A model generated the notes under the pieces. The model was not told the DNA's origin, searched no databases, and was given only the letters and a program-made list of their open reading frames with translations. Position numbers and translations under genes: made by a program. 64,000 nucleotides of DNA from an uncultured cyanobacterium (lineage in GTDB: Bacteria; Cyanobacteriota; Cyanobacteriia; Pseudanabaenales; Pseudanabaenaceae): positions 3,456,001 to 3,520,000 of the forward strand of contig OY969811.1 of the NCBI GenBank assembly GCA_963703315.1. Reading direction: 5' to 3'. This document shows, piece by piece, positions 1-64,000 of the stretch (its first letter is position 1; the number at the start of each line of letters is the position of its first letter).

Positions 1-255
1 TTTAGCTTGTTCGACTGTATTGATCGTGCGTGGATGACTTAGTTCAGGATGGATCGTAATGGTATGGGCTTGGATCGCAGCGATGGTTAGCTCCATCATT
101 TTGAGGCGATCGCTGAGGCTTGCCTGATGGGTTTTAAAAGGATTATCAGATACCCAAACCAATACGCGATCGTAATGGTTATCTAACCATTGCAAGATCT
201 GTTGATGTCCAATACTAGGCGGATCAGCACTAGTTCCAAAAAGAGCAATATTCAT
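1..255 (-). CDS. nadD: Nicotinate-nucleotide adenylyltransferase (5' part; runs off the window)
   Basis: Manual translation MNIALFGTSADPPSIGHQQIL...WVSDNPFKTH has the HxGH-type nucleotidyltransferase signature; not in the ORF track because it is truncated. Confidence 0.85.
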   Translation of the reverse strand, partial: MNIALFGTSADPPSIGHQQILQWLDNHYDRVLVWVSDNPFKTHQASLSDRLKMMELTIAAIQAHTITIHPELSHPRTINTVEQAK

Positions 256-316
256 TTTTCCTGTAACTACACCATTATCGCGATCGCCTATCTAATCTCT
301 CATAAACAGCGATCAT

Positions 317-445
317 TGTAGCGCCACTGTCTACCAATCCAACTGTTTCAACTATCCGATCGCCTTGCTTTAACATCAGTGGAATTCTTGGAAGGCTATC
401 AAACTCCTTTTGATTTGGGCTAGTGGTGGAATACTTGAAGCGCCT
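317..445 (-). pseudogene. Truncated retropepsin-like aspartyl protease family gene
   Basis: Reads RRFKYSTTSPNQKEFDSLPRIPLMLKQGDRIVETVGLVDSGAT (LVDSGA motif); AGG sits where ATG is expected; the recognisable part ends at a HIP1-like module. Confidence 0.65.
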
Positions 446-451
446 AGGTTA

Positions 452-664
452 TTAATGGTTTGTGTCTGATTGTTTAAGGGCTTCCATTAAGATTGCACCA
501 GCACCAAACATATCGTAGGGTGTCGGCAGGTCATAGGTTTTAAATGGTTCGATTGGTGCAATATCTTCAGCAATATCCAAGTCTTCTACAAGCACCCGAA
601 TTAGTTTGAGCTTTTCAATGGCAGTAAGCCGCCGCGCTGCTGGAATTACTTCGGCTAATGTCAT
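452..664 (-). CDS. Small helical antitoxin-like hypothetical protein
   Basis: 70 aa, GGAG RBS upstream; LT..EKLKLI..L motif like the other small TA partners in this window. Confidence 0.6.
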   Translation of the reverse strand: MTLAEVIPAARRLTAIEKLKLIRVLVEDLDIAEDIAPIEPFKTYDLPTPYDMFGAGAILMEALKQSDTNH

Positions 665-716
665 GTTGTTGTCTCCATAATTTGAAAACTCGTACTTCTA
701 GCTTACTTGATAAACA

Positions 717-755
717 GCGATCGCCCCTCAAAAAAATCAATCAACCAGCGATCGC
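717..755. repeat. HIP1-bounded module alpha
   Basis: GCGATCGC-ccctcaaaaaaatcaatcaacca-GCGATCGC; related copies at 1233-1267 and 1288-1325. Confidence 0.8.
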
Positions 756-772
756 GATTTCAAGTTTTTGAA

Positions 773-961
773 TTATTTTGGTAATGGAACGCTTAAATCT
801 TTGCAAATCTTTTTTGCTAGGTTTTCATCAATTTCAGTATGACGCGGTATGGAGGAGCGACGGTTTTGGCTAGGATTTCCCCACCATGAATGTCTTCCAC
901 CTTCTCTAATTAGCTCACAGCCATGATTACGAAGATGACGCAGTAAGTCAGAACGTTTCAT
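773..961 (-). CDS. hicA: HicA family toxin
   Basis: 62 aa, REGGRHSWW...IPRHTEI typical of HicA. Confidence 0.85.
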   Translation of the reverse strand: MKRSDLLRHLRNHGCELIREGGRHSWWGNPSQNRRSSIPRHTEIDENLAKKICKDLSVPLPK

Positions 962-1170
962 AGTGCTATTAGTTCTTCTTCATAAACATCGCCAGCAGCT
1001 TCTATTGCTTCATAACGATTAAAGTCAAGTGCTTCTTTTAGGGTTACACGAAGGCTTTCTAAAAGTTCTTCTTTTGTAGCTTCTTGACAATTTATGCCTG
1101 ATATTTCTTCAATCCAGCCAATCCACCAGTTGTTAGATTGCTTTATAACTGCGGTAAATGATTCTTTCAT
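958..1170 (-). CDS. hicB: HicB family antitoxin
   Basis: WWIGWIEEISGINCQEATKEELLESL HicB fold; likely start ATG 1170; 4-bp overlap with hicA. Confidence 0.85.
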   Translation of the reverse strand: MKESFTAVIKQSNNWWIGWIEEISGINCQEATKEELLESLRVTLKEALDFNRYEAIEAAGDVYEEELIAL

Positions 1171-1232
1171 TATGGCTAAATCCTCAATGATTTGCATCCA
1201 TCATAACTCATCAGCAATCTCTATACAAGATA

Positions 1233-1325
1233 GCGATCGCCCCTCTAAAAAATCAACCAGCGATCGCCTCTCCATCACCACAAACATCGGATCGCCCCTC
1301 TAGAAATCAATCAAACAGCGATCGC
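1233..1325. repeat. Chain of HIP1-bounded modules
   Basis: HIP1 or HIP1-like at 1233, 1260, 1288 and 1318; the last overlaps the stop codon of the RelE gene. Confidence 0.8.
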
Positions 1326-1585
1326 TATCTATATACATCTCTCCGATGAGCAACTTTCACCACAGTAACCAAAAGTATTCGATCCTGTATTTCGTAAACA
1401 ACGCGATAGTTACTAAAAACGCGAATTCTATACAGATTAACTTCCCCTTTTAACTTCTTGCATCCATCAGGGCGTGGGTTATTCGCTAGTAACTCAATCT
1501 CTGAAATAATTACTTTCCTAGCAGTTTCATCAAGCTTGCGAATCTCTTTCAAAACAGAGGGCTTAAAGCCAATTTCGTATGGCAT
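1325..1585 (-). CDS. RelE/ParE family toxin
   Basis: LANNPRPDGCKKLKGEVNLYRIRV..YRVVYEI...VAHRRDVYR. Confidence 0.9.
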   Translation of the reverse strand: MPYEIGFKPSVLKEIRKLDETARKVIISEIELLANNPRPDGCKKLKGEVNLYRIRVFSNYRVVYEIQDRILLVTVVKVAHRRDVYR

Positions 1586-1846
1586 CTAAATAATTCCCAA
1601 TTCCTTTTTGACATCTGCCAAAGTAATAAATCCATCCTCCTGTAAAGCGATTTTTGCATCCGCAATATCTTCAGCATCTTCCATTTCCTCTAAAACTTGG
1701 TTTAGTATCGTCTTAGAAGAAATGGAGCCTATGGCGGTATTTATCTGACTCTGACGAAACAGGCGAACTAGCCTCAATAATTCTGGAATATACTCTTCGG
1801 GAGTTTGTTCAAGTTCTGATAATAGTTCAAGACGTGGGTTTACCAT
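1586..1846 (-). CDS. Putative antitoxin of the adjacent RelE toxin
   Basis: Abuts the toxin; C-terminus EDAEDIADAKIALQEDGFITLADVKKELG is typical of RelB-like tails; likely start 1846. Confidence 0.7.
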   Translation of the reverse strand: MVNPRLELLSELEQTPEEYIPELLRLVRLFRQSQINTAIGSISSKTILNQVLEEMEDAEDIADAKIALQEDGFITLADVKKELGII

Positions 1847-1929
1847 TAAATTCACCTTGCACAAATTTTGTAAAAATCAAGGTGAGCCATTTATAGACTC
1901 ACCCTAAATATTATACGCAAATCAACTAA

Positions 1930-4530
1930 CTACTTCGCGATCGCAGGCATACCCAAAATGTCCTCAATGCGAGGCATATCCTCCAATGAAATCACCCGAC
2001 CTTGATCTTCAAAATTGGAGATTTGATCAAAATTGAGATAGCGGTAGAGGTCACTGGCAAAGGGATCGATCTTCTTAGTGACGATCGCTTGATATTCTTC
2101 CACGGTTGGAATCTTACCTAGCAAGGCACAGACCGCCGCGAGTTCGGCGGAACCGAGATAGACTTGAGCATCCTTGCCCATGCGATTATTGAAGTTGCGG
2201 GTGGAAGTGGAGAAGACGGTTGCGCCATCGGCAACACGAGCTTGATTACCCATGCAGAGAGAGCAGCCAGGGACTTCCGTTCTGGCTCCAGCGACACCGA
2301 AGGTGCTGTAGATTCCTTCTTCTTTGAGTTGGAACTCGTCCATGCGGGTAGGTGGTGCGACCCAGAGACGGGCTTTCACGGCGGCTTCCTTTTCGAGAAC
2401 CTTAGCGGCGGCGCGGTAATGTCCGATATTGGTCATGCAGGAACCGATAAAGACCTCATCCACGCGATCGCCTGCTACTTCGGAGAGCAACTTCACATTA
2501 TCAGGATCGTTAGGTGCAGCGACAATTGGCTCCTTGATTTCATTGAGATCGATCTCGATGATTTCTGCATATTCGGCATCAGGATCGGCTTCCATTAATA
2601 CAGGATTAGCGAGCCATTCTTCCATTTTAGCGATACGGCGCAAGAGCGTCTTGGCATCGCTGTAGCCACGAGCGATCATGTTCTTCATGAGCGCGACATT
2701 CGATCGCAAGTACTCGGCAACGGTTTCTGTACTGAGCTTAATCGTGCTGCCAGAGCAGGAACGTTCGGCAGTGGCATCAGTGAGTTCAAAGGCTTGTTCC
2801 ACTTTCAGATTGGGTAAACCTTCGATTTCCATAATCCGACCTGCGAAGACATTCTTTTTGTTCTTTTTCTCAACGGTGAGCAAGCCTCGTTGAATGGCAA
2901 TATAAGGAATGGCATTGACGACATCGCGGAGGGTGACACCAGCTTGCAACTCGCCTGTGAAGCGCACTAGAACGGACTCAGGCATATCGAGGGGCATGAT
3001 GCCAAGGGCGGCGGCGAAGGCGACTAGTCCTGAACCTGCGGGGAAAGAAATGCCCAAGGGGAAACGGGTATGGGAATCGCCACCAGTACCGACGGTATCG
3101 GGCATGAGCATTCTATTTAACCAAGAATGGATAATACCATCGTTGGGACGTAGGGCAACGCCGCCACGATTGGAGAAGAAGTCGGGAAGTTCCTTATGGG
3201 TTTTGATGTCGGTGGGTTTGGGATAGGCGGCAGTATGGCAGAAGCTCTGCATCACCAAGTCAGCGCTAAATCCTAAGCAAGCGAGTTCCTGCAATTCATC
3301 GCGGGTCATTGGTCCCGTTGTATCTTGGGAACCAACGGTTGTCATTAAGGGTTCGCAGGAAGTGTAGGGACGCACACCAGCAACGCCGCAAGCTTTGCCC
3401 ACCATCTTTTGGGCGAGGGTGTAGCCTTTGCCTGTGTCGGCAGGAGTGGCGGGAAGGATGAACACATCGCTAGCGGGAAGTCCTAAAGCTTGACGGGTTC
3501 TGGCGGTGAGGCTGCGACCAATCAAGAGAGGAATGCGACCACCTGCGCGAACTTCATCGGCGATCGTGTCAGGGGTGAGGCTGAAGGTGGAGAGAGTTTC
3601 ACCTGCGGCGTTCGTGATTTTACCTTCGCGAGTATGAATCGTAATCACATCGCCTGTTTCCAATTTGGTGACATCGCACTGAATTGGTAAGGCTCCCGCA
3701 TCTTCAGCAGTGTTAAAGAAGATCGGTGCGATCGTGCTTCCCAAAATTACACCGCCCGATCGCTTGTTGGGAATAAAGGGAATATCGTTGCCAATGTGCC
3801 ACAGCACCGAGTTAATCGCCGATTTGCGCGAAGAACCTGTTCCCACCACATCACCGACAAAGGCGACGGGATGCCCTTTTTGCTTGAGTTCGGCAATGGT
3901 TTGCAGACCCGTTGGCATCATTGATTCCAACATACAGAGCGCGTGGAGGGGAATGTCAGGACGCGAGAATGCCTGAGAAGCAGGAGAGAAGTCATCGGTA
4001 TTGATTTCTCCTGTGACTTTAAATACGGTCACGGTCACAGTTTCAGGTAAGGCAGGACGGCTAGTAAACCATTCCGCCGCCGCCCATGAATCGATGACCG
4101 CTTTAGCTCTGGCGTTAGTTTTCGATAATTCTAAAACTTGATTAAAAGCATCAAATACTAGCAGCGTCTTCTTGAGAGCCGTCGCCGCCAAGTCACCTAA
4201 ATCATCATTAGTTAACAAATCGATCAGGGTCTGCACGTTATAGCCACCGACCATCGTGCCGAGCAATTCCACCGCATAGGCTGGACTAACTAGGGAGGAT
4301 GTGAGTTCACCCTTAGCGATCGCCGTTAGCCATCCTGCTTTCACATAAGCAGCTTGATCGACCCCAGGGGGAATGCGATCGCGTAGTAAGGCTAGTAAAA
4401 ACTCCTCTTCGCCTGTGGGGGGATTTTGCAATAGCTCACAAAGGGCTGAGGCTTGTTGAGCATTGAGGGGTAGAGGGGGGATTCCTTGGGCTGCGCGTTC
4501 GGCAACATGATCACGGTAGGCTGATAACAT
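1930..4530 (-). CDS. acnB: Aconitate hydratase B
   Basis: 866 aa; [28 protein letters not shown] and GCSLCMGNQ motifs. Confidence 0.97.
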
Positions 4531-4679
4531 ACTTCGTTATTTCTGATTCTTTGACAAGTTTGTACAAGTGTGAGTGTGCTAAGCACGCTCACACTTGTTT
4601 AAATATTATCGATCCTAATCAACTTTGGTGCGTAAATTCTGTTTGCTACGATGCGATCACCGAAATTGACAATTCGTGA

Positions 4680-6287
4680 TTATAAATTTTCCTGAAAAGT
4701 GAAATGAAAACTTGTACCTACAGAACAGGATAAATCTAAATTAGCTCTCAATTGTTGCGCCAAAATTTTCACTAATCGGAGTCCGAGCGAATTAGTTCCA
4801 CTAAAGTCAACATTTTCAGGAAGACCAATTCCATTATCTCGAATAATCAAATGTAAATTGCGATCATCGGTAGACTCGTATAAAATCACCTCAATTAATC
4901 CTGTCATCTTGTTTGGAAATGCATATTTAAAAGCATTAGTTAATAGCTCATTCACGATTAGCCCCATGGAAATTGCCATGTCGATATTTAGTAAAGTGGA
5001 ACTAATATCTAGCTTTAATTCAATTTGAGTGATATTAAAACTTGTAGAACTATAGAGATTACTAACCAAACGCTGTAAATATTCACAAAAATCAACTTTA
5101 TCCACATCATGAGATTGATATAACTGCTCATGAATCAGTGACATTGTGTGAATCCGACGTTGGCTGTCTGAGAGTGATTTGAGGGCTTCTACATCATTGA
5201 CATACCGAGCTTGCATTGATAGTAAACTATCAATCACACTCAGATTGTTCTTAACACGATGATGGACTTCTCTTAACAGAACTTCCTTTTCTACAAGGGA
5301 TGCTTGTAGCCTTGTTTCTACTTCCTTTAACTCAGTAATATCTGAAGCAGAACCAATTATTTGCTTAACCGTGCCATCAGAATTGCGTAGAAATACAGTC
5401 TCTTGGCTATAAAACCATTTCCACTTACCATGAACATCTTTCATCCGATATTCAATAAGAAACAAATCTTCCAGTTTTTGATTACGGATATGATGATGAT
5501 GTTCTGCTATTTTTACCAAATCATCAGGATGCATAATAATTGCAAGCATTGACGCACCCATTGCATGAACCTCTAAGGAAGAATAACCAAGAATATGGTT
5601 AATTGTCTGGTTGCAATAAATATTACGTTTTTCTTCAAGATCGTAAATATAGAGAATATTGGGAATTGTATCGGCAATCCTTTGGATAAATTGCTGACTT
5701 TCTTTGAGTGCTTGTTCAGCTTGTTTGCGTGTCAGGGCGATCGCGATATAAGTAACGACTGTCTGCATTAATTGAACTTCTTCTTCTGTAAACTGTCGCG
5801 GCGTATCGAAATACGCGACAATATCACCTAAATGTCGATGTTCGTACTCTAATGGGAAGACAGCGATCGCACCAATACTTTCAGATTGACAGATACTCTG
5901 CAAGGTAGAATCGCTAGGTAGGATCGCGCAATAAGGGAAAGACCGAAATCTTGCTTCTACTTGATGGGATGGATCTTCAAAAAAAGTCTCGATAGATCGC
6001 TTATATCCTTGACTAATACCAATCGATGCTCGGTATTTTAGACTGTGATAAGCATTCGTAGTGATTACGGCTGCTCGTGAAGTTCGTAAAGCAGGACAGA
6101 TTCCATTTAAAGCAATTTGATAGATTTCATTAATTGTTTGCGCGGCATTCAAAGCCGATACAAAATCGTACATTAACTTTAAACGATGCAGTTGCAAATT
6201 TAAGCGATCTTCAGCCATTTGCTGATCGGCGATCGTTTGCACTAATTGAAGATTGACCTCTCTAAGTTCAGGATGTAGTTTAGGCAT
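4680..6287 (-). CDS. GAF/PAS sensor histidine kinase (HisKA_2 type)
   Basis: EVHHRVKNNL H-box, NELLTNAFKYAF N-box, DNGIG; likely start ATG 6287 overlapping the tldD stop. Confidence 0.9.
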   Translation of the reverse strand: MPKLHPELREVNLQLVQTIADQQMAEDRLNLQLHRLKLMYDFVSALNAAQTINEIYQIALNGICPALRTSRAAVITTNAYHSLKYRASIGISQGYKRSIETFFEDPSHQVEARFRSFPYCAILPSDSTLQSICQSESIGAIAVFPLEYEHRHLGDIVAYFDTPRQFTEEEVQLMQTVVTYIAIALTRKQAEQALKESQQFIQRIADTIPNILYIYDLEEKRNIYCNQTINHILGYSSLEVHAMGASMLAIIMHPDDLVKIAEHHHHIRNQKLEDLFLIEYRMKDVHGKWKWFYSQETVFLRNSDGTVKQIIGSASDITELKEVETRLQASLVEKEVLLREVHHRVKNNLSVIDSLLSMQARYVNDVEALKSLSDSQRRIHTMSLIHEQLYQSHDVDKVDFCEYLQRLVSNLYSSTSFNITQIELKLDISSTLLNIDMAISMGLIVNELLTNAFKYAFPNKMTGLIEVILYESTDDRNLHLIIRDNGIGLPENVDFSGTNSLGLRLVKILAQQLRANLDLSCSVGTSFHFTFQENL

Positions 6288-7668
6288 GGGACTCACCTCC
6301 AACGATCGCATTCTTAATTCTCAAACTAGGAGAACCGCAACCAACGGCTAATCCACTTTGTCCACCTTTGCCACAGCCGCCCGACTCATCCCATAAGAAG
6401 TCATTACCGATCGCCTCAATATCTGCAAGAGTTTCAAACACATTTCCTGACAGGGTTACATCTTTGACAGGCTCAGCGATTTGACCATTGCGAATCATCC
6501 AAGCTTCACCTGCGGTAAACGTGAACATCTCGCCATTAGTCATGCCACCTTGCCAGTTTTTGGCATAGACACCCACAGGAATATCGTTAAACAACTCAGC
6601 CACAGGCGTTTTACCACGCTCAATCCAAGTATTAGTCATGCGAACAATCGGTGGGTAATGGTAATCGAGACATCGGGCGTTGCCAGTTACTTGTTCACCC
6701 AATTTCCCTGCGGTCTCACGGGAATGGAGTCTGCCAACTAATACGCCATCTTGAATTAATTGAGTTGTGGTCGCGGGGACACCTTCATCGTCATAGAGAT
6801 AACTGCCGCGATGTTCAGGGGGGGCAGCACCATCAAAAATCTGTAAGTCGGCGGAACCAAATTTGCGACCGATACTCATGGTTTCGAGCATATCGGGATT
6901 TTCGTACAGCATATCGGCTTCGGAAAGATGTCCAAAAGCTTCATGGACAAATAATCCTGCCAAAATCGGATCGAGCACCACCGTATAGGCATTGCCCTGA
7001 ACCACTGGTAAATCAAGCGCCGTTACTGCTCGTTGGGCTGCACCAATTACCTGCGCGTCCAAATTAACTAAATCTGTATAGGAACGCCTTGAGCCAAAGG
7101 TTTCTCGACCAGTCTGGACAGTATCACCATTCCTCGCGGTTGCCGAGCAGCGCATTTCCCAATCCGCCCATTCTTGTTCAATGATCGTTCCTTCGGAAGT
7201 GGCAAATAAAACCTGCTGGGTACAGTCACCATAGCGCACAGCAGTACTAACTACGCGGTCAGATACCGATCGCAAAATTTCCCCATAATGAGCGCATAAA
7301 TTCTTTTTATCAATTAGTGCAATCTGTTGCGGACTTTCTTGAATGAGGGATACTTTTGCTTGAATGGGTTCGACTGCTGCTAGCACAGTTTCCTCATTGC
7401 CAACCCATTTAGCAGCAGCGATCGCCTCTTGTAATTTAATTTCTAAACTATTCAGATCATTAAAACTTGCAAATCCCCACCCGCCGCGATGACAAGCTCT
7501 CACCTGCCCACCAATTGAAATGCCCGTACTCAGAGTTTCGATTTTGCCACTGCGTAAAAATATATCTGCCCCCTGCGATCGCTCTAATCGAATTGCCAAA
7601 AAATCTACATGGGGCTTGTATTGCTGCACTAAACTCGAAATCTGATCTTTAACTTGCCATATATCCAT
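6280..7668 (-). CDS. tldD: TldD/PmbA family metalloprotease
   Basis: HEAFGHLSE zinc motif, RMTNT, CGKGGQ. Confidence 0.9.
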   Translation of the reverse strand: MDIWQVKDQISSLVQQYKPHVDFLAIRLERSQGADIFLRSGKIETLSTGISIGGQVRACHRGGWGFASFNDLNSLEIKLQEAIAAAKWVGNEETVLAAVEPIQAKVSLIQESPQQIALIDKKNLCAHYGEILRSVSDRVVSTAVRYGDCTQQVLFATSEGTIIEQEWADWEMRCSATARNGDTVQTGRETFGSRRSYTDLVNLDAQVIGAAQRAVTALDLPVVQGNAYTVVLDPILAGLFVHEAFGHLSEADMLYENPDMLETMSIGRKFGSADLQIFDGAAPPEHRGSYLYDDEGVPATTTQLIQDGVLVGRLHSRETAGKLGEQVTGNARCLDYHYPPIVRMTNTWIERGKTPVAELFNDIPVGVYAKNWQGGMTNGEMFTFTAGEAWMIRNGQIAEPVKDVTLSGNVFETLADIEAIGNDFLWDESGGCGKGGQSGLAVGCGSPSLRIKNAIVGGESHA

Positions 7669-7763
7669 GTGTAAAGCTCACCAAAAAGATCTATATGCGT
7701 CTCAGAGCTAATTATTACACAAAAAAATCGCCTTTATATCTAAAATATGTATTCAAATTAATA

Positions 7764-7793
7764 TTGACAACTGAATATTTAAAGTGTGATGAT
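7764..7793 (+). promoter_or_regulatory. Sigma70-type promoter upstream of the AbiF-like locus
   Basis: TTGACA 7764-7769, 18 nt spacer, TG at 7785-7786, GATGAT 7788-7793. Confidence 0.55.
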
Positions 7794-7796
7794 GTG

Positions 7797-7860
7797 TCTA
7801 ACAAAACCCGCCAAGGCTATGCGAAAGTACCCTGAAACTGTGCGGGTTCCTTAGTTTTTA
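7797..7860 (+). ncRNA. Candidate AbiF-associated structured RNA (RNA antitoxin)
   Basis: GC-rich stretch in AT-rich DNA: AACCCGC 7805-7811 pairs with GCGGGTT 7842-7848; inner TGC-GAAA-GTA tetraloop; U-rich tail; directly upstream of an Abi_2 gene. Confidence 0.55.
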
Positions 7861-7868
7861 AGATATTA

Positions 7869-8765
7869 ATGTCACGCGATTTCGCCAAACCTGCTAAAAC
7901 TTTTGAAGAGCAGGTGCAATTACTTCAGTCACGGGGAATGATAGTTGACGATTTACAAGAAGCGAGATTTTATCTTCAGCATCTTAACTACTACAGACTT
8001 GGTGCATATTGGCTTGATTTTGAATTAGACCATGCTACACATCAGTTTAAGCCTGATACAAATTTTAAAGATGTGCTTAAACTTTATATTTTTGACCGAG
8101 AGCTTCGGTTGTTAGTTTTGGATGGTATTGAACGAATAGAAGTATCTGTGAGGAGTCAATGGGCTTATTATTTGGCGCATCGCCATAGTCCTCATGCTCA
8201 TCTCGATTCTACTCTGTTCGATCCTAAATATTGGAGAATGAACCTAAATGATTTAACGAAGGAAGTAAATCGTTCAAAAGAGATTTTTATTCAACATCTA
8301 ACAAACAATTACAATGAGGCACTTCCACCAGTTTGGGCAATATGTGAGGTTATGTCTTTGGGCTTGCTTTCTCGATGGTATGACAGCCTTAAACCTGTTC
8401 AAACTCGTCGGGTGATTTCGCGTGTTTATGGAATAAATGAAGATGTTTTGGAGTCTTGGCTTCGTCACCTTTCAGCAGTGCGAAATCTTTGCGCTCATCA
8501 TTCGCGATTATGGAATCGTCAATTTGGGATTACGATAAAAAGCCCTCCCCGCAAGGGTAATGTGATCGCTGGTCAGTTAGTCAAAGGATCTCGCAACCTG
8601 TATAACACTTTGGTGATTCTGTTGTACTTTATGGATACGATCGCCCCAAACCATCATTTGCGATCGCGTCTTCTCAAGTTACTTTCTGAGCAGCCAGAGA
8701 GATTAGTTGCTATGGGTTTTCCTGTTAATTGGCAGCAGATGGGTATTTGGCAAGATATCGTATAG
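7869..8765 (+). CDS. Abi_2 (AbiD/AbiF) family HEPN protein
   Basis: [43 protein letters not shown] and HEPN motif [13 protein letters not shown]. Confidence 0.9.
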
Positions 8766-8802
8766 CGCACCTTCAATCTCTGTGAAAATAAATAGCGATC
8801 GC
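8764..8802. repeat. HIP1-bounded module beta (copies at 9480-9521 and 10649-10690)
   Basis: Shared core TT(C/T)AA(T/G)CTCTGTG(A/C)A(A/G)(A/G)TAAA followed by GCGATCGC. Confidence 0.8.
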
Positions 8803-8845
8803 AAGCCAGTAAAATAAATAGCATCGTTATTTTAGGTTTGTAGTT

Positions 8846-9097
8846 ATGACCTTCACCGAGTTATTGCCGAAGCTTCAAAAACTAAACCCTTCCGATAAAC
8901 TTAGGGCTATTCAGTTTTTAGCGACTGAATTATCAAAAATAGAAAATTTTGCCATTGATGATACTGAATCTCAATCTTGGTTAGAAGCTGATTTGACTAA
9001 TGATTTGCCTGAGTATGACTGGGGAGAAGAGGGAATACCAAGTATGAAGCCTGTGGAATATGTTTCTGGTATTGGTTTAGTGGTAAAGGCAGGATAG
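8846..9097 (+). CDS. Small antitoxin-like protein upstream of the MazF-like toxin
   Basis: 83 aa, operonic with a PemK toxin; LNPSDKLRAIQFL motif. Confidence 0.6.
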   Translation: MTFTELLPKLQKLNPSDKLRAIQFLATELSKIENFAIDDTESQSWLEADLTNDLPEYDWGEEGIPSMKPVEYVSGIGLVVKAG

Positions 9098-9102
9098 AGA
9101 TT

Positions 9103-9468
9103 TTGAATAATCAGCTTCTCAAATGTGGTGATGTTGTTTTTGTTAACCTGCCGTCTCATAACCCTAAAGGACATGAACAGGAAGGGAGAAGACCTGCTGT
9201 AATTGTTGGTGTACCTTTGGGAGATGTGCGTTATCCTGTTGCGGTTGTGGTTCCCTTAACTACTCAATTTGGTGGCTGGGTCAATAGAAATTCTGCACTA
9301 TATCCAATTATTCAAGCTGGAACTGCGGGATTACCTCAGAAATCAGTTGCTTTGTGCGATCAAATAAGGGCGGTGGATATCCAGAGAGTAATTGGATATT
9401 TGGGTAGCCTAAGTTTTGAGCAATATTTGCCGATTATTGATGGAGTAAGACGGGTTTTGGATTTGTAA
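9103..9468 (+). CDS. PemK/MazF family toxin
   Basis: GDVVFVNLP...GHEQEGRRPAVIV...VVPLTT...CDQIRAVD; TTG start. Confidence 0.9.
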   Translation: MNNQLLKCGDVVFVNLPSHNPKGHEQEGRRPAVIVGVPLGDVRYPVAVVVPLTTQFGGWVNRNSALYPIIQAGTAGLPQKSVALCDQIRAVDIQRVIGYLGSLSFEQYLPIIDGVRRVLDL

Positions 9469-9530
9469 TAATTTATAAGGCGATCGCCTCTTTAAGCTCT
9501 GTGCAGGTAAAGTGCGATCGCCTAAGTTTT

Positions 9531-10085
9531 TTAGTTAAACCTACCCACAAAATTTGGCACAGAGGTTTTTAAAACATTGAGCAAGTCTGTAACCGACATG
9601 GGTGGCTTTTTTAAATCACTTGCCTGAGTCTGGAGAACTTGCCTGATCTCTTGAGGGAATAAATCATGTAGATAGGTTAAAAATTGATCGGCGCTTTGGG
9701 CTTCAACTTGATATTGGCTCAGAACTACTGCGGGAAAGTGCTTCAGATTTTCGGTGACAATTACATGAGCTTTGGCAATCAAAGCCGCCGCTAAAACATG
9801 GCGATCGCCTTCATGGTTATCCATACAAGGAATTAAGCGATCGGTCACATTGAGCATCGCATCAGGGAAAGCCCGATTAATTTGCACTTCTAGCCGATTC
9901 ACTTGCTGGCTCTGCATTTTCTGATTTGCTACTAAATTTCGTAGCGCCCCGTCTAAGATTTCTTGTGACCAATGCACTTGATACAGTCCAGCCTCAGCAG
10001 CACGAAGCAAAGTATCTCTCAAATACATTGGATAAAGCACACAGGAGTCAAGCACAACGGGAAATCGAGAGGATTGCAAACTCAT
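9531..10085 (-). CDS. PIN domain protein
   Basis: VVLDSCVL, DRHVLAAA, IVTENLKHF. Confidence 0.85.
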   Translation of the reverse strand: MSLQSSRFPVVLDSCVLYPMYLRDTLLRAAEAGLYQVHWSQEILDGALRNLVANQKMQSQQVNRLEVQINRAFPDAMLNVTDRLIPCMDNHEGDRHVLAAALIAKAHVIVTENLKHFPAVVLSQYQVEAQSADQFLTYLHDLFPQEIRQVLQTQASDLKKPPMSVTDLLNVLKTSVPNFVGRFN

Positions 10086-10561
10086 TACGCTGGTGAAATA
10101 GCCTCGGTTAAGGGGACATCCTCTGGCGTATAAAATCCCAACTCTTGACTAAGTTCAGTAAGCTCACTCAAAGCCTGATGACGCTGAGCATCTCTCTGTT
10201 TTTTGTACTGCATTAAATCTTGAAACTGGATACGGCGATGCGTACCCACCTTGATATAGGGGATATCGCCTTGATCTAACAATTTATATAAATAAGGACG
10301 GGAAACATTGAGCAAGTCAGAAGCTTGAATCGTACTCAAATGCAAGTTATAAGGAACCAAGGATATAACTTGTCCCAATGCCATCATGTGAATAACTTGC
10401 CGAAGGGCTTGATATATGGAGTCTGGCAACATGATTTCTTCACCGTCTAGACCGACAAGCTTGGGATATGCTTTTTCTAGCATTGCCTCTAGGCGCTGTA
10501 TTGGTAAGGTGTCTGGCTCAGGCGCAAAGACAGAATCTGGTAGGTCGTTCAACATATACAT
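10085..10561 (-). CDS. Excisionase-like (HTH_17) DNA-binding protein, partner of the PIN protein
   Basis: LSTIQASDLLNVSRPYLYKLLDQGDIPYIKVGTHRRI. Confidence 0.85.
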   Translation of the reverse strand: MYMLNDLPDSVFAPEPDTLPIQRLEAMLEKAYPKLVGLDGEEIMLPDSIYQALRQVIHMMALGQVISLVPYNLHLSTIQASDLLNVSRPYLYKLLDQGDIPYIKVGTHRRIQFQDLMQYKKQRDAQRHQALSELTELSQELGFYTPEDVPLTEAISPA

Positions 10562-10601
10562 ATTAAAGATTGCTGATGTTGAGATGGGTTGATTTTTGAA
10601 G

Positions 10602-10627
10602 TAAGTGTAATAAGTGTAAATATACTA
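10602..10627 (-). promoter_or_regulatory. Candidate -10 box and tandem operator of the Xis-PIN operon
   Basis: TAAGTGTAA x2 (10602-10619); minus-strand TAGTAT at 10622-10627. Confidence 0.4.
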
Positions 10628-10748
10628 TATGCCAATAAGAGCGATCGCGCGATCGCCCCTTTAATCTCTGTGAAAGTAAAGGGCGATCGCAACTATTTAA
10701 CTCAATCAAATTGATAAAATTTTTGTTAGTAGATTTAGTGACTAAGAA

Positions 10749-11888
10749 ATGACAAATCAGGACAGTCCAATATTACCTAGATTTCGTGTTTATGGGGAGA
10801 ATGCAGAGTTTGAGACTGAAAGACATCTAGAATGGTTGTTTTGGTATACGGTTCTTCCCAAAATTGGACTGAAGCCACTAAAAAGTCAGCATACTTGCAG
10901 AGAGGGGATTTGTGACATATTGGCGAAAGGAACCCAGAATCAACTCGTCATCATAGAGTTAAAAAATGTTGAAGATTCTCATGTTATTGAACAAATTACT
11001 GCATATTTCGATGCCCTTATCGAAGAAAAGCCCTTTAGCGAACAAATTGATTATACTAAACCTATTGACCTATACACTGTCTGTCCAACCTATAGGAATC
11101 GTACTGTAACAACATTAAAACACCACAAACTTAAATTTACTCTCTTAGCCTATGCAGTAAAAAGCAGCAATCAAGGCTTTATACTCACATTGTACGAATG
11201 GCTCACAAAGACAGAAATAGCCAAAATAGATATCCCAATAGCTGCTGAAATCGAACCTACAATTAATTTGCCTGATCCTCCAAAAGCTTTTGTTAACCTT
11301 TTAGGGAACTGTTCAGAGAATGAAAAGAAATGGGCTATTGAAATTCGTGATCAGATTTATCAATTGTCGCAATCTTTAAACTATAGAATTTATGAGAAGC
11401 CAGATGGTAAATGGGTTCGTTTTGAAAGAAACAAACAAAATCCTATCGCTGAGATAGGTTGGGAAAACAAAAGAGAAAGTCTTGCTGTTTATCTATGGCT
11501 GCCATTTGTGACTATTAATGGACAATGGAACATGAAGGCAAGAGCAAGAGATAGCTATAAAAGAACTGCCATGATGAGACTTTGGATAGTTGATGGCACT
11601 GTTCAATATGTTGCTTACATAGAAAATCAGAGAAAAAGTTGGCTAGTTGTTACTGATGAAGAAATTCAAACGAGCAAATTTACTAAGCCAGTAAAGTTAC
11701 AGAGAAAAGCTGACAGTGCTTACTGGAAAGGTCTAGCAATGCCTACAGATGTCTACCTTAATTTAATGGAATTGACTGCTCGTTCTCATTCTCTAAATGC
11801 TTTTGTAGAGTTGGCACTTGAACATTCTTTACAGAGACTAACTAAAAGTCGCCAGAAGAATATTATCGAAGTAGAATCTGACTTTTAG
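10749..11888 (+). CDS. NucS-like PD-(D/E)xK endonuclease domain protein
   Basis: N-terminal ETERHLE...GICDILA...LVIIELK...EQITAY; C-terminal part unrecognised. Confidence 0.7.
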   Translation: MTNQDSPILPRFRVYGENAEFETERHLEWLFWYTVLPKIGLKPLKSQHTCREGICDILAKGTQNQLVIIELKNVEDSHVIEQITAYFDALIEEKPFSEQIDYTKPIDLYTVCPTYRNRTVTTLKHHKLKFTLLAYAVKSSNQGFILTLYEWLTKTEIAKIDIPIAAEIEPTINLPDPPKAFVNLLGNCSENEKKWAIEIRDQIYQLSQSLNYRIYEKPDGKWVRFERNKQNPIAEIGWENKRESLAVYLWLPFVTINGQWNMKARARDSYKRTAMMRLWIVDGTVQYVAYIENQRKSWLVVTDEEIQTSKFTKPVKLQRKADSAYWKGLAMPTDVYLNLMELTARSHSLNAFVELALEHSLQRLTKSRQKNIIEVESDF

Positions 11889-12028
11889 TGATCGCCTTTA
11901 CTACACTTATTTAGCTAAAATTTCATAAACCAATCAATTGTTTAACATCATTTAAAACGATCGCCCCTCTAATCATGATTTTACTTTTAGCAAATAGCGA
12001 TCGCCTTGTGATGTGATTATTTGAGAAG
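11888..12028. repeat. HIP1-bounded modules gamma, delta and epsilon (epsilon interrupted by the IS)
   Basis: Starts at the TAG of the upstream gene; homologous to 14048-14162, 15081-15169 and 15779-15954. Confidence 0.85.
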
Positions 12029-13321
12029 TAGGGCAACCGCACACGTTTCTTAACAAACTAGCGAACATTTCTTAACGAGGAAAAAAGGGAGAAACGGGAG
12101 AATTGAGGATATTTAGAAAGATAAGTCCAAAATGCTAGCAACAGTCAGTCCCGTCGGATTAATCGAAACCCACTTTGGGAACTTGCAAGATCCCAGAGCA
12201 GCACACAGTATCCTGCATAAGCTACTCGACATATTGATAATCACGATTTGTGCAGTGATCTGTGGAGCCGATAACTTCGTAGCAATCGCCGAATATGGCA
12301 AAGAGAAAGAAGAATGGTTAAAGACATTTTTGGAATTAGCAAACGGCATACCGTCAGTAGATACATTCGAGAGATTATTTGCGAGACTGAAGCCAGAAGC
12401 ATTGCAAAAAAGCTTTATTAGCTGGATGGAAGCAGTCCATGAATCCACCGACGGAGAATTGATAAACATAGATGGCAAAACCCTGAGAGGAGCAAAGGAA
12501 GCAGGAAATTCGCGTAGTCTGATTCATATGGTGAGTGTGTGGTCAGCATCACAACATTTGGTATTGGGACAGCAAAAAGTGGACGAGAAATCCAATGAAA
12601 TAACAGCGATTCCATCATTGCTAAAAATGTTAGCGATACGAGGTTGTGTGGTGAGCATAGATGCAATGGGATGTCAGACCGAAATCGCGAAAACAATCAT
12701 CGAAGAGGGAGCAGATTATGTGTTAGCACTGAAAGGCAATCAAGGTAATCTCCATAAAGATGTGCGTGAACTATTTACCTCTGCACGAGAACAGAACTTC
12801 AAAAATATTGAACATCAGTTCTATGAAACGGTTGAGAAAGGACATGGGCGCATTGAAACTCGTCGCTATTGGACAATGGGTAATACCGAATACTTAATCG
12901 GTGCAGAGAAATGGATAGGTTTGAAAAGTATTGGTATGGTTGAATCAGAGCGCATTATAAATGGAATTATTTCTACTGAGCAGCGATACTATCTGCTTAG
13001 TCTTGAGAGTGATGTCCACAGATTTTCCCAATCTGTCAGAAATCACTGGAGTATTGAAAATCAACTACATTGGATTCTTGATGTTGGTTTTGGTGAAGAT
13101 GCTTCGCAATCCTGCCGAGGCTATATTGCCGAAAACTTGGCTGTTATACGTCATATCAGTTTAAATTTGTTGTCAAGAGATAAAAACAGTAAGGTCGGTG
13201 TCAAGACAAAACGTCTTAAAGCTGGCTGGAACAACAACTATCTTAAGGATATCCTGAGTACCTTAAACATAGTCGCTGTCTAAATCTCGTTAATTGTTAA
13301 GAAACGTGTGCGGTTGCCCTA
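12029..13321 (+). mobile_element. ISAs1-family insertion sequence, complete (1293 bp)
   Basis: Perfect 28-bp terminal inverted repeats TAGGGCAACCGCACACGTTTCTTAACAA (12029-12056 and 13294-13321); 10-bp target duplication ATTTGAGAAG (12019-12028 and 13322-13331). Confidence 0.95.
12132..13283 (+). CDS. ISAs1 family transposase
   Basis: IDGKTLRG, KSNEITAIP, IDAMGCQ, LKGNQ, HWSIENQLHW. Confidence 0.95.
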   Translation: MLATVSPVGLIETHFGNLQDPRAAHSILHKLLDILIITICAVICGADNFVAIAEYGKEKEEWLKTFLELANGIPSVDTFERLFARLKPEALQKSFISWMEAVHESTDGELINIDGKTLRGAKEAGNSRSLIHMVSVWSASQHLVLGQQKVDEKSNEITAIPSLLKMLAIRGCVVSIDAMGCQTEIAKTIIEEGADYVLALKGNQGNLHKDVRELFTSAREQNFKNIEHQFYETVEKGHGRIETRRYWTMGNTEYLIGAEKWIGLKSIGMVESERIINGIISTEQRYYLLSLESDVHRFSQSVRNHWSIENQLHWILDVGFGEDASQSCRGYIAENLAVIRHISLNLLSRDKNSKVGVKTKRLKAGWNNNYLKDILSTLNIVAV

Positions 13322-13397
13322 ATTTGAGAAGCGATCGCCCCAAACCATTCAAGACGGATATGTTACTCTAGCAATACGTTACTGGTGCTGTAAAACT

Positions 13398-13649
13398 ATG
13401 AAACTACAAATTCAAGGCATTAAATCAGGGCAGACGATTCAACTGCTAGATATAGTTAATATTCCTGATGGAACAGTATTTCTGGAAATTGAAGCAGATA
13501 AACCTAAAGATAAAAGCGCAAGAATAGCAAGACTAAATCGTATATTCGGCGCATGGCGCAACCAGCAAGACATTGATCTAATATTTGCGGATATTGACAC
13601 ACAACGCCATCGTGACTATGGCAGAAAAATCGACTCCTTTGACTTCTAA
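13398..13649 (+). CDS. Putative VapB-like antitoxin
   Basis: 83 aa directly upstream of VapC; IFGAW motif. Confidence 0.65.
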   Translation: MKLQIQGIKSGQTIQLLDIVNIPDGTVFLEIEADKPKDKSARIARLNRIFGAWRNQQDIDLIFADIDTQRHRDYGRKIDSFDF

Positions 13650-13655
13650 TTATCC

Positions 13656-14048
13656 ATGTATTTACTTGACACCAACATCTGTATTGCACTGCTAAAAGGC
13701 AATTCTCAAGTTATTTCATCTTTTAATGCTTGTGCTGATGAATGCTATATTTCCACAATTAATGTTGCCGAACTTTATAAGGGAGTCTACTGCTCACAAC
13801 GAATAGAACAGAACCTTGCATCACTTGAGCTTTTTCTCCAAGATATGTCAATTGTCAGCTTCGATCTATTAGCTGCCAAAGAATTTGGCAAAATCCAATC
13901 AGAACTTAGACAAATCGGTAAACCCACAGGCGAACTAGATACCATGATTGCAGCTATAGCGCGATCGCGTCATGATCGAGTAGTTACGAATAACACAAAA
14001 GACTTTATCAATATTTCTGGATTAGGGTTGGAAAATTGGATCGTTTAG
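13656..14048 (+). CDS. vapC: VapC (PIN) toxin
   Basis: MYLLDTNICI...AELYKG...DTMIAAIA...VTNNTKDF. Confidence 0.9.
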   Translation: MYLLDTNICIALLKGNSQVISSFNACADECYISTINVAELYKGVYCSQRIEQNLASLELFLQDMSIVSFDLLAAKEFGKIQSELRQIGKPTGELDTMIAAIARSRHDRVVTNNTKDFINISGLGLENWIV

Positions 14049-14162
14049 CGATCGCCTTTACTGCACTTATTCAAATAGCGATTTGGCTAAAATCTGATAA
14101 ACCAAGCATTTGTTTAACATCATTTAAAGCGATCGCGATTTTACTTTTAGCAAATTGCGATC
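14048..14162. repeat. HIP1-bounded modules gamma and delta
   Basis: HIP1 at 14048 (shares the G of the TAG stop) and 14129; core TAAACCAAGCATTTGTTTAACATCATTTAA. Confidence 0.9.
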
Positions 14163-14222
14163 TACCTATAATAACAACTATATAACCTCTATAATAGGTA
14201 GATAGTCTTAGACTTAAAACCT

Positions 14223-14579
14223 ATGCTCAAAGAACTTTTTGGTGGTAAAATACCCGAACAGGTTTTGCTATATCTGGAAAATTATGAAGAAGGCTACGGC
14301 AAAGCGATCGCCGATACCTTTGAGATATCCTTGAGTTCAGTACAGAAACAACTGCAAAAATTTGAAGACTCAGGCTTATTAGTTAGTCGCTTAGTCGGCA
14401 AAACTCGCCTCTATACATGGAACCCGCGATCGCCCTTTGTAACGACCGTTAGAAACCTACTAGCCCAGCGTCTCAAAGTCACCCCACCCGAAGAAATCAA
14501 AGCTTACTACCGCCAACGCCGTCGCCCTCGCAAAGCTGATAAACCCCTTGGAAATACACAAAACCTCATCCCTAGCTGA
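14223..14579 (+). CDS. Winged-HTH protein
   Basis: YGKAIADTFEISLSSVQKQLQKFEDSGLLVSRLVGKTRLY. Confidence 0.75.
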   Translation: MLKELFGGKIPEQVLLYLENYEEGYGKAIADTFEISLSSVQKQLQKFEDSGLLVSRLVGKTRLYTWNPRSPFVTTVRNLLAQRLKVTPPEEIKAYYRQRRRPRKADKPLGNTQNLIPS

Positions 14580-15081
14580 AATCGCTGCGATCGTCTCAGA
14601 TACGCTTACCAAAGCAAACATTATCGCCGTGCTAACAGGTGGCGGAGTCGTTACAGTGTACTCAGAAAACGAATATCAATCTGACGATCTCGACTTTATT
14701 TCTCCCGCTAGTTCTCAAAAGCTAGAAGCAGCCATGTCTCAAATAGGATTTAGCAAGGAAAGCAGATATTTTATCCATCCAAATACAACTTATTATGTTG
14801 AGTTCCCTCCATCCCCCCTAATGATTGGGGAACAGTACATTGATTACAAAGAATGCACCGTGCAGAAAATTGGTGAATTAGAATTACACATTCTGACCCC
14901 GACTTTATGCGTCATGGATCGCCTTGCAGGTTTCTATCACTGGAACGATCGTCAAAGTCTTGATCAAGCAGTCATGGTTGCAAAACGTCATCCGATAGAT
15001 TTTAAAAGAGTGAAGTTATGGTCAACCAAGGAAAAGCAACAGAAAAAATATCAGGACTTTTTAGATAGGCTGCAAGATTAG
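14548..15081 (+). CDS. Putative nucleotidyltransferase-like protein
   Basis: VLTGGGVV...YQSDDLDF (GG...DxD, Pol-beta-like); overlaps the HTH gene; TTG start. Confidence 0.6.
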   Translation: MEIHKTSSLAEIAAIVSDTLTKANIIAVLTGGGVVTVYSENEYQSDDLDFISPASSQKLEAAMSQIGFSKESRYFIHPNTTYYVEFPPSPLMIGEQYIDYKECTVQKIGELELHILTPTLCVMDRLAGFYHWNDRQSLDQAVMVAKRHPIDFKRVKLWSTKEKQQKKYQDFLDRLQD

Positions 15082-15209
15082 CGATCGCCCTTACTGCACT
15101 TATTCAAATAACGATTTAGCTAAAATCTCATAAACCAAGCATTTGTTTAACATCATTTAAGGCGATCGTCATTGATCGTTTATGGCATACAGCTTGGATA
15201 GGCGATCGC
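15081..15209. repeat. HIP1-bounded module gamma plus tail
   Basis: HIP1 at 15081 (shares the G of TAG), HIP1-like at 15162, HIP1 at 15202. Confidence 0.9.
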
Positions 15210-15214
15210 TAAAT

Positions 15215-15499
15215 TTAATAAACCTCATCATGAGAGCCAATATTTAACAATAAAATCGCATCCAGATCAGATTCAGACTTCTGTACAAACTCAAACAAAA
15301 TGCGATAGTTATAATCCACAGAACAAGCCCAAATATCTGAGAGATCGCCAACCAGTTTATGCGTTCTCAAACTTGGATGATAAGGATCTTCCACTAGTTG
15401 ACGCAACGTTTTTTCAATTAAAGGACGCAGTTGCGGACTTTTGCGAATTAGACGTTTAAAAGCTCGCTGAGATTTAGCAGTCCAATCAATATTTCTCAA
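15215..15499 (-). CDS. YafQ/RelE family mRNA interferase toxin
   Basis: DPYHPSLRTHKLVGDL..WACSVDYNYRILF...IGSHDEVY. Confidence 0.88.
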   Translation of the reverse strand: MRNIDWTAKSQRAFKRLIRKSPQLRPLIEKTLRQLVEDPYHPSLRTHKLVGDLSDIWACSVDYNYRILFEFVQKSESDLDAILLLNIGSHDEVY

Positions 15500-15720
15500 C
15501 TATCCAACTCCGCCAAAAAATCATCAACAGAACCAGATTTGAATTTACCTTCTCGGTACTCCTGCTGAACCTCTCGAACTTCTTTAACAACTTGCTGCCG
15601 TTGACGCAACTTTAAACGATTATTCAACACGTCAATTAAAGCAACTTGATCATCCAAAGACAAAGCATCTACGGCATTGAGAGCTTCTTGAAATAGGGAT
15701 GTTTTTAAGGCTTGACTCAT
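15496..15720 (-). CDS. Putative antitoxin
   Basis: 4-bp overlap with the toxin; EYREGKFKSGSVDDFLAEL tail. Confidence 0.7.
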   Translation of the reverse strand: MSQALKTSLFQEALNAVDALSLDDQVALIDVLNNRLKLRQRQQVVKEVREVQQEYREGKFKSGSVDDFLAELDS

Positions 15721-15778
15721 AGGATTATTTATGAAAATTTACACTATAACCTCGGTTGTCATTATACTTCAGAAAAAA

Positions 15779-15954
15779 GCGATCGCCCTTCACAGCAATT
15801 TATTCAAATAGCGATTTAGCCAAAATCTCATAAACCAAGCATTTGTTTAACATCATTTAAAGCGATCGCGATTTTACTTCACTCAACTTGTGATCGCCTT
15901 GTGATGAGATTATTTGAAAGGCGATCGCTGTTCATGGGATGGATAGGCGATCGC
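15779..15954. repeat. Chain of HIP1-bounded modules gamma-delta-epsilon-tail
   Basis: HIP1 or HIP1-like at 15779, 15862, 15890, 15921 and 15947. Confidence 0.9.
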
Positions 15955-15970
15955 AGTGACTAAAAACTAA

Positions 15971-16495
15971 TTAGCGAAAAACTTCTCTAATAGCCTCTAT
16001 AGGAAGACAAACCGACAAAGTTTCATTAAAAGGGACAAACTGAAATTTCTGAATGTAGTAGCTTTGCTTAATCTCATTACTAGGATCAACCCTAATCGCA
16101 TAAACACCAACATTTTGAGAACCATCAAGTATTCTCAAGAAAGCATCAATCATTAAGGCTTGCCCTATACCCATACCCTGACAGCTTTTATCTACTGCCA
16201 ACTTGCCAATCAAAACCACTGGGATCGGGTAACTAGGGAGCTTATCTTTATTGGGAAATGATTCGGGGAAATCAATCAAGCTCGCACTGAGAGTGTAATA
16301 GCCTAAAACTTTTAGATCATCCGCGATCGCGACAAATATTTTTGCAACACCCAACTGATCATTTTTGAGAGCATATTGCTTGATATATATCGATAGCTCT
16401 TGCTCATCATGTTCATCACCACAATCAAAAGCAAGCTTTCTCAAACCGCTCTTACTGAAACCACACTCAGCCAAAGACTTGATTACAAAATTCAT
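15971..16495 (-). CDS. GNAT acetyltransferase toxin (AtaT/TacT-like)
   Basis: FDCG, LGYYTLSA, IPVVLIGKLAVDKSCQGMGIGQALM. Confidence 0.85.
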   Translation of the reverse strand: MNFVIKSLAECGFSKSGLRKLAFDCGDEHDEQELSIYIKQYALKNDQLGVAKIFVAIADDLKVLGYYTLSASLIDFPESFPNKDKLPSYPIPVVLIGKLAVDKSCQGMGIGQALMIDAFLRILDGSQNVGVYAIRVDPSNEIKQSYYIQKFQFVPFNETLSVCLPIEAIREVFR

Positions 16496-16498
16496 TAA

Positions 16499-16768
16499 CT
16501 ATCGAGTTTGACTGGTTCTTAACAATGCTGCTAATTCCTGAGATAGCTTAGGCGGATTTTGCATCATTTCCACAAACTTTTGCGCGTCATTTTCAGACAG
16601 CACTAATACTTGATTGTCATAAGAAGCTTTCTCAAGGCTTTGAGACTGTACCGACTCTCTAGCAAGCCTAGAATTGCCAAAACCACGCATGAGACGTTTC
16701 CGCACCGAAAAACTCAATGCAGACCTAAAAACTTTGCGATTTACCTGTAAGGGAATCTGAGCCTTCAT
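16499..16768 (-). CDS. DUF1778-like antitoxin with atypical N-terminus
   Basis: C-terminal LVLSENDAQKFVEMMQNPPKLSQEL; upstream of the GNAT toxin. Confidence 0.6.
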   Translation of the reverse strand: MKAQIPLQVNRKVFRSALSFSVRKRLMRGFGNSRLARESVQSQSLEKASYDNQVLVLSENDAQKFVEMMQNPPKLSQELAALLRTSQTR

Positions 16769-16860
16769 TATTTTGCACTGCTTTAACTCGCTCTAATGCT
16801 TTTGCAGTAACACAATTTTTACACACATAGCTGCTAAATAGGTAGATAAAAACAAATTAA

Positions 16861-16927
16861 GCGATCGCGGTTTTATTTTTTAGCAAGTAGCGATCGCCTT
16901 AAATGAGATTATTTGAGAGGCGATCGC
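16861..16927. repeat. HIP1-bounded modules delta and epsilon
   Basis: HIP1 at 16861, 16890 and 16920; spacers homologous to 15862-15928. Confidence 0.85.
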
Positions 16928-16956
16928 AGTAACTAAAAAGTAATTACAATTTTTAC

Positions 16957-17033
16957 GAGTCGTGAAGCGTAAAGCCCCCGTCTTTCAATCTGCCCTGTAC
17001 ACAAAGTGGATTGAAAGACGGGGAATATGTCAA
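16957..17033 (+). mobile_element. Miniature IS200/IS605 (IS891-like) element, no ORF
   Basis: Preceded by TTAC; starts GAGTCGTGAAGCGTAAAGCCCCCG; 15-bp hairpin 16976-16990/17009-17023; ends GTCAA. Confidence 0.7.
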
Positions 17034-18421
17034 TAACTGGTTAATTCTGCGCTAGCTGGTGGCTCCTTTGTTGTACCAAATGCAATTCGTAAAAATGGTG
17101 GTGCGAGGAACGTGGTCAAAATCACCATGATGATAATCGCCACTTCTAGAGGTTTGTCGATCGCACCACTAGCCGTACCAATACCAGCAAAGACTAGACC
17201 AACTTCACCACGCGGAACCATACCAATACCGATCGCTAAGCGGTTGACATTAGGTATACCGAAAACCACCCAACCTGTGATCACTTTGCCCACGATCGCC
17301 ACTAACAGCAGGAACACGGCAATCAACAAGCCACTTCGATTTTCAGGAATCATCGGATTGAGGACACTGAGATCGGCTCTAGCACCGACAGTTACAAAGA
17401 ATACGGGTACGAGTAAATCCGCTACAGGTTTAATCAGTTCATCTAACTCATGGCGAGCATCGGTTTCATCTAGCACCAATCCTGCGGCAAAAGCTCCTAA
17501 GATTGCTTCCAGATGGATGGCATTGCCGATAAATGCCATCGCATAGGCAAAGATAAAAGCAGGAATGATGATACTGCCACGAGTTTGGAGTTTATCAACT
17601 ATTGCCACAAAACTTTTGTTAAAAAAGCCACCTAAAAGGATCGCACCAAATAAGAAGGCGATCGCGCTGATTAACAGAATTGCCACATTGGTAATATCAA
17701 CTTCACCTGTTTTCGCCAAACTTGCGACTACTGCTAAAACGATGATCCCTAATACATCATCAATGACAGCCGCACCCACGATGATTTGCCCCTCTTTCGA
17801 TTTTAGCTGACCGATTTCGGCAAGCACCTTAGAAGTAATGCCAATACTGGTTGCCGTGAGTGCCGCCCCTGCAAAAATCGCAGGAATTGCCGCAACATGG
17901 AAAAAGTACATTAGTCCCATTGTCCCTGCCGCAAAGGGAGCCGTCACACCGATAAAAGCAACTACGAAAGCTTGAATGCCGACTTCCTTGAGTTGACGGA
18001 TATCTGACTCTAAACCAATCTCAAACAGAAGGACAATCACGCCCAATTCTGCAATAACAGAAATTACTTCACTTTGTTCTGCAAATATGCTGTTGACGGC
18101 TTCGGGTGACAATTGATTCAACCACTGCAATCCCGACATTACTACAGAGTCCGATGCGGTAAAACCGCCTTCAGGAAAGATGACTAAGCGTAATGCTGAG
18201 ACCCCAATGATTACACCAGCTACTAATTCTCCTAAAACAGGAGGTAAGTCTAGTCGCTTGGCAATTTCACTGCCAATTTTGCTCGCAACGTAAATTAGGA
18301 CTAAGGTGAGCAATACCCCTGAAAGAATTATTGGCGCATTTTCTGACTCGGCAGTAGCAAGTAACGGTTGCGGTATCCGAAGTCCAGATAAATGATGCGC
18401 GATCGCCGCGATCGAAAACAT
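17030..18421 (-). CDS. Cation:proton antiporter (CPA2, NhaS-type)
   Basis: Multi-TM; LLFEIGLE, ATSIGIT, AVIDD, PRGEVGL. Confidence 0.9.
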   Translation of the reverse strand: MFSIAAIAHHLSGLRIPQPLLATAESENAPIILSGVLLTLVLIYVASKIGSEIAKRLDLPPVLGELVAGVIIGVSALRLVIFPEGGFTASDSVVMSGLQWLNQLSPEAVNSIFAEQSEVISVIAELGVIVLLFEIGLESDIRQLKEVGIQAFVVAFIGVTAPFAAGTMGLMYFFHVAAIPAIFAGAALTATSIGITSKVLAEIGQLKSKEGQIIVGAAVIDDVLGIIVLAVVASLAKTGEVDITNVAILLISAIAFLFGAILLGGFFNKSFVAIVDKLQTRGSIIIPAFIFAYAMAFIGNAIHLEAILGAFAAGLVLDETDARHELDELIKPVADLLVPVFFVTVGARADLSVLNPMIPENRSGLLIAVFLLLVAIVGKVITGWVVFGIPNVNRLAIGIGMVPRGEVGLVFAGIGTASGAIDKPLEVAIIIMVILTTFLAPPFLRIAFGTTKEPPASAELTSY

Positions 18422-18519
18422 AAACTATTTTCCTTTAGAGATAGGGATACTTCAAAAAACCAGATTTCACATTATTACGGTTTCGGCTATTTGTCTCTAG
18501 TACTGTCAGTTACAGTTTT

Positions 18520-18634
18520 TATAGCAAAGCAAGAGTTGGTTAGTACAAACTAAAACCCAAGAAGCGAGTTGCGGCGCGGAGCGCCGCAACTCGCCTTCTG
18601 GTTTTGTGTCCTAAGCAAAACTTTTTTTGCTATA
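18520..18634. repeat. MITE-like repeat with TATAGC...GCTATA ends (copy 1)
   Basis: Similar to 56450-56563; internal GC-rich hairpin. Confidence 0.7.
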
Positions 18635-18817
18635 CAAGAAATTTCTCTGTATCGCTAGCCATAGAACCTCATTAGTTACAACGCTTTGCTCTCAAACCCA
18701 AAACAAGAGATTTGTTTGCTCGAAAATTGCTTTAAAAAAGAGAGTTGCCTCAAGGGGCAACTCTCTTTTAGATATAAATTTAGATATAAAAAAGTGACAG
18801 GATGTGTCACTTTTTTA

Positions 18818-19078
18818 CTAGGCTTGTGGCTTTCCACCAATATCGCCATCACCATCAATATCCTTGCCAGTAGCTGTTTCTAGAGCATCAACAGCTTTAC
18901 CCGCAGAGTCCTTAGCGATCGCTCCAACATCTGTATGTAACACATCAGTAGCTTTTTTCAGGTTCTCTTCACCAACAACGTCTTCAACCTTATCTTTAAC
19001 GGCTTCAGCAATTTCTCCAGCTTTTTGCTGTAAACCACTGACGAATCCGCCAAGCCCTGATTTTTGTTCTTCGCTCAT
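18818..19078 (-). CDS. Small hydrophilic hypothetical protein
   Basis: 86 aa, A/K/D/E-rich, stress-protein-like; C-terminal DIDGDGDIG. Confidence 0.7.
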   Translation of the reverse strand: MSEEQKSGLGGFVSGLQQKAGEIAEAVKDKVEDVVGEENLKKATDVLHTDVGAIAKDSAGKAVDALETATGKDIDGDGDIGGKPQA

Positions 19079-19182
19079 TTTGATTTACTCTGTAAAGTAT
19101 TTTGGTTAGCTTGCCCCTCGATTATAACTATGCATTTCTAAAAATTATGTTGTTTGTAACACTCCTTAGTCTTACAACCCTT

Positions 19183-19274
19183 TAAGTAGCTGGGCGCAAT
19201 TAAATATAAAACCCAAAAACCTGTGGCGCACGCTGCGCTTGCACCACAAGTTTTTACTCTGGGTTTTAATTGCG
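19183..19274. repeat. Partial MITE-like repeat (TAAGTAGCT end family)
   Basis: Related to 25380-25483 and 53693-53759. Confidence 0.55.
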
Positions 19275-19286
19275 ACAACTTGAGAA

Positions 19287-19316
19287 TTCATCCATTCGGG
19301 CTTAGGATGCGTATAT
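19287..19316 (+). promoter_or_regulatory. Putative ECF sigma promoter (autoregulatory)
   Basis: TTCATCCA-N15-CGTATAT; identical boxes and spacing at 20803-20832. Confidence 0.7.
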
Positions 19317-19374
19317 ATGCATGAGGCTTGCAAATGTTAATGCTTAAACCCACGACTCTATTTTTCTGTCCCCT

Positions 19375-19962
19375 ATGAAAATTACTGGGAAAATTGCTGA
19401 TCAAGCTGATCAAACAGATGCAGAAATATTGCAAGCTTGGCGATCAGGAAGCAGTCAAGCTTTTGGTGTGTTTTACGATCGCTATGGTGAATTGGTTTAC
19501 CGCGTATCCTTAAGGATTTTGGGTAGTTCTCAAGAAGCTGAGGACTTGACTCAGGAAATTTTTATTTTACTTAGTCGGACTACCACCTATGACAGTAAGC
19601 GTGGGTCGATCGCCACTTTTCTGTCAGTCCTGACCCGATCTAGGGCAATTGACCGTCTGCGTAAAATGCGATCGCAACAGCAACATCTACAAAAATGGGA
19701 ACAAAGTATTTCTTCAGAACCTGACCTTAAAAACTCATCGCTCATGGAAAATGCGTCACTTGCCGAACGCTCCGAAAAAGTAAAAGCAGCGTTAGCAAAT
19801 TTGCCTGATAAGCATCGTCAAGTTTTAGAGATGGCATATTTTGATGGACTCAGCCAATCGGAAATTGCTAAAGCTCTAGATACGCCTCTGGGAACGGTCA
19901 AATCTTGGGCGCGAAATGGATTGATTCGATTGAGAGAAAGTTTGCAGGATTCGCTGGAATAA
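19375..19962 (+). CDS. ECF RNA polymerase sigma factor (SigK-like)
   Basis: EAEDLTQEIF, RSRAIDRLR, YFDGLSQSEIA...PLGTVKS. Confidence 0.92.
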   Translation: MKITGKIADQADQTDAEILQAWRSGSSQAFGVFYDRYGELVYRVSLRILGSSQEAEDLTQEIFILLSRTTTYDSKRGSIATFLSVLTRSRAIDRLRKMRSQQQHLQKWEQSISSEPDLKNSSLMENASLAERSEKVKAALANLPDKHRQVLEMAYFDGLSQSEIAKALDTPLGTVKSWARNGLIRLRESLQDSLE

Positions 19963-19964
19963 TT

Positions 19965-20762
19965 ATGAAAAATGATCAGTATCCCCAAGCATGGGAAGAA
20001 CTATTAGCAGGTTATGTTCTTGGTGATTTAGAAACTGAAGAGATCACCGAGATGCATCAAATTATTGCGGAACACCCCGAAATAATTAAAGAGATTGATA
20101 GCTTACAAGAGACGTTAGCACTACTTCCCCTTGGTTTAAATGAGAGTTATCCTGCTGAAGATCTACGCGATCGCATTGCGGCAGCAGCTATGCCGATAAA
20201 TGAAGATCTATTAGCTGATTCATTAGATCCAGCCCTAAATTTAGCAGTACCAAAAGTTAAGCGATCGCCAAGTCTGCAAAAATTATGGAAATTTGGATGG
20301 ATTGGTTTTGGGACTATTGGGGCGATCGCTCTGGTTGGATTAGGTTTTGATAATTACCAAATGCGTCAACAAATCGCCACTAATCAAATAGAACTGCAAA
20401 AATATCGTCAAACCATTGCGATGTTGCAGGGGGCGGATAATCGGATGATCTCCCTTAAAGGTATGGGCGCAATTCCTGCGGCTTCTGGCAGTGTGATGAT
20501 TGCACCTACTGAAAAAACAGCAATGATTAGTATTCAGAACCTCATGCCAATTCCCCAAGAAAATAGCTATCGACTTTGGGCGATCGTGGATGGCAAGAAA
20601 GTAGATTGTGCTAAGTTTCGACCTGATGATCAAGGTAAAGTATTTCTCAAAGTGCCATTAGCAAGCGCTCTCAAGCAATCTACCACCTTAATCATCACCA
20701 TTGAACCCAACAAAGATATGCCAGAACCCACTGGCGAAATGGTCATGAAAGGAGAAGTGTAG
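19965..20762 (+). CDS. RskA-like membrane anti-sigma factor
   Basis: ELLAGYVLGDL, one TM helix, YRLWAI...ITIEP...PTG; start ATG 19965. Confidence 0.88.
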   Translation: MKNDQYPQAWEELLAGYVLGDLETEEITEMHQIIAEHPEIIKEIDSLQETLALLPLGLNESYPAEDLRDRIAAAAMPINEDLLADSLDPALNLAVPKVKRSPSLQKLWKFGWIGFGTIGAIALVGLGFDNYQMRQQIATNQIELQKYRQTIAMLQGADNRMISLKGMGAIPAASGSVMIAPTEKTAMISIQNLMPIPQENSYRLWAIVDGKKVDCAKFRPDDQGKVFLKVPLASALKQSTTLIITIEPNKDMPEPTGEMVMKGEV

Positions 20763-20765
20763 CAA

Positions 20766-20796
20766 TTAGAGATAGATGCAAAGCATCTATCTCTAA
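20766..20796. terminator. Hairpin after the anti-sigma gene
   Basis: TTAGAGATAGATGC-AAA-GCATCTATCTCTAA. Confidence 0.5.
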
Positions 20797-20802
20797 AATT
20801 AT

Positions 20803-20832
20803 TTCATCCAATTTACTAGCTCATTCGTATAT
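20803..20832 (+). promoter_or_regulatory. Putative ECF sigma promoter of the Met-rich protein operon
   Basis: TTCATCCA-N15-CGTATAT. Confidence 0.7.
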
Positions 20833-20894
20833 CCAATAAGTGAACCCTGAACAGGTTACTTCCCATTAATGTTTTGGAAAGAGAGCTTATAACG

Positions 20895-21320
20895 ATGAAC
20901 TATAGAATTCTTGGACTGATTGCTGGTTTGACTCTTACTGCTGGAATTGTTTCATGTAGCGCAACATCAACTCCTACTCAGCAAACAACTCCCGCCACTC
21001 AATCCACAGCTAAACCTGCTGATGCGATGAAAAGCGATGCCATGAAAAATGATGCCATGAAAAGCGATAAACCTGCGGATGCCATGAAAAGCGATGCCAT
21101 GAAAGATAAAACTGGCGATGCCATGAAAAGCGATGCTATGAAGAGTGACAAGCCTGCTGACGCAATGAAAAGTGACGCAATGAAAGGCGATGCGATGAAA
21201 AGTGACGCAATGAAAGGTGATGCAATGAAGAATGACGCAATGAAGAATGACAAGCCTGCGGATGCCATGAAAAACGATGCGATGAAAAGCGACAAACCTG
21301 CCGATGCGATGAAGCAATAG
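20895..21320 (+). CDS. Methionine-rich MXKDX-type repeat lipoprotein
   Basis: Signal peptide with lipobox IVSC; 16 DAMK repeats. Confidence 0.85.
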   Translation: MNYRILGLIAGLTLTAGIVSCSATSTPTQQTTPATQSTAKPADAMKSDAMKNDAMKSDKPADAMKSDAMKDKTGDAMKSDAMKSDKPADAMKSDAMKGDAMKSDAMKGDAMKNDAMKNDKPADAMKNDAMKSDKPADAMKQ

Positions 21321-21409
21321 TTTTGTCAAAATTCCGAGGCAATGAATTTTGATAGTCAATTACTCAAAATTCATTGCCATAATAATTGTCATTTTATAGA
21401 GAGTCTACA

Positions 21410-22057
21410 ATGGATAGAAATTTGCTAAGTCGTCGTCGATTGATGACTTATATGGGATTGGGAACATTAGGAATTGGTAGTGCGGCGATCGCTACTCAAT
21501 TAGGTTCCACCAAAACATCTAACCTCATAACTTCTGCTATTTCTCCACAGACAACTCCTAATTCTGAACTTCCTAAATCCACTAATTCTGAAATCCCATC
21601 TGTGGCTCAAAATTCTCAATCAAGCAGTCAAAAATTACCAGAATTTCAAGGGATTTCCCAATGGTTAAATTCTGCTCCATTATCTATTGCAGACTTAAAG
21701 GGAAATGTAGTCATGGTTCAATTCTGGACTTTTGGTTGCATTAACTGTCAGCGTACATTGCCATATATGACGCGCTGGCATGAGCAGTATGCCGCCAAAG
21801 GATTGAAGATTATTGGTGTGCATACTCCAGAATTTGCTTTTGAGCGCGATGTCAATAATATCAAAGATGCCATGCAGAAACATGGTATTAATTATGCAGT
21901 CGCCCTTGATAATGAGTTTAAAACTTGGAAAGCGTACAAAAATGAGTACTGGCCGCACCTGTTTTTAGCCGATCGCCAAGGTAATCTTGTATACGATCAT
22001 ATTGGCGAAGGGGCTTATGCCAAAACTGAACAATTGATTCAAAAATTACTGGGATAA
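21410..22057 (+). CDS. Tat-exported thioredoxin-like protein (DipZ-type redoxin)
   Basis: SRRRLM Tat-like motif; FWTFGCINC; GVHTPEF; NEYWP. Confidence 0.88.
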   Translation: MDRNLLSRRRLMTYMGLGTLGIGSAAIATQLGSTKTSNLITSAISPQTTPNSELPKSTNSEIPSVAQNSQSSSQKLPEFQGISQWLNSAPLSIADLKGNVVMVQFWTFGCINCQRTLPYMTRWHEQYAAKGLKIIGVHTPEFAFERDVNNIKDAMQKHGINYAVALDNEFKTWKAYKNEYWPHLFLADRQGNLVYDHIGEGAYAKTEQLIQKLLG

Positions 22058-22062
22058 GTGCG

Positions 22063-22752
22063 ATGGGAATCTCTCCTCTAGGGATTATTTTAGCGATATC
22101 AGGTGGCTTGCTAACTGCATTTTCGCCCTGTGTATTACCAATTTTGCCAATTCTAATCGGGCGATCGCTACAGACTCATCGTTATGGACCAGTTGCACTT
22201 GTCTCAGGAACTATCAGTGGTTTTACGATCGCAGGTAGTTTATTGGGCATCGCTAGCCTTTGGTTAGTTGACTTAGCTAATTTTATGCGAGTTTTCGCGA
22301 TCGCGCTTTTGCTAATCCTCGGATTGTTATCCATATTCCCTAAGTTAAGTTATTTTTTGTTAGCGAAGTTACCACTTCCCAAATTTAAAGAACCTGTACG
22401 CATCAATTTAGCGGGTGAATTTCTGCTAGGTTCTCAACTGGGTCTATTATGGACTCCCTGTGCGGGACCCGTATTAGGTAGCATCTTAGTCCTAGCCGCC
22501 GCCGATCAGCAAATTTTGAGTGCTTTTATTTTGCTGATGTTTTACGGCGTTGGGGCGGGTATACCGATGTTATTGATTGCTTATACTAGTCGATATTTTA
22601 GTAAGTCTTTCTTGCGACTACGCGCTCATAGTCTGCTTTTACAAAAAATTGGTGGCGTGATGATATCTATGACCGCGATCGCCATTATTCTCGGATGGGA
22701 TGTCAAAATTCAACTTTGGCTAGCACCATTCTTTCCTGAGTTGCCATTATGA
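22063..22752 (+). CDS. CcdA/DsbD-like membrane disulfide reductase
   Basis: SPCVLP and WTPCAGP motifs, multi-TM. Confidence 0.88.
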   Translation: MGISPLGIILAISGGLLTAFSPCVLPILPILIGRSLQTHRYGPVALVSGTISGFTIAGSLLGIASLWLVDLANFMRVFAIALLLILGLLSIFPKLSYFLLAKLPLPKFKEPVRINLAGEFLLGSQLGLLWTPCAGPVLGSILVLAAADQQILSAFILLMFYGVGAGIPMLLIAYTSRYFSKSFLRLRAHSLLLQKIGGVMISMTAIAIILGWDVKIQLWLAPFFPELPL

Positions 22753-22771
22753 ACTTACATTAATTAAACCT

Positions 22772-23371
22772 ATGAGTACCCAATCTGCAAAGCCAAAATC
22801 GCCTCCTGCTCCCAAGCAAGCGATATTTATTAAAGCATTCCATTCCATCAATCTCATCGCTCTAGTTTTGATGACAGCTAGCGGACTCCAAATCTACAAT
22901 GCTAATCCTGTCTTTGGTGGTCGTGCGGGTTGGCGTTTCCCCAAGGAATTACTCTTAGGTGGGTGGTTAGGTGCAGGTAGAAATTGGCACTTTGCTTCGA
23001 TGTGGGTATTTTCCATGAGCTTACTGATCTATGGAATATATATCTTCCTCACCCGCCGATGGAAGCATCGATTTGCTTCTGAAAAAGATATTCAAGCACT
23101 GCAAGCCAAAAATCCTAAACGGAAGAACTATGCTTGGCATCGGCTGGCTTATACGGCGATTATTCCCATTTTACTCTTAGCAATTCTCTCTGGTTTATGT
23201 ATGTATAAACCTGTGCAGTTTGCATGGATTTCAGGATTATTCGGTAACTGGCAAAATCTCCGTGTTGCTCATTTTTTGACAATTCCAATAGTGCTGATTT
23301 TTGCGATCGCGCATATATTTCTATCGTTTAGAGTGGGTGGGTTGAAAATGATTCGCTCCATGTTTATTTAG
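22772..23371 (+). CDS. Cytochrome b-type membrane subunit (MsrQ-analogous)
   Basis: FHSIN...SGLQIYNA...WHFASMW...AHF...AHI heme-ligand His residues. Confidence 0.82.
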   Translation: MSTQSAKPKSPPAPKQAIFIKAFHSINLIALVLMTASGLQIYNANPVFGGRAGWRFPKELLLGGWLGAGRNWHFASMWVFSMSLLIYGIYIFLTRRWKHRFASEKDIQALQAKNPKRKNYAWHRLAYTAIIPILLLAILSGLCMYKPVQFAWISGLFGNWQNLRVAHFLTIPIVLIFAIAHIFLSFRVGGLKMIRSMFI

Positions 23372-23388
23372 TTATAGAGATTACAACA

Positions 23389-24165
23389 ATGCAATTTGAT
23401 AAAAAGCACTTTGATCAACATCTGCACCGTCGGTTTTCGCGTCGTCAACTGATGCAATATGCCAGCTTGTCAGGCATGGGCTTATTTTTAGGAAGTTGCT
23501 CTAGTGATGCTAGTAGAGTCAGTCCTATTTTTAAGCCACTCAATCAACAATCAGACAAGGTAAGAGCTTTATTTGAACCTCTTAATCAAAGTATTGAAGA
23601 ATTAATCTTTCAAGCGAAAACCCCTGCACCTGAATATCCTATTAGTGCGATCGAGCCTGAGGCATTACTGATTAATTCCTTTGATACCACACCTGTGATT
23701 GATCCTAATTCATTTAAATTAATTGTTGATGGTGCGGTGGAGCATCCCATGCAATTGAGTATGAAGGACATTCAATCACTCCCATTAACTTCGATGGTGA
23801 TTCGTCATGTGTGTGTAGAAGGTTGGGCGGCGATCGTGCAGTGGGGAGGCTTACGGCTATACGATTTAGCGAAGTTAGTCCAGCCCAAAGCAGGAGCGCG
23901 TTATGTCTATTTTGAATCTGCTGATAAGTATTATGAGAGTTGGGATATTGCTTCGGCTTTGCATCCACAAACTTTACTCGCTTATCAAAAAAATGGTCAG
24001 CCGCTACCAGTTGAGAATGGCGCACCGATCCGTTTAGCTTCTCCAATTAAGCTTGGCTATAAGCAATCAAAATGGGTAGTTCGCGTTACCTTCACTAATG
24101 AGCTAGCCCAAAAGCGGCGTGGTTATTGGGTAGATGAGGGTTATGAATGGTTTGCAGGATTATGA
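23389..24165 (+). CDS. Molybdopterin-dependent oxidoreductase (MsrP/YedY-like)
   Basis: Tat SRRQLM; HVCVEGW; GAPIRLASPIKLGYKQSKW; GYWVDEGY. Confidence 0.87.
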   Translation: MQFDKKHFDQHLHRRFSRRQLMQYASLSGMGLFLGSCSSDASRVSPIFKPLNQQSDKVRALFEPLNQSIEELIFQAKTPAPEYPISAIEPEALLINSFDTTPVIDPNSFKLIVDGAVEHPMQLSMKDIQSLPLTSMVIRHVCVEGWAAIVQWGGLRLYDLAKLVQPKAGARYVYFESADKYYESWDIASALHPQTLLAYQKNGQPLPVENGAPIRLASPIKLGYKQSKWVVRVTFTNELAQKRRGYWVDEGYEWFAGL

Positions 24166-24305
24166 GGCGGCACAAAACTTTGCCTCATAATTTTAAAAAG
24201 TTGAGTGTAATGTATCTATCAAGCTTTGGAAAGAAGAATTACAATTGAGACGCATCAGATTGTAAATAATCAAATTCATCGCTGTGCGATAGGTAAAATG
24301 CAACT

Positions 24306-25379
24306 ATGCTAAAACTCTTTAATTCATCTCAGACTAAGATTGTCCAAGCCGTAAACTCCCTGAGTCAATATGGAGTTAGCGCAACGGAGCAAGAGCATTT
24401 TATTGATTTTTTACAGACTCCAGATAGCCGATCGCTTTATCATACAAATCCGCGCCTAATTGCGGAGCAGCTAAAACTCTCAGAGCGCGATACTTTAAAA
24501 TTATTAGTAATTGCGCTTAAGGAAGGAATTGTGACTTTGAACTGGGATATTCAATGTCCAGCCTGTCAAGGAGTTGATTTTGCGGCAACCCAATTAGGAA
24601 AGTTAAGGACATTTCATATTTGCCCAGTCTGTCATCATAAGCATGAGTCCGATGCCGATCATCAGGTGCGCGTTACCTTTAGTATTGACGAAAGATTGCG
24701 ATCGCTACCAAAGGAAGCCAATGATCCTGAATTTCGGAAGCAGATTGATGCGAAGTATGGTGTGGTGTCAGGACATCGCCTGTTAACTTTGCAGATATTT
24801 CGTGAACTATTTCCTCGCGAAACCATACCGCCTAATGAAAGTTTACTAATTCGGCAAGTCACGATTCTATTTACTGATCTAGCTGGCTCAACCGCGCTCT
24901 ATAGTCAGAGAGGTGATTCTCAAGCCTATGGTTTAGTGCGTCAACATTTCAATCTTCTCTTTGAAATTGTCGATCAGCATAATGGAGCCGTCATCAAAAC
25001 CATTGGTGACGCGATTATGGCAAGTTTTACATCGCCTGATGATGGACTCAAAGCAGCGATCGCCATGCAATCAAGAATGCAGGAATTTAATCGTAGTCTT
25101 AAATCTTTAGAACAGGAACTAATTCTCAAAGTGGGAGTGCATACAGGTGCTTGCATTAGTGTTAATCTCAACGATCGCTCGGACTACTTTGGTACAACGG
25201 TCAACACCGCCGCACGAGTGCAAGGATTAAGTCAAGGTAATGACATTGTATTTACTGAATCTTTGCGAAGTAAGGCTATGGCGATCACGGCGATCAAACA
25301 TTCTATTTGCGAAGAGAGTTCTGTAATTTTAAAAGGTTTGAGTGAACCCATATCTGTTTTTCGGGTGCGCGGGAATTAA
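24306..25379 (+). CDS. Adenylate/guanylate cyclase with N-terminal Cys-rich domain
   Basis: LFTDLAGST, KTIGDAIMA, DYFGTTVNTAARV; CPACQ...CPVCH. Confidence 0.88.
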   Translation: MLKLFNSSQTKIVQAVNSLSQYGVSATEQEHFIDFLQTPDSRSLYHTNPRLIAEQLKLSERDTLKLLVIALKEGIVTLNWDIQCPACQGVDFAATQLGKLRTFHICPVCHHKHESDADHQVRVTFSIDERLRSLPKEANDPEFRKQIDAKYGVVSGHRLLTLQIFRELFPRETIPPNESLLIRQVTILFTDLAGSTALYSQRGDSQAYGLVRQHFNLLFEIVDQHNGAVIKTIGDAIMASFTSPDDGLKAAIAMQSRMQEFNRSLKSLEQELILKVGVHTGACISVNLNDRSDYFGTTVNTAARVQGLSQGNDIVFTESLRSKAMAITAIKHSICEESSVILKGLSEPISVFRVRGN

Positions 25380-25483
25380 TAAGTAGCTAGGCATAAGTAA
25401 ACTTAAAACCTAGAAGCTTGTGCCGCCCGCTACGCGGGCGGCACAAGCTCTGGTTTTGGTTTTTAACTATGCTGAGCTACTTA
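25380..25483. repeat. MITE-like repeat with TAAGTAGCT...AGCTACTTA ends
   Basis: Terminal inverted repeats plus a long internal hairpin, between convergent genes. Confidence 0.7.
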
Positions 25484-25514
25484 CAGAGAGTTGCGCTTTG
25501 CTGCAACTCTCTAG

Positions 25515-28500
25515 CTACTGATGCTCAATGGGTAAAGAGATAACAAACTCTGTGCCTTTGCCTATTTCCGAGTTGACAAGAATTGAACCCTGATGCTTAT
25601 CAACAATAATTTGCTGGGCGATCGCTAAGCCTAACCCCGTTCCCTTGCCAACCTCTTTCGTCGTAAATAAATGATCAAAAATATGTTCTCTTATCTCTTC
25701 GCTCATGCCTTTGCCATTGTCCGCAATCTGAATCTTTACTTGCTGCTCAGCAACCGAGGTACGAATGGTAATCCGATTAGGATTGGCTAAGAGATCGTTA
25801 TAACTACTGCCTTGATTGGATTCTTCGATCGCATCGATCGCATTGGCTAAGAGGTTCATAAAGACTTGATTGAGTTGACCTGCAAAGCATTCCACCTGTG
25901 GTAAATTACCATATTCCTTAATTACTTGAATTTCTGGGCGATCGCTATCGGCTTTGAGGCGATGTTTGAGAATCAAGATCGTACTATCAATCCCATCATG
26001 GATATTGTAAGCAACGGGGCGATCGCTATCGGCACGAGAAAAGGTTCTCAGACTATTACTAATATCGCGAATTCGTTTGATACCTTCACGCATGGAACCG
26101 ACTAACTTTGGCAAATCCTCGCGAATGTACTCCAGATCAATATTTTCGATTTCACTTTGGATATCAGGATCGGAATTGGGATATTTCTGCTGATAGAGAT
26201 CAAGCAAGCCAAAGAGATCATTGATGTAATCTAAAGCTGGTCTAATGTTGCCTCCAAGAAAGCCAATCGGATTATTGATTTCGTGGGCTACCCCAGCCAC
26301 TAAGTTACCTAAGGCGGACATTTTTTCGCCTTGAATGAGTTGTAACTGCGTTTGTTGAAGTTGGCGTAAAGCTTGCTCTAACTCTTCAGACTTTTGCTGA
26401 CGCTCTAGCTCGATCCGCTTGCGTTCGGTAATATCCTGTACCATCGAATATGCCCCCACTAGATTTCCCTTTTCATCTAGTAAGGGCGTATTAATCCATT
26501 CACAAATGATGGTTCGACCATCCTTTGTCAAGTTCTCATTGCTGTTATAAATGCCGCCTTGCTGATTAATCAGATTTTGGAATATTTTAATGACATCAGC
26601 ATGACTAGCTTCAGGCACAATTGTCAAGCCGTGACCATGTAAAATTTCACTAGCTTGGTAACCAAAGATTCTTTCTGCGGCGGCGTTCCAACTAGTAACT
26701 CTAAAATCGGTATCCCATTCAATTAATGCCACTGGTGTACGTTCAATCAAGAACATTAACTTGGCTCGAAACTTCTCTAGTTCTCTAGCTGATTGTTGAA
26801 TAATTTGTGCTTTTTCCTGCTCGTTGGCATAGAGACGCGCATTTTGTAAAGAAATAGCTGCTTGCACACAAATAGAGTTCAGAACTTTGACGCGATCGCT
26901 GGTAAATGCTCCCACCGTCAAATTATTTTCTAAGTATAAAATTGCAATCAATTTTCCTTGATTGAGAATTGGATTACATAAAACACTTTTGGGCTGTTGA
27001 GCGCGAATATAGGGATCATTGGCGAAACTCGGATGTAAGGTAGCATCCCAAATTACTAGAGGATTAATTGTATTTTTAACCGTATTAATCAAAGCCAATG
27101 GTACTAATTGACCATCATCAATGGGAATAGACTGCATAATTTGCTCAGGTTGTCCCAATTGAGATAATGCTTCAATTACCCATTCATGCTCTGATGAATG
27201 ACTATTGGGCATTAATAACACACACTTATCTGCACCCGCATTCTCAGTAACAATATGGAGTAAGGTCGAAAGCAATTTTTCTAATTCAATGGCACTAGAG
27301 AGACTTTGAGAAGCTTGGAGAATGGTCGATAGATCAAGGGATTCAGAAATATTTGTACTACTAGTAGAAGCTTTACTCGCATGGGAGGGAGCAGTAAAGA
27401 TCGTTTCTGTGGAATTAAAAGACTGCTGTTGGCGTTGGAGAATCGGCAACAGAAGCTGTGGGTAACGCATTTCTAAATCCTCCACCTTGGCTTTTGCTCC
27501 CCAACGGCTATAGGCATAGTAGGCCTCGGTCATATAGGACTGAGCAATTTTTTCTTTACCCCATCCTAAATAGAACTTGGCGGCGAGTTCACAAGCTAAG
27601 GCTTCTTCTTGGATATATTGATGGTCTTGAGCTAGTTGGATTGCCAAATCATAGGCGGCGATCGCCTCAGCTTTATTCCCGATCGCACGGTAACGTTCTG
27701 CTTCTACCAATTGGAATTTGTGGGCATAGTTCATCGGTGCGTGCCTTGCCCACTCGGTCATGGATTTTTGATTTGCAGATACTCTGGTTAAGATTGCCGT
27801 TTGACTCGTATGTTCATCTGGATTTACTGGATCTAGATGATTACACAGCGCTAGATGAGCAAGAGAATCATAGAAGTTAAAGAAAGAACCTAAAACAAAT
27901 GCAGCACCGCTATCTAAATATTTCTTACATATGTCAGCGTAGTAGGTGGCTTTTTCCAAATCTTCCATGAGGTAATAGACCATTAACCGACTAATCGAAA
28001 ACATGAAAACCGTTGTGCGATCGTTGGCAGTCAAATAGTAATTTAGTAACTTCGGATCACTATAGTCATCATCGTGCCAACCCATTGGCGGCTGTGACTG
28101 TCCCATCAGCATTAAAACAGCCCAGCGAAACACCTCATTTTTATGTAAGATTGCGGACTGCTTCACGCCATTCATAACTTGGCTGTAATTCGCCATTTCT
28201 ACTTCAATGGCGGGTAAGTTCTGTCCTGATAGTAAAGAATGACAGCCATATTGAAACGATGAACGGGAAGCATACTCAAAATCACCGATTGCCATACCAC
28301 TTTGATAGCTATCTAGCAAAGGTTTTAAGGTTTGATGGAGATGCTCTTTGTGATAGCGAATAAATACATTAAAGGCAAAGATGGTTTTGGTCTCAAACTC
28401 TTTAGCATCAAATTTTTCCAACAGACTGAGTGCCAGTTGCCCAAATTGATAGCCTCCATCGATATCGCCCACCAGTCCTGCTAATACCAACCCATACCAA

Positions 28501-31394
28501 GCATAGGAAGATGCTGCCACAGGGGCATTACCATAGGCGACTAGTAGCTTGACCTGTTGCATTGCCAGTAATTGCGCGATGATTGGGGCAGCGTTGTAGG
28601 CACTAGTCATGGCACTGGACATGAGCATAATCGCCGCTAAAACACGAGGATCGGTGAGAGTCGGCAAGTCTATTAGGGACAAAGCTGATTTACCCTGTAA
28701 CTGTAGCTGCAATTCCCGATAACTTAGTTGCACATCGGCGGCTGTAGGCTGCGAGGGAAACTCAATTCCCAATCGCTTCAAAATCTCTAGGGTTGTATCA
28801 ACGGCTTGGCGCATCTCATTTTGAGCCGCACAGGCTTGAATTTTGATTTCATAGACCTTCACTTGATCAAGTATCGTTTGAGAATGTTTGACCACCACCT
28901 GCACCCATTGTTCCATCTCCTCAAATTCACCGTTGAGGTAGGCGACTTCGGTGGATTCTTCAAACAAGGCTAGGGTCAATGTATATTGTGTTTCCCAGCT
29001 ATCTGCTGCTAGTAAACTCCGTCCGATCGCACAATAATTAGCGGCGGCACTGTAGGCTGTAGACTGTTTAGCTTTACGAGATGCTGATAAATTCAATTGG
29101 GCAAGTTCTTCACGCTCGACGGCATTATCAATTAAATCGATCGCTGTATTCAAATGATTGACCAGTTCAAATAGACGTTCTTCTCGTTCGGTGGGGCTGC
29201 TATGCTGCAAAAGGCGTTGACCAATACGGTAATGAATCAGCGTGCGTTGTTGAGGTTGAATCAGGGAATAGGCAGCTTGCTGGACGCGGTCATGGAGAAA
29301 TCGATAGTTAACCGCGATCTCCTGAGCCTTGACTTGGTTTTGTACCTTAGAACGTTGTTGGGCAGATTCACCTACCTCAGAATGAAAGAATTTGTACACA
29401 TCATTTTGAGGCAGTACTAAGCCTTCTTGCAGCGATCGCCATAGATCATCTGCGGTCTCTGTTTCTGATTTCTGATGAACGATCGCCAATGTTGCGAGAT
29501 CAAACTGTGCGCCAATACAAGCCGCTAATTGGAGAACCTCTTGAGTTTCTATTGGCAATTTCTGTAATTGGATTGCCATGAATTCCACGACATCATCAGT
29601 GGTTGCCAAAGATTTGATTTGAGCAATATCACATTGCCAATAGCGTGCTTCTAGATCAAAGGCAATCTGTCCAGATTCATTCAATGATTTGAGAAACTGG
29701 GTAGCAAAGAAAGGATTGCCTTGGGTTTTTTGAACTACTAATTTTGTGAGGACATGGGCATAGTCGCGATCGCAATTGAGGGTATCGGCAACTAATTGAT
29801 TCATGTGATCTAAGCTCAAGGGTTGCAACGTAATTGTGTTCACAATTGCCCCCATCTTGTGCAGTTTTTCTAAGGTAATCACAAAGGGATGCGTCGCCGA
29901 AATTTCATTATCGCGGTAAGCCCCAATCACTAACAAATGTCCTGAATCTTGAATTAGCAATTGCATTAACTTCAATGATGCAGAATCTGCCCACTGCAAA
30001 TCATCTAAGAACATCACCAGAGGATGGGCGGCACAGGTAAATACCTGTACAAATTTCTGCATTAATAAATTAAAACGATTCTGCGCAGCATTGCCTGATA
30101 ACTCTTGAGAGATCGGTGGTTGAGAACCAATAATGCGTTCCAAATTAGGAATTACTTCAATTAACACCTGTCCGTTATCACCAACGGCGGCAAGAATTTT
30201 GTTTTTCCAAGTTTGCAGTTGGGCATCTGATTCTGCCAGCAGTTTGTCAATCAAATCATTAAACGCTTGTACAAACGCTGAAAAGGGAATATTGCGCTGA
30301 AACTGATCATATTTACCCTGAATAAAATAGCCGCGTTGTCTGGCAATGGGTTTATGAACTTCGTTGACCACTGTGGTTTTGCCAATACCTGAAAAGCCAG
30401 CAACAAGCAGCATTTCCGTATTCCCTTGACTGACTCGATCAAAGGCATTCAGCAATGTTTGCACTTCCTGTTCACGACCATAGAGTTTTTCAGGAATGAG
30501 AAAGCGATCGCTAATATCGCGCTCACCCAGCACAAAAGATCTAATTTCTTTAGAGTTTTGTAACTGTTCGAGACAAAACTCTAAGTCGGCTCTAATGCCC
30601 AATGCACTTTGATAGCGATTTTCGGCATTCTTCGCCATCAACTTACTTACGATTTCTGATAAAGCTACGGGAATTTTGGGATTAACCTGATGTACAGGAG
30701 TAGGATTTCTGGCTAAATGGCAATGGATTAATTCCATTGGATCATTTGATTCAAAAGGTAGCTTTTTGGTCAATAATTCGTAAAAAGTAATTCCTAATGA
30801 ATAAAAATCACTCCGATAATCAATACCACGATTCATCCGTCCAGTTTGCTCTGGAGACAGATAGGCAAGGGTTCCTTCTAAATTATTCGCATTTTGAATT
30901 TCTAAGGTTTCTCTAGGAAGTAGAGAGGCAATGCTAAAGTCAATGAGCTTGACCTGCTTAGTGATTGGGTTAACTAAAATATTGGCAGGTTTGATATCTT
31001 TATGAATGATCTTATTGAGATAGAGAATATCGAGGATGTCAGAGAGGGTAATGGCAACCTCCAAAAAATCACTTAAAGATATTTCTGCTTTCCCTTTAAT
31101 TGCCCATTCCTTTAGAGAAACCCCTCCAAAATCTTCCATAATGAGGGCATAGCTATTATGCTGTGGCTCTAAACTATAGGTGGTAATAATATTGGGAGAG
31201 TTGAGGTTTTTGGCGATCGCATATTGATTGCGGAATTGGGCTAACTCATTAAAACTAGGGTATTCATTGCGTAATAGCTTGATTACAACAGGTTGTTGAT
31301 CATGTTCTCGAATTCCTCGATACACTAAGGTTCTATGTCCTGCGTAAAGCTGCTCAGTAATCCGATAACCCGATAAGTTCGTGATTACATCCAT
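25515..31394 (-). CDS. Ser/Thr kinase-AAA-GAF-PAS-histidine kinase fusion (HstK-like)
   Basis: HKDIKPAN, GFSGIGKT, FLDDLQWAD, AHEINNP, GKGTGLGL. Confidence 0.93.
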   Translation of the reverse strand: MDVITNLSGYRITEQLYAGHRTLVYRGIREHDQQPVVIKLLRNEYPSFNELAQFRNQYAIAKNLNSPNIITTYSLEPQHNSYALIMEDFGGVSLKEWAIKGKAEISLSDFLEVAITLSDILDILYLNKIIHKDIKPANILVNPITKQVKLIDFSIASLLPRETLEIQNANNLEGTLAYLSPEQTGRMNRGIDYRSDFYSLGITFYELLTKKLPFESNDPMELIHCHLARNPTPVHQVNPKIPVALSEIVSKLMAKNAENRYQSALGIRADLEFCLEQLQNSKEIRSFVLGERDISDRFLIPEKLYGREQEVQTLLNAFDRVSQGNTEMLLVAGFSGIGKTTVVNEVHKPIARQRGYFIQGKYDQFQRNIPFSAFVQAFNDLIDKLLAESDAQLQTWKNKILAAVGDNGQVLIEVIPNLERIIGSQPPISQELSGNAAQNRFNLLMQKFVQVFTCAAHPLVMFLDDLQWADSASLKLMQLLIQDSGHLLVIGAYRDNEISATHPFVITLEKLHKMGAIVNTITLQPLSLDHMNQLVADTLNCDRDYAHVLTKLVVQKTQGNPFFATQFLKSLNESGQIAFDLEARYWQCDIAQIKSLATTDDVVEFMAIQLQKLPIETQEVLQLAACIGAQFDLATLAIVHQKSETETADDLWRSLQEGLVLPQNDVYKFFHSEVGESAQQRSKVQNQVKAQEIAVNYRFLHDRVQQAAYSLIQPQQRTLIHYRIGQRLLQHSSPTEREERLFELVNHLNTAIDLIDNAVEREELAQLNLSASRKAKQSTAYSAAANYCAIGRSLLAADSWETQYTLTLALFEESTEVAYLNGEFEEMEQWVQVVVKHSQTILDQVKVYEIKIQACAAQNEMRQAVDTTLEILKRLGIEFPSQPTAADVQLSYRELQLQLQGKSALSLIDLPTLTDPRVLAAIMLMSSAMTSAYNAAPIIAQLLAMQQVKLLVAYGNAPVAASSYAWYGLVLAGLVGDIDGGYQFGQLALSLLEKFDAKEFETKTIFAFNVFIRYHKEHLHQTLKPLLDSYQSGMAIGDFEYASRSSFQYGCHSLLSGQNLPAIEVEMANYSQVMNGVKQSAILHKNEVFRWAVLMLMGQSQPPMGWHDDDYSDPKLLNYYLTANDRTTVFMFSISRLMVYYLMEDLEKATYYADICKKYLDSGAAFVLGSFFNFYDSLAHLALCNHLDPVNPDEHTSQTAILTRVSANQKSMTEWARHAPMNYAHKFQLVEAERYRAIGNKAEAIAAYDLAIQLAQDHQYIQEEALACELAAKFYLGWGKEKIAQSYMTEAYYAYSRWGAKAKVEDLEMRYPQLLLPILQRQQQSFNSTETIFTAPSHASKASTSSTNISESLDLSTILQASQSLSSAIELEKLLSTLLHIVTENAGADKCVLLMPNSHSSEHEWVIEALSQLGQPEQIMQSIPIDDGQLVPLALINTVKNTINPLVIWDATLHPSFANDPYIRAQQPKSVLCNPILNQGKLIAILYLENNLTVGAFTSDRVKVLNSICVQAAISLQNARLYANEQEKAQIIQQSARELEKFRAKLMFLIERTPVALIEWDTDFRVTSWNAAAERIFGYQASEILHGHGLTIVPEASHADVIKIFQNLINQQGGIYNSNENLTKDGRTIICEWINTPLLDEKGNLVGAYSMVQDITERKRIELERQQKSEELEQALRQLQQTQLQLIQGEKMSALGNLVAGVAHEINNPIGFLGGNIRPALDYINDLFGLLDLYQQKYPNSDPDIQSEIENIDLEYIREDLPKLVGSMREGIKRIRDISNSLRTFSRADSDRPVAYNIHDGIDSTILILKHRLKADSDRPEIQVIKEYGNLPQVECFAGQLNQVFMNLLANAIDAIEESNQGSSYNDLLANPNRITIRTSVAEQQVKIQIADNGKGMSEEIREHIFDHLFTTKEVGKGTGLGLAIAQQIIVDKHQGSILVNSEIGKGTEFVISLPIEHQ

Positions 31395-31698
31395 AGCCTT
31401 CTCCCTTCTCCCTTTGCTAATTTGCGTTTCTAATTTGCGTTTCTAATTTGCCAGATGCTAGATGATACCCAAATGTCATATATATGCCCACCCTGACTTT
31501 TGTAGCAACACAGCGTCAACAGAAAAAGCTCTAAAAATTGTTAACTAGGCAAATCCTGATATTCAGAATCCAAGTTGATGAACTTTCTTAACTTAAATAG
31601 CCCGTAACTCTACAATCTTATTTGATTCTTGTCTATTTTTGTTGCTAAGTATAAATTTAGTTGCCTAAAAAGTAAAGGCAATCGCTACACCAATCGTC

Positions 31699-31821
31699 GG
31701 TGCAATTCATGAATTGCACCCAGAACGGGAGAAGGGGAGTAAGAGATTTTTCTTGTTCCCCTCTCCCTTTTTGGGAGAGGGGCTAGGGGTGAGGGTCTTA
31801 GAAAATTCTGCGTAAGTCCTG
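31699..31821. repeat. Composite palindromic repeat: REP-like 22-bp palindrome plus one-ended AGGACTTACGCA MITE
   Basis: GGTGCAATTCATGAATTGCACC; CCCCTCTCCC..GGGAGAGGGG; end TGCGTAAGTCCTG matches the 58515 element. Confidence 0.7.
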
Positions 31822-31825
31822 ATAT

Positions 31826-32455
31826 TTATGCTCTTTTTTGAGATTGCAAAACTTGTAAACTACCCCCCGCATAGAGTTGACAGGATTTAACTTGAAATCC
31901 TGACTTGATTAGTAGCTGCTGGAGGTCAGTTTTGAGCAATTGCCACGCGGTTTCCGTCTCAAATAACCATAGAAAAGTGGCGATCGGTAACCAAAATAGG
32001 GGATTAGTCGGAGGATGGAAATCGATAATGATGAATTGTCCCTCTGGCGTTAGGACACGATGGACTTCTTGGATGATTTGCTGTAATTGGTGAGATTCCA
32101 TTTCATGCATGGCTGTACTGGTAATCACCAGATCAAAGCTGCGATCGCTAAAAGGCATCTTTTCCGCAAAAGATTCGACATAATTGGCTTGCGGCACATT
32201 TTGTTTAGCGCGTTTAATGGCGATCGGCGAAGCATCTAAACCTGTGACATTAGAAAAGTGCTTAACTAGCTCCTGCGTAGCTTGACCTGCACCACAACAG
32301 AGATCGAGAACTTTTGCATCAGCATTAACTTGTAAATCCTTTAAAAATAGTTGCCGAAATCGTTTTTCTCCACCCACACTCAGCGCGGCTAATGCTGATA
32401 CTGTGTCATAAAACCATTGATAGCGATAACTCCAGTCCCGTAAAATTGTCGTCAT
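31826..32455 (-). CDS. Class I SAM-dependent methyltransferase
   Basis: VLDLCCGAG motif I. Confidence 0.88.
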   Translation of the reverse strand: MTTILRDWSYRYQWFYDTVSALAALSVGGEKRFRQLFLKDLQVNADAKVLDLCCGAGQATQELVKHFSNVTGLDASPIAIKRAKQNVPQANYVESFAEKMPFSDRSFDLVITSTAMHEMESHQLQQIIQEVHRVLTPEGQFIIIDFHPPTNPLFWLPIATFLWLFETETAWQLLKTDLQQLLIKSGFQVKSCQLYAGGSLQVLQSQKRA

Positions 32456-32871
32456 TTAGTAAGTTCTATCCATTGTAAAAGGTTGTTAGAGAGACTACAC
32501 TTTTTTCTAGTGCTAGGATCAATACAGATATGTTTGGTGAGTGCCTTAGCGATCGCCTTTTTTGCTAAATCTGTATCAAAAAATAATTGATATGCAACTT
32601 GAAAAGATTCAGGACTTAGCAAAGTTGTTGCTAGTGAAATCGCGATGCGATCGCCACAAAACATTGGCTTAAAAAAATCAATGCTGGCGTGAGTAATCGG
32701 AACGGCGATCGTTTCTCCTCGAAAGAAAGATTTCAGATCAATTCCTGATGCAGCTAGTGAAGCCTCATACGCTTCATGGCAAAGGGATAAGCCATTGGCA
32801 AAATAGACAACTCCTGCCGCATCAGTATCACGGAAGTGGATTGTCCGATGGTAAATAAAAGATTGATGCAT
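32452..32871 (-). CDS. Hotdog thioesterase, likely DHNA-CoA hydrolase
   Basis: FRDTDAAGVVYFAN...CHEAYE. Confidence 0.8.
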   Translation of the reverse strand: MHQSFIYHRTIHFRDTDAAGVVYFANGLSLCHEAYEASLAASGIDLKSFFRGETIAVPITHASIDFFKPMFCGDRIAISLATTLLSPESFQVAYQLFFDTDLAKKAIAKALTKHICIDPSTRKKCSLSNNLLQWIELTK

Positions 32872-32911
32872 ACGTTACTCACACGAAACAGGTACTTTGT
32901 GCCTATTTTGT

Positions 32912-33946
32912 TTATGCTCTTCCCATTACCTCTGCCATGCGATGGACTTGCACCATAAGCTTGTCAAAAGCATCAAAGGTGAGAGACTGGGGACCATCGG
33001 ATAAAGCTTTTTTGGGATTGGGATGGACTTCGATCATTAAGGAATCTACCCCCGCAGCGATCGAGGCTAAACTCATTGATGGTACATAATCCGACCAACC
33101 CGTACCATGACTAGGATCGATCATGATTGGCAAATGGGTTAGCTTGCGTAATACAGGAATTGCCGCTAGGTCTAGAGTGTTACGAGTATATTCGCGATCA
33201 AAAGTTCTAATTCCTCTCTCACAAAGAATGACATTCGGATTTCCCTCCGCCAGAATATATTCTGCTGCCATCAGCCAATCATCAATGGTGGCGGCTAATC
33301 CACGCTTCAGTAAGATGGGTTTATTCTGTTTGCCTACTTGCTTTAACAATGAGAAGTTCTGCATATTTCGCGCACCAATTTGCAGCACATCTGCAACTTC
33401 CGCGATTTTATCAATATCGCCTGTATCCATTACTTCTGTAATGATTCCCAAACCACTAGCTTCTCTGGCAGCAGCGAGAAGTGATAGAGCGCTTTCACCA
33501 TGTCCCTGAAAAGCATAGGGAGAAGTACGTGGTTTATAGGCTCCACCTCGAAGAAACTGTGCGCCCGATGCCTTGACTCTGATTGCTGTTTCCACAATCA
33601 TTTCTTCATTCTCCACCGAGCAAGGTCCCGCCACAACGACCAAAGGCTGATTCTCGCCGATCGCTACATCACCATTAGGAGTAGGCACAATAACTACGCT
33701 CGATTCATTTTGGCGATATTCTCGACTCGCACGCTTAAAAGGACGTTCCACTCGTAAAACTACCTCAATCCAAGGGCTTAATTCTTCAATGCGATGGCGA
33801 TCGAGGTCGGCAGTCTCGCCAACAAGTCCTAACACAACTTTATGTTTGCCAACAATTCTTTCAGGTGATAATCCCCAACTAGATAGTTCGTCACAGATCC
33901 GTTCAACTTCTTCTGCGGGTGTACCAATCTTGGTTACTACGATCAC
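32912..33946 (-). CDS. aroF: DAHP synthase (class I beta)
   Basis: AGPCSVE, KPRTSPYAFQG, GARNMQN, DPSH. Confidence 0.93.
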   Translation of the reverse strand: MIVVTKIGTPAEEVERICDELSSWGLSPERIVGKHKVVLGLVGETADLDRHRIEELSPWIEVVLRVERPFKRASREYRQNESSVVIVPTPNGDVAIGENQPLVVVAGPCSVENEEMIVETAIRVKASGAQFLRGGAYKPRTSPYAFQGHGESALSLLAAAREASGLGIITEVMDTGDIDKIAEVADVLQIGARNMQNFSLLKQVGKQNKPILLKRGLAATIDDWLMAAEYILAEGNPNVILCERGIRTFDREYTRNTLDLAAIPVLRKLTHLPIMIDPSHGTGWSDYVPSMSLASIAAGVDSLMIEVHPNPKKALSDGPQSLTFDAFDKLMVQVHRMAEVMGRA

Positions 33947-34159
33947 AGTTAGTCTCCTTTAATTTATATGTATCTGTTTATATGTATCTGTCTCTATTCT
34001 ATACATTAGTTATTGATAGAGATTGATTTTTAAATTGTTTCTGTCTTAAGAGCTATTTTAGGAATGCTTGCATCGCAAATTGCTAGACTCCCAGTGCTAA
34101 TATATAAAATGTTACAAAAGTATATGAATAGCATTAGCTAGAGCTAGGTAGTTACAAAT

Positions 34160-35035
34160 ATGGCAGTCAAACCTGATTGGTTGCGAGTAAAAGCCCCTCA
34201 GTGGGAGCGCGTGGGTAATGTTAAAGAAGTCCTACGCGACTTGGGGCTAAATACTGTATGTGAAGAAGCATCCTGCCCAAATATTGGCGAATGCTTCAAC
34301 CAAGGGACTGCCACATTCTTGATTATGGGACCTGCTTGCACCCGTGCTTGTCCTTACTGTGACATTGATTTTGAAAAGAAGCCGCAAGCTCTCGATCCGA
34401 TGGAACCGATTAACCTCGGTGAAGCAGTACGGCGCATGAATCTTAAACACGTAGTTGTTACTTCCGTTAATCGTGATGATCTGCCCGATGGTGGTGCTTC
34501 GCAGTTTGTGCGCTGCATCGAAGAAATTCGTAAATTAATGCCGCAGACTACGATCGAACTTCTCATTCCTGATCTCTGTGCTAATTGGGAAGCTCTAGAA
34601 ACTATTCTATCAGCACGTCCTCATGTGCTTAATCACAATACCGAAACTGTACCAAGACTTTATCGTAAAGTGCGTCCACAGGGAGATTATCAGCGTAGTT
34701 TGGAACTGTTGCGCCGCGCCCGTGAAATTGCGCCTTGGGTCTATACCAAGTCTGGAATTATGGTCGGTATGAGCGAAACCCATGAGGAGGTTTTGGAGGT
34801 AATGCGCGATTTGAGAACTGTAGATTGCGACATCATTACTATTGGTCAGTATTTACAACCTTCCGCTAAGCATTTGACTCTGCATGAGTTTGTTACACCG
34901 CAACAGTTTGAGGCATGGCGGGTCGCGGGTAAAGAAATGGGATTTTTGCAAGTTGTATCTTCGCCACTGACACGCAGTTCCTATCATGCGGAGCAGGTGC
35001 AAGCATTGATGAAGTTATATCCGAAAGAAGTGTAG
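34160..35035 (+). CDS. lipA: Lipoyl synthase
   Basis: [26 protein letters not shown]. Confidence 0.96.
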
Positions 35036-35051
35036 TGATAATTAAGAAATT

Positions 35052-35094
35052 GCGATCGCCTCTTCTGCTAATTATTTAATTAAGGGGCGATCGC
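35052..35094. repeat. HIP1-bounded module zeta (second copy at 35701-35742)
   Basis: GATCGC-CTCTT(C/A)TGCTAATTATTTAATTA..GG-GCGATCGC on both sides of one TA pair. Confidence 0.85.
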
Positions 35095-35200
35095 GGTTTC
35101 ACACTATTGGCTGGGTTGAAAGTTACAATAATCGCGATTGCGTGAGGGCTTCAGTTGTAGGTTGTATAATAATTTTGAAAGTTGCTAAGGACTAAAAAAC

Positions 35201-35431
35201 ATGACTACTGTGGAGCTTCGGCATCAAATTGTAGAATATATAGATTGCTTGTCTCCCGAAAAACTTAGGGTTGCTGTAGATTTTTTAGCATATCTTGCAG
35301 AACGTGAGAGCCAAGAAGCAACTGAAGAGTTATTGAAGATTCCTAGATTTATAGAGTCTTTGGAAAAAGCTGAGTCTAAAATCAATTCAGGAAGTTATCG
35401 CAACTGGAGAGATATTCGCAGAGATGTATGA
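35201..35431 (+). CDS. DUF2281-like antitoxin
   Basis: LSPEKLRVAVDFLAYL...EATEELLKIP; overlaps the toxin start. Confidence 0.75.
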   Translation: MTTVELRHQIVEYIDCLSPEKLRVAVDFLAYLAERESQEATEELLKIPRFIESLEKAESKINSGSYRNWRDIRRDV

Positions 35432-35687
35432 AGTACGTTTGTCATTGGAGGCACAGAGTTTTTATAATAAGACTTCGATCGCAACTGTCAAAAAAATCAA
35501 TAGGTGTTTGCTGATTTTAGAACAAGATCCATATAGTCATCCAAATATTACTGCTTTGAGAGGGAATCTCGCAGGGCGCTACCGTTATCGGATTGGAGAC
35601 TATCGAATATTGTATTTGGTTGATGAAGAATTAAAGGTGGTATTCGTTACTTTAATTGCTCATCGTAGTAAGGTTTATGACGACTAA
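35424..35687 (+). CDS. RelE/ParE family toxin
   Basis: LRGNLAGRYRYRIGDYRILY...IAHRSKVY. Confidence 0.9.
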   Translation: MYEVRLSLEAQSFYNKTSIATVKKINRCLLILEQDPYSHPNITALRGNLAGRYRYRIGDYRILYLVDEELKVVFVTLIAHRSKVYDD

Positions 35688-35781
35688 TACTTATCTCAAC
35701 ATGATCGCCTCTTATGCTAATTATTTAATTACGGGCGATCGCTTATGATGTTTAAATGTAAGGTGCGGAGGTTGAAATTCA

Positions 35782-36075
35782 GTGAAAACTAAGGATGAGG
35801 TGTTAAGGGTTTTAAGCGATCGCAAGCCATTATTATTACAGAATTATCAAATTTCTGGTTTAGGTTTGTTTGGTTCCTACGCGAGGGGTTCGCAAACAGA
35901 GTCAAGTGATGTAGATGTCTTGGTGGATTATGAGAAAGCGCCTAGTTTGTTTAAGTTGTTAGAGCTGCGCGATTATTTGAGTGATTTGTTAGGAATGAAG
36001 GTGGATGTTGTGACTCGTAATGGATTGAAGTCTAGAATTAGGGAGAGGGTTTTGGCTGAGGTGATTTATTTATGA
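35782..36075 (+). CDS. Minimal nucleotidyltransferase (MNT) 1
   Basis: FGSYARG...SDVDVLV; GTG start. Confidence 0.88.
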   Translation: MKTKDEVLRVLSDRKPLLLQNYQISGLGLFGSYARGSQTESSDVDVLVDYEKAPSLFKLLELRDYLSDLLGMKVDVVTRNGLKSRIRERVLAEVIYL

Positions 36076-36422
36076 CTATTACGATAGATACTGTAACGGT
36101 TGATGTATATAGGAAGGTATGCGATCGCTTGAATGTTGTTGAGGATGACATTATTAAATTTTGTCAAAGGTGGAAAATCGTGGAGTTTGGTGTGTTTGGT
36201 TCGGTTTTGAGGGATGATTTTCGGTGTGATAGTGATGTAGATGTTTTGGTCACTTTTGATGCAAAGATTCAGCCGAGACTAGCGGATAGATTGAATATGC
36301 AGGAAGAGATTGAGGCTTTGTTTCATCGTCCTGTTGATATAGTTCAAAGGTGTTTGCTCAAAAATCCTTATATGCGTTCGGAGATTTTACGTTCTTGTTT
36401 GATGATTTATGCCGATAAGTAA
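36072..36422 (+). CDS. Minimal nucleotidyltransferase (MNT) 2
   Basis: FGSVLRDDFRCDSDVDVLV. Confidence 0.88.
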   Translation: MTITIDTVTVDVYRKVCDRLNVVEDDIIKFCQRWKIVEFGVFGSVLRDDFRCDSDVDVLVTFDAKIQPRLADRLNMQEEIEALFHRPVDIVQRCLLKNPYMRSEILRSCLMIYADK

Positions 36423-36762
36423 TAAAGACGCTACTTCATTATGGGAAATTGTAAGGGCTATTGAGTATATTCAGGCTTTTACTGTTGGTATGAGCTATGA
36501 TGACTACCTTGCAGATAATTTGGTGCAAAGTGGTGTTGAGCGCAAGTTTGAGATTATTGGTGAGGCGGTGCGGCGGTTGTCTGATGATTTTAGGCAGGAG
36601 CATTCTGAGATAGATTGGCGTGAGTTAATCGGTGTGCGAAATATTATTGCTCATCGCTATGATCAAGTAGATCAGGCTATTTTGTGGGATGCGATTGAGT
36701 CTGTGTTGCCTGTTTTGATAGAGCAAGTAAGGGTTTTATTGCCTCCAATTGCAGATGTTTAG
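36409..36762 (+). CDS. HepT/DUF86 HEPN ribonuclease toxin
   Basis: EIIGEA and RNIIAHRY (RX4HXY). Confidence 0.88.
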   Translation: MPISNKDATSLWEIVRAIEYIQAFTVGMSYDDYLADNLVQSGVERKFEIIGEAVRRLSDDFRQEHSEIDWRELIGVRNIIAHRYDQVDQAILWDAIESVLPVLIEQVRVLLPPIADV

Positions 36763-36804
36763 TGAGTATGTGTTTGTTTGCAAATTTAGGAGTGAGGTTG
36801 GGTT

Positions 36805-38211
36805 ATGAGTGATGATTTGCCGATGGGGTGGGATAGAGCTTTTTTAGGTGATGTGTGTGAAATTGCTAGAGGCGGCTCACCAAGACCTATTCAAAAATAT
36901 TTGACTGATGATCCAGAGGGAATAAATTGGATCAAAATTTCAGATGCAACTGAAAGTGAAAAGTATATTTTTAAAACAAAGCAGAAAATCACCCGTGATG
37001 GTATTTCTAATTCCAGATTAGTTAAAGATGGTGATTTCATTCTATCCAATTCAATGAGTTTTGGAAGACCGTATATTGTTCGTACCGAAGGCTGTATTCA
37101 TGACGGATGGCTGGTTTTAAGTGTCAATGATGAAGTATTTAATCCTGATTATCTTTATTGTTTTCTTGGATCACAAGAGGCTTACAGTCAATTCAATAGT
37201 AAAGCTGCTGGATCAACTGTTCGGAACTTGAATATAGAAATAGTTAAAACTGTTGAAGCTATAGTTCCGCCACTTAATGAACAACGGCGGATTGTGGATA
37301 AGTTGGATCGGATAGGCGATCGCCACCGCACGGCGCGTAATGAGTTAAGCCACATCCCAAAACTAATTGCGCGTTACAAACAAGCTGTTTTAGCTGCTGC
37401 TTTTCGCGGCGATTTAACCGCAGATTGGAGAAATCAAAATAACGAAATAATTCTTGATTCAGAAGAATTTTTGTTTGTTAACTACTCAAATGAATATGAA
37501 TTCCCTGATTTGCCTAATTCATGGATTTTATCTTGTATTGATAAAATTGGAAACGTAAAAGGAGGCAAACGATTACCTAAAGGAGAAAAACTAGTTGATT
37601 GGAACACAGGCTTTCCTTACATAAGAGCAGGTAATCTAAAAAATGGAACTGTAGTTACTTATGAATTACTTTTTGTGACTGAAGACATAAGAAAAGTAAT
37701 TAGGAACTATACGGTTTCTTCGGGAGACGTTTACATTACCATAGTTGGAGCTTGTATAGGTGATGCAGGAATTATTCCTAAGAATTTGGATGGAGCTAAT
37801 TTAACAGAGAATGCAGCCAAAATATGTGATTTAAAACAATGTGACAATCAGTATTTAGCATTATGGTTACGTTCATCTATATGCCAAGATATAATTAATC
37901 ATAAAACTCTTTCAGCGGCACAAGGGAAACTCGCATTAACAAGAATTAAAACAATACCAATTCCATTGACACCACTCGAAGAACAGAAGGAAATTGTTCG
38001 GCGAGTTGAGAAGATGTTTGAGAAGATAGACATGATGGAGCAGGAATATCAAAAAGCGGCGAAACTTTGCGACAGATTGGAACAGGCGACATTAGCAAAA
38101 GCATTTCGTGGTGACCTCGTACCTCAAGACCCTAACGATGAGCCAGCATCAGTTCTGTTGGAACAAGTAAAAAGTCAAAAGAAAAAAGGGAAAATTAAAT
38201 CTAAGAAATAG
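36805..38211 (+). CDS. hsdS: Type I R-M specificity subunit
   Basis: Two TRDs with PPLNEQRRIV / TPLEEQKEIV spacers; LAKAFRGDLVPQDPNDEPAS. Confidence 0.93.
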   Translation: MSDDLPMGWDRAFLGDVCEIARGGSPRPIQKYLTDDPEGINWIKISDATESEKYIFKTKQKITRDGISNSRLVKDGDFILSNSMSFGRPYIVRTEGCIHDGWLVLSVNDEVFNPDYLYCFLGSQEAYSQFNSKAAGSTVRNLNIEIVKTVEAIVPPLNEQRRIVDKLDRIGDRHRTARNELSHIPKLIARYKQAVLAAAFRGDLTADWRNQNNEIILDSEEFLFVNYSNEYEFPDLPNSWILSCIDKIGNVKGGKRLPKGEKLVDWNTGFPYIRAGNLKNGTVVTYELLFVTEDIRKVIRNYTVSSGDVYITIVGACIGDAGIIPKNLDGANLTENAAKICDLKQCDNQYLALWLRSSICQDIINHKTLSAAQGKLALTRIKTIPIPLTPLEEQKEIVRRVEKMFEKIDMMEQEYQKAAKLCDRLEQATLAKAFRGDLVPQDPNDEPASVLLEQVKSQKKKGKIKSKK

Positions 38212-38220
38212 GTTTGCACG

Positions 38221-38423
38221 GTAGGGGTTGAGCATTTGCGCCACAATTGCCAAACACACCACAAAAAAACTAAATTCGCAAATGCTCAACCCTCTATGCT
38301 TTAACCGACAAATTATTCTTGCGGATTGAGATTTTGTGCAAAATTTCGAGGCTTGGGCATAGCATTCCCCAATGTAGAGCATCGAAGGAGTTAAAGATTG
38401 TCGCGGGAATGCTATGCCCCTAC
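38221..38423. repeat. Two GTAG-type REP-like long hairpins
   Basis: GTAGGGGTTGAGCATTTGCG...CGCAAATGCTCAACCC and GGGCATAGCATTCCC...GGGAATGCTATGCCCCTAC. Confidence 0.7.
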
Positions 38424-38494
38424 AGTGATGTCATGTTTGGCGAACCTAATTTCAAGGCTATAATTATGAAATCTTTGGATAGGAGAACAAGCAA

Positions 38495-38719
38495 ATGCAA
38501 GTTAGTTATCGGCTTAATGCCAACGAACTAGACATTAGATTTATCGAAAGCCTGAAAGCCGCGTTTCAAGGCAAAGAAATTGAAATTCTAGTTTATGAAC
38601 AAGACGAAACACAATTTTTGTTAGCCGATCCCATCAATCGCACAAAATTACTTACAGCAGTTGAGAACATAAAAAATCGTGAAAATCTGGTCGAGGTTAG
38701 CTGGGATAGCCTTCCATGA
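38495..38719 (+). CDS. Putative antitoxin of YoeB
   Basis: DETQFLLADPINRTKLL resembles the YefM C-terminus; 4-bp overlap with the toxin. Confidence 0.72.
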   Translation: MQVSYRLNANELDIRFIESLKAAFQGKEIEILVYEQDETQFLLADPINRTKLLTAVENIKNRENLVEVSWDSLP

Positions 38720-38982
38720 AAAGACTTATTTTATTTGAAGCCGATGCCTTTGAGGACTTTAATGAATGGGCAAAAAGCGATCGCAAAATTTACAACAAGA
38801 TTGCTGAACTAATCAAAGACATTGAGCGTAATCCATACTTAGGAATAGGCAAACCAGAACCACTCAAGTATGAACTAAGCGGTTTCTGGTCAAGACGGAT
38901 CACGGATGAACATAGACTAATTTATCAAGTTAGCGATCGTGAAATTTTGATTGCCGCCTGTAAAAGCCACTATAAGAAATAG
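38716..38982 (+). CDS. yoeB: Txe/YoeB toxin
   Basis: GIGKPEPLKYELSGFWSRRITDEHRLIY. Confidence 0.93.
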   Translation: MKRLILFEADAFEDFNEWAKSDRKIYNKIAELIKDIERNPYLGIGKPEPLKYELSGFWSRRITDEHRLIYQVSDREILIAACKSHYKK

Positions 38983-39002
38983 TCAGTACAAGGAAAAATT
39001 AA

Positions 39003-39690
39003 ATGGAAATACAATCAGCTAACTTTGGATTTTTACGCCAACATGACCAACAAATCGTCAAACTCGCCGCCCTAGCTGAGCAGTTTTTCCATAGCGACAG
39101 CAACACCTGCATCATCAAACTGCGTCAATATGCCGAACGCCTTGCCAAACTCATCGCCGCCAACACAGGGCTGTACCAATCGTCAGACGAAGCCTAAGTC
39201 GAACTATTAAAAAGATTGAAACTAGAAAATGTCATTTCTAAAGAAGTTACTGACCTCTTCCATTTAATTAGAATCGCAGGCAATAAAGCCGTTCATAACA
39301 AAAGTACAACCAACACAAACGAAGCCCTAACTCTATTACAAACCGCCCAACAATTAGGAATATGGTTTCATCGCACCTTTAGCGATCGCAACTTCAAGAG
39401 CAAAGCATTTATCCCACCCTCCGACACCACCACCCAACGAAATGCCGAACTAAAGGCAAAAATAGAAGAATTAGAAAAGATAATCACCGATACCCAAATT
39501 GCCAATCAACACCCCACCACCAAACAAACTGCGGCAATCATTGAACGTGGTGAAGCTGCATCCAAAACTATAGACCTCAATGAAGATCAAACCAGAGCGC
39601 TAATCGATCAACAACTACGCGATCGCGGTTGGGAAGTGGACAGCGAAAACCTGCGCTATAGCCAAGGCTTTCGCCCCACCAAAGGCAAAT
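39003..39690 (+). pseudogene. hsdR: Type I restriction subunit R (EcoKI-like), N-terminal remnant
   Basis: SANFGFL...KLRQYAE...GNKAVH...NEDQTRALIDQQLRDRGWEVDSENLRYSQGFRP; in-frame TAA at 39195-39197; nuclease and helicase parts absent. Confidence 0.85.
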
Positions 39691-39832
39691 TGACAAACCT
39701 CATCAAAAACAACCGATCGCCTCTAACATCCCTACTTTCACCACACAAGCGATCGTCCCTTTTAAAGATATTGTCGCAAATATGCCAAATAAGGTATATT
39801 AGATATGAGTCAACAAATCAGAAAACAAATAA

Positions 39833-40126
39833 ATGACCCAGAATCAAGTTACTGAAGTTATTCAAAGTGGGGCGAATGTATTTGAGGATTTGGGATTTGC
39901 ACCTGAAGAGGCTCTTAATCTCAAAATTCGGGCTGACTTGATGTTGAATATTAAGCGATTCATTCAGTCTCAAGGATGGACTCAAAAGCAAGCTGCTTTG
40001 TTTTTTGGTGAAACTCAACCTCGGATTAGCGATTTGATCAATGGTGATATTGAGAGGTTTAGTATTGATAAATTGGTGATAATGTTGGTGCGTGCGGGTA
40101 TGGATGTGAGGTTTGAGGTAAGTTGA
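39833..40126 (+). CDS. XRE-HTH (HigA-like) antitoxin, orphan
   Basis: NVFEDLGF...TQKQAA...TQPRISDL...FSIDKL. Confidence 0.85.
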   Translation: MTQNQVTEVIQSGANVFEDLGFAPEEALNLKIRADLMLNIKRFIQSQGWTQKQAALFFGETQPRISDLINGDIERFSIDKLVIMLVRAGMDVRFEVS

Positions 40127-40231
40127 CTCAAGATGATCGTTTTACCTTCGTGAATAAGAACTAGGCAAAAAAAGCTGAATCAAGGTAATAATGGATGTAT
40201 CGTAATTCTTCAATAACAAGAGGTCTAAGCC

Positions 40232-40471
40232 ATGACTGAATTACTTGAACGTGTGATTGAACAATTAAAAATACTTCCTGCGGATGAACAAGATGCGATC
40301 GCTACTCGTTTTTTAGCAGAAATAGAAGACGAACGTGCTTGGAAAGCTAGTTTTTCTAAGACAACTGATGATCAATGGAATAGGCTGGCTGCTATGGTGC
40401 GCCAAGAAATTAATGCTGGAGAATTTTCACCATTAGATGAGTTATTCTCTTCTAAGCCAAATAATCACTAG
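40232..40471 (+). CDS. Small antitoxin-like protein
   Basis: MTELLERVIEQLKILPADEQDAIA...EDERAW; GAGG RBS. Confidence 0.7.
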   Translation: MTELLERVIEQLKILPADEQDAIATRFLAEIEDERAWKASFSKTTDDQWNRLAAMVRQEINAGEFSPLDELFSSKPNNH

Positions 40472-40473
40472 TT

Positions 40474-40743
40474 CTATAAACGCTTTAGAATTTCGTCATA
40501 CTCTGCGTGAGAGCCAATCCAAAACCAATAGATATGATCGTTTTCTAGCAATCCAAGAACCCGATAGTTAAGTCCAACTCTTACTGAATAGATTGGCTGA
40601 TTTTGGCTAACTCGCTTAAACTGGAGACTTCCTTGATACGGATCTGACTGCCAGATCTCATAAGCTTTGATTACTTGTTTCTGTGTTGTTTCTGGCAGTT
40701 GGTCGAGTTCTTTACGAAATTTGTTTGTAATACTAGATTTCAT
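40474..40743 (-). CDS. ParE/RelE-like toxin
   Basis: DPYQGSLQFKRV...YSVRVGLNYRVLG...WFWIGSHAEYD. Confidence 0.82.
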   Translation of the reverse strand: MKSSITNKFRKELDQLPETTQKQVIKAYEIWQSDPYQGSLQFKRVSQNQPIYSVRVGLNYRVLGLLENDHIYWFWIGSHAEYDEILKRL

Positions 40744-40746
40744 AAG

Positions 40747-41526
40747 TTATCTCACATCAGACTTCAAGATATCAGGTTTTTCTCCATTAGAGCGTAAGAA
40801 TATTTCGATATTATCTTTTAGATCTATTAAAAAACTCTTAAGTTCTGAATATTCAGATAACGAAATACGAGAGGTTGTCGGAAAGCGTCGATCAGAACTT
40901 AGAGCATAACAAATACTTTGTTCTACCATATCCTTAATTACTGGGATGTAGTCAGATGGAGGCAATTCAAACGATTTGGGAAGAGAGTTATTGATTAATT
41001 TATCCTCAAAATCCAAGAATATTTCTTCGCAATACTTTGCTACTTCAATAAGTCGCCCAACAAAATAAGTCTTTTCTAATGGAAGAATATACAGATCTTT
41101 TACTTCTTCGTCAAAAAAGTCTCCATCGCTATCAAAAAGTGGCCAAGTAACTTTGACTTGACGATTAGTCCAAATTTTCTCATGAATAGATAGAGCAAGA
41201 TCTGACTGTTGCTGCACAACATACATAGCAACTTTAGGACGATTAGAATCAGTTTTAGGAATGATTGTTGCGTACTGTTTACGATAACGAACCTCGTATA
41301 AATCCTTTAAACCAAGCTCATCTAATATCGCAATTACTGTCTCAATAGTTGGTATGCCAGAAGAATTAACTCCTGTACTTGCTGCTGAAGATAATTCTTT
41401 CTGATGGAGCAAATCACTGATACCCAATAAAGACTGGAGTTGCTTGATATCCCAAGCGATCTTTTGAGTACCATCATCGAGCGTTAGTAGCTCAACATTT
41501 AAGGGTTGTCTGTTCACGATCCTCAT
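40747..41526 (-). CDS. Hypothetical protein
   Basis: About 260-aa AT-rich ORF, no recognised motif; start uncertain (41526 or 41538). Confidence 0.6.
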   Translation of the reverse strand: MRIVNRQPLNVELLTLDDGTQKIAWDIKQLQSLLGISDLLHQKELSSAASTGVNSSGIPTIETVIAILDELGLKDLYEVRYRKQYATIIPKTDSNRPKVAMYVVQQQSDLALSIHEKIWTNRQVKVTWPLFDSDGDFFDEEVKDLYILPLEKTYFVGRLIEVAKYCEEIFLDFEDKLINNSLPKSFELPPSDYIPVIKDMVEQSICYALSSDRRFPTTSRISLSEYSELKSFLIDLKDNIEIFLRSNGEKPDILKSDVR

Positions 41527-41610
41527 ATACCCAAACACACTAATTTGACTGCTTGGGCTTATCCTAACACACTAATTTGGCTTTTTGGGTGACTTTGGTA
41601 AAAATTTTTT

Positions 41611-41745
41611 GTGGCTACGATCAGCGACGATCCTGAGGATGAAATGACCGAACCTGAAGAAATTGCTGCCGCGATCGCCACTCATCTAAAAAATGCTTTA
41701 AGTGCGATCGCCGATTTAATGGAAGAATTGGAAAATGTTGTCTAG
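41611..41745 (+). pseudogene. hsdM: 3' remnant of type I methyltransferase subunit M
   Basis: SDDPEDEMTEPEEIAAAIATHLKNALSAIADLMEELE* resembles the HsdM C-terminal helix. Confidence 0.6.
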
Positions 41746-41799
41746 AAAGTTGTCTAGAAATAGGTTACACGATCGCTCATTTACTATGACTCAATAATT

Positions 41800-42735
41800 A
41801 TGCGTGTTGTATTTTTTGGAACTCCAGACTTTGCAGTTCCCACATTAGAGAAACTATTATCAGAGCCAGATTTTGAAGTAGTGGGTGTGGTGTCGCAGCC
41901 TGATACGAGGCGTGGACGCGGTAATCAAGTTACGCCTCCACCTGTAAAAGCCGCCGCGATCGCCAAAAATCCCGATCTCCAGATCTGGCAACCCGATCGC
42001 CTTAAAAAAGATCAACAGGTACTTGCAGAACTGGCAGCTATTAATGCTGCTGTATTTGTAGTTGTGGCTTATGGACAGATTCTTTCACAAAAGATCTTGA
42101 ATATGCCTAAGCATGGCTGTATTAACGTGCATGGTTCGCTATTACCGAAATATCGTGGGGCAGCACCGATCCAATGGGCGATCGCCAATGGTGAAAGTAG
42201 CACTGGCATTACGACCATGCAAATGGATGCAGGTATTGATACGGGCGCGATGTTACTTAAAGCCGAATTAGCAATCTTGCCTGAAGATAATACCGATACT
42301 TTGAGTGAGAAGCTGGCTAAATTAGGAGCAGATTTATTAATTGATACTTTACGACGCTTAAATACAATTACACCTGAACCTCAAGATGACTCTTTGTCCT
42401 GCTATTCACCAATGATTGGGCGTGAGGATTGGGAACTAGACTGGAATCAAGAGGCGATCGCTTTGCATAATCGCATTCGTGCCTTCTATCCCAATTGCTA
42501 TACCGAATATCGCGGGCAGAGGTTAAAGATTACCAAAACAGAAGTGATTGCAGAAGATGAGAATCTAGAGAATGTTGGTAAGGTGACGGAAATCTGTAAA
42601 GGCAAAGGTTTTGTATTGCAGACTGGTCAAGGATTATTACTAATTAAAGAAGTCCAACCTGCGGGTAAGAAACTGCAATCGGGTTGGGATTTTGTTAATG
42701 GTGCAAGAATTGCGATCGGTGAATCTTTTGCATAA
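41800..42735 (+). CDS. fmt: Methionyl-tRNA formyltransferase
   Basis: FFGTPDFA, NVHGSLLPKYRGAAPIQ, DAGIDTG. Confidence 0.96.
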   Translation: MRVVFFGTPDFAVPTLEKLLSEPDFEVVGVVSQPDTRRGRGNQVTPPPVKAAAIAKNPDLQIWQPDRLKKDQQVLAELAAINAAVFVVVAYGQILSQKILNMPKHGCINVHGSLLPKYRGAAPIQWAIANGESSTGITTMQMDAGIDTGAMLLKAELAILPEDNTDTLSEKLAKLGADLLIDTLRRLNTITPEPQDDSLSCYSPMIGREDWELDWNQEAIALHNRIRAFYPNCYTEYRGQRLKITKTEVIAEDENLENVGKVTEICKGKGFVLQTGQGLLLIKEVQPAGKKLQSGWDFVNGARIAIGESFA

Positions 42736-42769
42736 GCAAAAAGCGGCACTAAGTGCCGCTTTTTGCTTA
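42733..42769. terminator. Likely bidirectional terminator hairpin
   Basis: GCAAAAAGCGGCAC-TAA-GTGCCGCTTTTTGC between convergent genes. Confidence 0.6.
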
Positions 42770-43633
42770 TTGTTTTTTAGGAGTTTCAGGAGTCGTGCTA
42801 GGTGTTTGAGTGGAATTGGTAGAGGATGGCTTTTGGGGAGAGAGCGTAGATAGACGCTTAACTTCATCTTTAAATTCGGCAGGAGCTAGCTCTAGTCCTT
42901 TATCAAAGAGTTTTTTCGCTTCATCCTCTTTACCTTGAACTTGCTTTAATTGCGCCTTCCCAACGTAAGGACGAAAATCTTTACCACTGTCTTTAATCAT
43001 CTGATCATAAGTAGCGATCGCATCATCGATACGATTTTGTTGACGATAGACTTCACCAAGAATCCAACGTACTGAGCCTGTATCAACGGTATTTGCTTGG
43101 ATTTTGTTAGCGGTTTCCGCAGTTTTGAGTGCGTCTTGGAGAATACCGATCGCCGCTTCAGGACGCTTATCCGATAACTCAATACTAACAATACTTTGCA
43201 ACGCAGGAATATAACCCGGTTTTGTAGTCAAAATTTTGCGATATTCCGCCGACGCATTTTTAGGGTCTTTGAGTTCAATGTAAGTACGCGCTAAGGTCAT
43301 CCGATATTCAGGCTGATCGGGAAAAGTATCAGAAAGGGTTTGTAGCGGTTCGATCGTTTCTTTAACTTTGCCCAGTTGATTTCTAAGGTTAACTAGACCA
43401 ATCAGTGCAGTTTGGTTTTTAGGATCGCTTTTTAGCACAGCCTCAAAACCCTCGATCTGAATTTTGATGCGCTCTTGCTCAGAGGCGTTTTGGTTGGATT
43501 GATTAGTTGCTTGCTGCTGCGTTGGGGCAAACAAACCACCAATCAGTGGTGCGATCGATACGCCCAAGAACGAGAGCGTAATTACGATTAAAACACCATT
43601 AATAATCCATTGCCTTGCTGTACGTTGAGTCAC
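42767..43633 (-). CDS. Membrane-anchored TPR protein
   Basis: N-terminal TM helix followed by TPR-like helices. Confidence 0.8.
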   Translation of the reverse strand: MTQRTARQWIINGVLIVITLSFLGVSIAPLIGGLFAPTQQQATNQSNQNASEQERIKIQIEGFEAVLKSDPKNQTALIGLVNLRNQLGKVKETIEPLQTLSDTFPDQPEYRMTLARTYIELKDPKNASAEYRKILTTKPGYIPALQSIVSIELSDKRPEAAIGILQDALKTAETANKIQANTVDTGSVRWILGEVYRQQNRIDDAIATYDQMIKDSGKDFRPYVGKAQLKQVQGKEDEAKKLFDKGLELAPAEFKDEVKRLSTLSPQKPSSTNSTQTPSTTPETPKKQ

Positions 43634-43666
43634 GATATTTACCCTAAATTCAATTAAAAGCCAAAC

Positions 43667-43719
43667 CCAGTAAGGGTTTTTAAAACTAAAAATGGCATAG
43701 CCATTTTTAGTTTTGGTAT
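43667..43719. repeat. 53-bp dispersed repeat (copy at 55373-55425)
   Basis: The two copies are identical except for the 3-nt hairpin loop (ATA vs TAC). Confidence 0.8.
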
Positions 43720-43822
43720 CACACCATAGTTTACCTCAAGAGGTTGTTATAGACAGCTTCCGCAAATCAACTCATGCCAAATTAATAGGGTGGCGGCGCT
43801 TCGCGCCGCCACCCTAAACTGT

Positions 43823-44566
43823 CTAAATAGCCTGCTCTTCTTTGGGAGTTACTTCAGGTTCGGTTTCCATAAATGAAACTACAGTACTCACTTGCGCGAT
43901 CGCTTGAGGCTGTTTTTCATGAGGACTCTTTAAAGTCTTATCAGCTTGAGGCTGTTGGCAAGCGTGCATCGTTTTGACGTGTTCATCTTCATCATCCCGA
44001 ATAGCGACAAATACATCATACAAATTATCAATTTTGGGACGACGGTAAGAGTTTGGATGCGAAGTTTGGAACTCGTCAAACAGATAGAGATCACCATCAC
44101 GGAAATAATTAATCGCAATCTGGGGAGCAGGTTGTTGTTTTAGTTCTGCTTCATTGGCTTTTAAATAGTCGTCATAGCTATGGAAAGCGTGTTGCTCAAC
44201 TTTTTCCATAAAGTTGTAAGCAGCTTTCGGATTGACCATATAAATCAATACGATAATCCAGTAATAAAGGAGAGCGGTTGTTTTAGCAAGCAGGCGATCG
44301 GGCCAAAACTTATTACCACCCAACTCTTCCATAATCAGAAGATGGTGCAATTCATTCCAAGATTCAGCAAAATGGATTTTTAGCCAGTCCGCCTTACGCC
44401 ACAATCCTAAGGTTTCATAGAGGTGAAGTACGGAAACATAGGAGAAATATGGTACACGGGCAACGGTTTCGAGAACGTAAAAGCGGGGAATCGGGCGATC
44501 GCGGTAAACATTGTTAATCACGAATACTAACAAGTTGACAAGAGCTTGGATCATGCTTGACTCCAT
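43823..44566 (-). CDS. ptox: Plastoquinol terminal oxidase (alternative oxidase family)
   Basis: LETVARVPY, ESWNELHHL, VEQHA, RDDEDEH di-iron motifs. Confidence 0.9.
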   Translation of the reverse strand: MESSMIQALVNLLVFVINNVYRDRPIPRFYVLETVARVPYFSYVSVLHLYETLGLWRKADWLKIHFAESWNELHHLLIMEELGGNKFWPDRLLAKTTALLYYWIIVLIYMVNPKAAYNFMEKVEQHAFHSYDDYLKANEAELKQQPAPQIAINYFRDGDLYLFDEFQTSHPNSYRRPKIDNLYDVFVAIRDDEDEHVKTMHACQQPQADKTLKSPHEKQPQAIAQVSTVVSFMETEPEVTPKEEQAI

Positions 44567-44715
44567 TAATTAGAATCTACTGCTCTATTTTAAATGGGTA
44601 GTCAATTTGTTGTGGATTATGACAGCTTTATTTAAGGTTAGGATTCACGCAAAAATGCCTTGAAACCCCTACATTTGAAGGGTGGGCGGCGCAAAGCGCC
44701 GCCCACCCTAGTGAC

Positions 44716-45588
44716 TTAGCTGAAAAAGTTGGCAGTGATGCGTACAGTTGCAGTACAGCTAGCATTAGGTTCTAGCACAGTCAAATATTCCTTAGTATTC
44801 AGAGAATTACGAGTTGCGCTCCAAGGCTCTAGACAATAGAAGTCTTTACCCTTAACTGTCCAAAAAACTAGATAAGTATAAAAATCATCGTAGTCGATCG
44901 CAATCTTGAGTTGGCGATCGTTGTCAACAACGGAAGTTGAGCGACTAGAAAGCTTACCAAATACAGAATCAATCTCATCTTGATCGAAGTTAAACTTACC
45001 ATCAAAATCAAAGCTCTCTTTGGTGCGATTATCCTCATACCTTGCTGAGGGAATATCTACTTCAATCTGATTTTTGTCGCCACAGAGAAAATAAGGATGG
45101 AAGCCTGAAGAGAAAGGCATCGGTGTGGATGAGAGATTTTTATATTCTTGGCGAATCTCTAAAGTGTTTCCACGTAACGCATAGGTAAAGGTCAAATGAA
45201 AATCAAAGGGATAGACCGCCTTAGTTTGCTCATTACTCACTAGCTCAAGGGTCACACTTGCTTCACCGTCATGACCTTGTGATGTCGCTTTCCAAGGTAA
45301 CTCACGGGCAAATCCATGCTGTTTGATTTTATAGTCAGTTCCATTGACATTGTAAGTGTCATTAGGCAAATTACCACAGAGTGGAAAGAGAATTGGATTA
45401 CCACCTCTAACGCTCAAATCAGGATGGGTAAACCGCTCAGTATCAAGATAGAAAACCTCCTGACCATCAATACGCCAGCTTGTGACAATCCCACCTCTTT
45501 CTGGTACAACTTCTATTTGAGAGTTTGTGCTGTCATCGGACAGAATATAGGTGTTGTATTGCTTTTGCTGCGAAGAAACTGTATACAC
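44716..45588 (-). CDS. Aldose 1-epimerase family protein
   Basis: RGGNPILFP, HGFAR, GFHPYF, CLEPW. Confidence 0.9.
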   Translation of the reverse strand: MYTVSSQQKQYNTYILSDDSTNSQIEVVPERGGIVTSWRIDGQEVFYLDTERFTHPDLSVRGGNPILFPLCGNLPNDTYNVNGTDYKIKQHGFARELPWKATSQGHDGEASVTLELVSNEQTKAVYPFDFHLTFTYALRGNTLEIRQEYKNLSSTPMPFSSGFHPYFLCGDKNQIEVDIPSARYEDNRTKESFDFDGKFNFDQDEIDSVFGKLSSRSTSVVDNDRQLKIAIDYDDFYTYLVFWTVKGKDFYCLEPWSATRNSLNTKEYLTVLEPNASCTATVRITANFFS

Positions 45589-45647
45589 AAATTTTGCCCT
45601 GTAACATTCCAGAAATAATTATATAACAATGAAAGCGGTGCTTTCAT

Positions 45648-46058
45648 CTATTTAGATTTCGGGATGTTACAGCCAAACGGATAAGCGGTGTGATAGGTGC
45701 GATCGCGTTTGCCAAACAATTGATAACGATGGTCTCGAATTTGGATGTAAGTTGAGTCACCCAAAGATTTCAGAGGAGAAATTGCTCGATAAGCAGCAAT
45801 TAATACATCACCCATCGGCAACAATCGTGTAATTTCTTCAGCCGCCTCACTACCCTGCCATCTTTGCGTAGCATCCTCACAATCAATCAAAATCATCCCC
45901 ATTTCACAGTCAACAGCCGAGACATTAAATAGTGCCAGCGTTTGCTCATCTTGCATGGGGATATAGCAAAACTGACGACCGCGATCAAATTTCTCTAAAA
46001 CGCTGACAAAGTTAGAGCAGAGATTACAGTTACCGTCATAGATTACAGCGTAAGACAT
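45648..46058 (-). CDS. DCC (DUF393) thiol-disulfide oxidoreductase family
   Basis: YDGNCNLC motif. Confidence 0.85.
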   Translation of the reverse strand: MSYAVIYDGNCNLCSNFVSVLEKFDRGRQFCYIPMQDEQTLALFNVSAVDCEMGMILIDCEDATQRWQGSEAAEEITRLLPMGDVLIAAYRAISPLKSLGDSTYIQIRDHRYQLFGKRDRTYHTAYPFGCNIPKSK

Positions 46059-46120
46059 AATAGATTAGATGAATTCTTTACTAAGGGAATGATGAGGCAC
46101 TGCGTCTCATCATTCTAGAT

Positions 46121-49100
46121 TTAGAACTTGCAGGGACCTTTTTTAGCATTAGGACAAATGGTCTCTTCATCTGTTTTTGGCAACTTACTTGGTTCAAAAA
46201 TGACACCACTCAGATTAATTCCATTTAACTTTGCGCCACTCCAGTTAGCTCCATTAATCTGACTACCAGAGAGATTTGCGCCACTCAAATCCGTACCAGT
46301 CATATCAGTATAGTTAAGCCTCGTATTCGATAAATTAGCCCGTTTTAAACTGGTGAAGCTGAGGTTTAAGCCAGACAGGTCTTGATTGGCTAAATTACGA
46401 CCCTCACGCATATCGTTCACAATTTGCCAAGCTAATAAAGTTGTTGAATTAAATTTTGTCGCTTTGTCTGTTCCTTGAGCGCCAATTTTAGAACCTTTCA
46501 AGTTAACGCCTTCCATTTTTGCACCAACAAAGTTAGAAAGAGTTAAATTTGACTCGGCAAGATCTACGAAAATCATTTGTGCTTTGTTGAACTCTGCCCA
46601 GATCACACTCGCACGAATTAACCGTGCTTTACTCAAGTTGGCATTGGTAAAGTTTACGCCATCAAGATTTGCGTCCTGAAAATTTGCACCTACCAGACTC
46701 GCATCTTGCATTTTTGCACCCGTGAGCGTGGCTTTACTGAAGTCAACGTTATCCAGTTTAGCGCCCTTAAAGTCTGCATTCGTAAAGTCTTTACCACTAG
46801 CATCTTTAAATATTCCCCACCTGAGACCAATATCAAAAACTGGTCTATTCAGGAGACTATAGAGCGTAAAAGCGCCGCCGATCGCTGCTAATCCGATTAC
46901 AGGAATTTTGAGATAATCTTGCCATAGAGATTCTAAGCTAATGCTAGGCATCTTTATGGGTGGCTTTTTGGGAGGGAGTTCTGCTTCAGTTATGGATTGT
47001 TGAAATTCTTCATAGGATTCATAGTTATCTTCGGTAAAGCGATTAAAATCCATTTGATCTCGAGGCATACCCATACTAGCTTGGGTCGGCTCATTAAAGC
47101 TCGGCATTGGTTTGCGGCGATCGCGAGGTATTTCCTTGGTTTCACTAGTACCTGTTGAATCAAACCGCGCAGAAGATGGGGGATTGCTTCTACCACGAGA
47201 GGGTAACTGTGTACTTTGCTTACTGATAGTGGTGATACTGTCTGATAAATCGCTATTATCAAGTAAACCTGACCAATCATTGCCATCAGCATGAATTTCT
47301 ATACCAAGATCATTAAAGTCAGGTAGATCGATTTCCTTGCGCCTAGAACCACTAGAACCTCGCGAAGAATTGGCAGCTTTACCTTGTGATGGTCTACCTG
47401 ATGCTCCTGCGATTGGAGTGGCTGTACTGCCCATGCTACCTGTATCTGACGATCTTAGTCCGCCCGAAAGTACTGTCTCCGCATCTAATAATTCTGACCA
47501 ACTATCATCGATCGTATTAATCGACTTCCGATTTTTATGTGGATCTGGTTGAGCATGAAACCGATCAAAATCATCCTCTCTACCTCTTCTGCCCATTGTG
47601 TTTTGGGTTTGCGGTTGAGAATCAATAGAAGGAGGTGGCGGTAAAGGCGCAGTATTGCTCTGATTAGGGATGCGCTTTGGTGGTAGTGGTGGTAAAAAAG
47701 GTGGCGGTGGCGGTGGGCTGCTCACAGATGGAGCAGTAGGTTCTTGCCTAGTCGCGATGGGAGGAACTGGCGGAAGCGGAGCGATCGGTGGTGCTGGTGG
47801 AACTAATCCCGTTGATATTGTCGGAGATACAAAACCCGAACCAAAATCATCGCCCGTAAGTTGCGAATCCATACTATCTAGATCGAATTCGTCTAAAAAG
47901 TCGCTACTATCTATGCCCACATTGGTAACACTTTTACCAATGTTGACAGGCGGTACAAAATTTACAGGTGGCGGTGATATCTGTTGTGGTGATACAAAAT
48001 TGTCTAATCCACCAGAATTTGTACCATAACTGTTCAGTAAATCTTTGTCTGCGGCTTCTTGATATTCATCCATTTCCTCATAGCTTTCATTGAGCAAATC
48101 ATGAGCCATCGCTTCCTGCAAGAAGTCAGTTTCTGAGATGAGATTATCTGTGGAGCTATTTAGAGCATCAAATGGAGGATTTGGAACCACTCCTGACGTG
48201 AACTGCTCTTCTGGAGATGGAATAGGTGCAACCCTAATAGGAGTGAGTGTTGTAGGCATACTTACATTATTGAAATTGCCAAGCGGCTCTTCTAACAGAC
48301 TATCTTCATCAAAAGTAGCTAGATCAAAATCTTCATTGAGCATACTGTCTAGCTTATGATCATTCCCATTGGTGACAGATTCCGCAATCTCTGCATTCCA
48401 GTTAGGGTTTTGTAAGCTAGTACTCACTGGTACGACAACATTATTACTAAGGTCATCAGCATAGTTATCGAACTCGTCAATAAAGCTAGATTCAGTAATT
48501 TGATCAGCAATAGATTCACTTAAGTTTGACCAACCCGAAGATAAATCCATAGAATCATCAGGTTTTTTAATTTCGTTAGGCTCTACCTCCGATTTAGCTT
48601 GGTTGTATTCATCATGCTGGACGCTAGCATCAATATTTGAAGAGATATATGCATCAGAAGGCACGAATTCATCAGTTGAAAACGTATCTGGAAGTTCATG
48701 CTCTACCTCTGTGGTAACAATTGTAGGAACATTCCAATCAACAGCATCATTACCATGACTAATTTCAGCCTCTAGATCTGCACTCCAATCGTCATTAATA
48801 ACATCTTCAGATGGAACCTGATGATCTAGCTGATCATCAAATGTCTGCTCAAATTTCTGCTCAGAATCTTGTTCGGAGGCTAAGCCAAAGTCTGCATCAA
48901 AAGCTTGTTCGATATTTTCGGGGCTAGATATATTTAAGCTGATATTTTCTTCTATTTCGAGATTCTCAGCTTCTGGTATGTTCTCCCAATCATCTAATGA
49001 GCCAAAAGCATTGTCAATTGCTGGTGATGATTCTGAAGGGGAGTCAATGCTAGAGGAGCTATGCCAAATTGAATCATCGATCGCCTGATCTCCAGCCTGA

Positions 49101-50386
49101 ATCCAGTTACTAGCAAACGCACTATCGATGGATTCATCGGTGAGTGGAGATTCAAGATTTGGTACAGTACTCGACCAAATTTCATCTCCCATTTCCACTG
49201 AGTTTGATATTTCTAGCGATCGCACTTCTCCAAATCCATCATCTAGCAGCAGATTGTCAGATGCTTCTGCTACAATCTCAACCTGTTCATACTCAGATAA
49301 GGGTAGATCATCTTCTAGACTTGGTGCTAAATCTGGGATGTCTTGAAGTTCGTCTAGAAATATACTACTAGTATCAACATCTGCAACTAGTGCATCTTCT
49401 AATGTATCTGCAACTAATACATCAGCCTGTACTTCATCAAGTAAGTCCCAATCATTACCTAATCCTTTCTCTAAATCCTCTAGAAGATCATCTTGATAGA
49501 TAGGTTCAGCTAACTGGTCAGTATTTAGGTTAATACTTTCAGAATACTCTTCATCATCCCTAACAAATCCTGAAATTTGTGTTGGTATATCAAAAGATTC
49601 ATTAGTGATATTTAGACTTGGTTGAGTATTACCAACTTGATCATTAGTTTCTACGGACGATTTCCCCAGAATGTTATCCCAGTTGTCATCATTTAAAGCA
49701 TTACTGCTGTCAAAATTATCATTAAAAAATTCATCTAAATCTTGGATATTTTCATTATTCTCAATGCCAATTTGTAAATCCTGTAACCCAAGATCGAAAC
49801 TATCTGAAGTATCAAAATTGAGAGAATCTAAATCAGCAAAGTCAGAATTGCCTAGAAAATCCAGATTGTTCAAATCTAGATCATTCAAATCTAGATCATC
49901 TGTTGGTAAGTTGTTTGACTGACTTGAAGGCTGAAGTGTTGTCTGAGATTGTGATATTTGTGGAGATATAGACTTATCTTTAGCTTTAATTTCTGAATCA
50001 TCTATCCTAGTTTTTAGATCGGTCATAATTAACCAATCAATATTTTCCACATCATTTTTTTTGGTTTCAGTATTATTGCTACCTTGACTACTTGATGTCT
50101 TTTTGGTCGAAGGAGATCGCTCAATCTCTTCGTCTAAGCCTAGTGATCTTAACCATTCTATGTCTTCAAGATCGTTTTCATTAGCTTGATTATTTAATAA
50201 CTGAGAAGATGAGTTTCCTGATAATTGATTTGATGCTGGTTTGGGTTGAGGAGATCCGCCAATTCGCGTACTCAGATCAGACATAATCATCCAATCAACA
50301 TCCGCAGCATCGTTACCTGATGACTTTTGAGGATCTGGCTTATTACTGCCTTGACCTTTTTGCGGATTATTTTTATCAGATGCCAT
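46121..50386 (-). CDS. Large acidic low-complexity membrane protein with C-terminal pentapeptide repeats
   Basis: 1421 aa; D/E/S-rich region, Pro-rich linker, one TM helix, A(D/N)LXX repeats. Confidence 0.85.
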   Translation of the reverse strand: MASDKNNPQKGQGSNKPDPQKSSGNDAADVDWMIMSDLSTRIGGSPQPKPASNQLSGNSSSQLLNNQANENDLEDIEWLRSLGLDEEIERSPSTKKTSSSQGSNNTETKKNDVENIDWLIMTDLKTRIDDSEIKAKDKSISPQISQSQTTLQPSSQSNNLPTDDLDLNDLDLNNLDFLGNSDFADLDSLNFDTSDSFDLGLQDLQIGIENNENIQDLDEFFNDNFDSSNALNDDNWDNILGKSSVETNDQVGNTQPSLNITNESFDIPTQISGFVRDDEEYSESINLNTDQLAEPIYQDDLLEDLEKGLGNDWDLLDEVQADVLVADTLEDALVADVDTSSIFLDELQDIPDLAPSLEDDLPLSEYEQVEIVAEASDNLLLDDGFGEVRSLEISNSVEMGDEIWSSTVPNLESPLTDESIDSAFASNWIQAGDQAIDDSIWHSSSSIDSPSESSPAIDNAFGSLDDWENIPEAENLEIEENISLNISSPENIEQAFDADFGLASEQDSEQKFEQTFDDQLDHQVPSEDVINDDWSADLEAEISHGNDAVDWNVPTIVTTEVEHELPDTFSTDEFVPSDAYISSNIDASVQHDEYNQAKSEVEPNEIKKPDDSMDLSSGWSNLSESIADQITESSFIDEFDNYADDLSNNVVVPVSTSLQNPNWNAEIAESVTNGNDHKLDSMLNEDFDLATFDEDSLLEEPLGNFNNVSMPTTLTPIRVAPIPSPEEQFTSGVVPNPPFDALNSSTDNLISETDFLQEAMAHDLLNESYEEMDEYQEAADKDLLNSYGTNSGGLDNFVSPQQISPPPVNFVPPVNIGKSVTNVGIDSSDFLDEFDLDSMDSQLTGDDFGSGFVSPTISTGLVPPAPPIAPLPPVPPIATRQEPTAPSVSSPPPPPPFLPPLPPKRIPNQSNTAPLPPPPSIDSQPQTQNTMGRRGREDDFDRFHAQPDPHKNRKSINTIDDSWSELLDAETVLSGGLRSSDTGSMGSTATPIAGASGRPSQGKAANSSRGSSGSRRKEIDLPDFNDLGIEIHADGNDWSGLLDNSDLSDSITTISKQSTQLPSRGRSNPPSSARFDSTGTSETKEIPRDRRKPMPSFNEPTQASMGMPRDQMDFNRFTEDNYESYEEFQQSITEAELPPKKPPIKMPSISLESLWQDYLKIPVIGLAAIGGAFTLYSLLNRPVFDIGLRWGIFKDASGKDFTNADFKGAKLDNVDFSKATLTGAKMQDASLVGANFQDANLDGVNFTNANLSKARLIRASVIWAEFNKAQMIFVDLAESNLTLSNFVGAKMEGVNLKGSKIGAQGTDKATKFNSTTLLAWQIVNDMREGRNLANQDLSGLNLSFTSLKRANLSNTRLNYTDMTGTDLSGANLSGSQINGANWSGAKLNGINLSGVIFEPSKLPKTDEETICPNAKKGPCKF

Positions 50387-50750
50387 GTGTCAATCCTCGC
50401 GATTGTTTTGGGTCTTGGGCTACTTGAGCGTTGCTACTGTAAAAATGCATTGTATTGCTAAGTAGCTCAATTTAACCTACAGCTTAGCAATAACATCACT
50501 GAGATTTCAATAAATTTAATGATTTCTCACCAATATTTTTCTGTCCCTATCAACCTTAAACATACTTAGGTTTTTAAGCGTATGGAGGAGTATAATCTTT
50601 TGCCCGCTCTTTCCAAATCTATAAAGTGTTTGAGATATTTGCTTGGGTTGTTCTATTTAGTTCGTGATGTGTATCAAGTGTCTTCCAACTAAGTGCTAAT
50701 AGCGATCGCTTACCAGTTTTTATAGGAGTTATTGCTGTAGCCATTTCAAA

Positions 50751-50855
50751 AGAGAGTGGCGACGCTTCACACTGCTACTCTCTGCAAAAAGTGAGGGTGC
50801 TTCACAGTGCTGCTCTCTACAAAAAGTGGCGGCGCTTCGCGCCGCCACCCTCTTT
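50751..50855. repeat. Three tandem degenerate 35-bp palindromic units
   Basis: Units start at 50751, 50786 and 50821. Confidence 0.65.
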
Positions 50856-50988
50856 TGGGTTTGCTATTAGTCAGTTTTTGCAGTTTGTATTTTGCTTACA
50901 GCAAAACATAAACTGCTACATACAAATTGAGTTTGCTGTTACATTGTGTTTATCATCGTGATTTTCATGTACAGCGTTCGTAGATTTT

Positions 50989-53694
50989 ATGGCAAAGCAA
51001 GGGCAGCAACAGCTAGATATTTGGTCGGAGTCTGATGGGGGCAAGATCATCCCAACTTCATTGCATACAGAAATGCAGCGCTCGTACCTAGAGTACGCCA
51101 TGAGCGTGATTGTTGGTCGCGCCTTGCCTGATGCTCGTGATGGACTCAAACCTGTGCATCGCCGCATTATCTACGCCATGCATGAGCTTGGACTTGTACC
51201 CGATCGCCCCTTTCGTAAGTGCGCTCGTGTAGTTGGGGACGTATTGGGAAAATATCACCCGCATGGCGATCAATCGGTTTACGATGCTCTTGTCCGACTC
51301 GTACAGGACTTTTCTAGTCGTTACCCTCTGCTTGCAGGACATGGTAACTTCGGCTCAGTGGACAATGATCCTGCGGCGGCAATGCGTTATACCGAATGTC
51401 GCTTAGCGGCGATCGGCAATGAGGCATTACTTAGCGAAATCGAGGAAGATGTCGTTGATTTTGTCGATAACTTTGATGGCTCGGAGCAAGAACCTGCGGT
51501 ATTACCTGCCCAGTTGCCAATGCTATTGCTCAATGGCGCAACGGGAATCGCGGTGGGGATGGCAACCAATATTCCGCCCCATAATTTGAATGAAATTGTC
51601 GATGGCGCGATCGCCTTGATCGATCATCCGAATTTGCCCGATGATGATTTGCTAAAAATCATTCCTGCACCCGACTTCCCGACTGGCGGGATTATCATGA
51701 ATGCAGAAGGGGTGCGCGAAGCCTATCTAACGGGCAAGGGTAGTGTGACGATTCGTGGGGTTGCCTCCGTCGAGCAGTTTGGTGGCAAAGGTACGGGCAA
51801 GCGTCAAAAACAGGCAATCATCGTCACCGAGTTGCCCTATCAGGTGAATAAATCGGCATGGATCGAGAAAATTGCCGAACTGGTGAACAATAACAAAATC
51901 GATGGCATTTCTGATATTCGTGATGAAAGCGATCGCACGGGAATGCGAGTGGTAATTGAACTCAAAAAAGATATTATCCCCGCCGTAATTATCGATCAGC
52001 TATATCGTCAAACTGCTTTACAGTCTAATTTTGGCGTAATTCTACTCGCATTAAAAGGTTCTCAACCTAAGCAGATGACCTTGCGAGAATTATTACAAGA
52101 GTTTTTAGAATTTCGGGAAGAAACTCTCTCCAAACGTTTCCGTTATGAGTTAAAAAAAGCACAAGAAAAATCACATTTGTTAGAAGGATTGGTATTAGTT
52201 CTTCAAGATATTGATCGCCTGATTAGAACTTTAAGGTTTGCGAATAATAGCGCCCTTGCCAAGACTGACTTACAGACTGAGTTTGCTCTTTCAGAAACTC
52301 AAGCAGAAGCCATTCTCTCCATGCCTTTACGGCGAATCACCGCGATCGAGCAACAGAAAATTCGTGAAGAATTAGAAACCTTACAACAGCAAGTTGCTAG
52401 ATTAGAAAAATTGTTAGGCGATCGCCGCGAGTTGATGAAATTCCTTAAAAAAGAATTGCGCGATCATAAAAAACGTCATAGTGACTCCCGCCGCACACGT
52501 CTAGCATGGCAATTACTAGAACATCAAAATTTGGTTGATGGGTCGTCTAATATTGATACTAGCGAACCCGTTAAGGCGAAGAAAAGTAAAGATGATACTT
52601 CGCAACTAACGGAACTTGAGAAAGTAGCGGTAAAAACTACTGAGCAAGTAACTGAGAAAGTAAGCGTCCGTAAATCTTCCAAAGAAAAACAACCCCAACT
52701 TTCAGAAGTTTCCCTCATTTCCCTTACCACTGAACTCAATATTCCTGTTGCCGAACCTCAGGATATTACCGTTCAACTTACCCATAAGGGCTACATCAAG
52801 AGTTTTGAGAATAATTCTAGAGTCTCTCAATCCGCCGATCTCAGTGATGATGTGACGATCGCCTCCTACGACACCCGTAGCGATCGCGAAATGGTGGTAT
52901 TAACAAATTCGGGTAAAGCATTCCCCTTGTCATTATCTAACGTTCCCATCGTCAAGGGCAAAGGACGAGGTACTCCTTTAATTACGCTTTTACCTGATAG
53001 TACTGAGCGCATCGTCTCCCAATTTGTTTGGCAAAAAAATCCTGAATCAACCGAAGGTTTAGTCCTGCTCTCTAATCAAGGCAAAATCAAGCGATCGCCC
53101 CTTGCGGAATTTGCCGATATGACCGCACGCGGATTAATCGCCGCCAAATTTAAAGAAGATGATTCTCTCTTCTGGGCAGATGTGGTCAGTTTAGAACAGG
53201 AATTAGCGATCGCCACTTCCGCAGGTCGGATTCTCCGTCTTAAAGCCGATGAGACTCAAATCCCTACAGTAGGACGCGCTGCCGCAGGAAATATTGCGCT
53301 ACGTTTAGGCAGTACTGAAACTCAAATCGGTGTATCGGTATTAGATTTAGCAAGTTCTCCCAATTCAGAGCTAATTTTAATTACTGCCGAAGGGTTTGCC
53401 AAACGGATTGCGGCTGGCAATATCAGAGCGGCTGTGCGAGGTGCGATCGGCGCTCAATGCTTTAAGTTCCAGTCTCGTACTGATCAGTTAGTCAGCATGA
53501 CCGCGATCGCCAATCCTCGCCTAGATTTACCTGTTACTTTCCTAATCGGTCAAGAGAATGACATTGGTTTACGCACCGTACAAATGCCTTTGGGTGCGAT
53601 TCCCCTCGAATTACCCAATAGTCAAGGACGCTCGATATTTGCGGGTGAAAGTGACCTAGTGCGATCGGAAAAAGTAATCCGTGTAGTAACCTAA
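50989..53694 (+). CDS. gyrA: Type IIA topoisomerase subunit A (GyrA/ParC-like)
   Basis: [22 protein letters not shown]; no GyrA-box seen, so it may be the ParC-like paralogue. Confidence 0.85.
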
Positions 53695-53786
53695 ACATAT
53701 ACCCTAAACCCAATGGCGCACGCGCAGCGTGCGCCATTGGGTTTGGTTCTAGCTACTTAACTCACTGTTAACTAACTGAAATTGTT

Positions 53787-54386
53787 ATGCCTTACAGTCA
53801 GTTCAAAACTTTGGAATCAGTTGTCTCTACCTTCGACCTTGTCGTTGAAGATACTGTGCATCTATTCAGCCAAACGCAACCAATTTCACCAAGCGATCGC
53901 CTCAAAGAAATTATTAATGAAGGACTAGATCTAGCGATCGCCACTAGTACCGAAAAGGCTCGTTCAGAACTACTTATCAGTCCGATCCTCATGGAAGTGC
54001 GGCGTAGTCTCCATAAGCAAATTAGTCTATTCTCTGGTAATAACTTTGATGTCGAACCAGAACGAGGATTAAATGGCTTTTGTGATTTTATTCTGAGTGC
54101 TTCAGCTACACAGTCAGTGATTACGGCTCCTGTGTTAACCGTTGTCGAAGCAAAAGAAAATGATTTGCGATCGGGCTTAGGACAATGTATTGCGGAAATG
54201 GTGGGCGCACAAATTTTCAATCAAAAAAAAGGTTTAGTCCATACAATTTATGGAACCGTGACAACTGGTACAACTTGGCGCTTTCTAAAACTCGACCAGC
54301 AAACAGTCCATATTGATTTAACCGAATACTTTATCAATCAACTCGACTTGATTTTGGGTATTCTCGCCATTCCCTTCCAAAAATAA
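53787..54386 (+). CDS. Hypothetical restriction-endonuclease-like protein
   Basis: EKARSE, GFCDF, VEAK...GQCIAEM (PD-(D/E)xK-like). Confidence 0.7.
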   Translation: MPYSQFKTLESVVSTFDLVVEDTVHLFSQTQPISPSDRLKEIINEGLDLAIATSTEKARSELLISPILMEVRRSLHKQISLFSGNNFDVEPERGLNGFCDFILSASATQSVITAPVLTVVEAKENDLRSGLGQCIAEMVGAQIFNQKKGLVHTIYGTVTTGTTWRFLKLDQQTVHIDLTEYFINQLDLILGILAIPFQK

Positions 54387-54462
54387 GATGCTATGGCTAT
54401 ATATCAAAGTCGCGAAAAACCAGATAAAATAATACGTCTATAACGTTTTTAATACTTGTCCT

Positions 54463-54837
54463 ATGACCCTAAATAAAGTGCATCTAGTGGGACGTGCAGG
54501 ACGTGATCCTGAAGTCAAATATTTTGAGTCGGGCAAAGTGGTTTGCAACTTTACGATCGCCGTTAACCGTAACACTAGCAACCGTGATGAACCACCCGAT
54601 TGGTTTGACCTAGAGATTTGGGACAAAACGGCAGAGGTTGCGAAAAACTACGTGAGAAAAGGTAGCCTGATTGGAATCTCAGGGTCACTCAAATTTGATC
54701 GTTGGAATGACCGTACCACAGGTGATGAGCGTCAAAAGCCTGTAATTAGAGTTTCACAACTGGAACTACTTGGCTCTCGCAAAGATAATGAATCTGCTAG
54801 TAGTGGTAGTAGCGGCGGCTATGACGATGATTTCTAA
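54463..54837 (+). CDS. ssb: Single-stranded DNA-binding protein
   Basis: LNKVHLVGRAGRDPE; acidic tail DDDF. Confidence 0.95.
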   Translation: MTLNKVHLVGRAGRDPEVKYFESGKVVCNFTIAVNRNTSNRDEPPDWFDLEIWDKTAEVAKNYVRKGSLIGISGSLKFDRWNDRTTGDERQKPVIRVSQLELLGSRKDNESASSGSSGGYDDDF

Positions 54838-54966
54838 GTTCACAGCCTTTGCATAGTAATGGCTTTGAGCTTTTTTTATACGGTTAAATACGGTTTTCCT
54901 ACTCGAAAATTTGTGGTGATATCAGTAAAAATATATTTAGCGAATTACAGATGCAAGGAATCGATT

Positions 54967-55269
54967 ATGTTTAACCTTGGTGAACTCAACTCCAGCAGTA
55001 ACAACATTTTGCTTGATTATCTCAAAAATCAATCCCCCGAAACGTTAACCACAGTTGCTCAATCCGTTACTCCTGAAGCTCAGCAAATTATTAATCAAAA
55101 TATTCAAAATTTACTGGGGATATTGCCTCCACAACATTTCAATGTCAGTATTACCACCGATCGCGAAAATCTCGCAGGTCTAATTGGTTCCGCAATGATG
55201 ACAGGCTACTTCATTCGACAGATGGAAACAAGAATGCAGCTAGATAACTCACTAGCATCAGTAGAATAA
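54967..55269 (+). CDS. DUF760 family protein
   Basis: TDRENLAGLIGSAMMTGYF; likely start 54967. Confidence 0.8.
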   Translation: MFNLGELNSSSNNILLDYLKNQSPETLTTVAQSVTPEAQQIINQNIQNLLGILPPQHFNVSITTDRENLAGLIGSAMMTGYFIRQMETRMQLDNSLASVE

Positions 55270-55477
55270 AAAAGCGGCGCAACGCGCCGCTTTTTTATTT
55301 ATAGCAATGCAAAACCCAAATAATACCAATTCACAAAAGTGTGACGACATTTTTGTGAATTGAAAAACAAATCCAGTAAGGGTTTTTAAAACTAAAAATG
55401 GCTACGCCATTTTTAGTTTTGGTATAAGTGAAGGCGTTGCACAGCAACGCCTTCACTTATTTGACCTATAGAGATAG

Positions 55478-56362
55478 CTATACTTTGGGCTTGTGGTGAA
55501 AACGAATTCCTAAGAATACGTCATAGATAAAGCCAGCCAGATCAGGCATTTTCAATAAGCCTAAGGTTTGGGGAGAACCATTAGCATCGAGAAGTGGCTT
55601 CATTTGATAATAGGCACTCTCGTAGTAATACCAAGGCACATTGGGCCAGAGGTGGTGAACTAGGTGATAGTTTTGACCGAGCAACATGATATTAAGAAAT
55701 TTGCTGGGATAAACTCTGGCATTTTTCCAGCGCGATCGCTCAACAAAGGGACGATGGGGCAGATAGTCAAAGAACAAACCTAGCAAAAGTCCCATGACTG
55801 CGGCTGGTACAAACCAGAAGTTCATCATGTAGCCAAGAAAGCCATGATAATAACCAAAGATAATCATTGCTACCACAATTAGGCGGCTAATTGCCCATTC
55901 CAGCAACTCGTAATTACGCCAGAGGCGACGCTGAAAGAAGAAAATTTCGTGATAGAAAAATCTCGCTGCAATCAACCATAGAGGTCCACCCGTAGACACA
56001 AAATGGTCAGGATCGTCCTCTTCATCGTTGACATGGGCATGGTGCTGCATATGCACGCGAGTGAATACAGGAAACACAAAGCCTTGTAATATCGCGGCAA
56101 TATGCCCGATCGCCGCATTCACAATGCGATTGGGGTGAGCGACACCATGACAAGCATCATGGATCACTGTGCCTAGTACATAGAGCGCCGAAAAATTACA
56201 AACAAATACGAGCCAGTCCGCCCAGCCCCATACCCAATACCCTGTTGTCGATGCAGTTCCTAAAACAATCGAACCCAGTAGCAGTAGTATCGTCGGATTA
56301 AATCCCTGTGCTGCACCCATAAAACCTATGGGAAGAGCTAGGGCTTTGCCCTCCTGCTGCAT
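55478..56362 (-). CDS. crtR: Beta-carotene hydroxylase
   Basis: His boxes HDACH, HMQHH, HLVHH; FFDYLPHRPF. Confidence 0.85.
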   Translation of the reverse strand: MQQEGKALALPIGFMGAAQGFNPTILLLLGSIVLGTASTTGYWVWGWADWLVFVCNFSALYVLGTVIHDACHGVAHPNRIVNAAIGHIAAILQGFVFPVFTRVHMQHHAHVNDEEDDPDHFVSTGGPLWLIAARFFYHEIFFFQRRLWRNYELLEWAISRLIVVAMIIFGYYHGFLGYMMNFWFVPAAVMGLLLGLFFDYLPHRPFVERSRWKNARVYPSKFLNIMLLGQNYHLVHHLWPNVPWYYYESAYYQMKPLLDANGSPQTLGLLKMPDLAGFIYDVFLGIRFHHKPKV

Positions 56363-56449
56363 TGTGTCACTCCTTCCTCAAATTTTCTATCTTTGATCTA
56401 GTATGCGTTTTGAGTCGGTTAGTTGCCAAACCCAAAATATATTTCAATA

Positions 56450-56563
56450 TATAGCGATCGCCATTTGTATTAGAAAAATCAAAACCCAAGAAGGGAGTGA
56501 CGGCGCGGAGCGCCGCCACTCGTCTTCTGGTTTTGTGTCCTAGCAAGATTGGAGACAGCTATA
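56450..56563. repeat. MITE-like repeat with TATAGC...GCTATA ends (copy 2)
   Basis: Similar to 18520-18634. Confidence 0.7.
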
Positions 56564-56718
56564 TTCAAAAAATATATTTGATTGTTGCGTTTTATTACAT
56601 TTTTTATTATCCCCTATGCTACCGACAATAGAGCGAGATTGCAACTATTGAAAAATCATTGTCCTAGCGGGAATATCGTTAAGTATTATGAAGTTAGGGT
56701 CTTTTACGCTAAATAACT

Positions 56719-57369
56719 ATGCAACTTGCTTCTGAACAACGCACTAAGCTTGATAACTCCGATGATGCGTTATTTTATGACTATCCGCGTTTTGTCACCC
56801 ATGTAGACGATCGCTTTATTAAGCAGCTTACCGAGCTTTATCGTCAACGCTTGCAACCAAATACGCGCATTCTAGACTTGATGAGTAGCTGGGTGTCACA
56901 CTTACCGCCAGAAATGGAATTTGCCCATGTGGAGGGGCATGGACTGAACGCTGAGGAATTGGCGCGTAATCCTCGTTTAAATCATTACTTTGTCCAAAAT
57001 CTGAATAAACAGCAATTATTACCCTTTAAGGATCAATCCTTTGATGCGGTGTTAAACACAGTCTCCGTGCAGTATTTACAATATCCTGAAGCGGTATTTG
57101 CGGAAATTTATCGCGTTCTCAAGGTTGGCGGGATTGCGATTATTAGTTTCTCAAATCGGATGTTTTATCAAAAGGCAATTCAGGCATGGCGTGATGGTGA
57201 AGAAAGCGATCGCACTAAGTTGGTCTATAAATATTTTGCCTCTGTGCCTAAAGGATTTACGAAACCTGAGTTAGTGGCAAATGTACCGCCTAGCTCACCG
57301 TTTTTAGCGATGCTAGGTATGGCAAGCAGCGATCCGTTTTATGCTGTAGTAGCAACTCGTTGTAATTGA
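56719..57369 (+). CDS. Class I SAM-dependent methyltransferase
   Basis: PRFVTHVD, ILDLMSSWVSHLP, SFSNR. Confidence 0.85.
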   Translation: MQLASEQRTKLDNSDDALFYDYPRFVTHVDDRFIKQLTELYRQRLQPNTRILDLMSSWVSHLPPEMEFAHVEGHGLNAEELARNPRLNHYFVQNLNKQQLLPFKDQSFDAVLNTVSVQYLQYPEAVFAEIYRVLKVGGIAIISFSNRMFYQKAIQAWRDGEESDRTKLVYKYFASVPKGFTKPELVANVPPSSPFLAMLGMASSDPFYAVVATRCN

Positions 57370-57479
57370 TATAGATTTCACGCAAAGCGTGAAATCTATA
57401 TCTAGATAGAAGGATTAAATGAATAACTGATCTTTGAGTCACGCGCAGCGTGACTCAAGAAGTAAAAGGGTGACATGGA

Positions 57480-58508
57480 ATGACTGACGTTTTAGTGATT
57501 GGTGGCGGCATTATTGGTTTGGCGACAGCGATCGCCCTTTCGCAACGGGGGGCAAGTGTCACTGTCGTTGAACGCGATATTTGTGGTAGGGGCGCAACTT
57601 GGGCGGCGGCGGGAATGCTGGCTCCTGAAGCCGAACGCCTTGAAGGACAACTCCTAGAATTTGGCATTCGTAGTCGGGATATGTATCCACAATGGATTGC
57701 CAGCCTGATGCGATTATCAGGTTTAGATTGTGGCTATTGGTGCTGTGGCATGATTGCTCCTAGTCTCGACGAAAGCGATCGCCAAATTATCGCCCAACAT
57801 CCTAAATATATTAGTCGTCAAGAATCCTATAAACGCCAATCAGGTTTAGGAGAATCGGTTTTAGGTTCGCTCTGGCTGCCAGAGGATGGACAGGTCAATA
57901 ATCGTAAGCTTGCTCAAGCTCTAATAACTGCGGCGCGATCGCTATCAATCAAAATTCTCGAAGGTGTCACGGTATATCAAATTGTCCGCGATGATCAGCG
58001 CGTTACTCACCTCGATACGAGTGCTGGTAAATTGCAAAGCGATCGCTATGTTTTGGCAACAGGAGCATGGACGCGATCGCTCTTACCCTTACCCGTAAAG
58101 CCAATTAAAGGACAAATGTTGTCGGTATTTGATAGCGATCGGCAATTACAGCGCGTTATTTATGCGCCAAACTGTTATATCGTGCCACGTCAAGATGGCA
58201 CGATTGTGATCGGTGCAACTGTTGAAGATAAAGGTTTCGAGCAGGGTAATACTGCCGCAGGTGTAGCTGAATTATTAAATAGAGCGATTTCTGTTTATCC
58301 TGCGATCGCTAATATGCCCATCACTGAAACATGGTGGGGATTCCGACCTTACGCTCCTAATGAGATTCCCATTTTAGGAACCAGTGATTATGAAAATCTC
58401 ATCTTAGCAACAGGTCATTATCGCAATGGCATTCTCTTTGCACCAATTACGGCTAAGTTGATTTCCGATTTTATGATTGATGGCATTAAAGATCCGATTT
58501 TGCAATGA
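57480..58508 (+). CDS. thiO: Glycine oxidase
   Basis: GGGIIG, ATWAAAGMLAP, GHYRNGIL. Confidence 0.9.
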   Translation: MTDVLVIGGGIIGLATAIALSQRGASVTVVERDICGRGATWAAAGMLAPEAERLEGQLLEFGIRSRDMYPQWIASLMRLSGLDCGYWCCGMIAPSLDESDRQIIAQHPKYISRQESYKRQSGLGESVLGSLWLPEDGQVNNRKLAQALITAARSLSIKILEGVTVYQIVRDDQRVTHLDTSAGKLQSDRYVLATGAWTRSLLPLPVKPIKGQMLSVFDSDRQLQRVIYAPNCYIVPRQDGTIVIGATVEDKGFEQGNTAAGVAELLNRAISVYPAIANMPITETWWGFRPYAPNEIPILGTSDYENLILATGHYRNGILFAPITAKLISDFMIDGIKDPILQ

Positions 58509-58514
58509 ATTTGT

Positions 58515-58604
58515 TAGGACTTACGCAGAATTTTCTAAGACTCTCACCCGTTCTGAGAGAAGGGGTTGGGGGATGAGGGCAATTTAGATTTTGCGTAAGT
58601 CCTA
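58515..58604. mobile_element. 90-bp MITE-like element
   Basis: 13-bp terminal inverted repeats TAGGACTTACGCA...TGCGTAAGTCCTA. Confidence 0.7.
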
Positions 58605-60356
58605 TAACTGCTTGATCACTAAGAGCGTAATATCGTCGTATACCTTATGATTTCCAACATGAGCATAAAAACTATCTAAAATCACTTGACGGATGGCTAA
58701 AGCTGAGCGATCGCGGTGAGCAATCACAACTTCACAGAGGCGTTCCACTCCATAATATTTACCATCATCATTGATTGCTTCGGTTACACCATCAGTATAG
58801 AGAACTAGCAAGTCACCGACTGCCAAATCTAAAAATGCTTCATTGATCCATAGGGAAATATCCGACTCTAAACCAATTGGAAAACCTAAATCAGAGGTGT
58901 CCAGACGTTCTAATCGACCGTCAGCCCTTACCAAAATCACATCTTCATGTTGTCCTGTGATCTTGACTTTACCATCGGCATAATCTAGCAAAGTCAGCGT
59001 CAGATTGCGATCAACCTGCATCCGTTGAATGTTGCCATAGAGCGCTAGATTAATCGTATTTAAAAAGTGAATGGGATTGACTTCATCGTGGGCAAGCAAT
59101 GTGCGTACTGCCATCTGCACCATTATCATTAACATTCCACTTTCTAAGCCATGCCCCGTGACATCGCCAATGCCAATTTTGACTCTGCCATTTTGTTGTA
59201 ATACATCATAGTAGTCACCACCAACTTCCGCCGCAGGTTCCATAAATCCCGCAATATCTAGAAATGGAATTGCTTGCAGTTCTTGATCTTGAGGCAAAAG
59301 CATTTGCTGCAATCGGCGCGTAATGTCTACCTCTGCTTGGCTCTGAGCAAGTTTAACTTCGCTTTCTCTAAGAGCAATTTCCGCTTGATGACGTTCTTCT
59401 TCAACTCGCTTCCGTTCGACAATCTCATTCTGAAGACTTTGCACCGCAATTTCTAGATCATGAGTGGCTTGGGCGATCGCAATTCGCAGACGTTCTGGCT
59501 CACTGACAAGAATAAACATTAATCCTGCGGCTAACAAACTGAGAATAGTGCCGACGAGCCAAATCCACAGAATCAAGCTAGTTTGCTGCCATCCATTTTG
59601 TGGCAAAGCGGCTAATTGCCAAGATCCTGTGGGCAAACTAACTGATAGCAGGATCGGATCTTGGCTAAACAAGCTAGCATCACCCCAAAAGGTTTCTCCC
59701 TTTTCACCCAATCCATCTCTACCACGAATTGCGAGATTTAATCCCTGTAATTGATCCAGCCCTGCTTGGTTATAGACTGCTTCCGTATCTACTAAAATAC
59801 TTGCCTGTCCCCAATATTTTTCGACCTTTGCACCTGTCTGCAAGTCTGTATTGGTGATAAAAATAGGGGTACGATTAATAAAAGCAACTCCACCCTGTAC
59901 GAGATTGACAGGACCAGCAATTATAGACTGGCGATCGCGAATAGACCTCTGTACTGCTTCTTTTTGCAGTGGTGTCGCCTCAAGATTAATGCCGATCGCC
60001 TTCTCATTACCTGTATATGGATATATGTGAGAAATCACAGAATCCCTTGCCAAATCCAGACTACGAATCCCTGCTTTTCTAGTGGCGATATTCTTGGCAT
60101 ATTCAGTAAACTCCGCTTGAGATAGGTCAGGATGCATGACTGTATAGGCAACTAGAGCATCAGTTAGTAACAGCGATGAATTAATCGCTCCTTCTAGTTT
60201 GGCGCGAATTGTACTGAGTTGATTGAGGACATTTGCTTTTGACGCTGATTGCTGTCGCTGATATTCTAAATTTGCCAAGAAATATGTGGATAATCCTCCC
60301 GTAATTACTACAGCGATCGCTACTAAATTGGCTTTAATATAATGCTTTCTAGCCAT
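58602..60356 (-). CDS. CHASE-domain PP2C/SpoIIE phosphatase
   Basis: TM-CHASE-TM; GGDYYD, GDVTGHG, YTDGVTEA, DDITL; likely start 60356. Confidence 0.9.
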   Translation of the reverse strand: MARKHYIKANLVAIAVVITGGLSTYFLANLEYQRQQSASKANVLNQLSTIRAKLEGAINSSLLLTDALVAYTVMHPDLSQAEFTEYAKNIATRKAGIRSLDLARDSVISHIYPYTGNEKAIGINLEATPLQKEAVQRSIRDRQSIIAGPVNLVQGGVAFINRTPIFITNTDLQTGAKVEKYWGQASILVDTEAVYNQAGLDQLQGLNLAIRGRDGLGEKGETFWGDASLFSQDPILLSVSLPTGSWQLAALPQNGWQQTSLILWIWLVGTILSLLAAGLMFILVSEPERLRIAIAQATHDLEIAVQSLQNEIVERKRVEEERHQAEIALRESEVKLAQSQAEVDITRRLQQMLLPQDQELQAIPFLDIAGFMEPAAEVGGDYYDVLQQNGRVKIGIGDVTGHGLESGMLMIMVQMAVRTLLAHDEVNPIHFLNTINLALYGNIQRMQVDRNLTLTLLDYADGKVKITGQHEDVILVRADGRLERLDTSDLGFPIGLESDISLWINEAFLDLAVGDLLVLYTDGVTEAINDDGKYYGVERLCEVVIAHRDRSALAIRQVILDSFYAHVGNHKVYDDITLLVIKQL

Positions 60357-60360
60357 AAAC

Positions 60361-60936
60361 TCAATTCTCAAAATTGACTCGTTTATACAAGTCTTTTAGA
60401 CTAATCTCAAAGCTCACGTACTCAAGTTTAAGCACGGCATCTTCTCCTAAGTATTCAGTTAATATCCATCTACCATCTTGCTGCTTGATGTACTGTTCTA
60501 CGCAATAGCTATTTTGATAAATCAAGATATATTCTTTAAATGATGGAATAGAGCGATATAGTTTGAACTTGTCAGCGCGATCGTAGTTTTGGGTAGAATT
60601 AGATAAAATTTCGACAATCAGCAATGGATTAGTAATTGAAGTTTGTTTCTCATCTGTAAAAATCGACTCTCCTTCAACTACGATTACATCAGGATAGGTA
60701 TAACGCTTATGGTCTGGTATCCATAAACGCATATCACTCATAAAAGTGTCGTACTCCTGTCCATCAATTGATAAAGGGAATAAACGACAAAAATTAAGAG
60801 CGATTTTGTTGTGATTTGCGCTTGCTCCTGCCATAGGAATAATTTCTCCATCCACAAATTCACTTTTAAATTCGGCTTTTGCTTCTAGCTCTAGGTATTC
60901 GGCTACAGTGTAGCGCTTGGTTGTTGCAAGTACCAT
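60361..60936 (-). CDS. Uma2 family endonuclease-like protein
   Basis: YPDV, VEILS.ST..YDR, EYILI. Confidence 0.9.
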   Translation of the reverse strand: MVLATTKRYTVAEYLELEAKAEFKSEFVDGEIIPMAGASANHNKIALNFCRLFPLSIDGQEYDTFMSDMRLWIPDHKRYTYPDVIVVEGESIFTDEKQTSITNPLLIVEILSNSTQNYDRADKFKLYRSIPSFKEYILIYQNSYCVEQYIKQQDGRWILTEYLGEDAVLKLEYVSFEISLKDLYKRVNFEN

Positions 60937-61007
60937 CGGTGATTAGCCTCTCAACTTTGTGATGATTATATCTTAACTAAATGAAGCGGCACGGAGTAAC
61001 ACTTCAT

Positions 61008-62819
61008 TTAGTTTTTATTAAAGTTCCGATCGCAGTTTTCGATTACCTGATTCCAAATCGCAAAATGTAGCTCTTTGTTACGTTGGCGATCGCTTCTTAT
61101 TTCTAATACTTGAGTGCCTTTTGTTTGCAGAGAACTAGTTAATGATTCATGGAATTGTTGCCAATCTTGAATCAGAATATGTTCGCAATTATAAGCCTTA
61201 ATAATTGGTGCAAAGTCTATACCGTGCGATGTACCGAAAAACTCCTCAAAGGTATGCTCAAACTTAGAGATTGGCAATAAATTAAAAATACCGCCACCAT
61301 CATTATTTAAGAGAATAATCGTCAGAGAAATATTGTATTTTTTAGCGGCAAGTAATCCATTCAAATCATGATAAAAAGCTAAATCACCACAAATGAGAAC
61401 CATTGATTGTTTACCTGAGCGATCGCATCCCCACGCTGCACCGAGCGCACTGGATATTGTGCCATCAATGCCATTTGCGCCACGATTGGCTAAAACTGTA
61501 ATCGGGCGATCGCTATGGAAGAAAGTATCTAAATCGCGAATTGGCGTACTGCTTGCTACATAGATATAGCTATCTTTAGGGAGAAGTTGCGCGAGTTCTG
61601 CATAGACTTTTCCATCAAATAATTCATCGATTTTGGCGAGAGCTTCCGTAATGGTATGTTCAGCAACACTTTCTGCTAGTTCAAAATCTAAGCGCCATTG
61701 TTTATCTTGCCAAACAGGTTGAGCATAGTTCTCTAAATAATTGGCTAGTTGTTCGCAAAAACTAACAGAATAAACATTCAGAGCCTGTGTAATTCCATGC
61801 GTAGGATCGCTATTAGTGCTACCGACAACGATTTGCTGACAGCCGATATGTCTCTCTAGCCAAAGCATATAGCTTTTGGAAGTTGGCATTGCACCGAAGC
61901 GAATCACGATTTCAGGTGCATGGGTTTTACAGAAATTGGGCGATCGCAAAAAGCTATCGTAATGACTAATTTCATCGTGACGATGTGCGCCTGTAGCTTC
62001 AATCAGTAATGGATAGCCTGTGGCTCTGGCTAATCTTTTTACTGAGGCTAAAAACTCAGGTGGTGCGTCATAGACGCCGACGACGATCGCGCCTTTAGGA
62101 TGGCTAATAATTTGATTGGCAATGGCGGCGATCGCATTAGTATCTAGTAAGCGCATTCCTGCAATAATTTGACTGTAGGCGGCTCCCGATGGATTTCCAA
62201 ACATTGCCTCTGGACTACTGAGTTCTAAATCCTCTGGGACATCATTGAGAACGGGAATCGGTGGCATCGGATCAGCAAAAGGGAAGTTAAGATGAACTGC
62301 CCCTGCGGGTGTATCGCTTTTACCGACTGCAATACTGACAGTACGACTGATGAGCGATCGCAAATAGCGCAGTCGAAAGCCAATAATTTCTGGAGTTCCC
62401 ACTTCAAAGAAATAGCGAACGTGTTTTCCATAGATATTGATCTGATCAATGGTCTGTCCAGAGCCACAATCGCGCATCTCTGGTGGGCGATCGGCAGTCA
62501 AGACCACTAAGGGAATACGACTATAATAAGCTTCAATAATCGCAGGATAATAATTGGCGGCAGCAGTTCCTGATGTGCAGAGCAGGGCTACAGGAGCCAT
62601 CTGCACCTTCGCTAAACCAAGAGCAAAAAAGCTACTCGATCGCTCGTCAATATGTACCAAAATCTGAAAGTCTGGATAGCGATCGCGCAATTTCGCAAAA
62701 GCAATCACAAGGGGCGTTGAGCGCGAACCGGGAGAAATACAAACAGTGCGTACTCCAGAGCGATAGAGTTCTTCAGCGACAATGCTTGCCCAGAGTGTAT
62801 TGCGATTGGCGGTATTCAT
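61008..62819 (-). CDS. menD: SEPHCHC synthase
   Basis: SPGSRSTP, DERS, CTSGTA, NRGANGIDG. Confidence 0.95.
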   Translation of the reverse strand: MNTANRNTLWASIVAEELYRSGVRTVCISPGSRSTPLVIAFAKLRDRYPDFQILVHIDERSSSFFALGLAKVQMAPVALLCTSGTAAANYYPAIIEAYYSRIPLVVLTADRPPEMRDCGSGQTIDQINIYGKHVRYFFEVGTPEIIGFRLRYLRSLISRTVSIAVGKSDTPAGAVHLNFPFADPMPPIPVLNDVPEDLELSSPEAMFGNPSGAAYSQIIAGMRLLDTNAIAAIANQIISHPKGAIVVGVYDAPPEFLASVKRLARATGYPLLIEATGAHRHDEISHYDSFLRSPNFCKTHAPEIVIRFGAMPTSKSYMLWLERHIGCQQIVVGSTNSDPTHGITQALNVYSVSFCEQLANYLENYAQPVWQDKQWRLDFELAESVAEHTITEALAKIDELFDGKVYAELAQLLPKDSYIYVASSTPIRDLDTFFHSDRPITVLANRGANGIDGTISSALGAAWGCDRSGKQSMVLICGDLAFYHDLNGLLAAKKYNISLTIILLNNDGGGIFNLLPISKFEHTFEEFFGTSHGIDFAPIIKAYNCEHILIQDWQQFHESLTSSLQTKGTQVLEIRSDRQRNKELHFAIWNQVIENCDRNFNKN

Positions 62820-63430
62820 CGGATTTCAGTTCCATTAGCACTAAAGTGGATGCTGTAGCCAAGTTCCGTTAACATTTGTCGCAAGATTGGTAAGCTCAGC
62901 CCCAACACATTGGTATGACATCCTTCGATTTTATCGATTAACAAGCCCCCTAGCTTCTCTAAGGTAAAACATCCTGCACAACACAGAGGCTCACCAGAGT
63001 CTACATAGCCATCAATTTCCGCATCAGTCACTTCAGAAAAATGGACTTTAGTAACTCCATAGCGCATGACCGATCGCTGATTTTTGGCATCAATTAAGCA
63101 ATGCCCTGTATAGAGTTCGCAATAGTTACCACGCATCTTTTGCCATGTCGCGATCGCTACTTCCTTAGTTTCAGGCTTGCCATACACCAGCCCATTCAAA
63201 TACATAATCGAATCGCAACCGATTACCAGTGCATTCTGTCCTGCAAATTCCGCAGCCACTGCTTTCGCTTTACATTGCGCCAAGGTCAGCACTAGGGAAG
63301 TAGGATCACTAACTTGAATCGCATCCTCATCGAAATGACTGACTTTGATAATTGGGTTGAAGCCAGCATTTTCTAAAATATTTTTGCGAGTCGGAGAAGC
63401 GGAAGCAAGTACAAAAATGGGATTTGTCAT
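62816..63430 (-). CDS. maf: Maf nucleotide pyrophosphatase
   Basis: LASASPTR, IGCDS, GKP, NVLGLSLP; likely start 63430. Confidence 0.9.
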   Translation of the reverse strand: MTNPIFVLASASPTRKNILENAGFNPIIKVSHFDEDAIQVSDPTSLVLTLAQCKAKAVAAEFAGQNALVIGCDSIMYLNGLVYGKPETKEVAIATWQKMRGNYCELYTGHCLIDAKNQRSVMRYGVTKVHFSEVTDAEIDGYVDSGEPLCCAGCFTLEKLGGLLIDKIEGCHTNVLGLSLPILRQMLTELGYSIHFSANGTEIR

Positions 63431-63643
63431 GAGAATGTTATGAGCGAGATTTAGAATTTGTGTCACTAAATGACCGCATTTTCTACTTTGGTTAAGGTAC
63501 AAACTATAGCAGAAAGTCCTCTTGTACAGCGCTTTACGCTGAATTGAAACCCAGAGAAATTTTTGAAAGCGCGGCGAAGCCGCGCTTTCAAAAATTTCTC
63601 TGTACTACTTATTTCAAGCCTCAACAATCTCTGGGTTTCTGAT

Positions 63644-64000
63644 TCAAAGAATCTTGCCTATAATCACGAGACTCTGCTCAATGCCATCTAGTTCGGCAAT
63701 TTGCGGTAGAAATCCCCATTGCTCAAAGCCAAAACTTTTAAATAGGCTCAAACTAGCAGGATTGTGAGCAAAGACAAAGCCGATGAGTTTCGAGATATTG
63801 AGTTGAGAACAGCTAGCGATCGCATGATCTAGTAACTTCTTGCCGATACCTTTACCTTGATATTCAGGGGCAATGTAAATACTGACTTCGGCAGTTTTGT
63901 GATAAGCGGGGCGACCGTAAAACATTTGTAAACTCAGCCAGCCAATGATTTGTTCATTTTGATCACTTTGGATATCATGCCCTCCGATTGTCATTACCCA
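63644..64000 (-). CDS. GNAT acetyltransferase (phosphinothricin-acetyltransferase-like), 3' part
   Basis: FYGRPAY...AEVSIYI...QGKGIG...HNPASL; the start lies outside the window. Confidence 0.85.
   Translation of the reverse strand, partial: WVMTIGGHDIQSDQNEQIIGWLSLQMFYGRPAYHKTAEVSIYIAPEYQGKGIGKKLLDHAIASCSQLNISKLIGFVFAHNPASLSLFKSFGFEQWGFLPQIAELDGIEQSLVIIGKIL

Follow-up and report, generated by a model that had tools for sequence, protein, structure and literature searches.

A one-way array of toxin-antitoxin cassettes with joints at HIP1 palindromes in a cyanobacterial genome

The window that we analyzed, a stretch of 64,000 nucleotides from a freshwater cyanobacterium, carries an array of eight cassettes, mostly toxin-antitoxin (TA) pairs accompanied by an AbiD gene and a NucS-like gene, whose joints are co-oriented modules bounded by the HIP1 palindrome (GCGATCGC). 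By comparison with relatives, the array is one-way, with cassettes gained, lost, and reordered. HIP1 is likely a seam for gene swapping, because relatives carry the same cassettes reordered or relocated and no integron integrase was found. The fuller account that we favor, which we hold to be evenly balanced between right and wrong, is that the cassettes are horizontally exchanged and that host recombination following natural transformation, with no array-linked integrase, adds, swaps, and removes them.

Layout of the array and its modules

A sequence-only reading of this DNA had counted three copies of module beta (8764, 9480, 10649), four of gamma (11888, 14048, 15081, 15779), four of delta (about 11977, 14129, 15862, 16861), and three of epsilon (11997, 15890, 16890). 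All were recovered, the beta at 8764 with its left octamer reduced to CGC and the delta at about 11977 with no left octamer. The 30-nt gamma core that it reported recurs unchanged at 14098, 15131, and 15831 and with two mismatches at 11926. Its claim of a single module orientation also stands, every module lying on the + strand and genes on either strand. So does the overlap that it described between stop codons and octamers: three ORFs, with their ends at 11888, 14048, and 15081, stop with TAG, the G of which is base 1 of the octamer (GTGATCGC at 11888). That reading overlooked a fifth module, zeta (15921-15954, with a variant at 15162-15209), the AbiD gene that forms the first cassette, an ISAs1-type element that splits epsilon 1, and similar arrays with other module families across the source genome. 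The element is flanked by a 10-bp target duplication (12019-12028 and 13322-13331) and has six further genome copies among the matches listed. The third cassette ends in a doubled HIP1 (10641-10656), and the 177-aa product of the sixth (14548-15081) is, by motif, presumably nucleotidyltransferase-like.

Table 1. Features of the array and its flanks (window coordinates)
Feature	Coordinates	Strand	Basis
tldD/PmbA-family gene, left flank, outside array	6280..7668	-	Pfam
Cassette 1: AbiD/Abi_2 gene (7869-8765)	7753..8765	+	Pfam, metagenome contigs
Module beta 1, left octamer mostly lost	8764..8802	+	sequence
Cassette 2: predicted antitoxin (8846-9097, no Pfam match) and PemK/MazF toxin (9103-9468)	8803..9479	+	Pfam
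Module beta 2	9480..9521	+	sequence
Cassette 3: HTH_17 (10085-10561) and PIN_3/RSP_2648-family (9531-10085)	9522..10648	-	Pfam
Module beta 3	10649..10690	+	sequence
Cassette 4: NucS_C-domain gene, predicted nuclease (10749-11888)	10691..11888	+	Pfam
Gamma 1 (shortened), delta 1, and left part of epsilon 1	11888..12028	+	sequence
ISAs1-type insertion sequence, DDE_Tnp_1 transposase (12132-13283)	12029..13321	+	Pfam, repeats
Cassette 5: predicted VapB (13398-13649) and VapC/PIN (13656-14048)	13331..14048	+	Pfam
Gamma 2 and delta 2	14048..14164	+	sequence
Cassette 6: winged-HTH (14223-14579) and 177-aa gene, no Pfam match (14548-15081)	14165..15081	+	Pfam
Gamma 3 and zeta variant	15081..15209	+	sequence
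Cassette 7: predicted antitoxin (15496-15720) and ParE/RelE/YafQ-like toxin (15215-15499)	15210..15778	-	Pfam
Full gamma-delta-epsilon-zeta block, five HIP1(-like) sites, genus-wide	15779..15954	+	sequence
Cassette 8: TacA-like antitoxin (16499-16768) and GNAT toxin (15971-16495)	15955..16860	-	Pfam
Delta 4 and epsilon 3, right end of array	16861..16927	+	sequence
Na+/H+ antiporter, right flank, outside array	17030..18421	-	Pfam

The left joint of the first cassette has no HIP1 at the present locus. In two metagenome runs this cassette is preceded by beta and a HIP1(-like) site, so a first beta was likely deleted here via a 6-nt overlap (7753-7758).

Module clustering at the locus is beyond chance, because four of the five gamma copies and three of the six beta copies in the 4.57-Mb genome (blastn) fall in this array. 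The gamma sites are homogeneous, 89 bp long, and fold back weakly (z -1.9 to -2.7), and a search of the modules against Rfam returned no relevant family (one match, E 0.51). Module folding arises mainly from each module's two octamers and beta shows no covariation over 40 copies; selection for a hairpin is doubtful.

Genome-wide, HIP1 doublets stand beside 32 of 97 TA genes and 4 to 8% of controls; the sequence-only reading had proposed a check of this kind for the modules. Uma2 genes, which are likewise accessory, show no such enrichment (2/75). Module spacers measure 17 to 31 nt, 115 of 189 doublet spacers can be grouped in families of similar sequence, and at some loci as many as 16 octamers follow one another in tandem with no gene between them. 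Outside genes, 103 HIP1 pairs are spaced 24 to 45 bp apart, of which 99 fall at 25 to 39 bp and none at 40 to 44, a narrow band that transformation with short-homology recombination leaves unexplained.

Cassette exchange among relatives

Of 36 same-genus genomes, 34 contain the gamma-delta-epsilon-zeta block, and none of 24 other genomes does; the block had no match among 72,556 plasmids, and a gamma pattern had no exact match in viral contigs. Cassettes recur in relatives at different loci and in different orders. Their silent-site identity is 0.73 to 0.88, against 0.42 to 0.59 for neighboring genes (8/8 genomes), which points to movement by horizontal transfer. Polarity is strict: all 82 modules are co-oriented in the 15 loci, overlapping loci included, that have at least two modules, and none of 42 shared ORF clusters is flipped in a set that also counts overlapping loci, genes of the flanks, and shadow ORFs.

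Joints themselves fall on HIP1 in about half of the cases. Of the homology ends in non-coding DNA, 27 of 51 have a HIP1-like octamer no more than 4 nt away (null 0.22, p = 1e-6, the kin compared not being independent), as does 1 of 28 ends inside genes. Under this strict rule 24 non-coding ends lie off HIP1, some of them merely fading alignments. Many joints share only 8 to 11 bp, and some start in the middle of a gamma spacer or rely on overlaps other than HIP1. At one orthologous site the joint between flank and HIP1 is common to nine close species; beta, present in seven, comes first after the flank gene, and its right HIP1 is followed by four different cassette starts. The VapBC cassette begins after the third, fourth, or fifth block octamer depending on the genome, and gamma or epsilon comes after the cassette.

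The tldD and antiporter genes have different neighbors in most relatives' loci examined, so the interval between them was compared via metagenome contigs only. These are assembled contigs, their joints called at 90% likeness, and their source species may differ. Six RNA runs contain 0.08 to 0.13 of the sequence words. In run X5, one contig lacks two cassettes at the present locus: it joins 15078 to 16888 at HIP1 via 11 shared letters and then continues into the antiporter flank. Contigs from run X1, probably the source sample, gave no such joint. The joints are known from comparison of assembled sequences. Two orthologous sites were compared in 30 genomes each; where a site is empty, HIP1 is missing from the corresponding place. 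Empty sites are confined to species about 80 to 88% identical, with one exception at 94%; how an array is founded is left unexplained by the transformation model, such distant species' empty sites having no HIP1.

The sequence-only reading had expected strain breakpoints at HIP1 or the modules, and among relatives they are found there, about half of the joints lying strictly on HIP1. Copy counts, genus distribution, and TA proximity likewise uphold its link between modules and variable cassettes as opposed to genome-wide scatter. Its proposal that modules are joints for adding, losing, and shuffling cassettes agrees with the gain, loss, and reordering seen by comparison; no inversion was seen.

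Possible mechanisms of cassette exchange

Transformation followed by short-homology recombination, with HIP1 as the favored crossover, is to our minds the likeliest mechanism. Congener DNA would be taken up and anchored by RecA on a common module block (40 to 180 bp) or a common neighboring cassette. Its second end would be joined at an 8- to 11-bp HIP1 microhomology, or sometimes another microhomology, and HIP1-to-HIP1 deletions would take out cassettes or parts of modules. TA pairs would accumulate, since a cell that loses one is poisoned. The ComEC and DprA genes are intact, and the mid-spacer gamma entries and non-HIP1 overlaps fit a general microhomology process. Modules of 40 to 90 bp are short anchors for RecA, which we count against this mechanism. 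In PCC 7002, HIP1 within homology arms is reported to lift integration up to 7-fold, and more than 100-fold when methylated (10.1101/2024.09.10.611283). Homology-facilitated illegitimate recombination, described as RecA dependent and acting on short patches, would yield the observed joints from one homologous anchor and one microhomology joint; the account in PMC6382021, as far as it bears on this, documents neither cyanobacteria nor ordered arrays as an outcome.

A dedicated HIP1-centered cut-and-join activity encoded elsewhere, which would excise and insert HIP1-to-HIP1 units with beta and gamma resembling attI and attC, strikes us as rather unlikely. The candidate enzymes are the genus's single conserved Xer-like recombinase or a nuclease or ligase. 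Such an enzyme would suit the 8 to 11 bp that is all many joints share, the first place of beta ahead of a variable cassette, and the narrow spacing band. It would also suit the right octamers, whose cassette-side last two bases are less conserved (beta 26-27/41, gamma 19-21/36) than the inner ones (beta 33-40/41, gamma 33-36/36), and there is a precedent in the site-specific recombination at HIP1 reported for PCC 7002, as cited in PMC4390886 and PMC9239245. The Xer-like protein (507 aa) is matched in 46 of 47 same-genus genomes. We take it to carry the full C-terminal R-K-H-R-H-Y set. No modules lie beside its gene, however, in 12 of 12 loci shown, and inverted Xer-type arms around 24 joint octamers match at 3.1 of 11 positions against 2.9 genome-wide, giving no arm-core-arm symmetry. 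Inversions are absent despite a perfectly palindromic core, the outer-versus-inner decay is not significant genome-wide (38 versus 24, p = 0.10), and the genome's roughly 8,200 HIP1 sites would have to be ignored. Footprints of HIP1 cleavage with fill-in, sought as 2- to 3-bp duplications in HIP1, are not enriched genome-wide.

The search for other enzymes bore out the claimed absence of an integrase: the window has no Pfam tyrosine-recombinase match. PF00589 matched three times across two genes, one being the core Xer-like gene and the other encoding a TetR-family protein with a weak match below cut-off; PF00239, the serine resolvase, had no match in the whole genome, and we rejected an array-linked recombinase. 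The only Y1_Tnp gene is flanked by its own repeats, which differ from the modules, and the 1.7 kb shown contain no exact HIP1; a REP/RAYT system was rejected too.

A related and doubtful view is integron-like gene capture with no linked integrase, in which a host enzyme would recombine paired (methylated) HIP1 sites 25 to 39 bp apart, beta would be the attachment site, and any HIP1-bounded stretch of cyanobacterial DNA would be a potential cassette.

The modules might instead mark joints and not make them, as selfish micro-insertions or slippage products colonizing HIP1 in gene-poor, AT-rich islands, which we consider improbable. Their model would be SDR5 of heterocystous cyanobacteria, which shares with the modules a size of about 20 to 30 nt and a tie to HIP1; it is 21 nt long, near the module spacers in length, and inserts within HIP1 (PMC4390886, PMC13756078). 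The look-alike spacer families and gene-free octamer runs fit such an origin. Against it, one cassette end sits on different block octamers by genome, as VapBC does, gamma and beta are restricted to arrays, Uma2 genes show no doublet enrichment, and independent insertions into a palindrome would not give strict co-orientation. SDR5 moreover sits between bases 3 and 4 of a single HIP1, which it splits, and in these accounts is reported from Nostocaceae only (PMC4390886, PMC5861425, PMC13756078), whereas our modules have an octamer on both sides (an insert that regenerated HIP1 would look identical), chain their spacers in fixed order, and border gene cassettes.

Relation to known systems

The analogy with attC arrays drawn by the sequence-only reading holds for architecture and fails for the attC motif pair, beta covariation, and IntI. 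The attC core motif pair is RYYYAAC...GTTRRRY, with crossover at G/TT. That the array is an integron remnant (CALIN), with gamma a divergent attC and IntI lost, is highly improbable: integrons are reported for some cyanobacteria (PMC4889954), and the tandem cassettes, stop codons overlapping the site, TA cargo, and homogeneous, weakly folding gamma sites would fit, but TIGR02249 reaches no more than 32 bits genome-wide, or 38 bits against the Xer-like protein, where the cut-off is 265, the motif pair occurs in just 1 of 38 gamma-centered stretches, joints lie on HIP1 rather than G/TT, and the beta stem has one pair changed on both sides against 1.9 in shuffles. Sedentary chromosomal integrons and CALINs are described as tandem rows of cassettes with one or two ORFs each, in which homogeneous repeat joints all point the same way; their cargo is of TA and defense genes, some units are gene-less, and the first position varies (PMC4889954, PMC8618304). 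HIP1 arrays share these features, being tandem, co-oriented, and variable in content; they differ in lacking IntI and attC core motifs, in having joints on the octamer, and in being small, many, and scattered, with several unrelated module families in one genome.

The pdif (dif) modules of Acinetobacter, as described in PMC13141974, are also recombined by the host, carry TA cargo, and shuffle with no linked integrase. HIP1 arrays, in contrast, have no 28-bp site of XerC arm, 6-bp spacer, and XerD arm (11-bp arms), show neither alternating inverted sites nor inversions, and are chromosomal, the block being unmatched in the plasmid collection. Crossover between HIP1 copies has been reported in single events, the 352-bp smtB excision and a PCC 7002 plasmid resolution (as cited in PMC13756078 and PMC4390886); the present system, unlike these, is genus-wide, repeated, polar, and cassette-based.

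A search of PMC open access and bioRxiv turned up no account of HIP1-jointed TA arrays, and HIP1 function is presented as an open question for three decades (PMC5861425, PMC13756078). The arrays are natural, countable HIP1 substrates, with defined modules and joints and with species differing by single cassettes at one site, and through them the idea of HIP1 as a recombination seam becomes directly testable. Integron-like capture, if true, would assign HIP1 a definite role and account for the heavy TA and defense load of these genomes; a dedicated enzyme, if it exists, would define a cassette system of a new type and supply a tool for engineering cyanobacteria. New cyanobacterial defense genes can also be sought in the arrays: AbiD, HNH nucleases, NucS-like genes, and unnamed genes are interspersed with their TA pairs.

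The array and its modules

HIP1-jointed toxin-antitoxin (TA) arrays are real and genus-wide, and they represent a variant of gene-cassette arrays of which a search of the open-access literature found no description. The genome is complete (4.57 Mb, 42% GC) and carries ~8,200 exact copies of the palindromic HIP1 octamer (8,189 non-overlapping, 8,231 overlapping). Such a load is a cyanobacterial hallmark. Eight cassettes, assigned by Pfam with some genes predicted, fill the interval from tldD to a Na+/H+ antiporter gene. When the sequence was re-checked, every copy of the HIP1-bounded modules beta, gamma, delta and epsilon reported by the sequence-only reading was in its place, all on the + strand. 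Counted genome-wide, as that reading had proposed, gamma has 5 copies, 4 of them in the window array, and beta has 6, 3 of them there. The one gamma copy elsewhere, together with two of the three betas outside this array, bounds a second small array.

Features of the array and side observations; positions are in the window unless preceded by C1 (the window's own genome sequence) or an L number (a fetched locus)
Feature	Position	Orientation	Content
Cassette 1			AbiD
Cassette 2			antitoxin + PemK/MazF
Cassette 3		reverse	HTH_17 + PIN_3
Cassette 4			NucS_C-domain gene
Cassette 5			VapB + PIN
Cassette 6			HTH + unnamed 177-aa gene
Cassette 7		reverse	antitoxin + ParE/RelE
Cassette 8		reverse	TacA + GNAT
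ISAs1-type element	12029-13321		inside first epsilon module; 10-bp duplication
Module block	15779-15954		176 bp, five octamers, completed by zeta, the fifth module
Second small array	C1:196201-199024
Small HIP1-bounded cassette	717-1267		two short ORFs, HicAB-like by eye
Inverted repeats flanking antiporter gene	16975-17022; 18517-18637		terminator- or REP-like
Lipoprotein gene	20874-21320		predicted, 148 aa, DAMK-type pentapeptide repeats; adjoins sigma/anti-sigma pair and thioredoxin-like gene
HIP1 tandem runs and TA arrays	C1:1371740-1372234; 2190944-2193414; 2731718-2748068; 4510150-4516912		up to 16 octamers; each with its own spacer family
Transposon-sized stretch	C1 ~3062000 and 3063500		within CRISPR-like repeat array
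Serine hydrolase cargo	L028:10725-12638; L032:1618-3538		Beta-lactamase-family gene + cNMP-binding regulator
C2c8/TnpB-like gene	L031:6263-10064		below C2c8 cut-off, then CRISPR-like repeat array; within beta/gamma cassette array
Decayed cassettes	L021:12314-12674; L022:8825-9223; L035; L089		AbiD with internal deletion, ending in L022 at in-gene HIP1 (window 8660); VapBC and NucS-like genes, internally deleted at short overlaps
Xer-like tyrosine recombinase	L054:8115-9638 (C1 ~1754114-1755637)		507 aa, single copy
TetR-family protein	L053:9586-10833		415 aa
Y1 (RAYT-like) transposase gene	C1:348969-349250		lone

The small cassette near the window's start has a different, C/A-rich family of HIP1 modules at its borders, and a homologue of it lies within a gamma array at locus L029. 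GC-rich hairpins resembling the antiporter-flank repeats occupy relatives' empty array sites.

Cassette joints among relatives and metagenomes

Of 36 same-genus genomes, 34 match the gamma-delta-epsilon-zeta block, mostly with clustered copies at 0.6-1 kb spacing, and none of 24 genomes of other families does; the beta pattern was found in 20 and 0, respectively. The window's cassettes recur across 20 regions fetched from relatives, in other orders and between other housekeeping genes. Interspersed with them are more TA pairs, HNH nucleases, DUF29, XisI, and a few genes outside defence; the serine hydrolase cargo is shared by two species. Of 51 non-coding ends of homology to the window, 27 lie no more than 4 nt from a HIP1-like octamer, where non-coding positions at large would give 22% (p=1e-6, an overstatement, since kin are not independent). 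Among ends inside genes, 1 of 28 does so. The earlier proposal that cassettes are added, lost, and shuffled at the modules is supported by these non-coding ends and by the other orders and loci in relatives.

The same cassette end joins different block octamers: depending on the genome, VapBC starts behind the third, fourth, or fifth of them, and the module next to its other end is gamma, a shortened gamma, or epsilon. At a first orthologous site with 30 loci listed, 9 (89-100% identity to the query) share the flank's stop codon followed by HIP1. Seven of these continue into beta, behind which cassette starts of four kinds occur, among them the window's MazE-type (4 loci) and NucS-type (1); in one, a cassette abuts the first octamer. 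At a second site, beta is present in 5 of the 30 loci listed (one decayed), with different sequence following each.

The proposed comparison of the tldD-antiporter interval was made through metagenome contigs from two studies in addition to the probable source run; at the 90% likeness used, some may stem from other species. A contig from run X5 joins 15078 to 16888 via 11 shared letters including HIP1 and continues into the antiporter flank; it thus lacks cassettes 7 and 8. In run X2, one contig leads from the tldD flank to beta and skips cassettes 1-3, contigs from X2 and X3 place AbiD behind beta and a HIP1(-like) site, and loose contig ends accumulate at 10647-10651, 10690, 14046-14057, and 15919. 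At the window's left end, we infer from metagenome contigs that beta was probably lost through a 6-nt non-HIP1 overlap at 7753-7758.

Copies of beta, gamma, and epsilon are co-oriented in 82 of 82 cases across the 15 loci with two or more. No flip relative to module polarity occurs among 42 ORF clusters that loci have in common; this count spans 27 given loci (25 with a module), some of them overlapping, and takes in flank genes and shadow ORFs. In 8 of 8 genomes, identity to the window at fourfold-degenerate sites is 0.73-0.88 for cassette genes versus 0.42-0.59 for neighbouring genes of at least 250 aa, which points to probable recent exchange of cassettes between species.

HIP1 doublets across the genome

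HIP1-jointed TA arrays are a genome-wide habit. Outside ORFs (our own crude calls), 103 pairs of exact octamers lie 24-45 bp apart versus 28.7 in simulations (maximum 44, 200 runs); 99 are spaced 25-39 bp and none 40-44. The suspected enrichment beside TA genes was confirmed: a doublet lies within 500 bp of 32 of 97 such genes (five Pfam families) versus 3.8-8.1% of control ORFs. Two thirds of TA genes lack one, PIN genes alone are weak (2/21), and Uma2 genes have 2/75. Doublet spacers recur as families: 115 of 189 resemble at least one other, with 270 links versus 1-7 in three shuffles. Many of the 24 loci with two or more doublet clusters are, judging from ORF starts, TA arrays that have module families of their own.

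Host recombination and its rivals

We hold the chances to be even that cassettes move by host recombination after natural transformation. Incoming DNA would be anchored by shared modules or neighbouring cassettes; its other end would join preferentially through HIP1 microhomology, as would the ends left by deletions, and TA addiction would keep cassettes from being lost. ComEC and DprA are intact, and both non-HIP1 joints and the absence of inversions fit this model. In PCC 7002, integration is raised by HIP1 within the homology arms (10.1101/2024.09.10.611283), and anchor-plus-microhomology integration is known elsewhere (PMC6382021). Against the model, it does not account for the 25-39-bp spacing; HIP1 is absent from empty orthologous sites in more distant species, so the founding of arrays lies outside its account.

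That a dedicated HIP1-centred enzyme makes the joints is a doubtful but serious alternative. The narrow spacing band, the behaviour of beta as a first-position site, and the lower conservation of cassette-side bases in right octamers all favour it, but the genome-wide version of the octamer-conservation test was not significant. Profile searches found no serine resolvase in the genome. The genome has a single clear tyrosine recombinase, encoded by a gene that is core to the genus, being found in 46 of 47 genomes (in one as a fragment); this Xer-like protein bears an extra N-terminal, truncated catalytic-like domain without HxxR and Tyr motifs, and no modules adjoin its gene in the 12 loci listed. 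Xer-like arms around the joint octamers were not found.

We consider it improbable that the modules are bystander SDR5-like repeats. Published HIP1 links concern single HIP1-bounded events and SDR5 (PMC4390886, PMC5861425, PMC13756078, PMC9239245). The modules match no Rfam family, and no RAYT is linked to the arrays. It is very improbable that the array is a CALIN: of the attC analogy only the integron-like architecture stands, with no IntI in a profile search of the genome and the attC motif pair in 1 of 38 gamma-centred stretches. Copies of beta, 40 in all, showed no covariation. The system works like integron arrays and dif modules, yet is a member of neither. No carrier of the block turned up in a plasmid collection, and viral contigs held no exact copy of a gamma pattern.

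The C-terminal part of the TetR-family protein weakly matches XerC/XerD models (E ~1e-4), and its gene is adjoined by a HIP1 triplet and a BrnT-type TA pair. The Y1 transposase gene lies between paired repeats of its own that are not related to HIP1.
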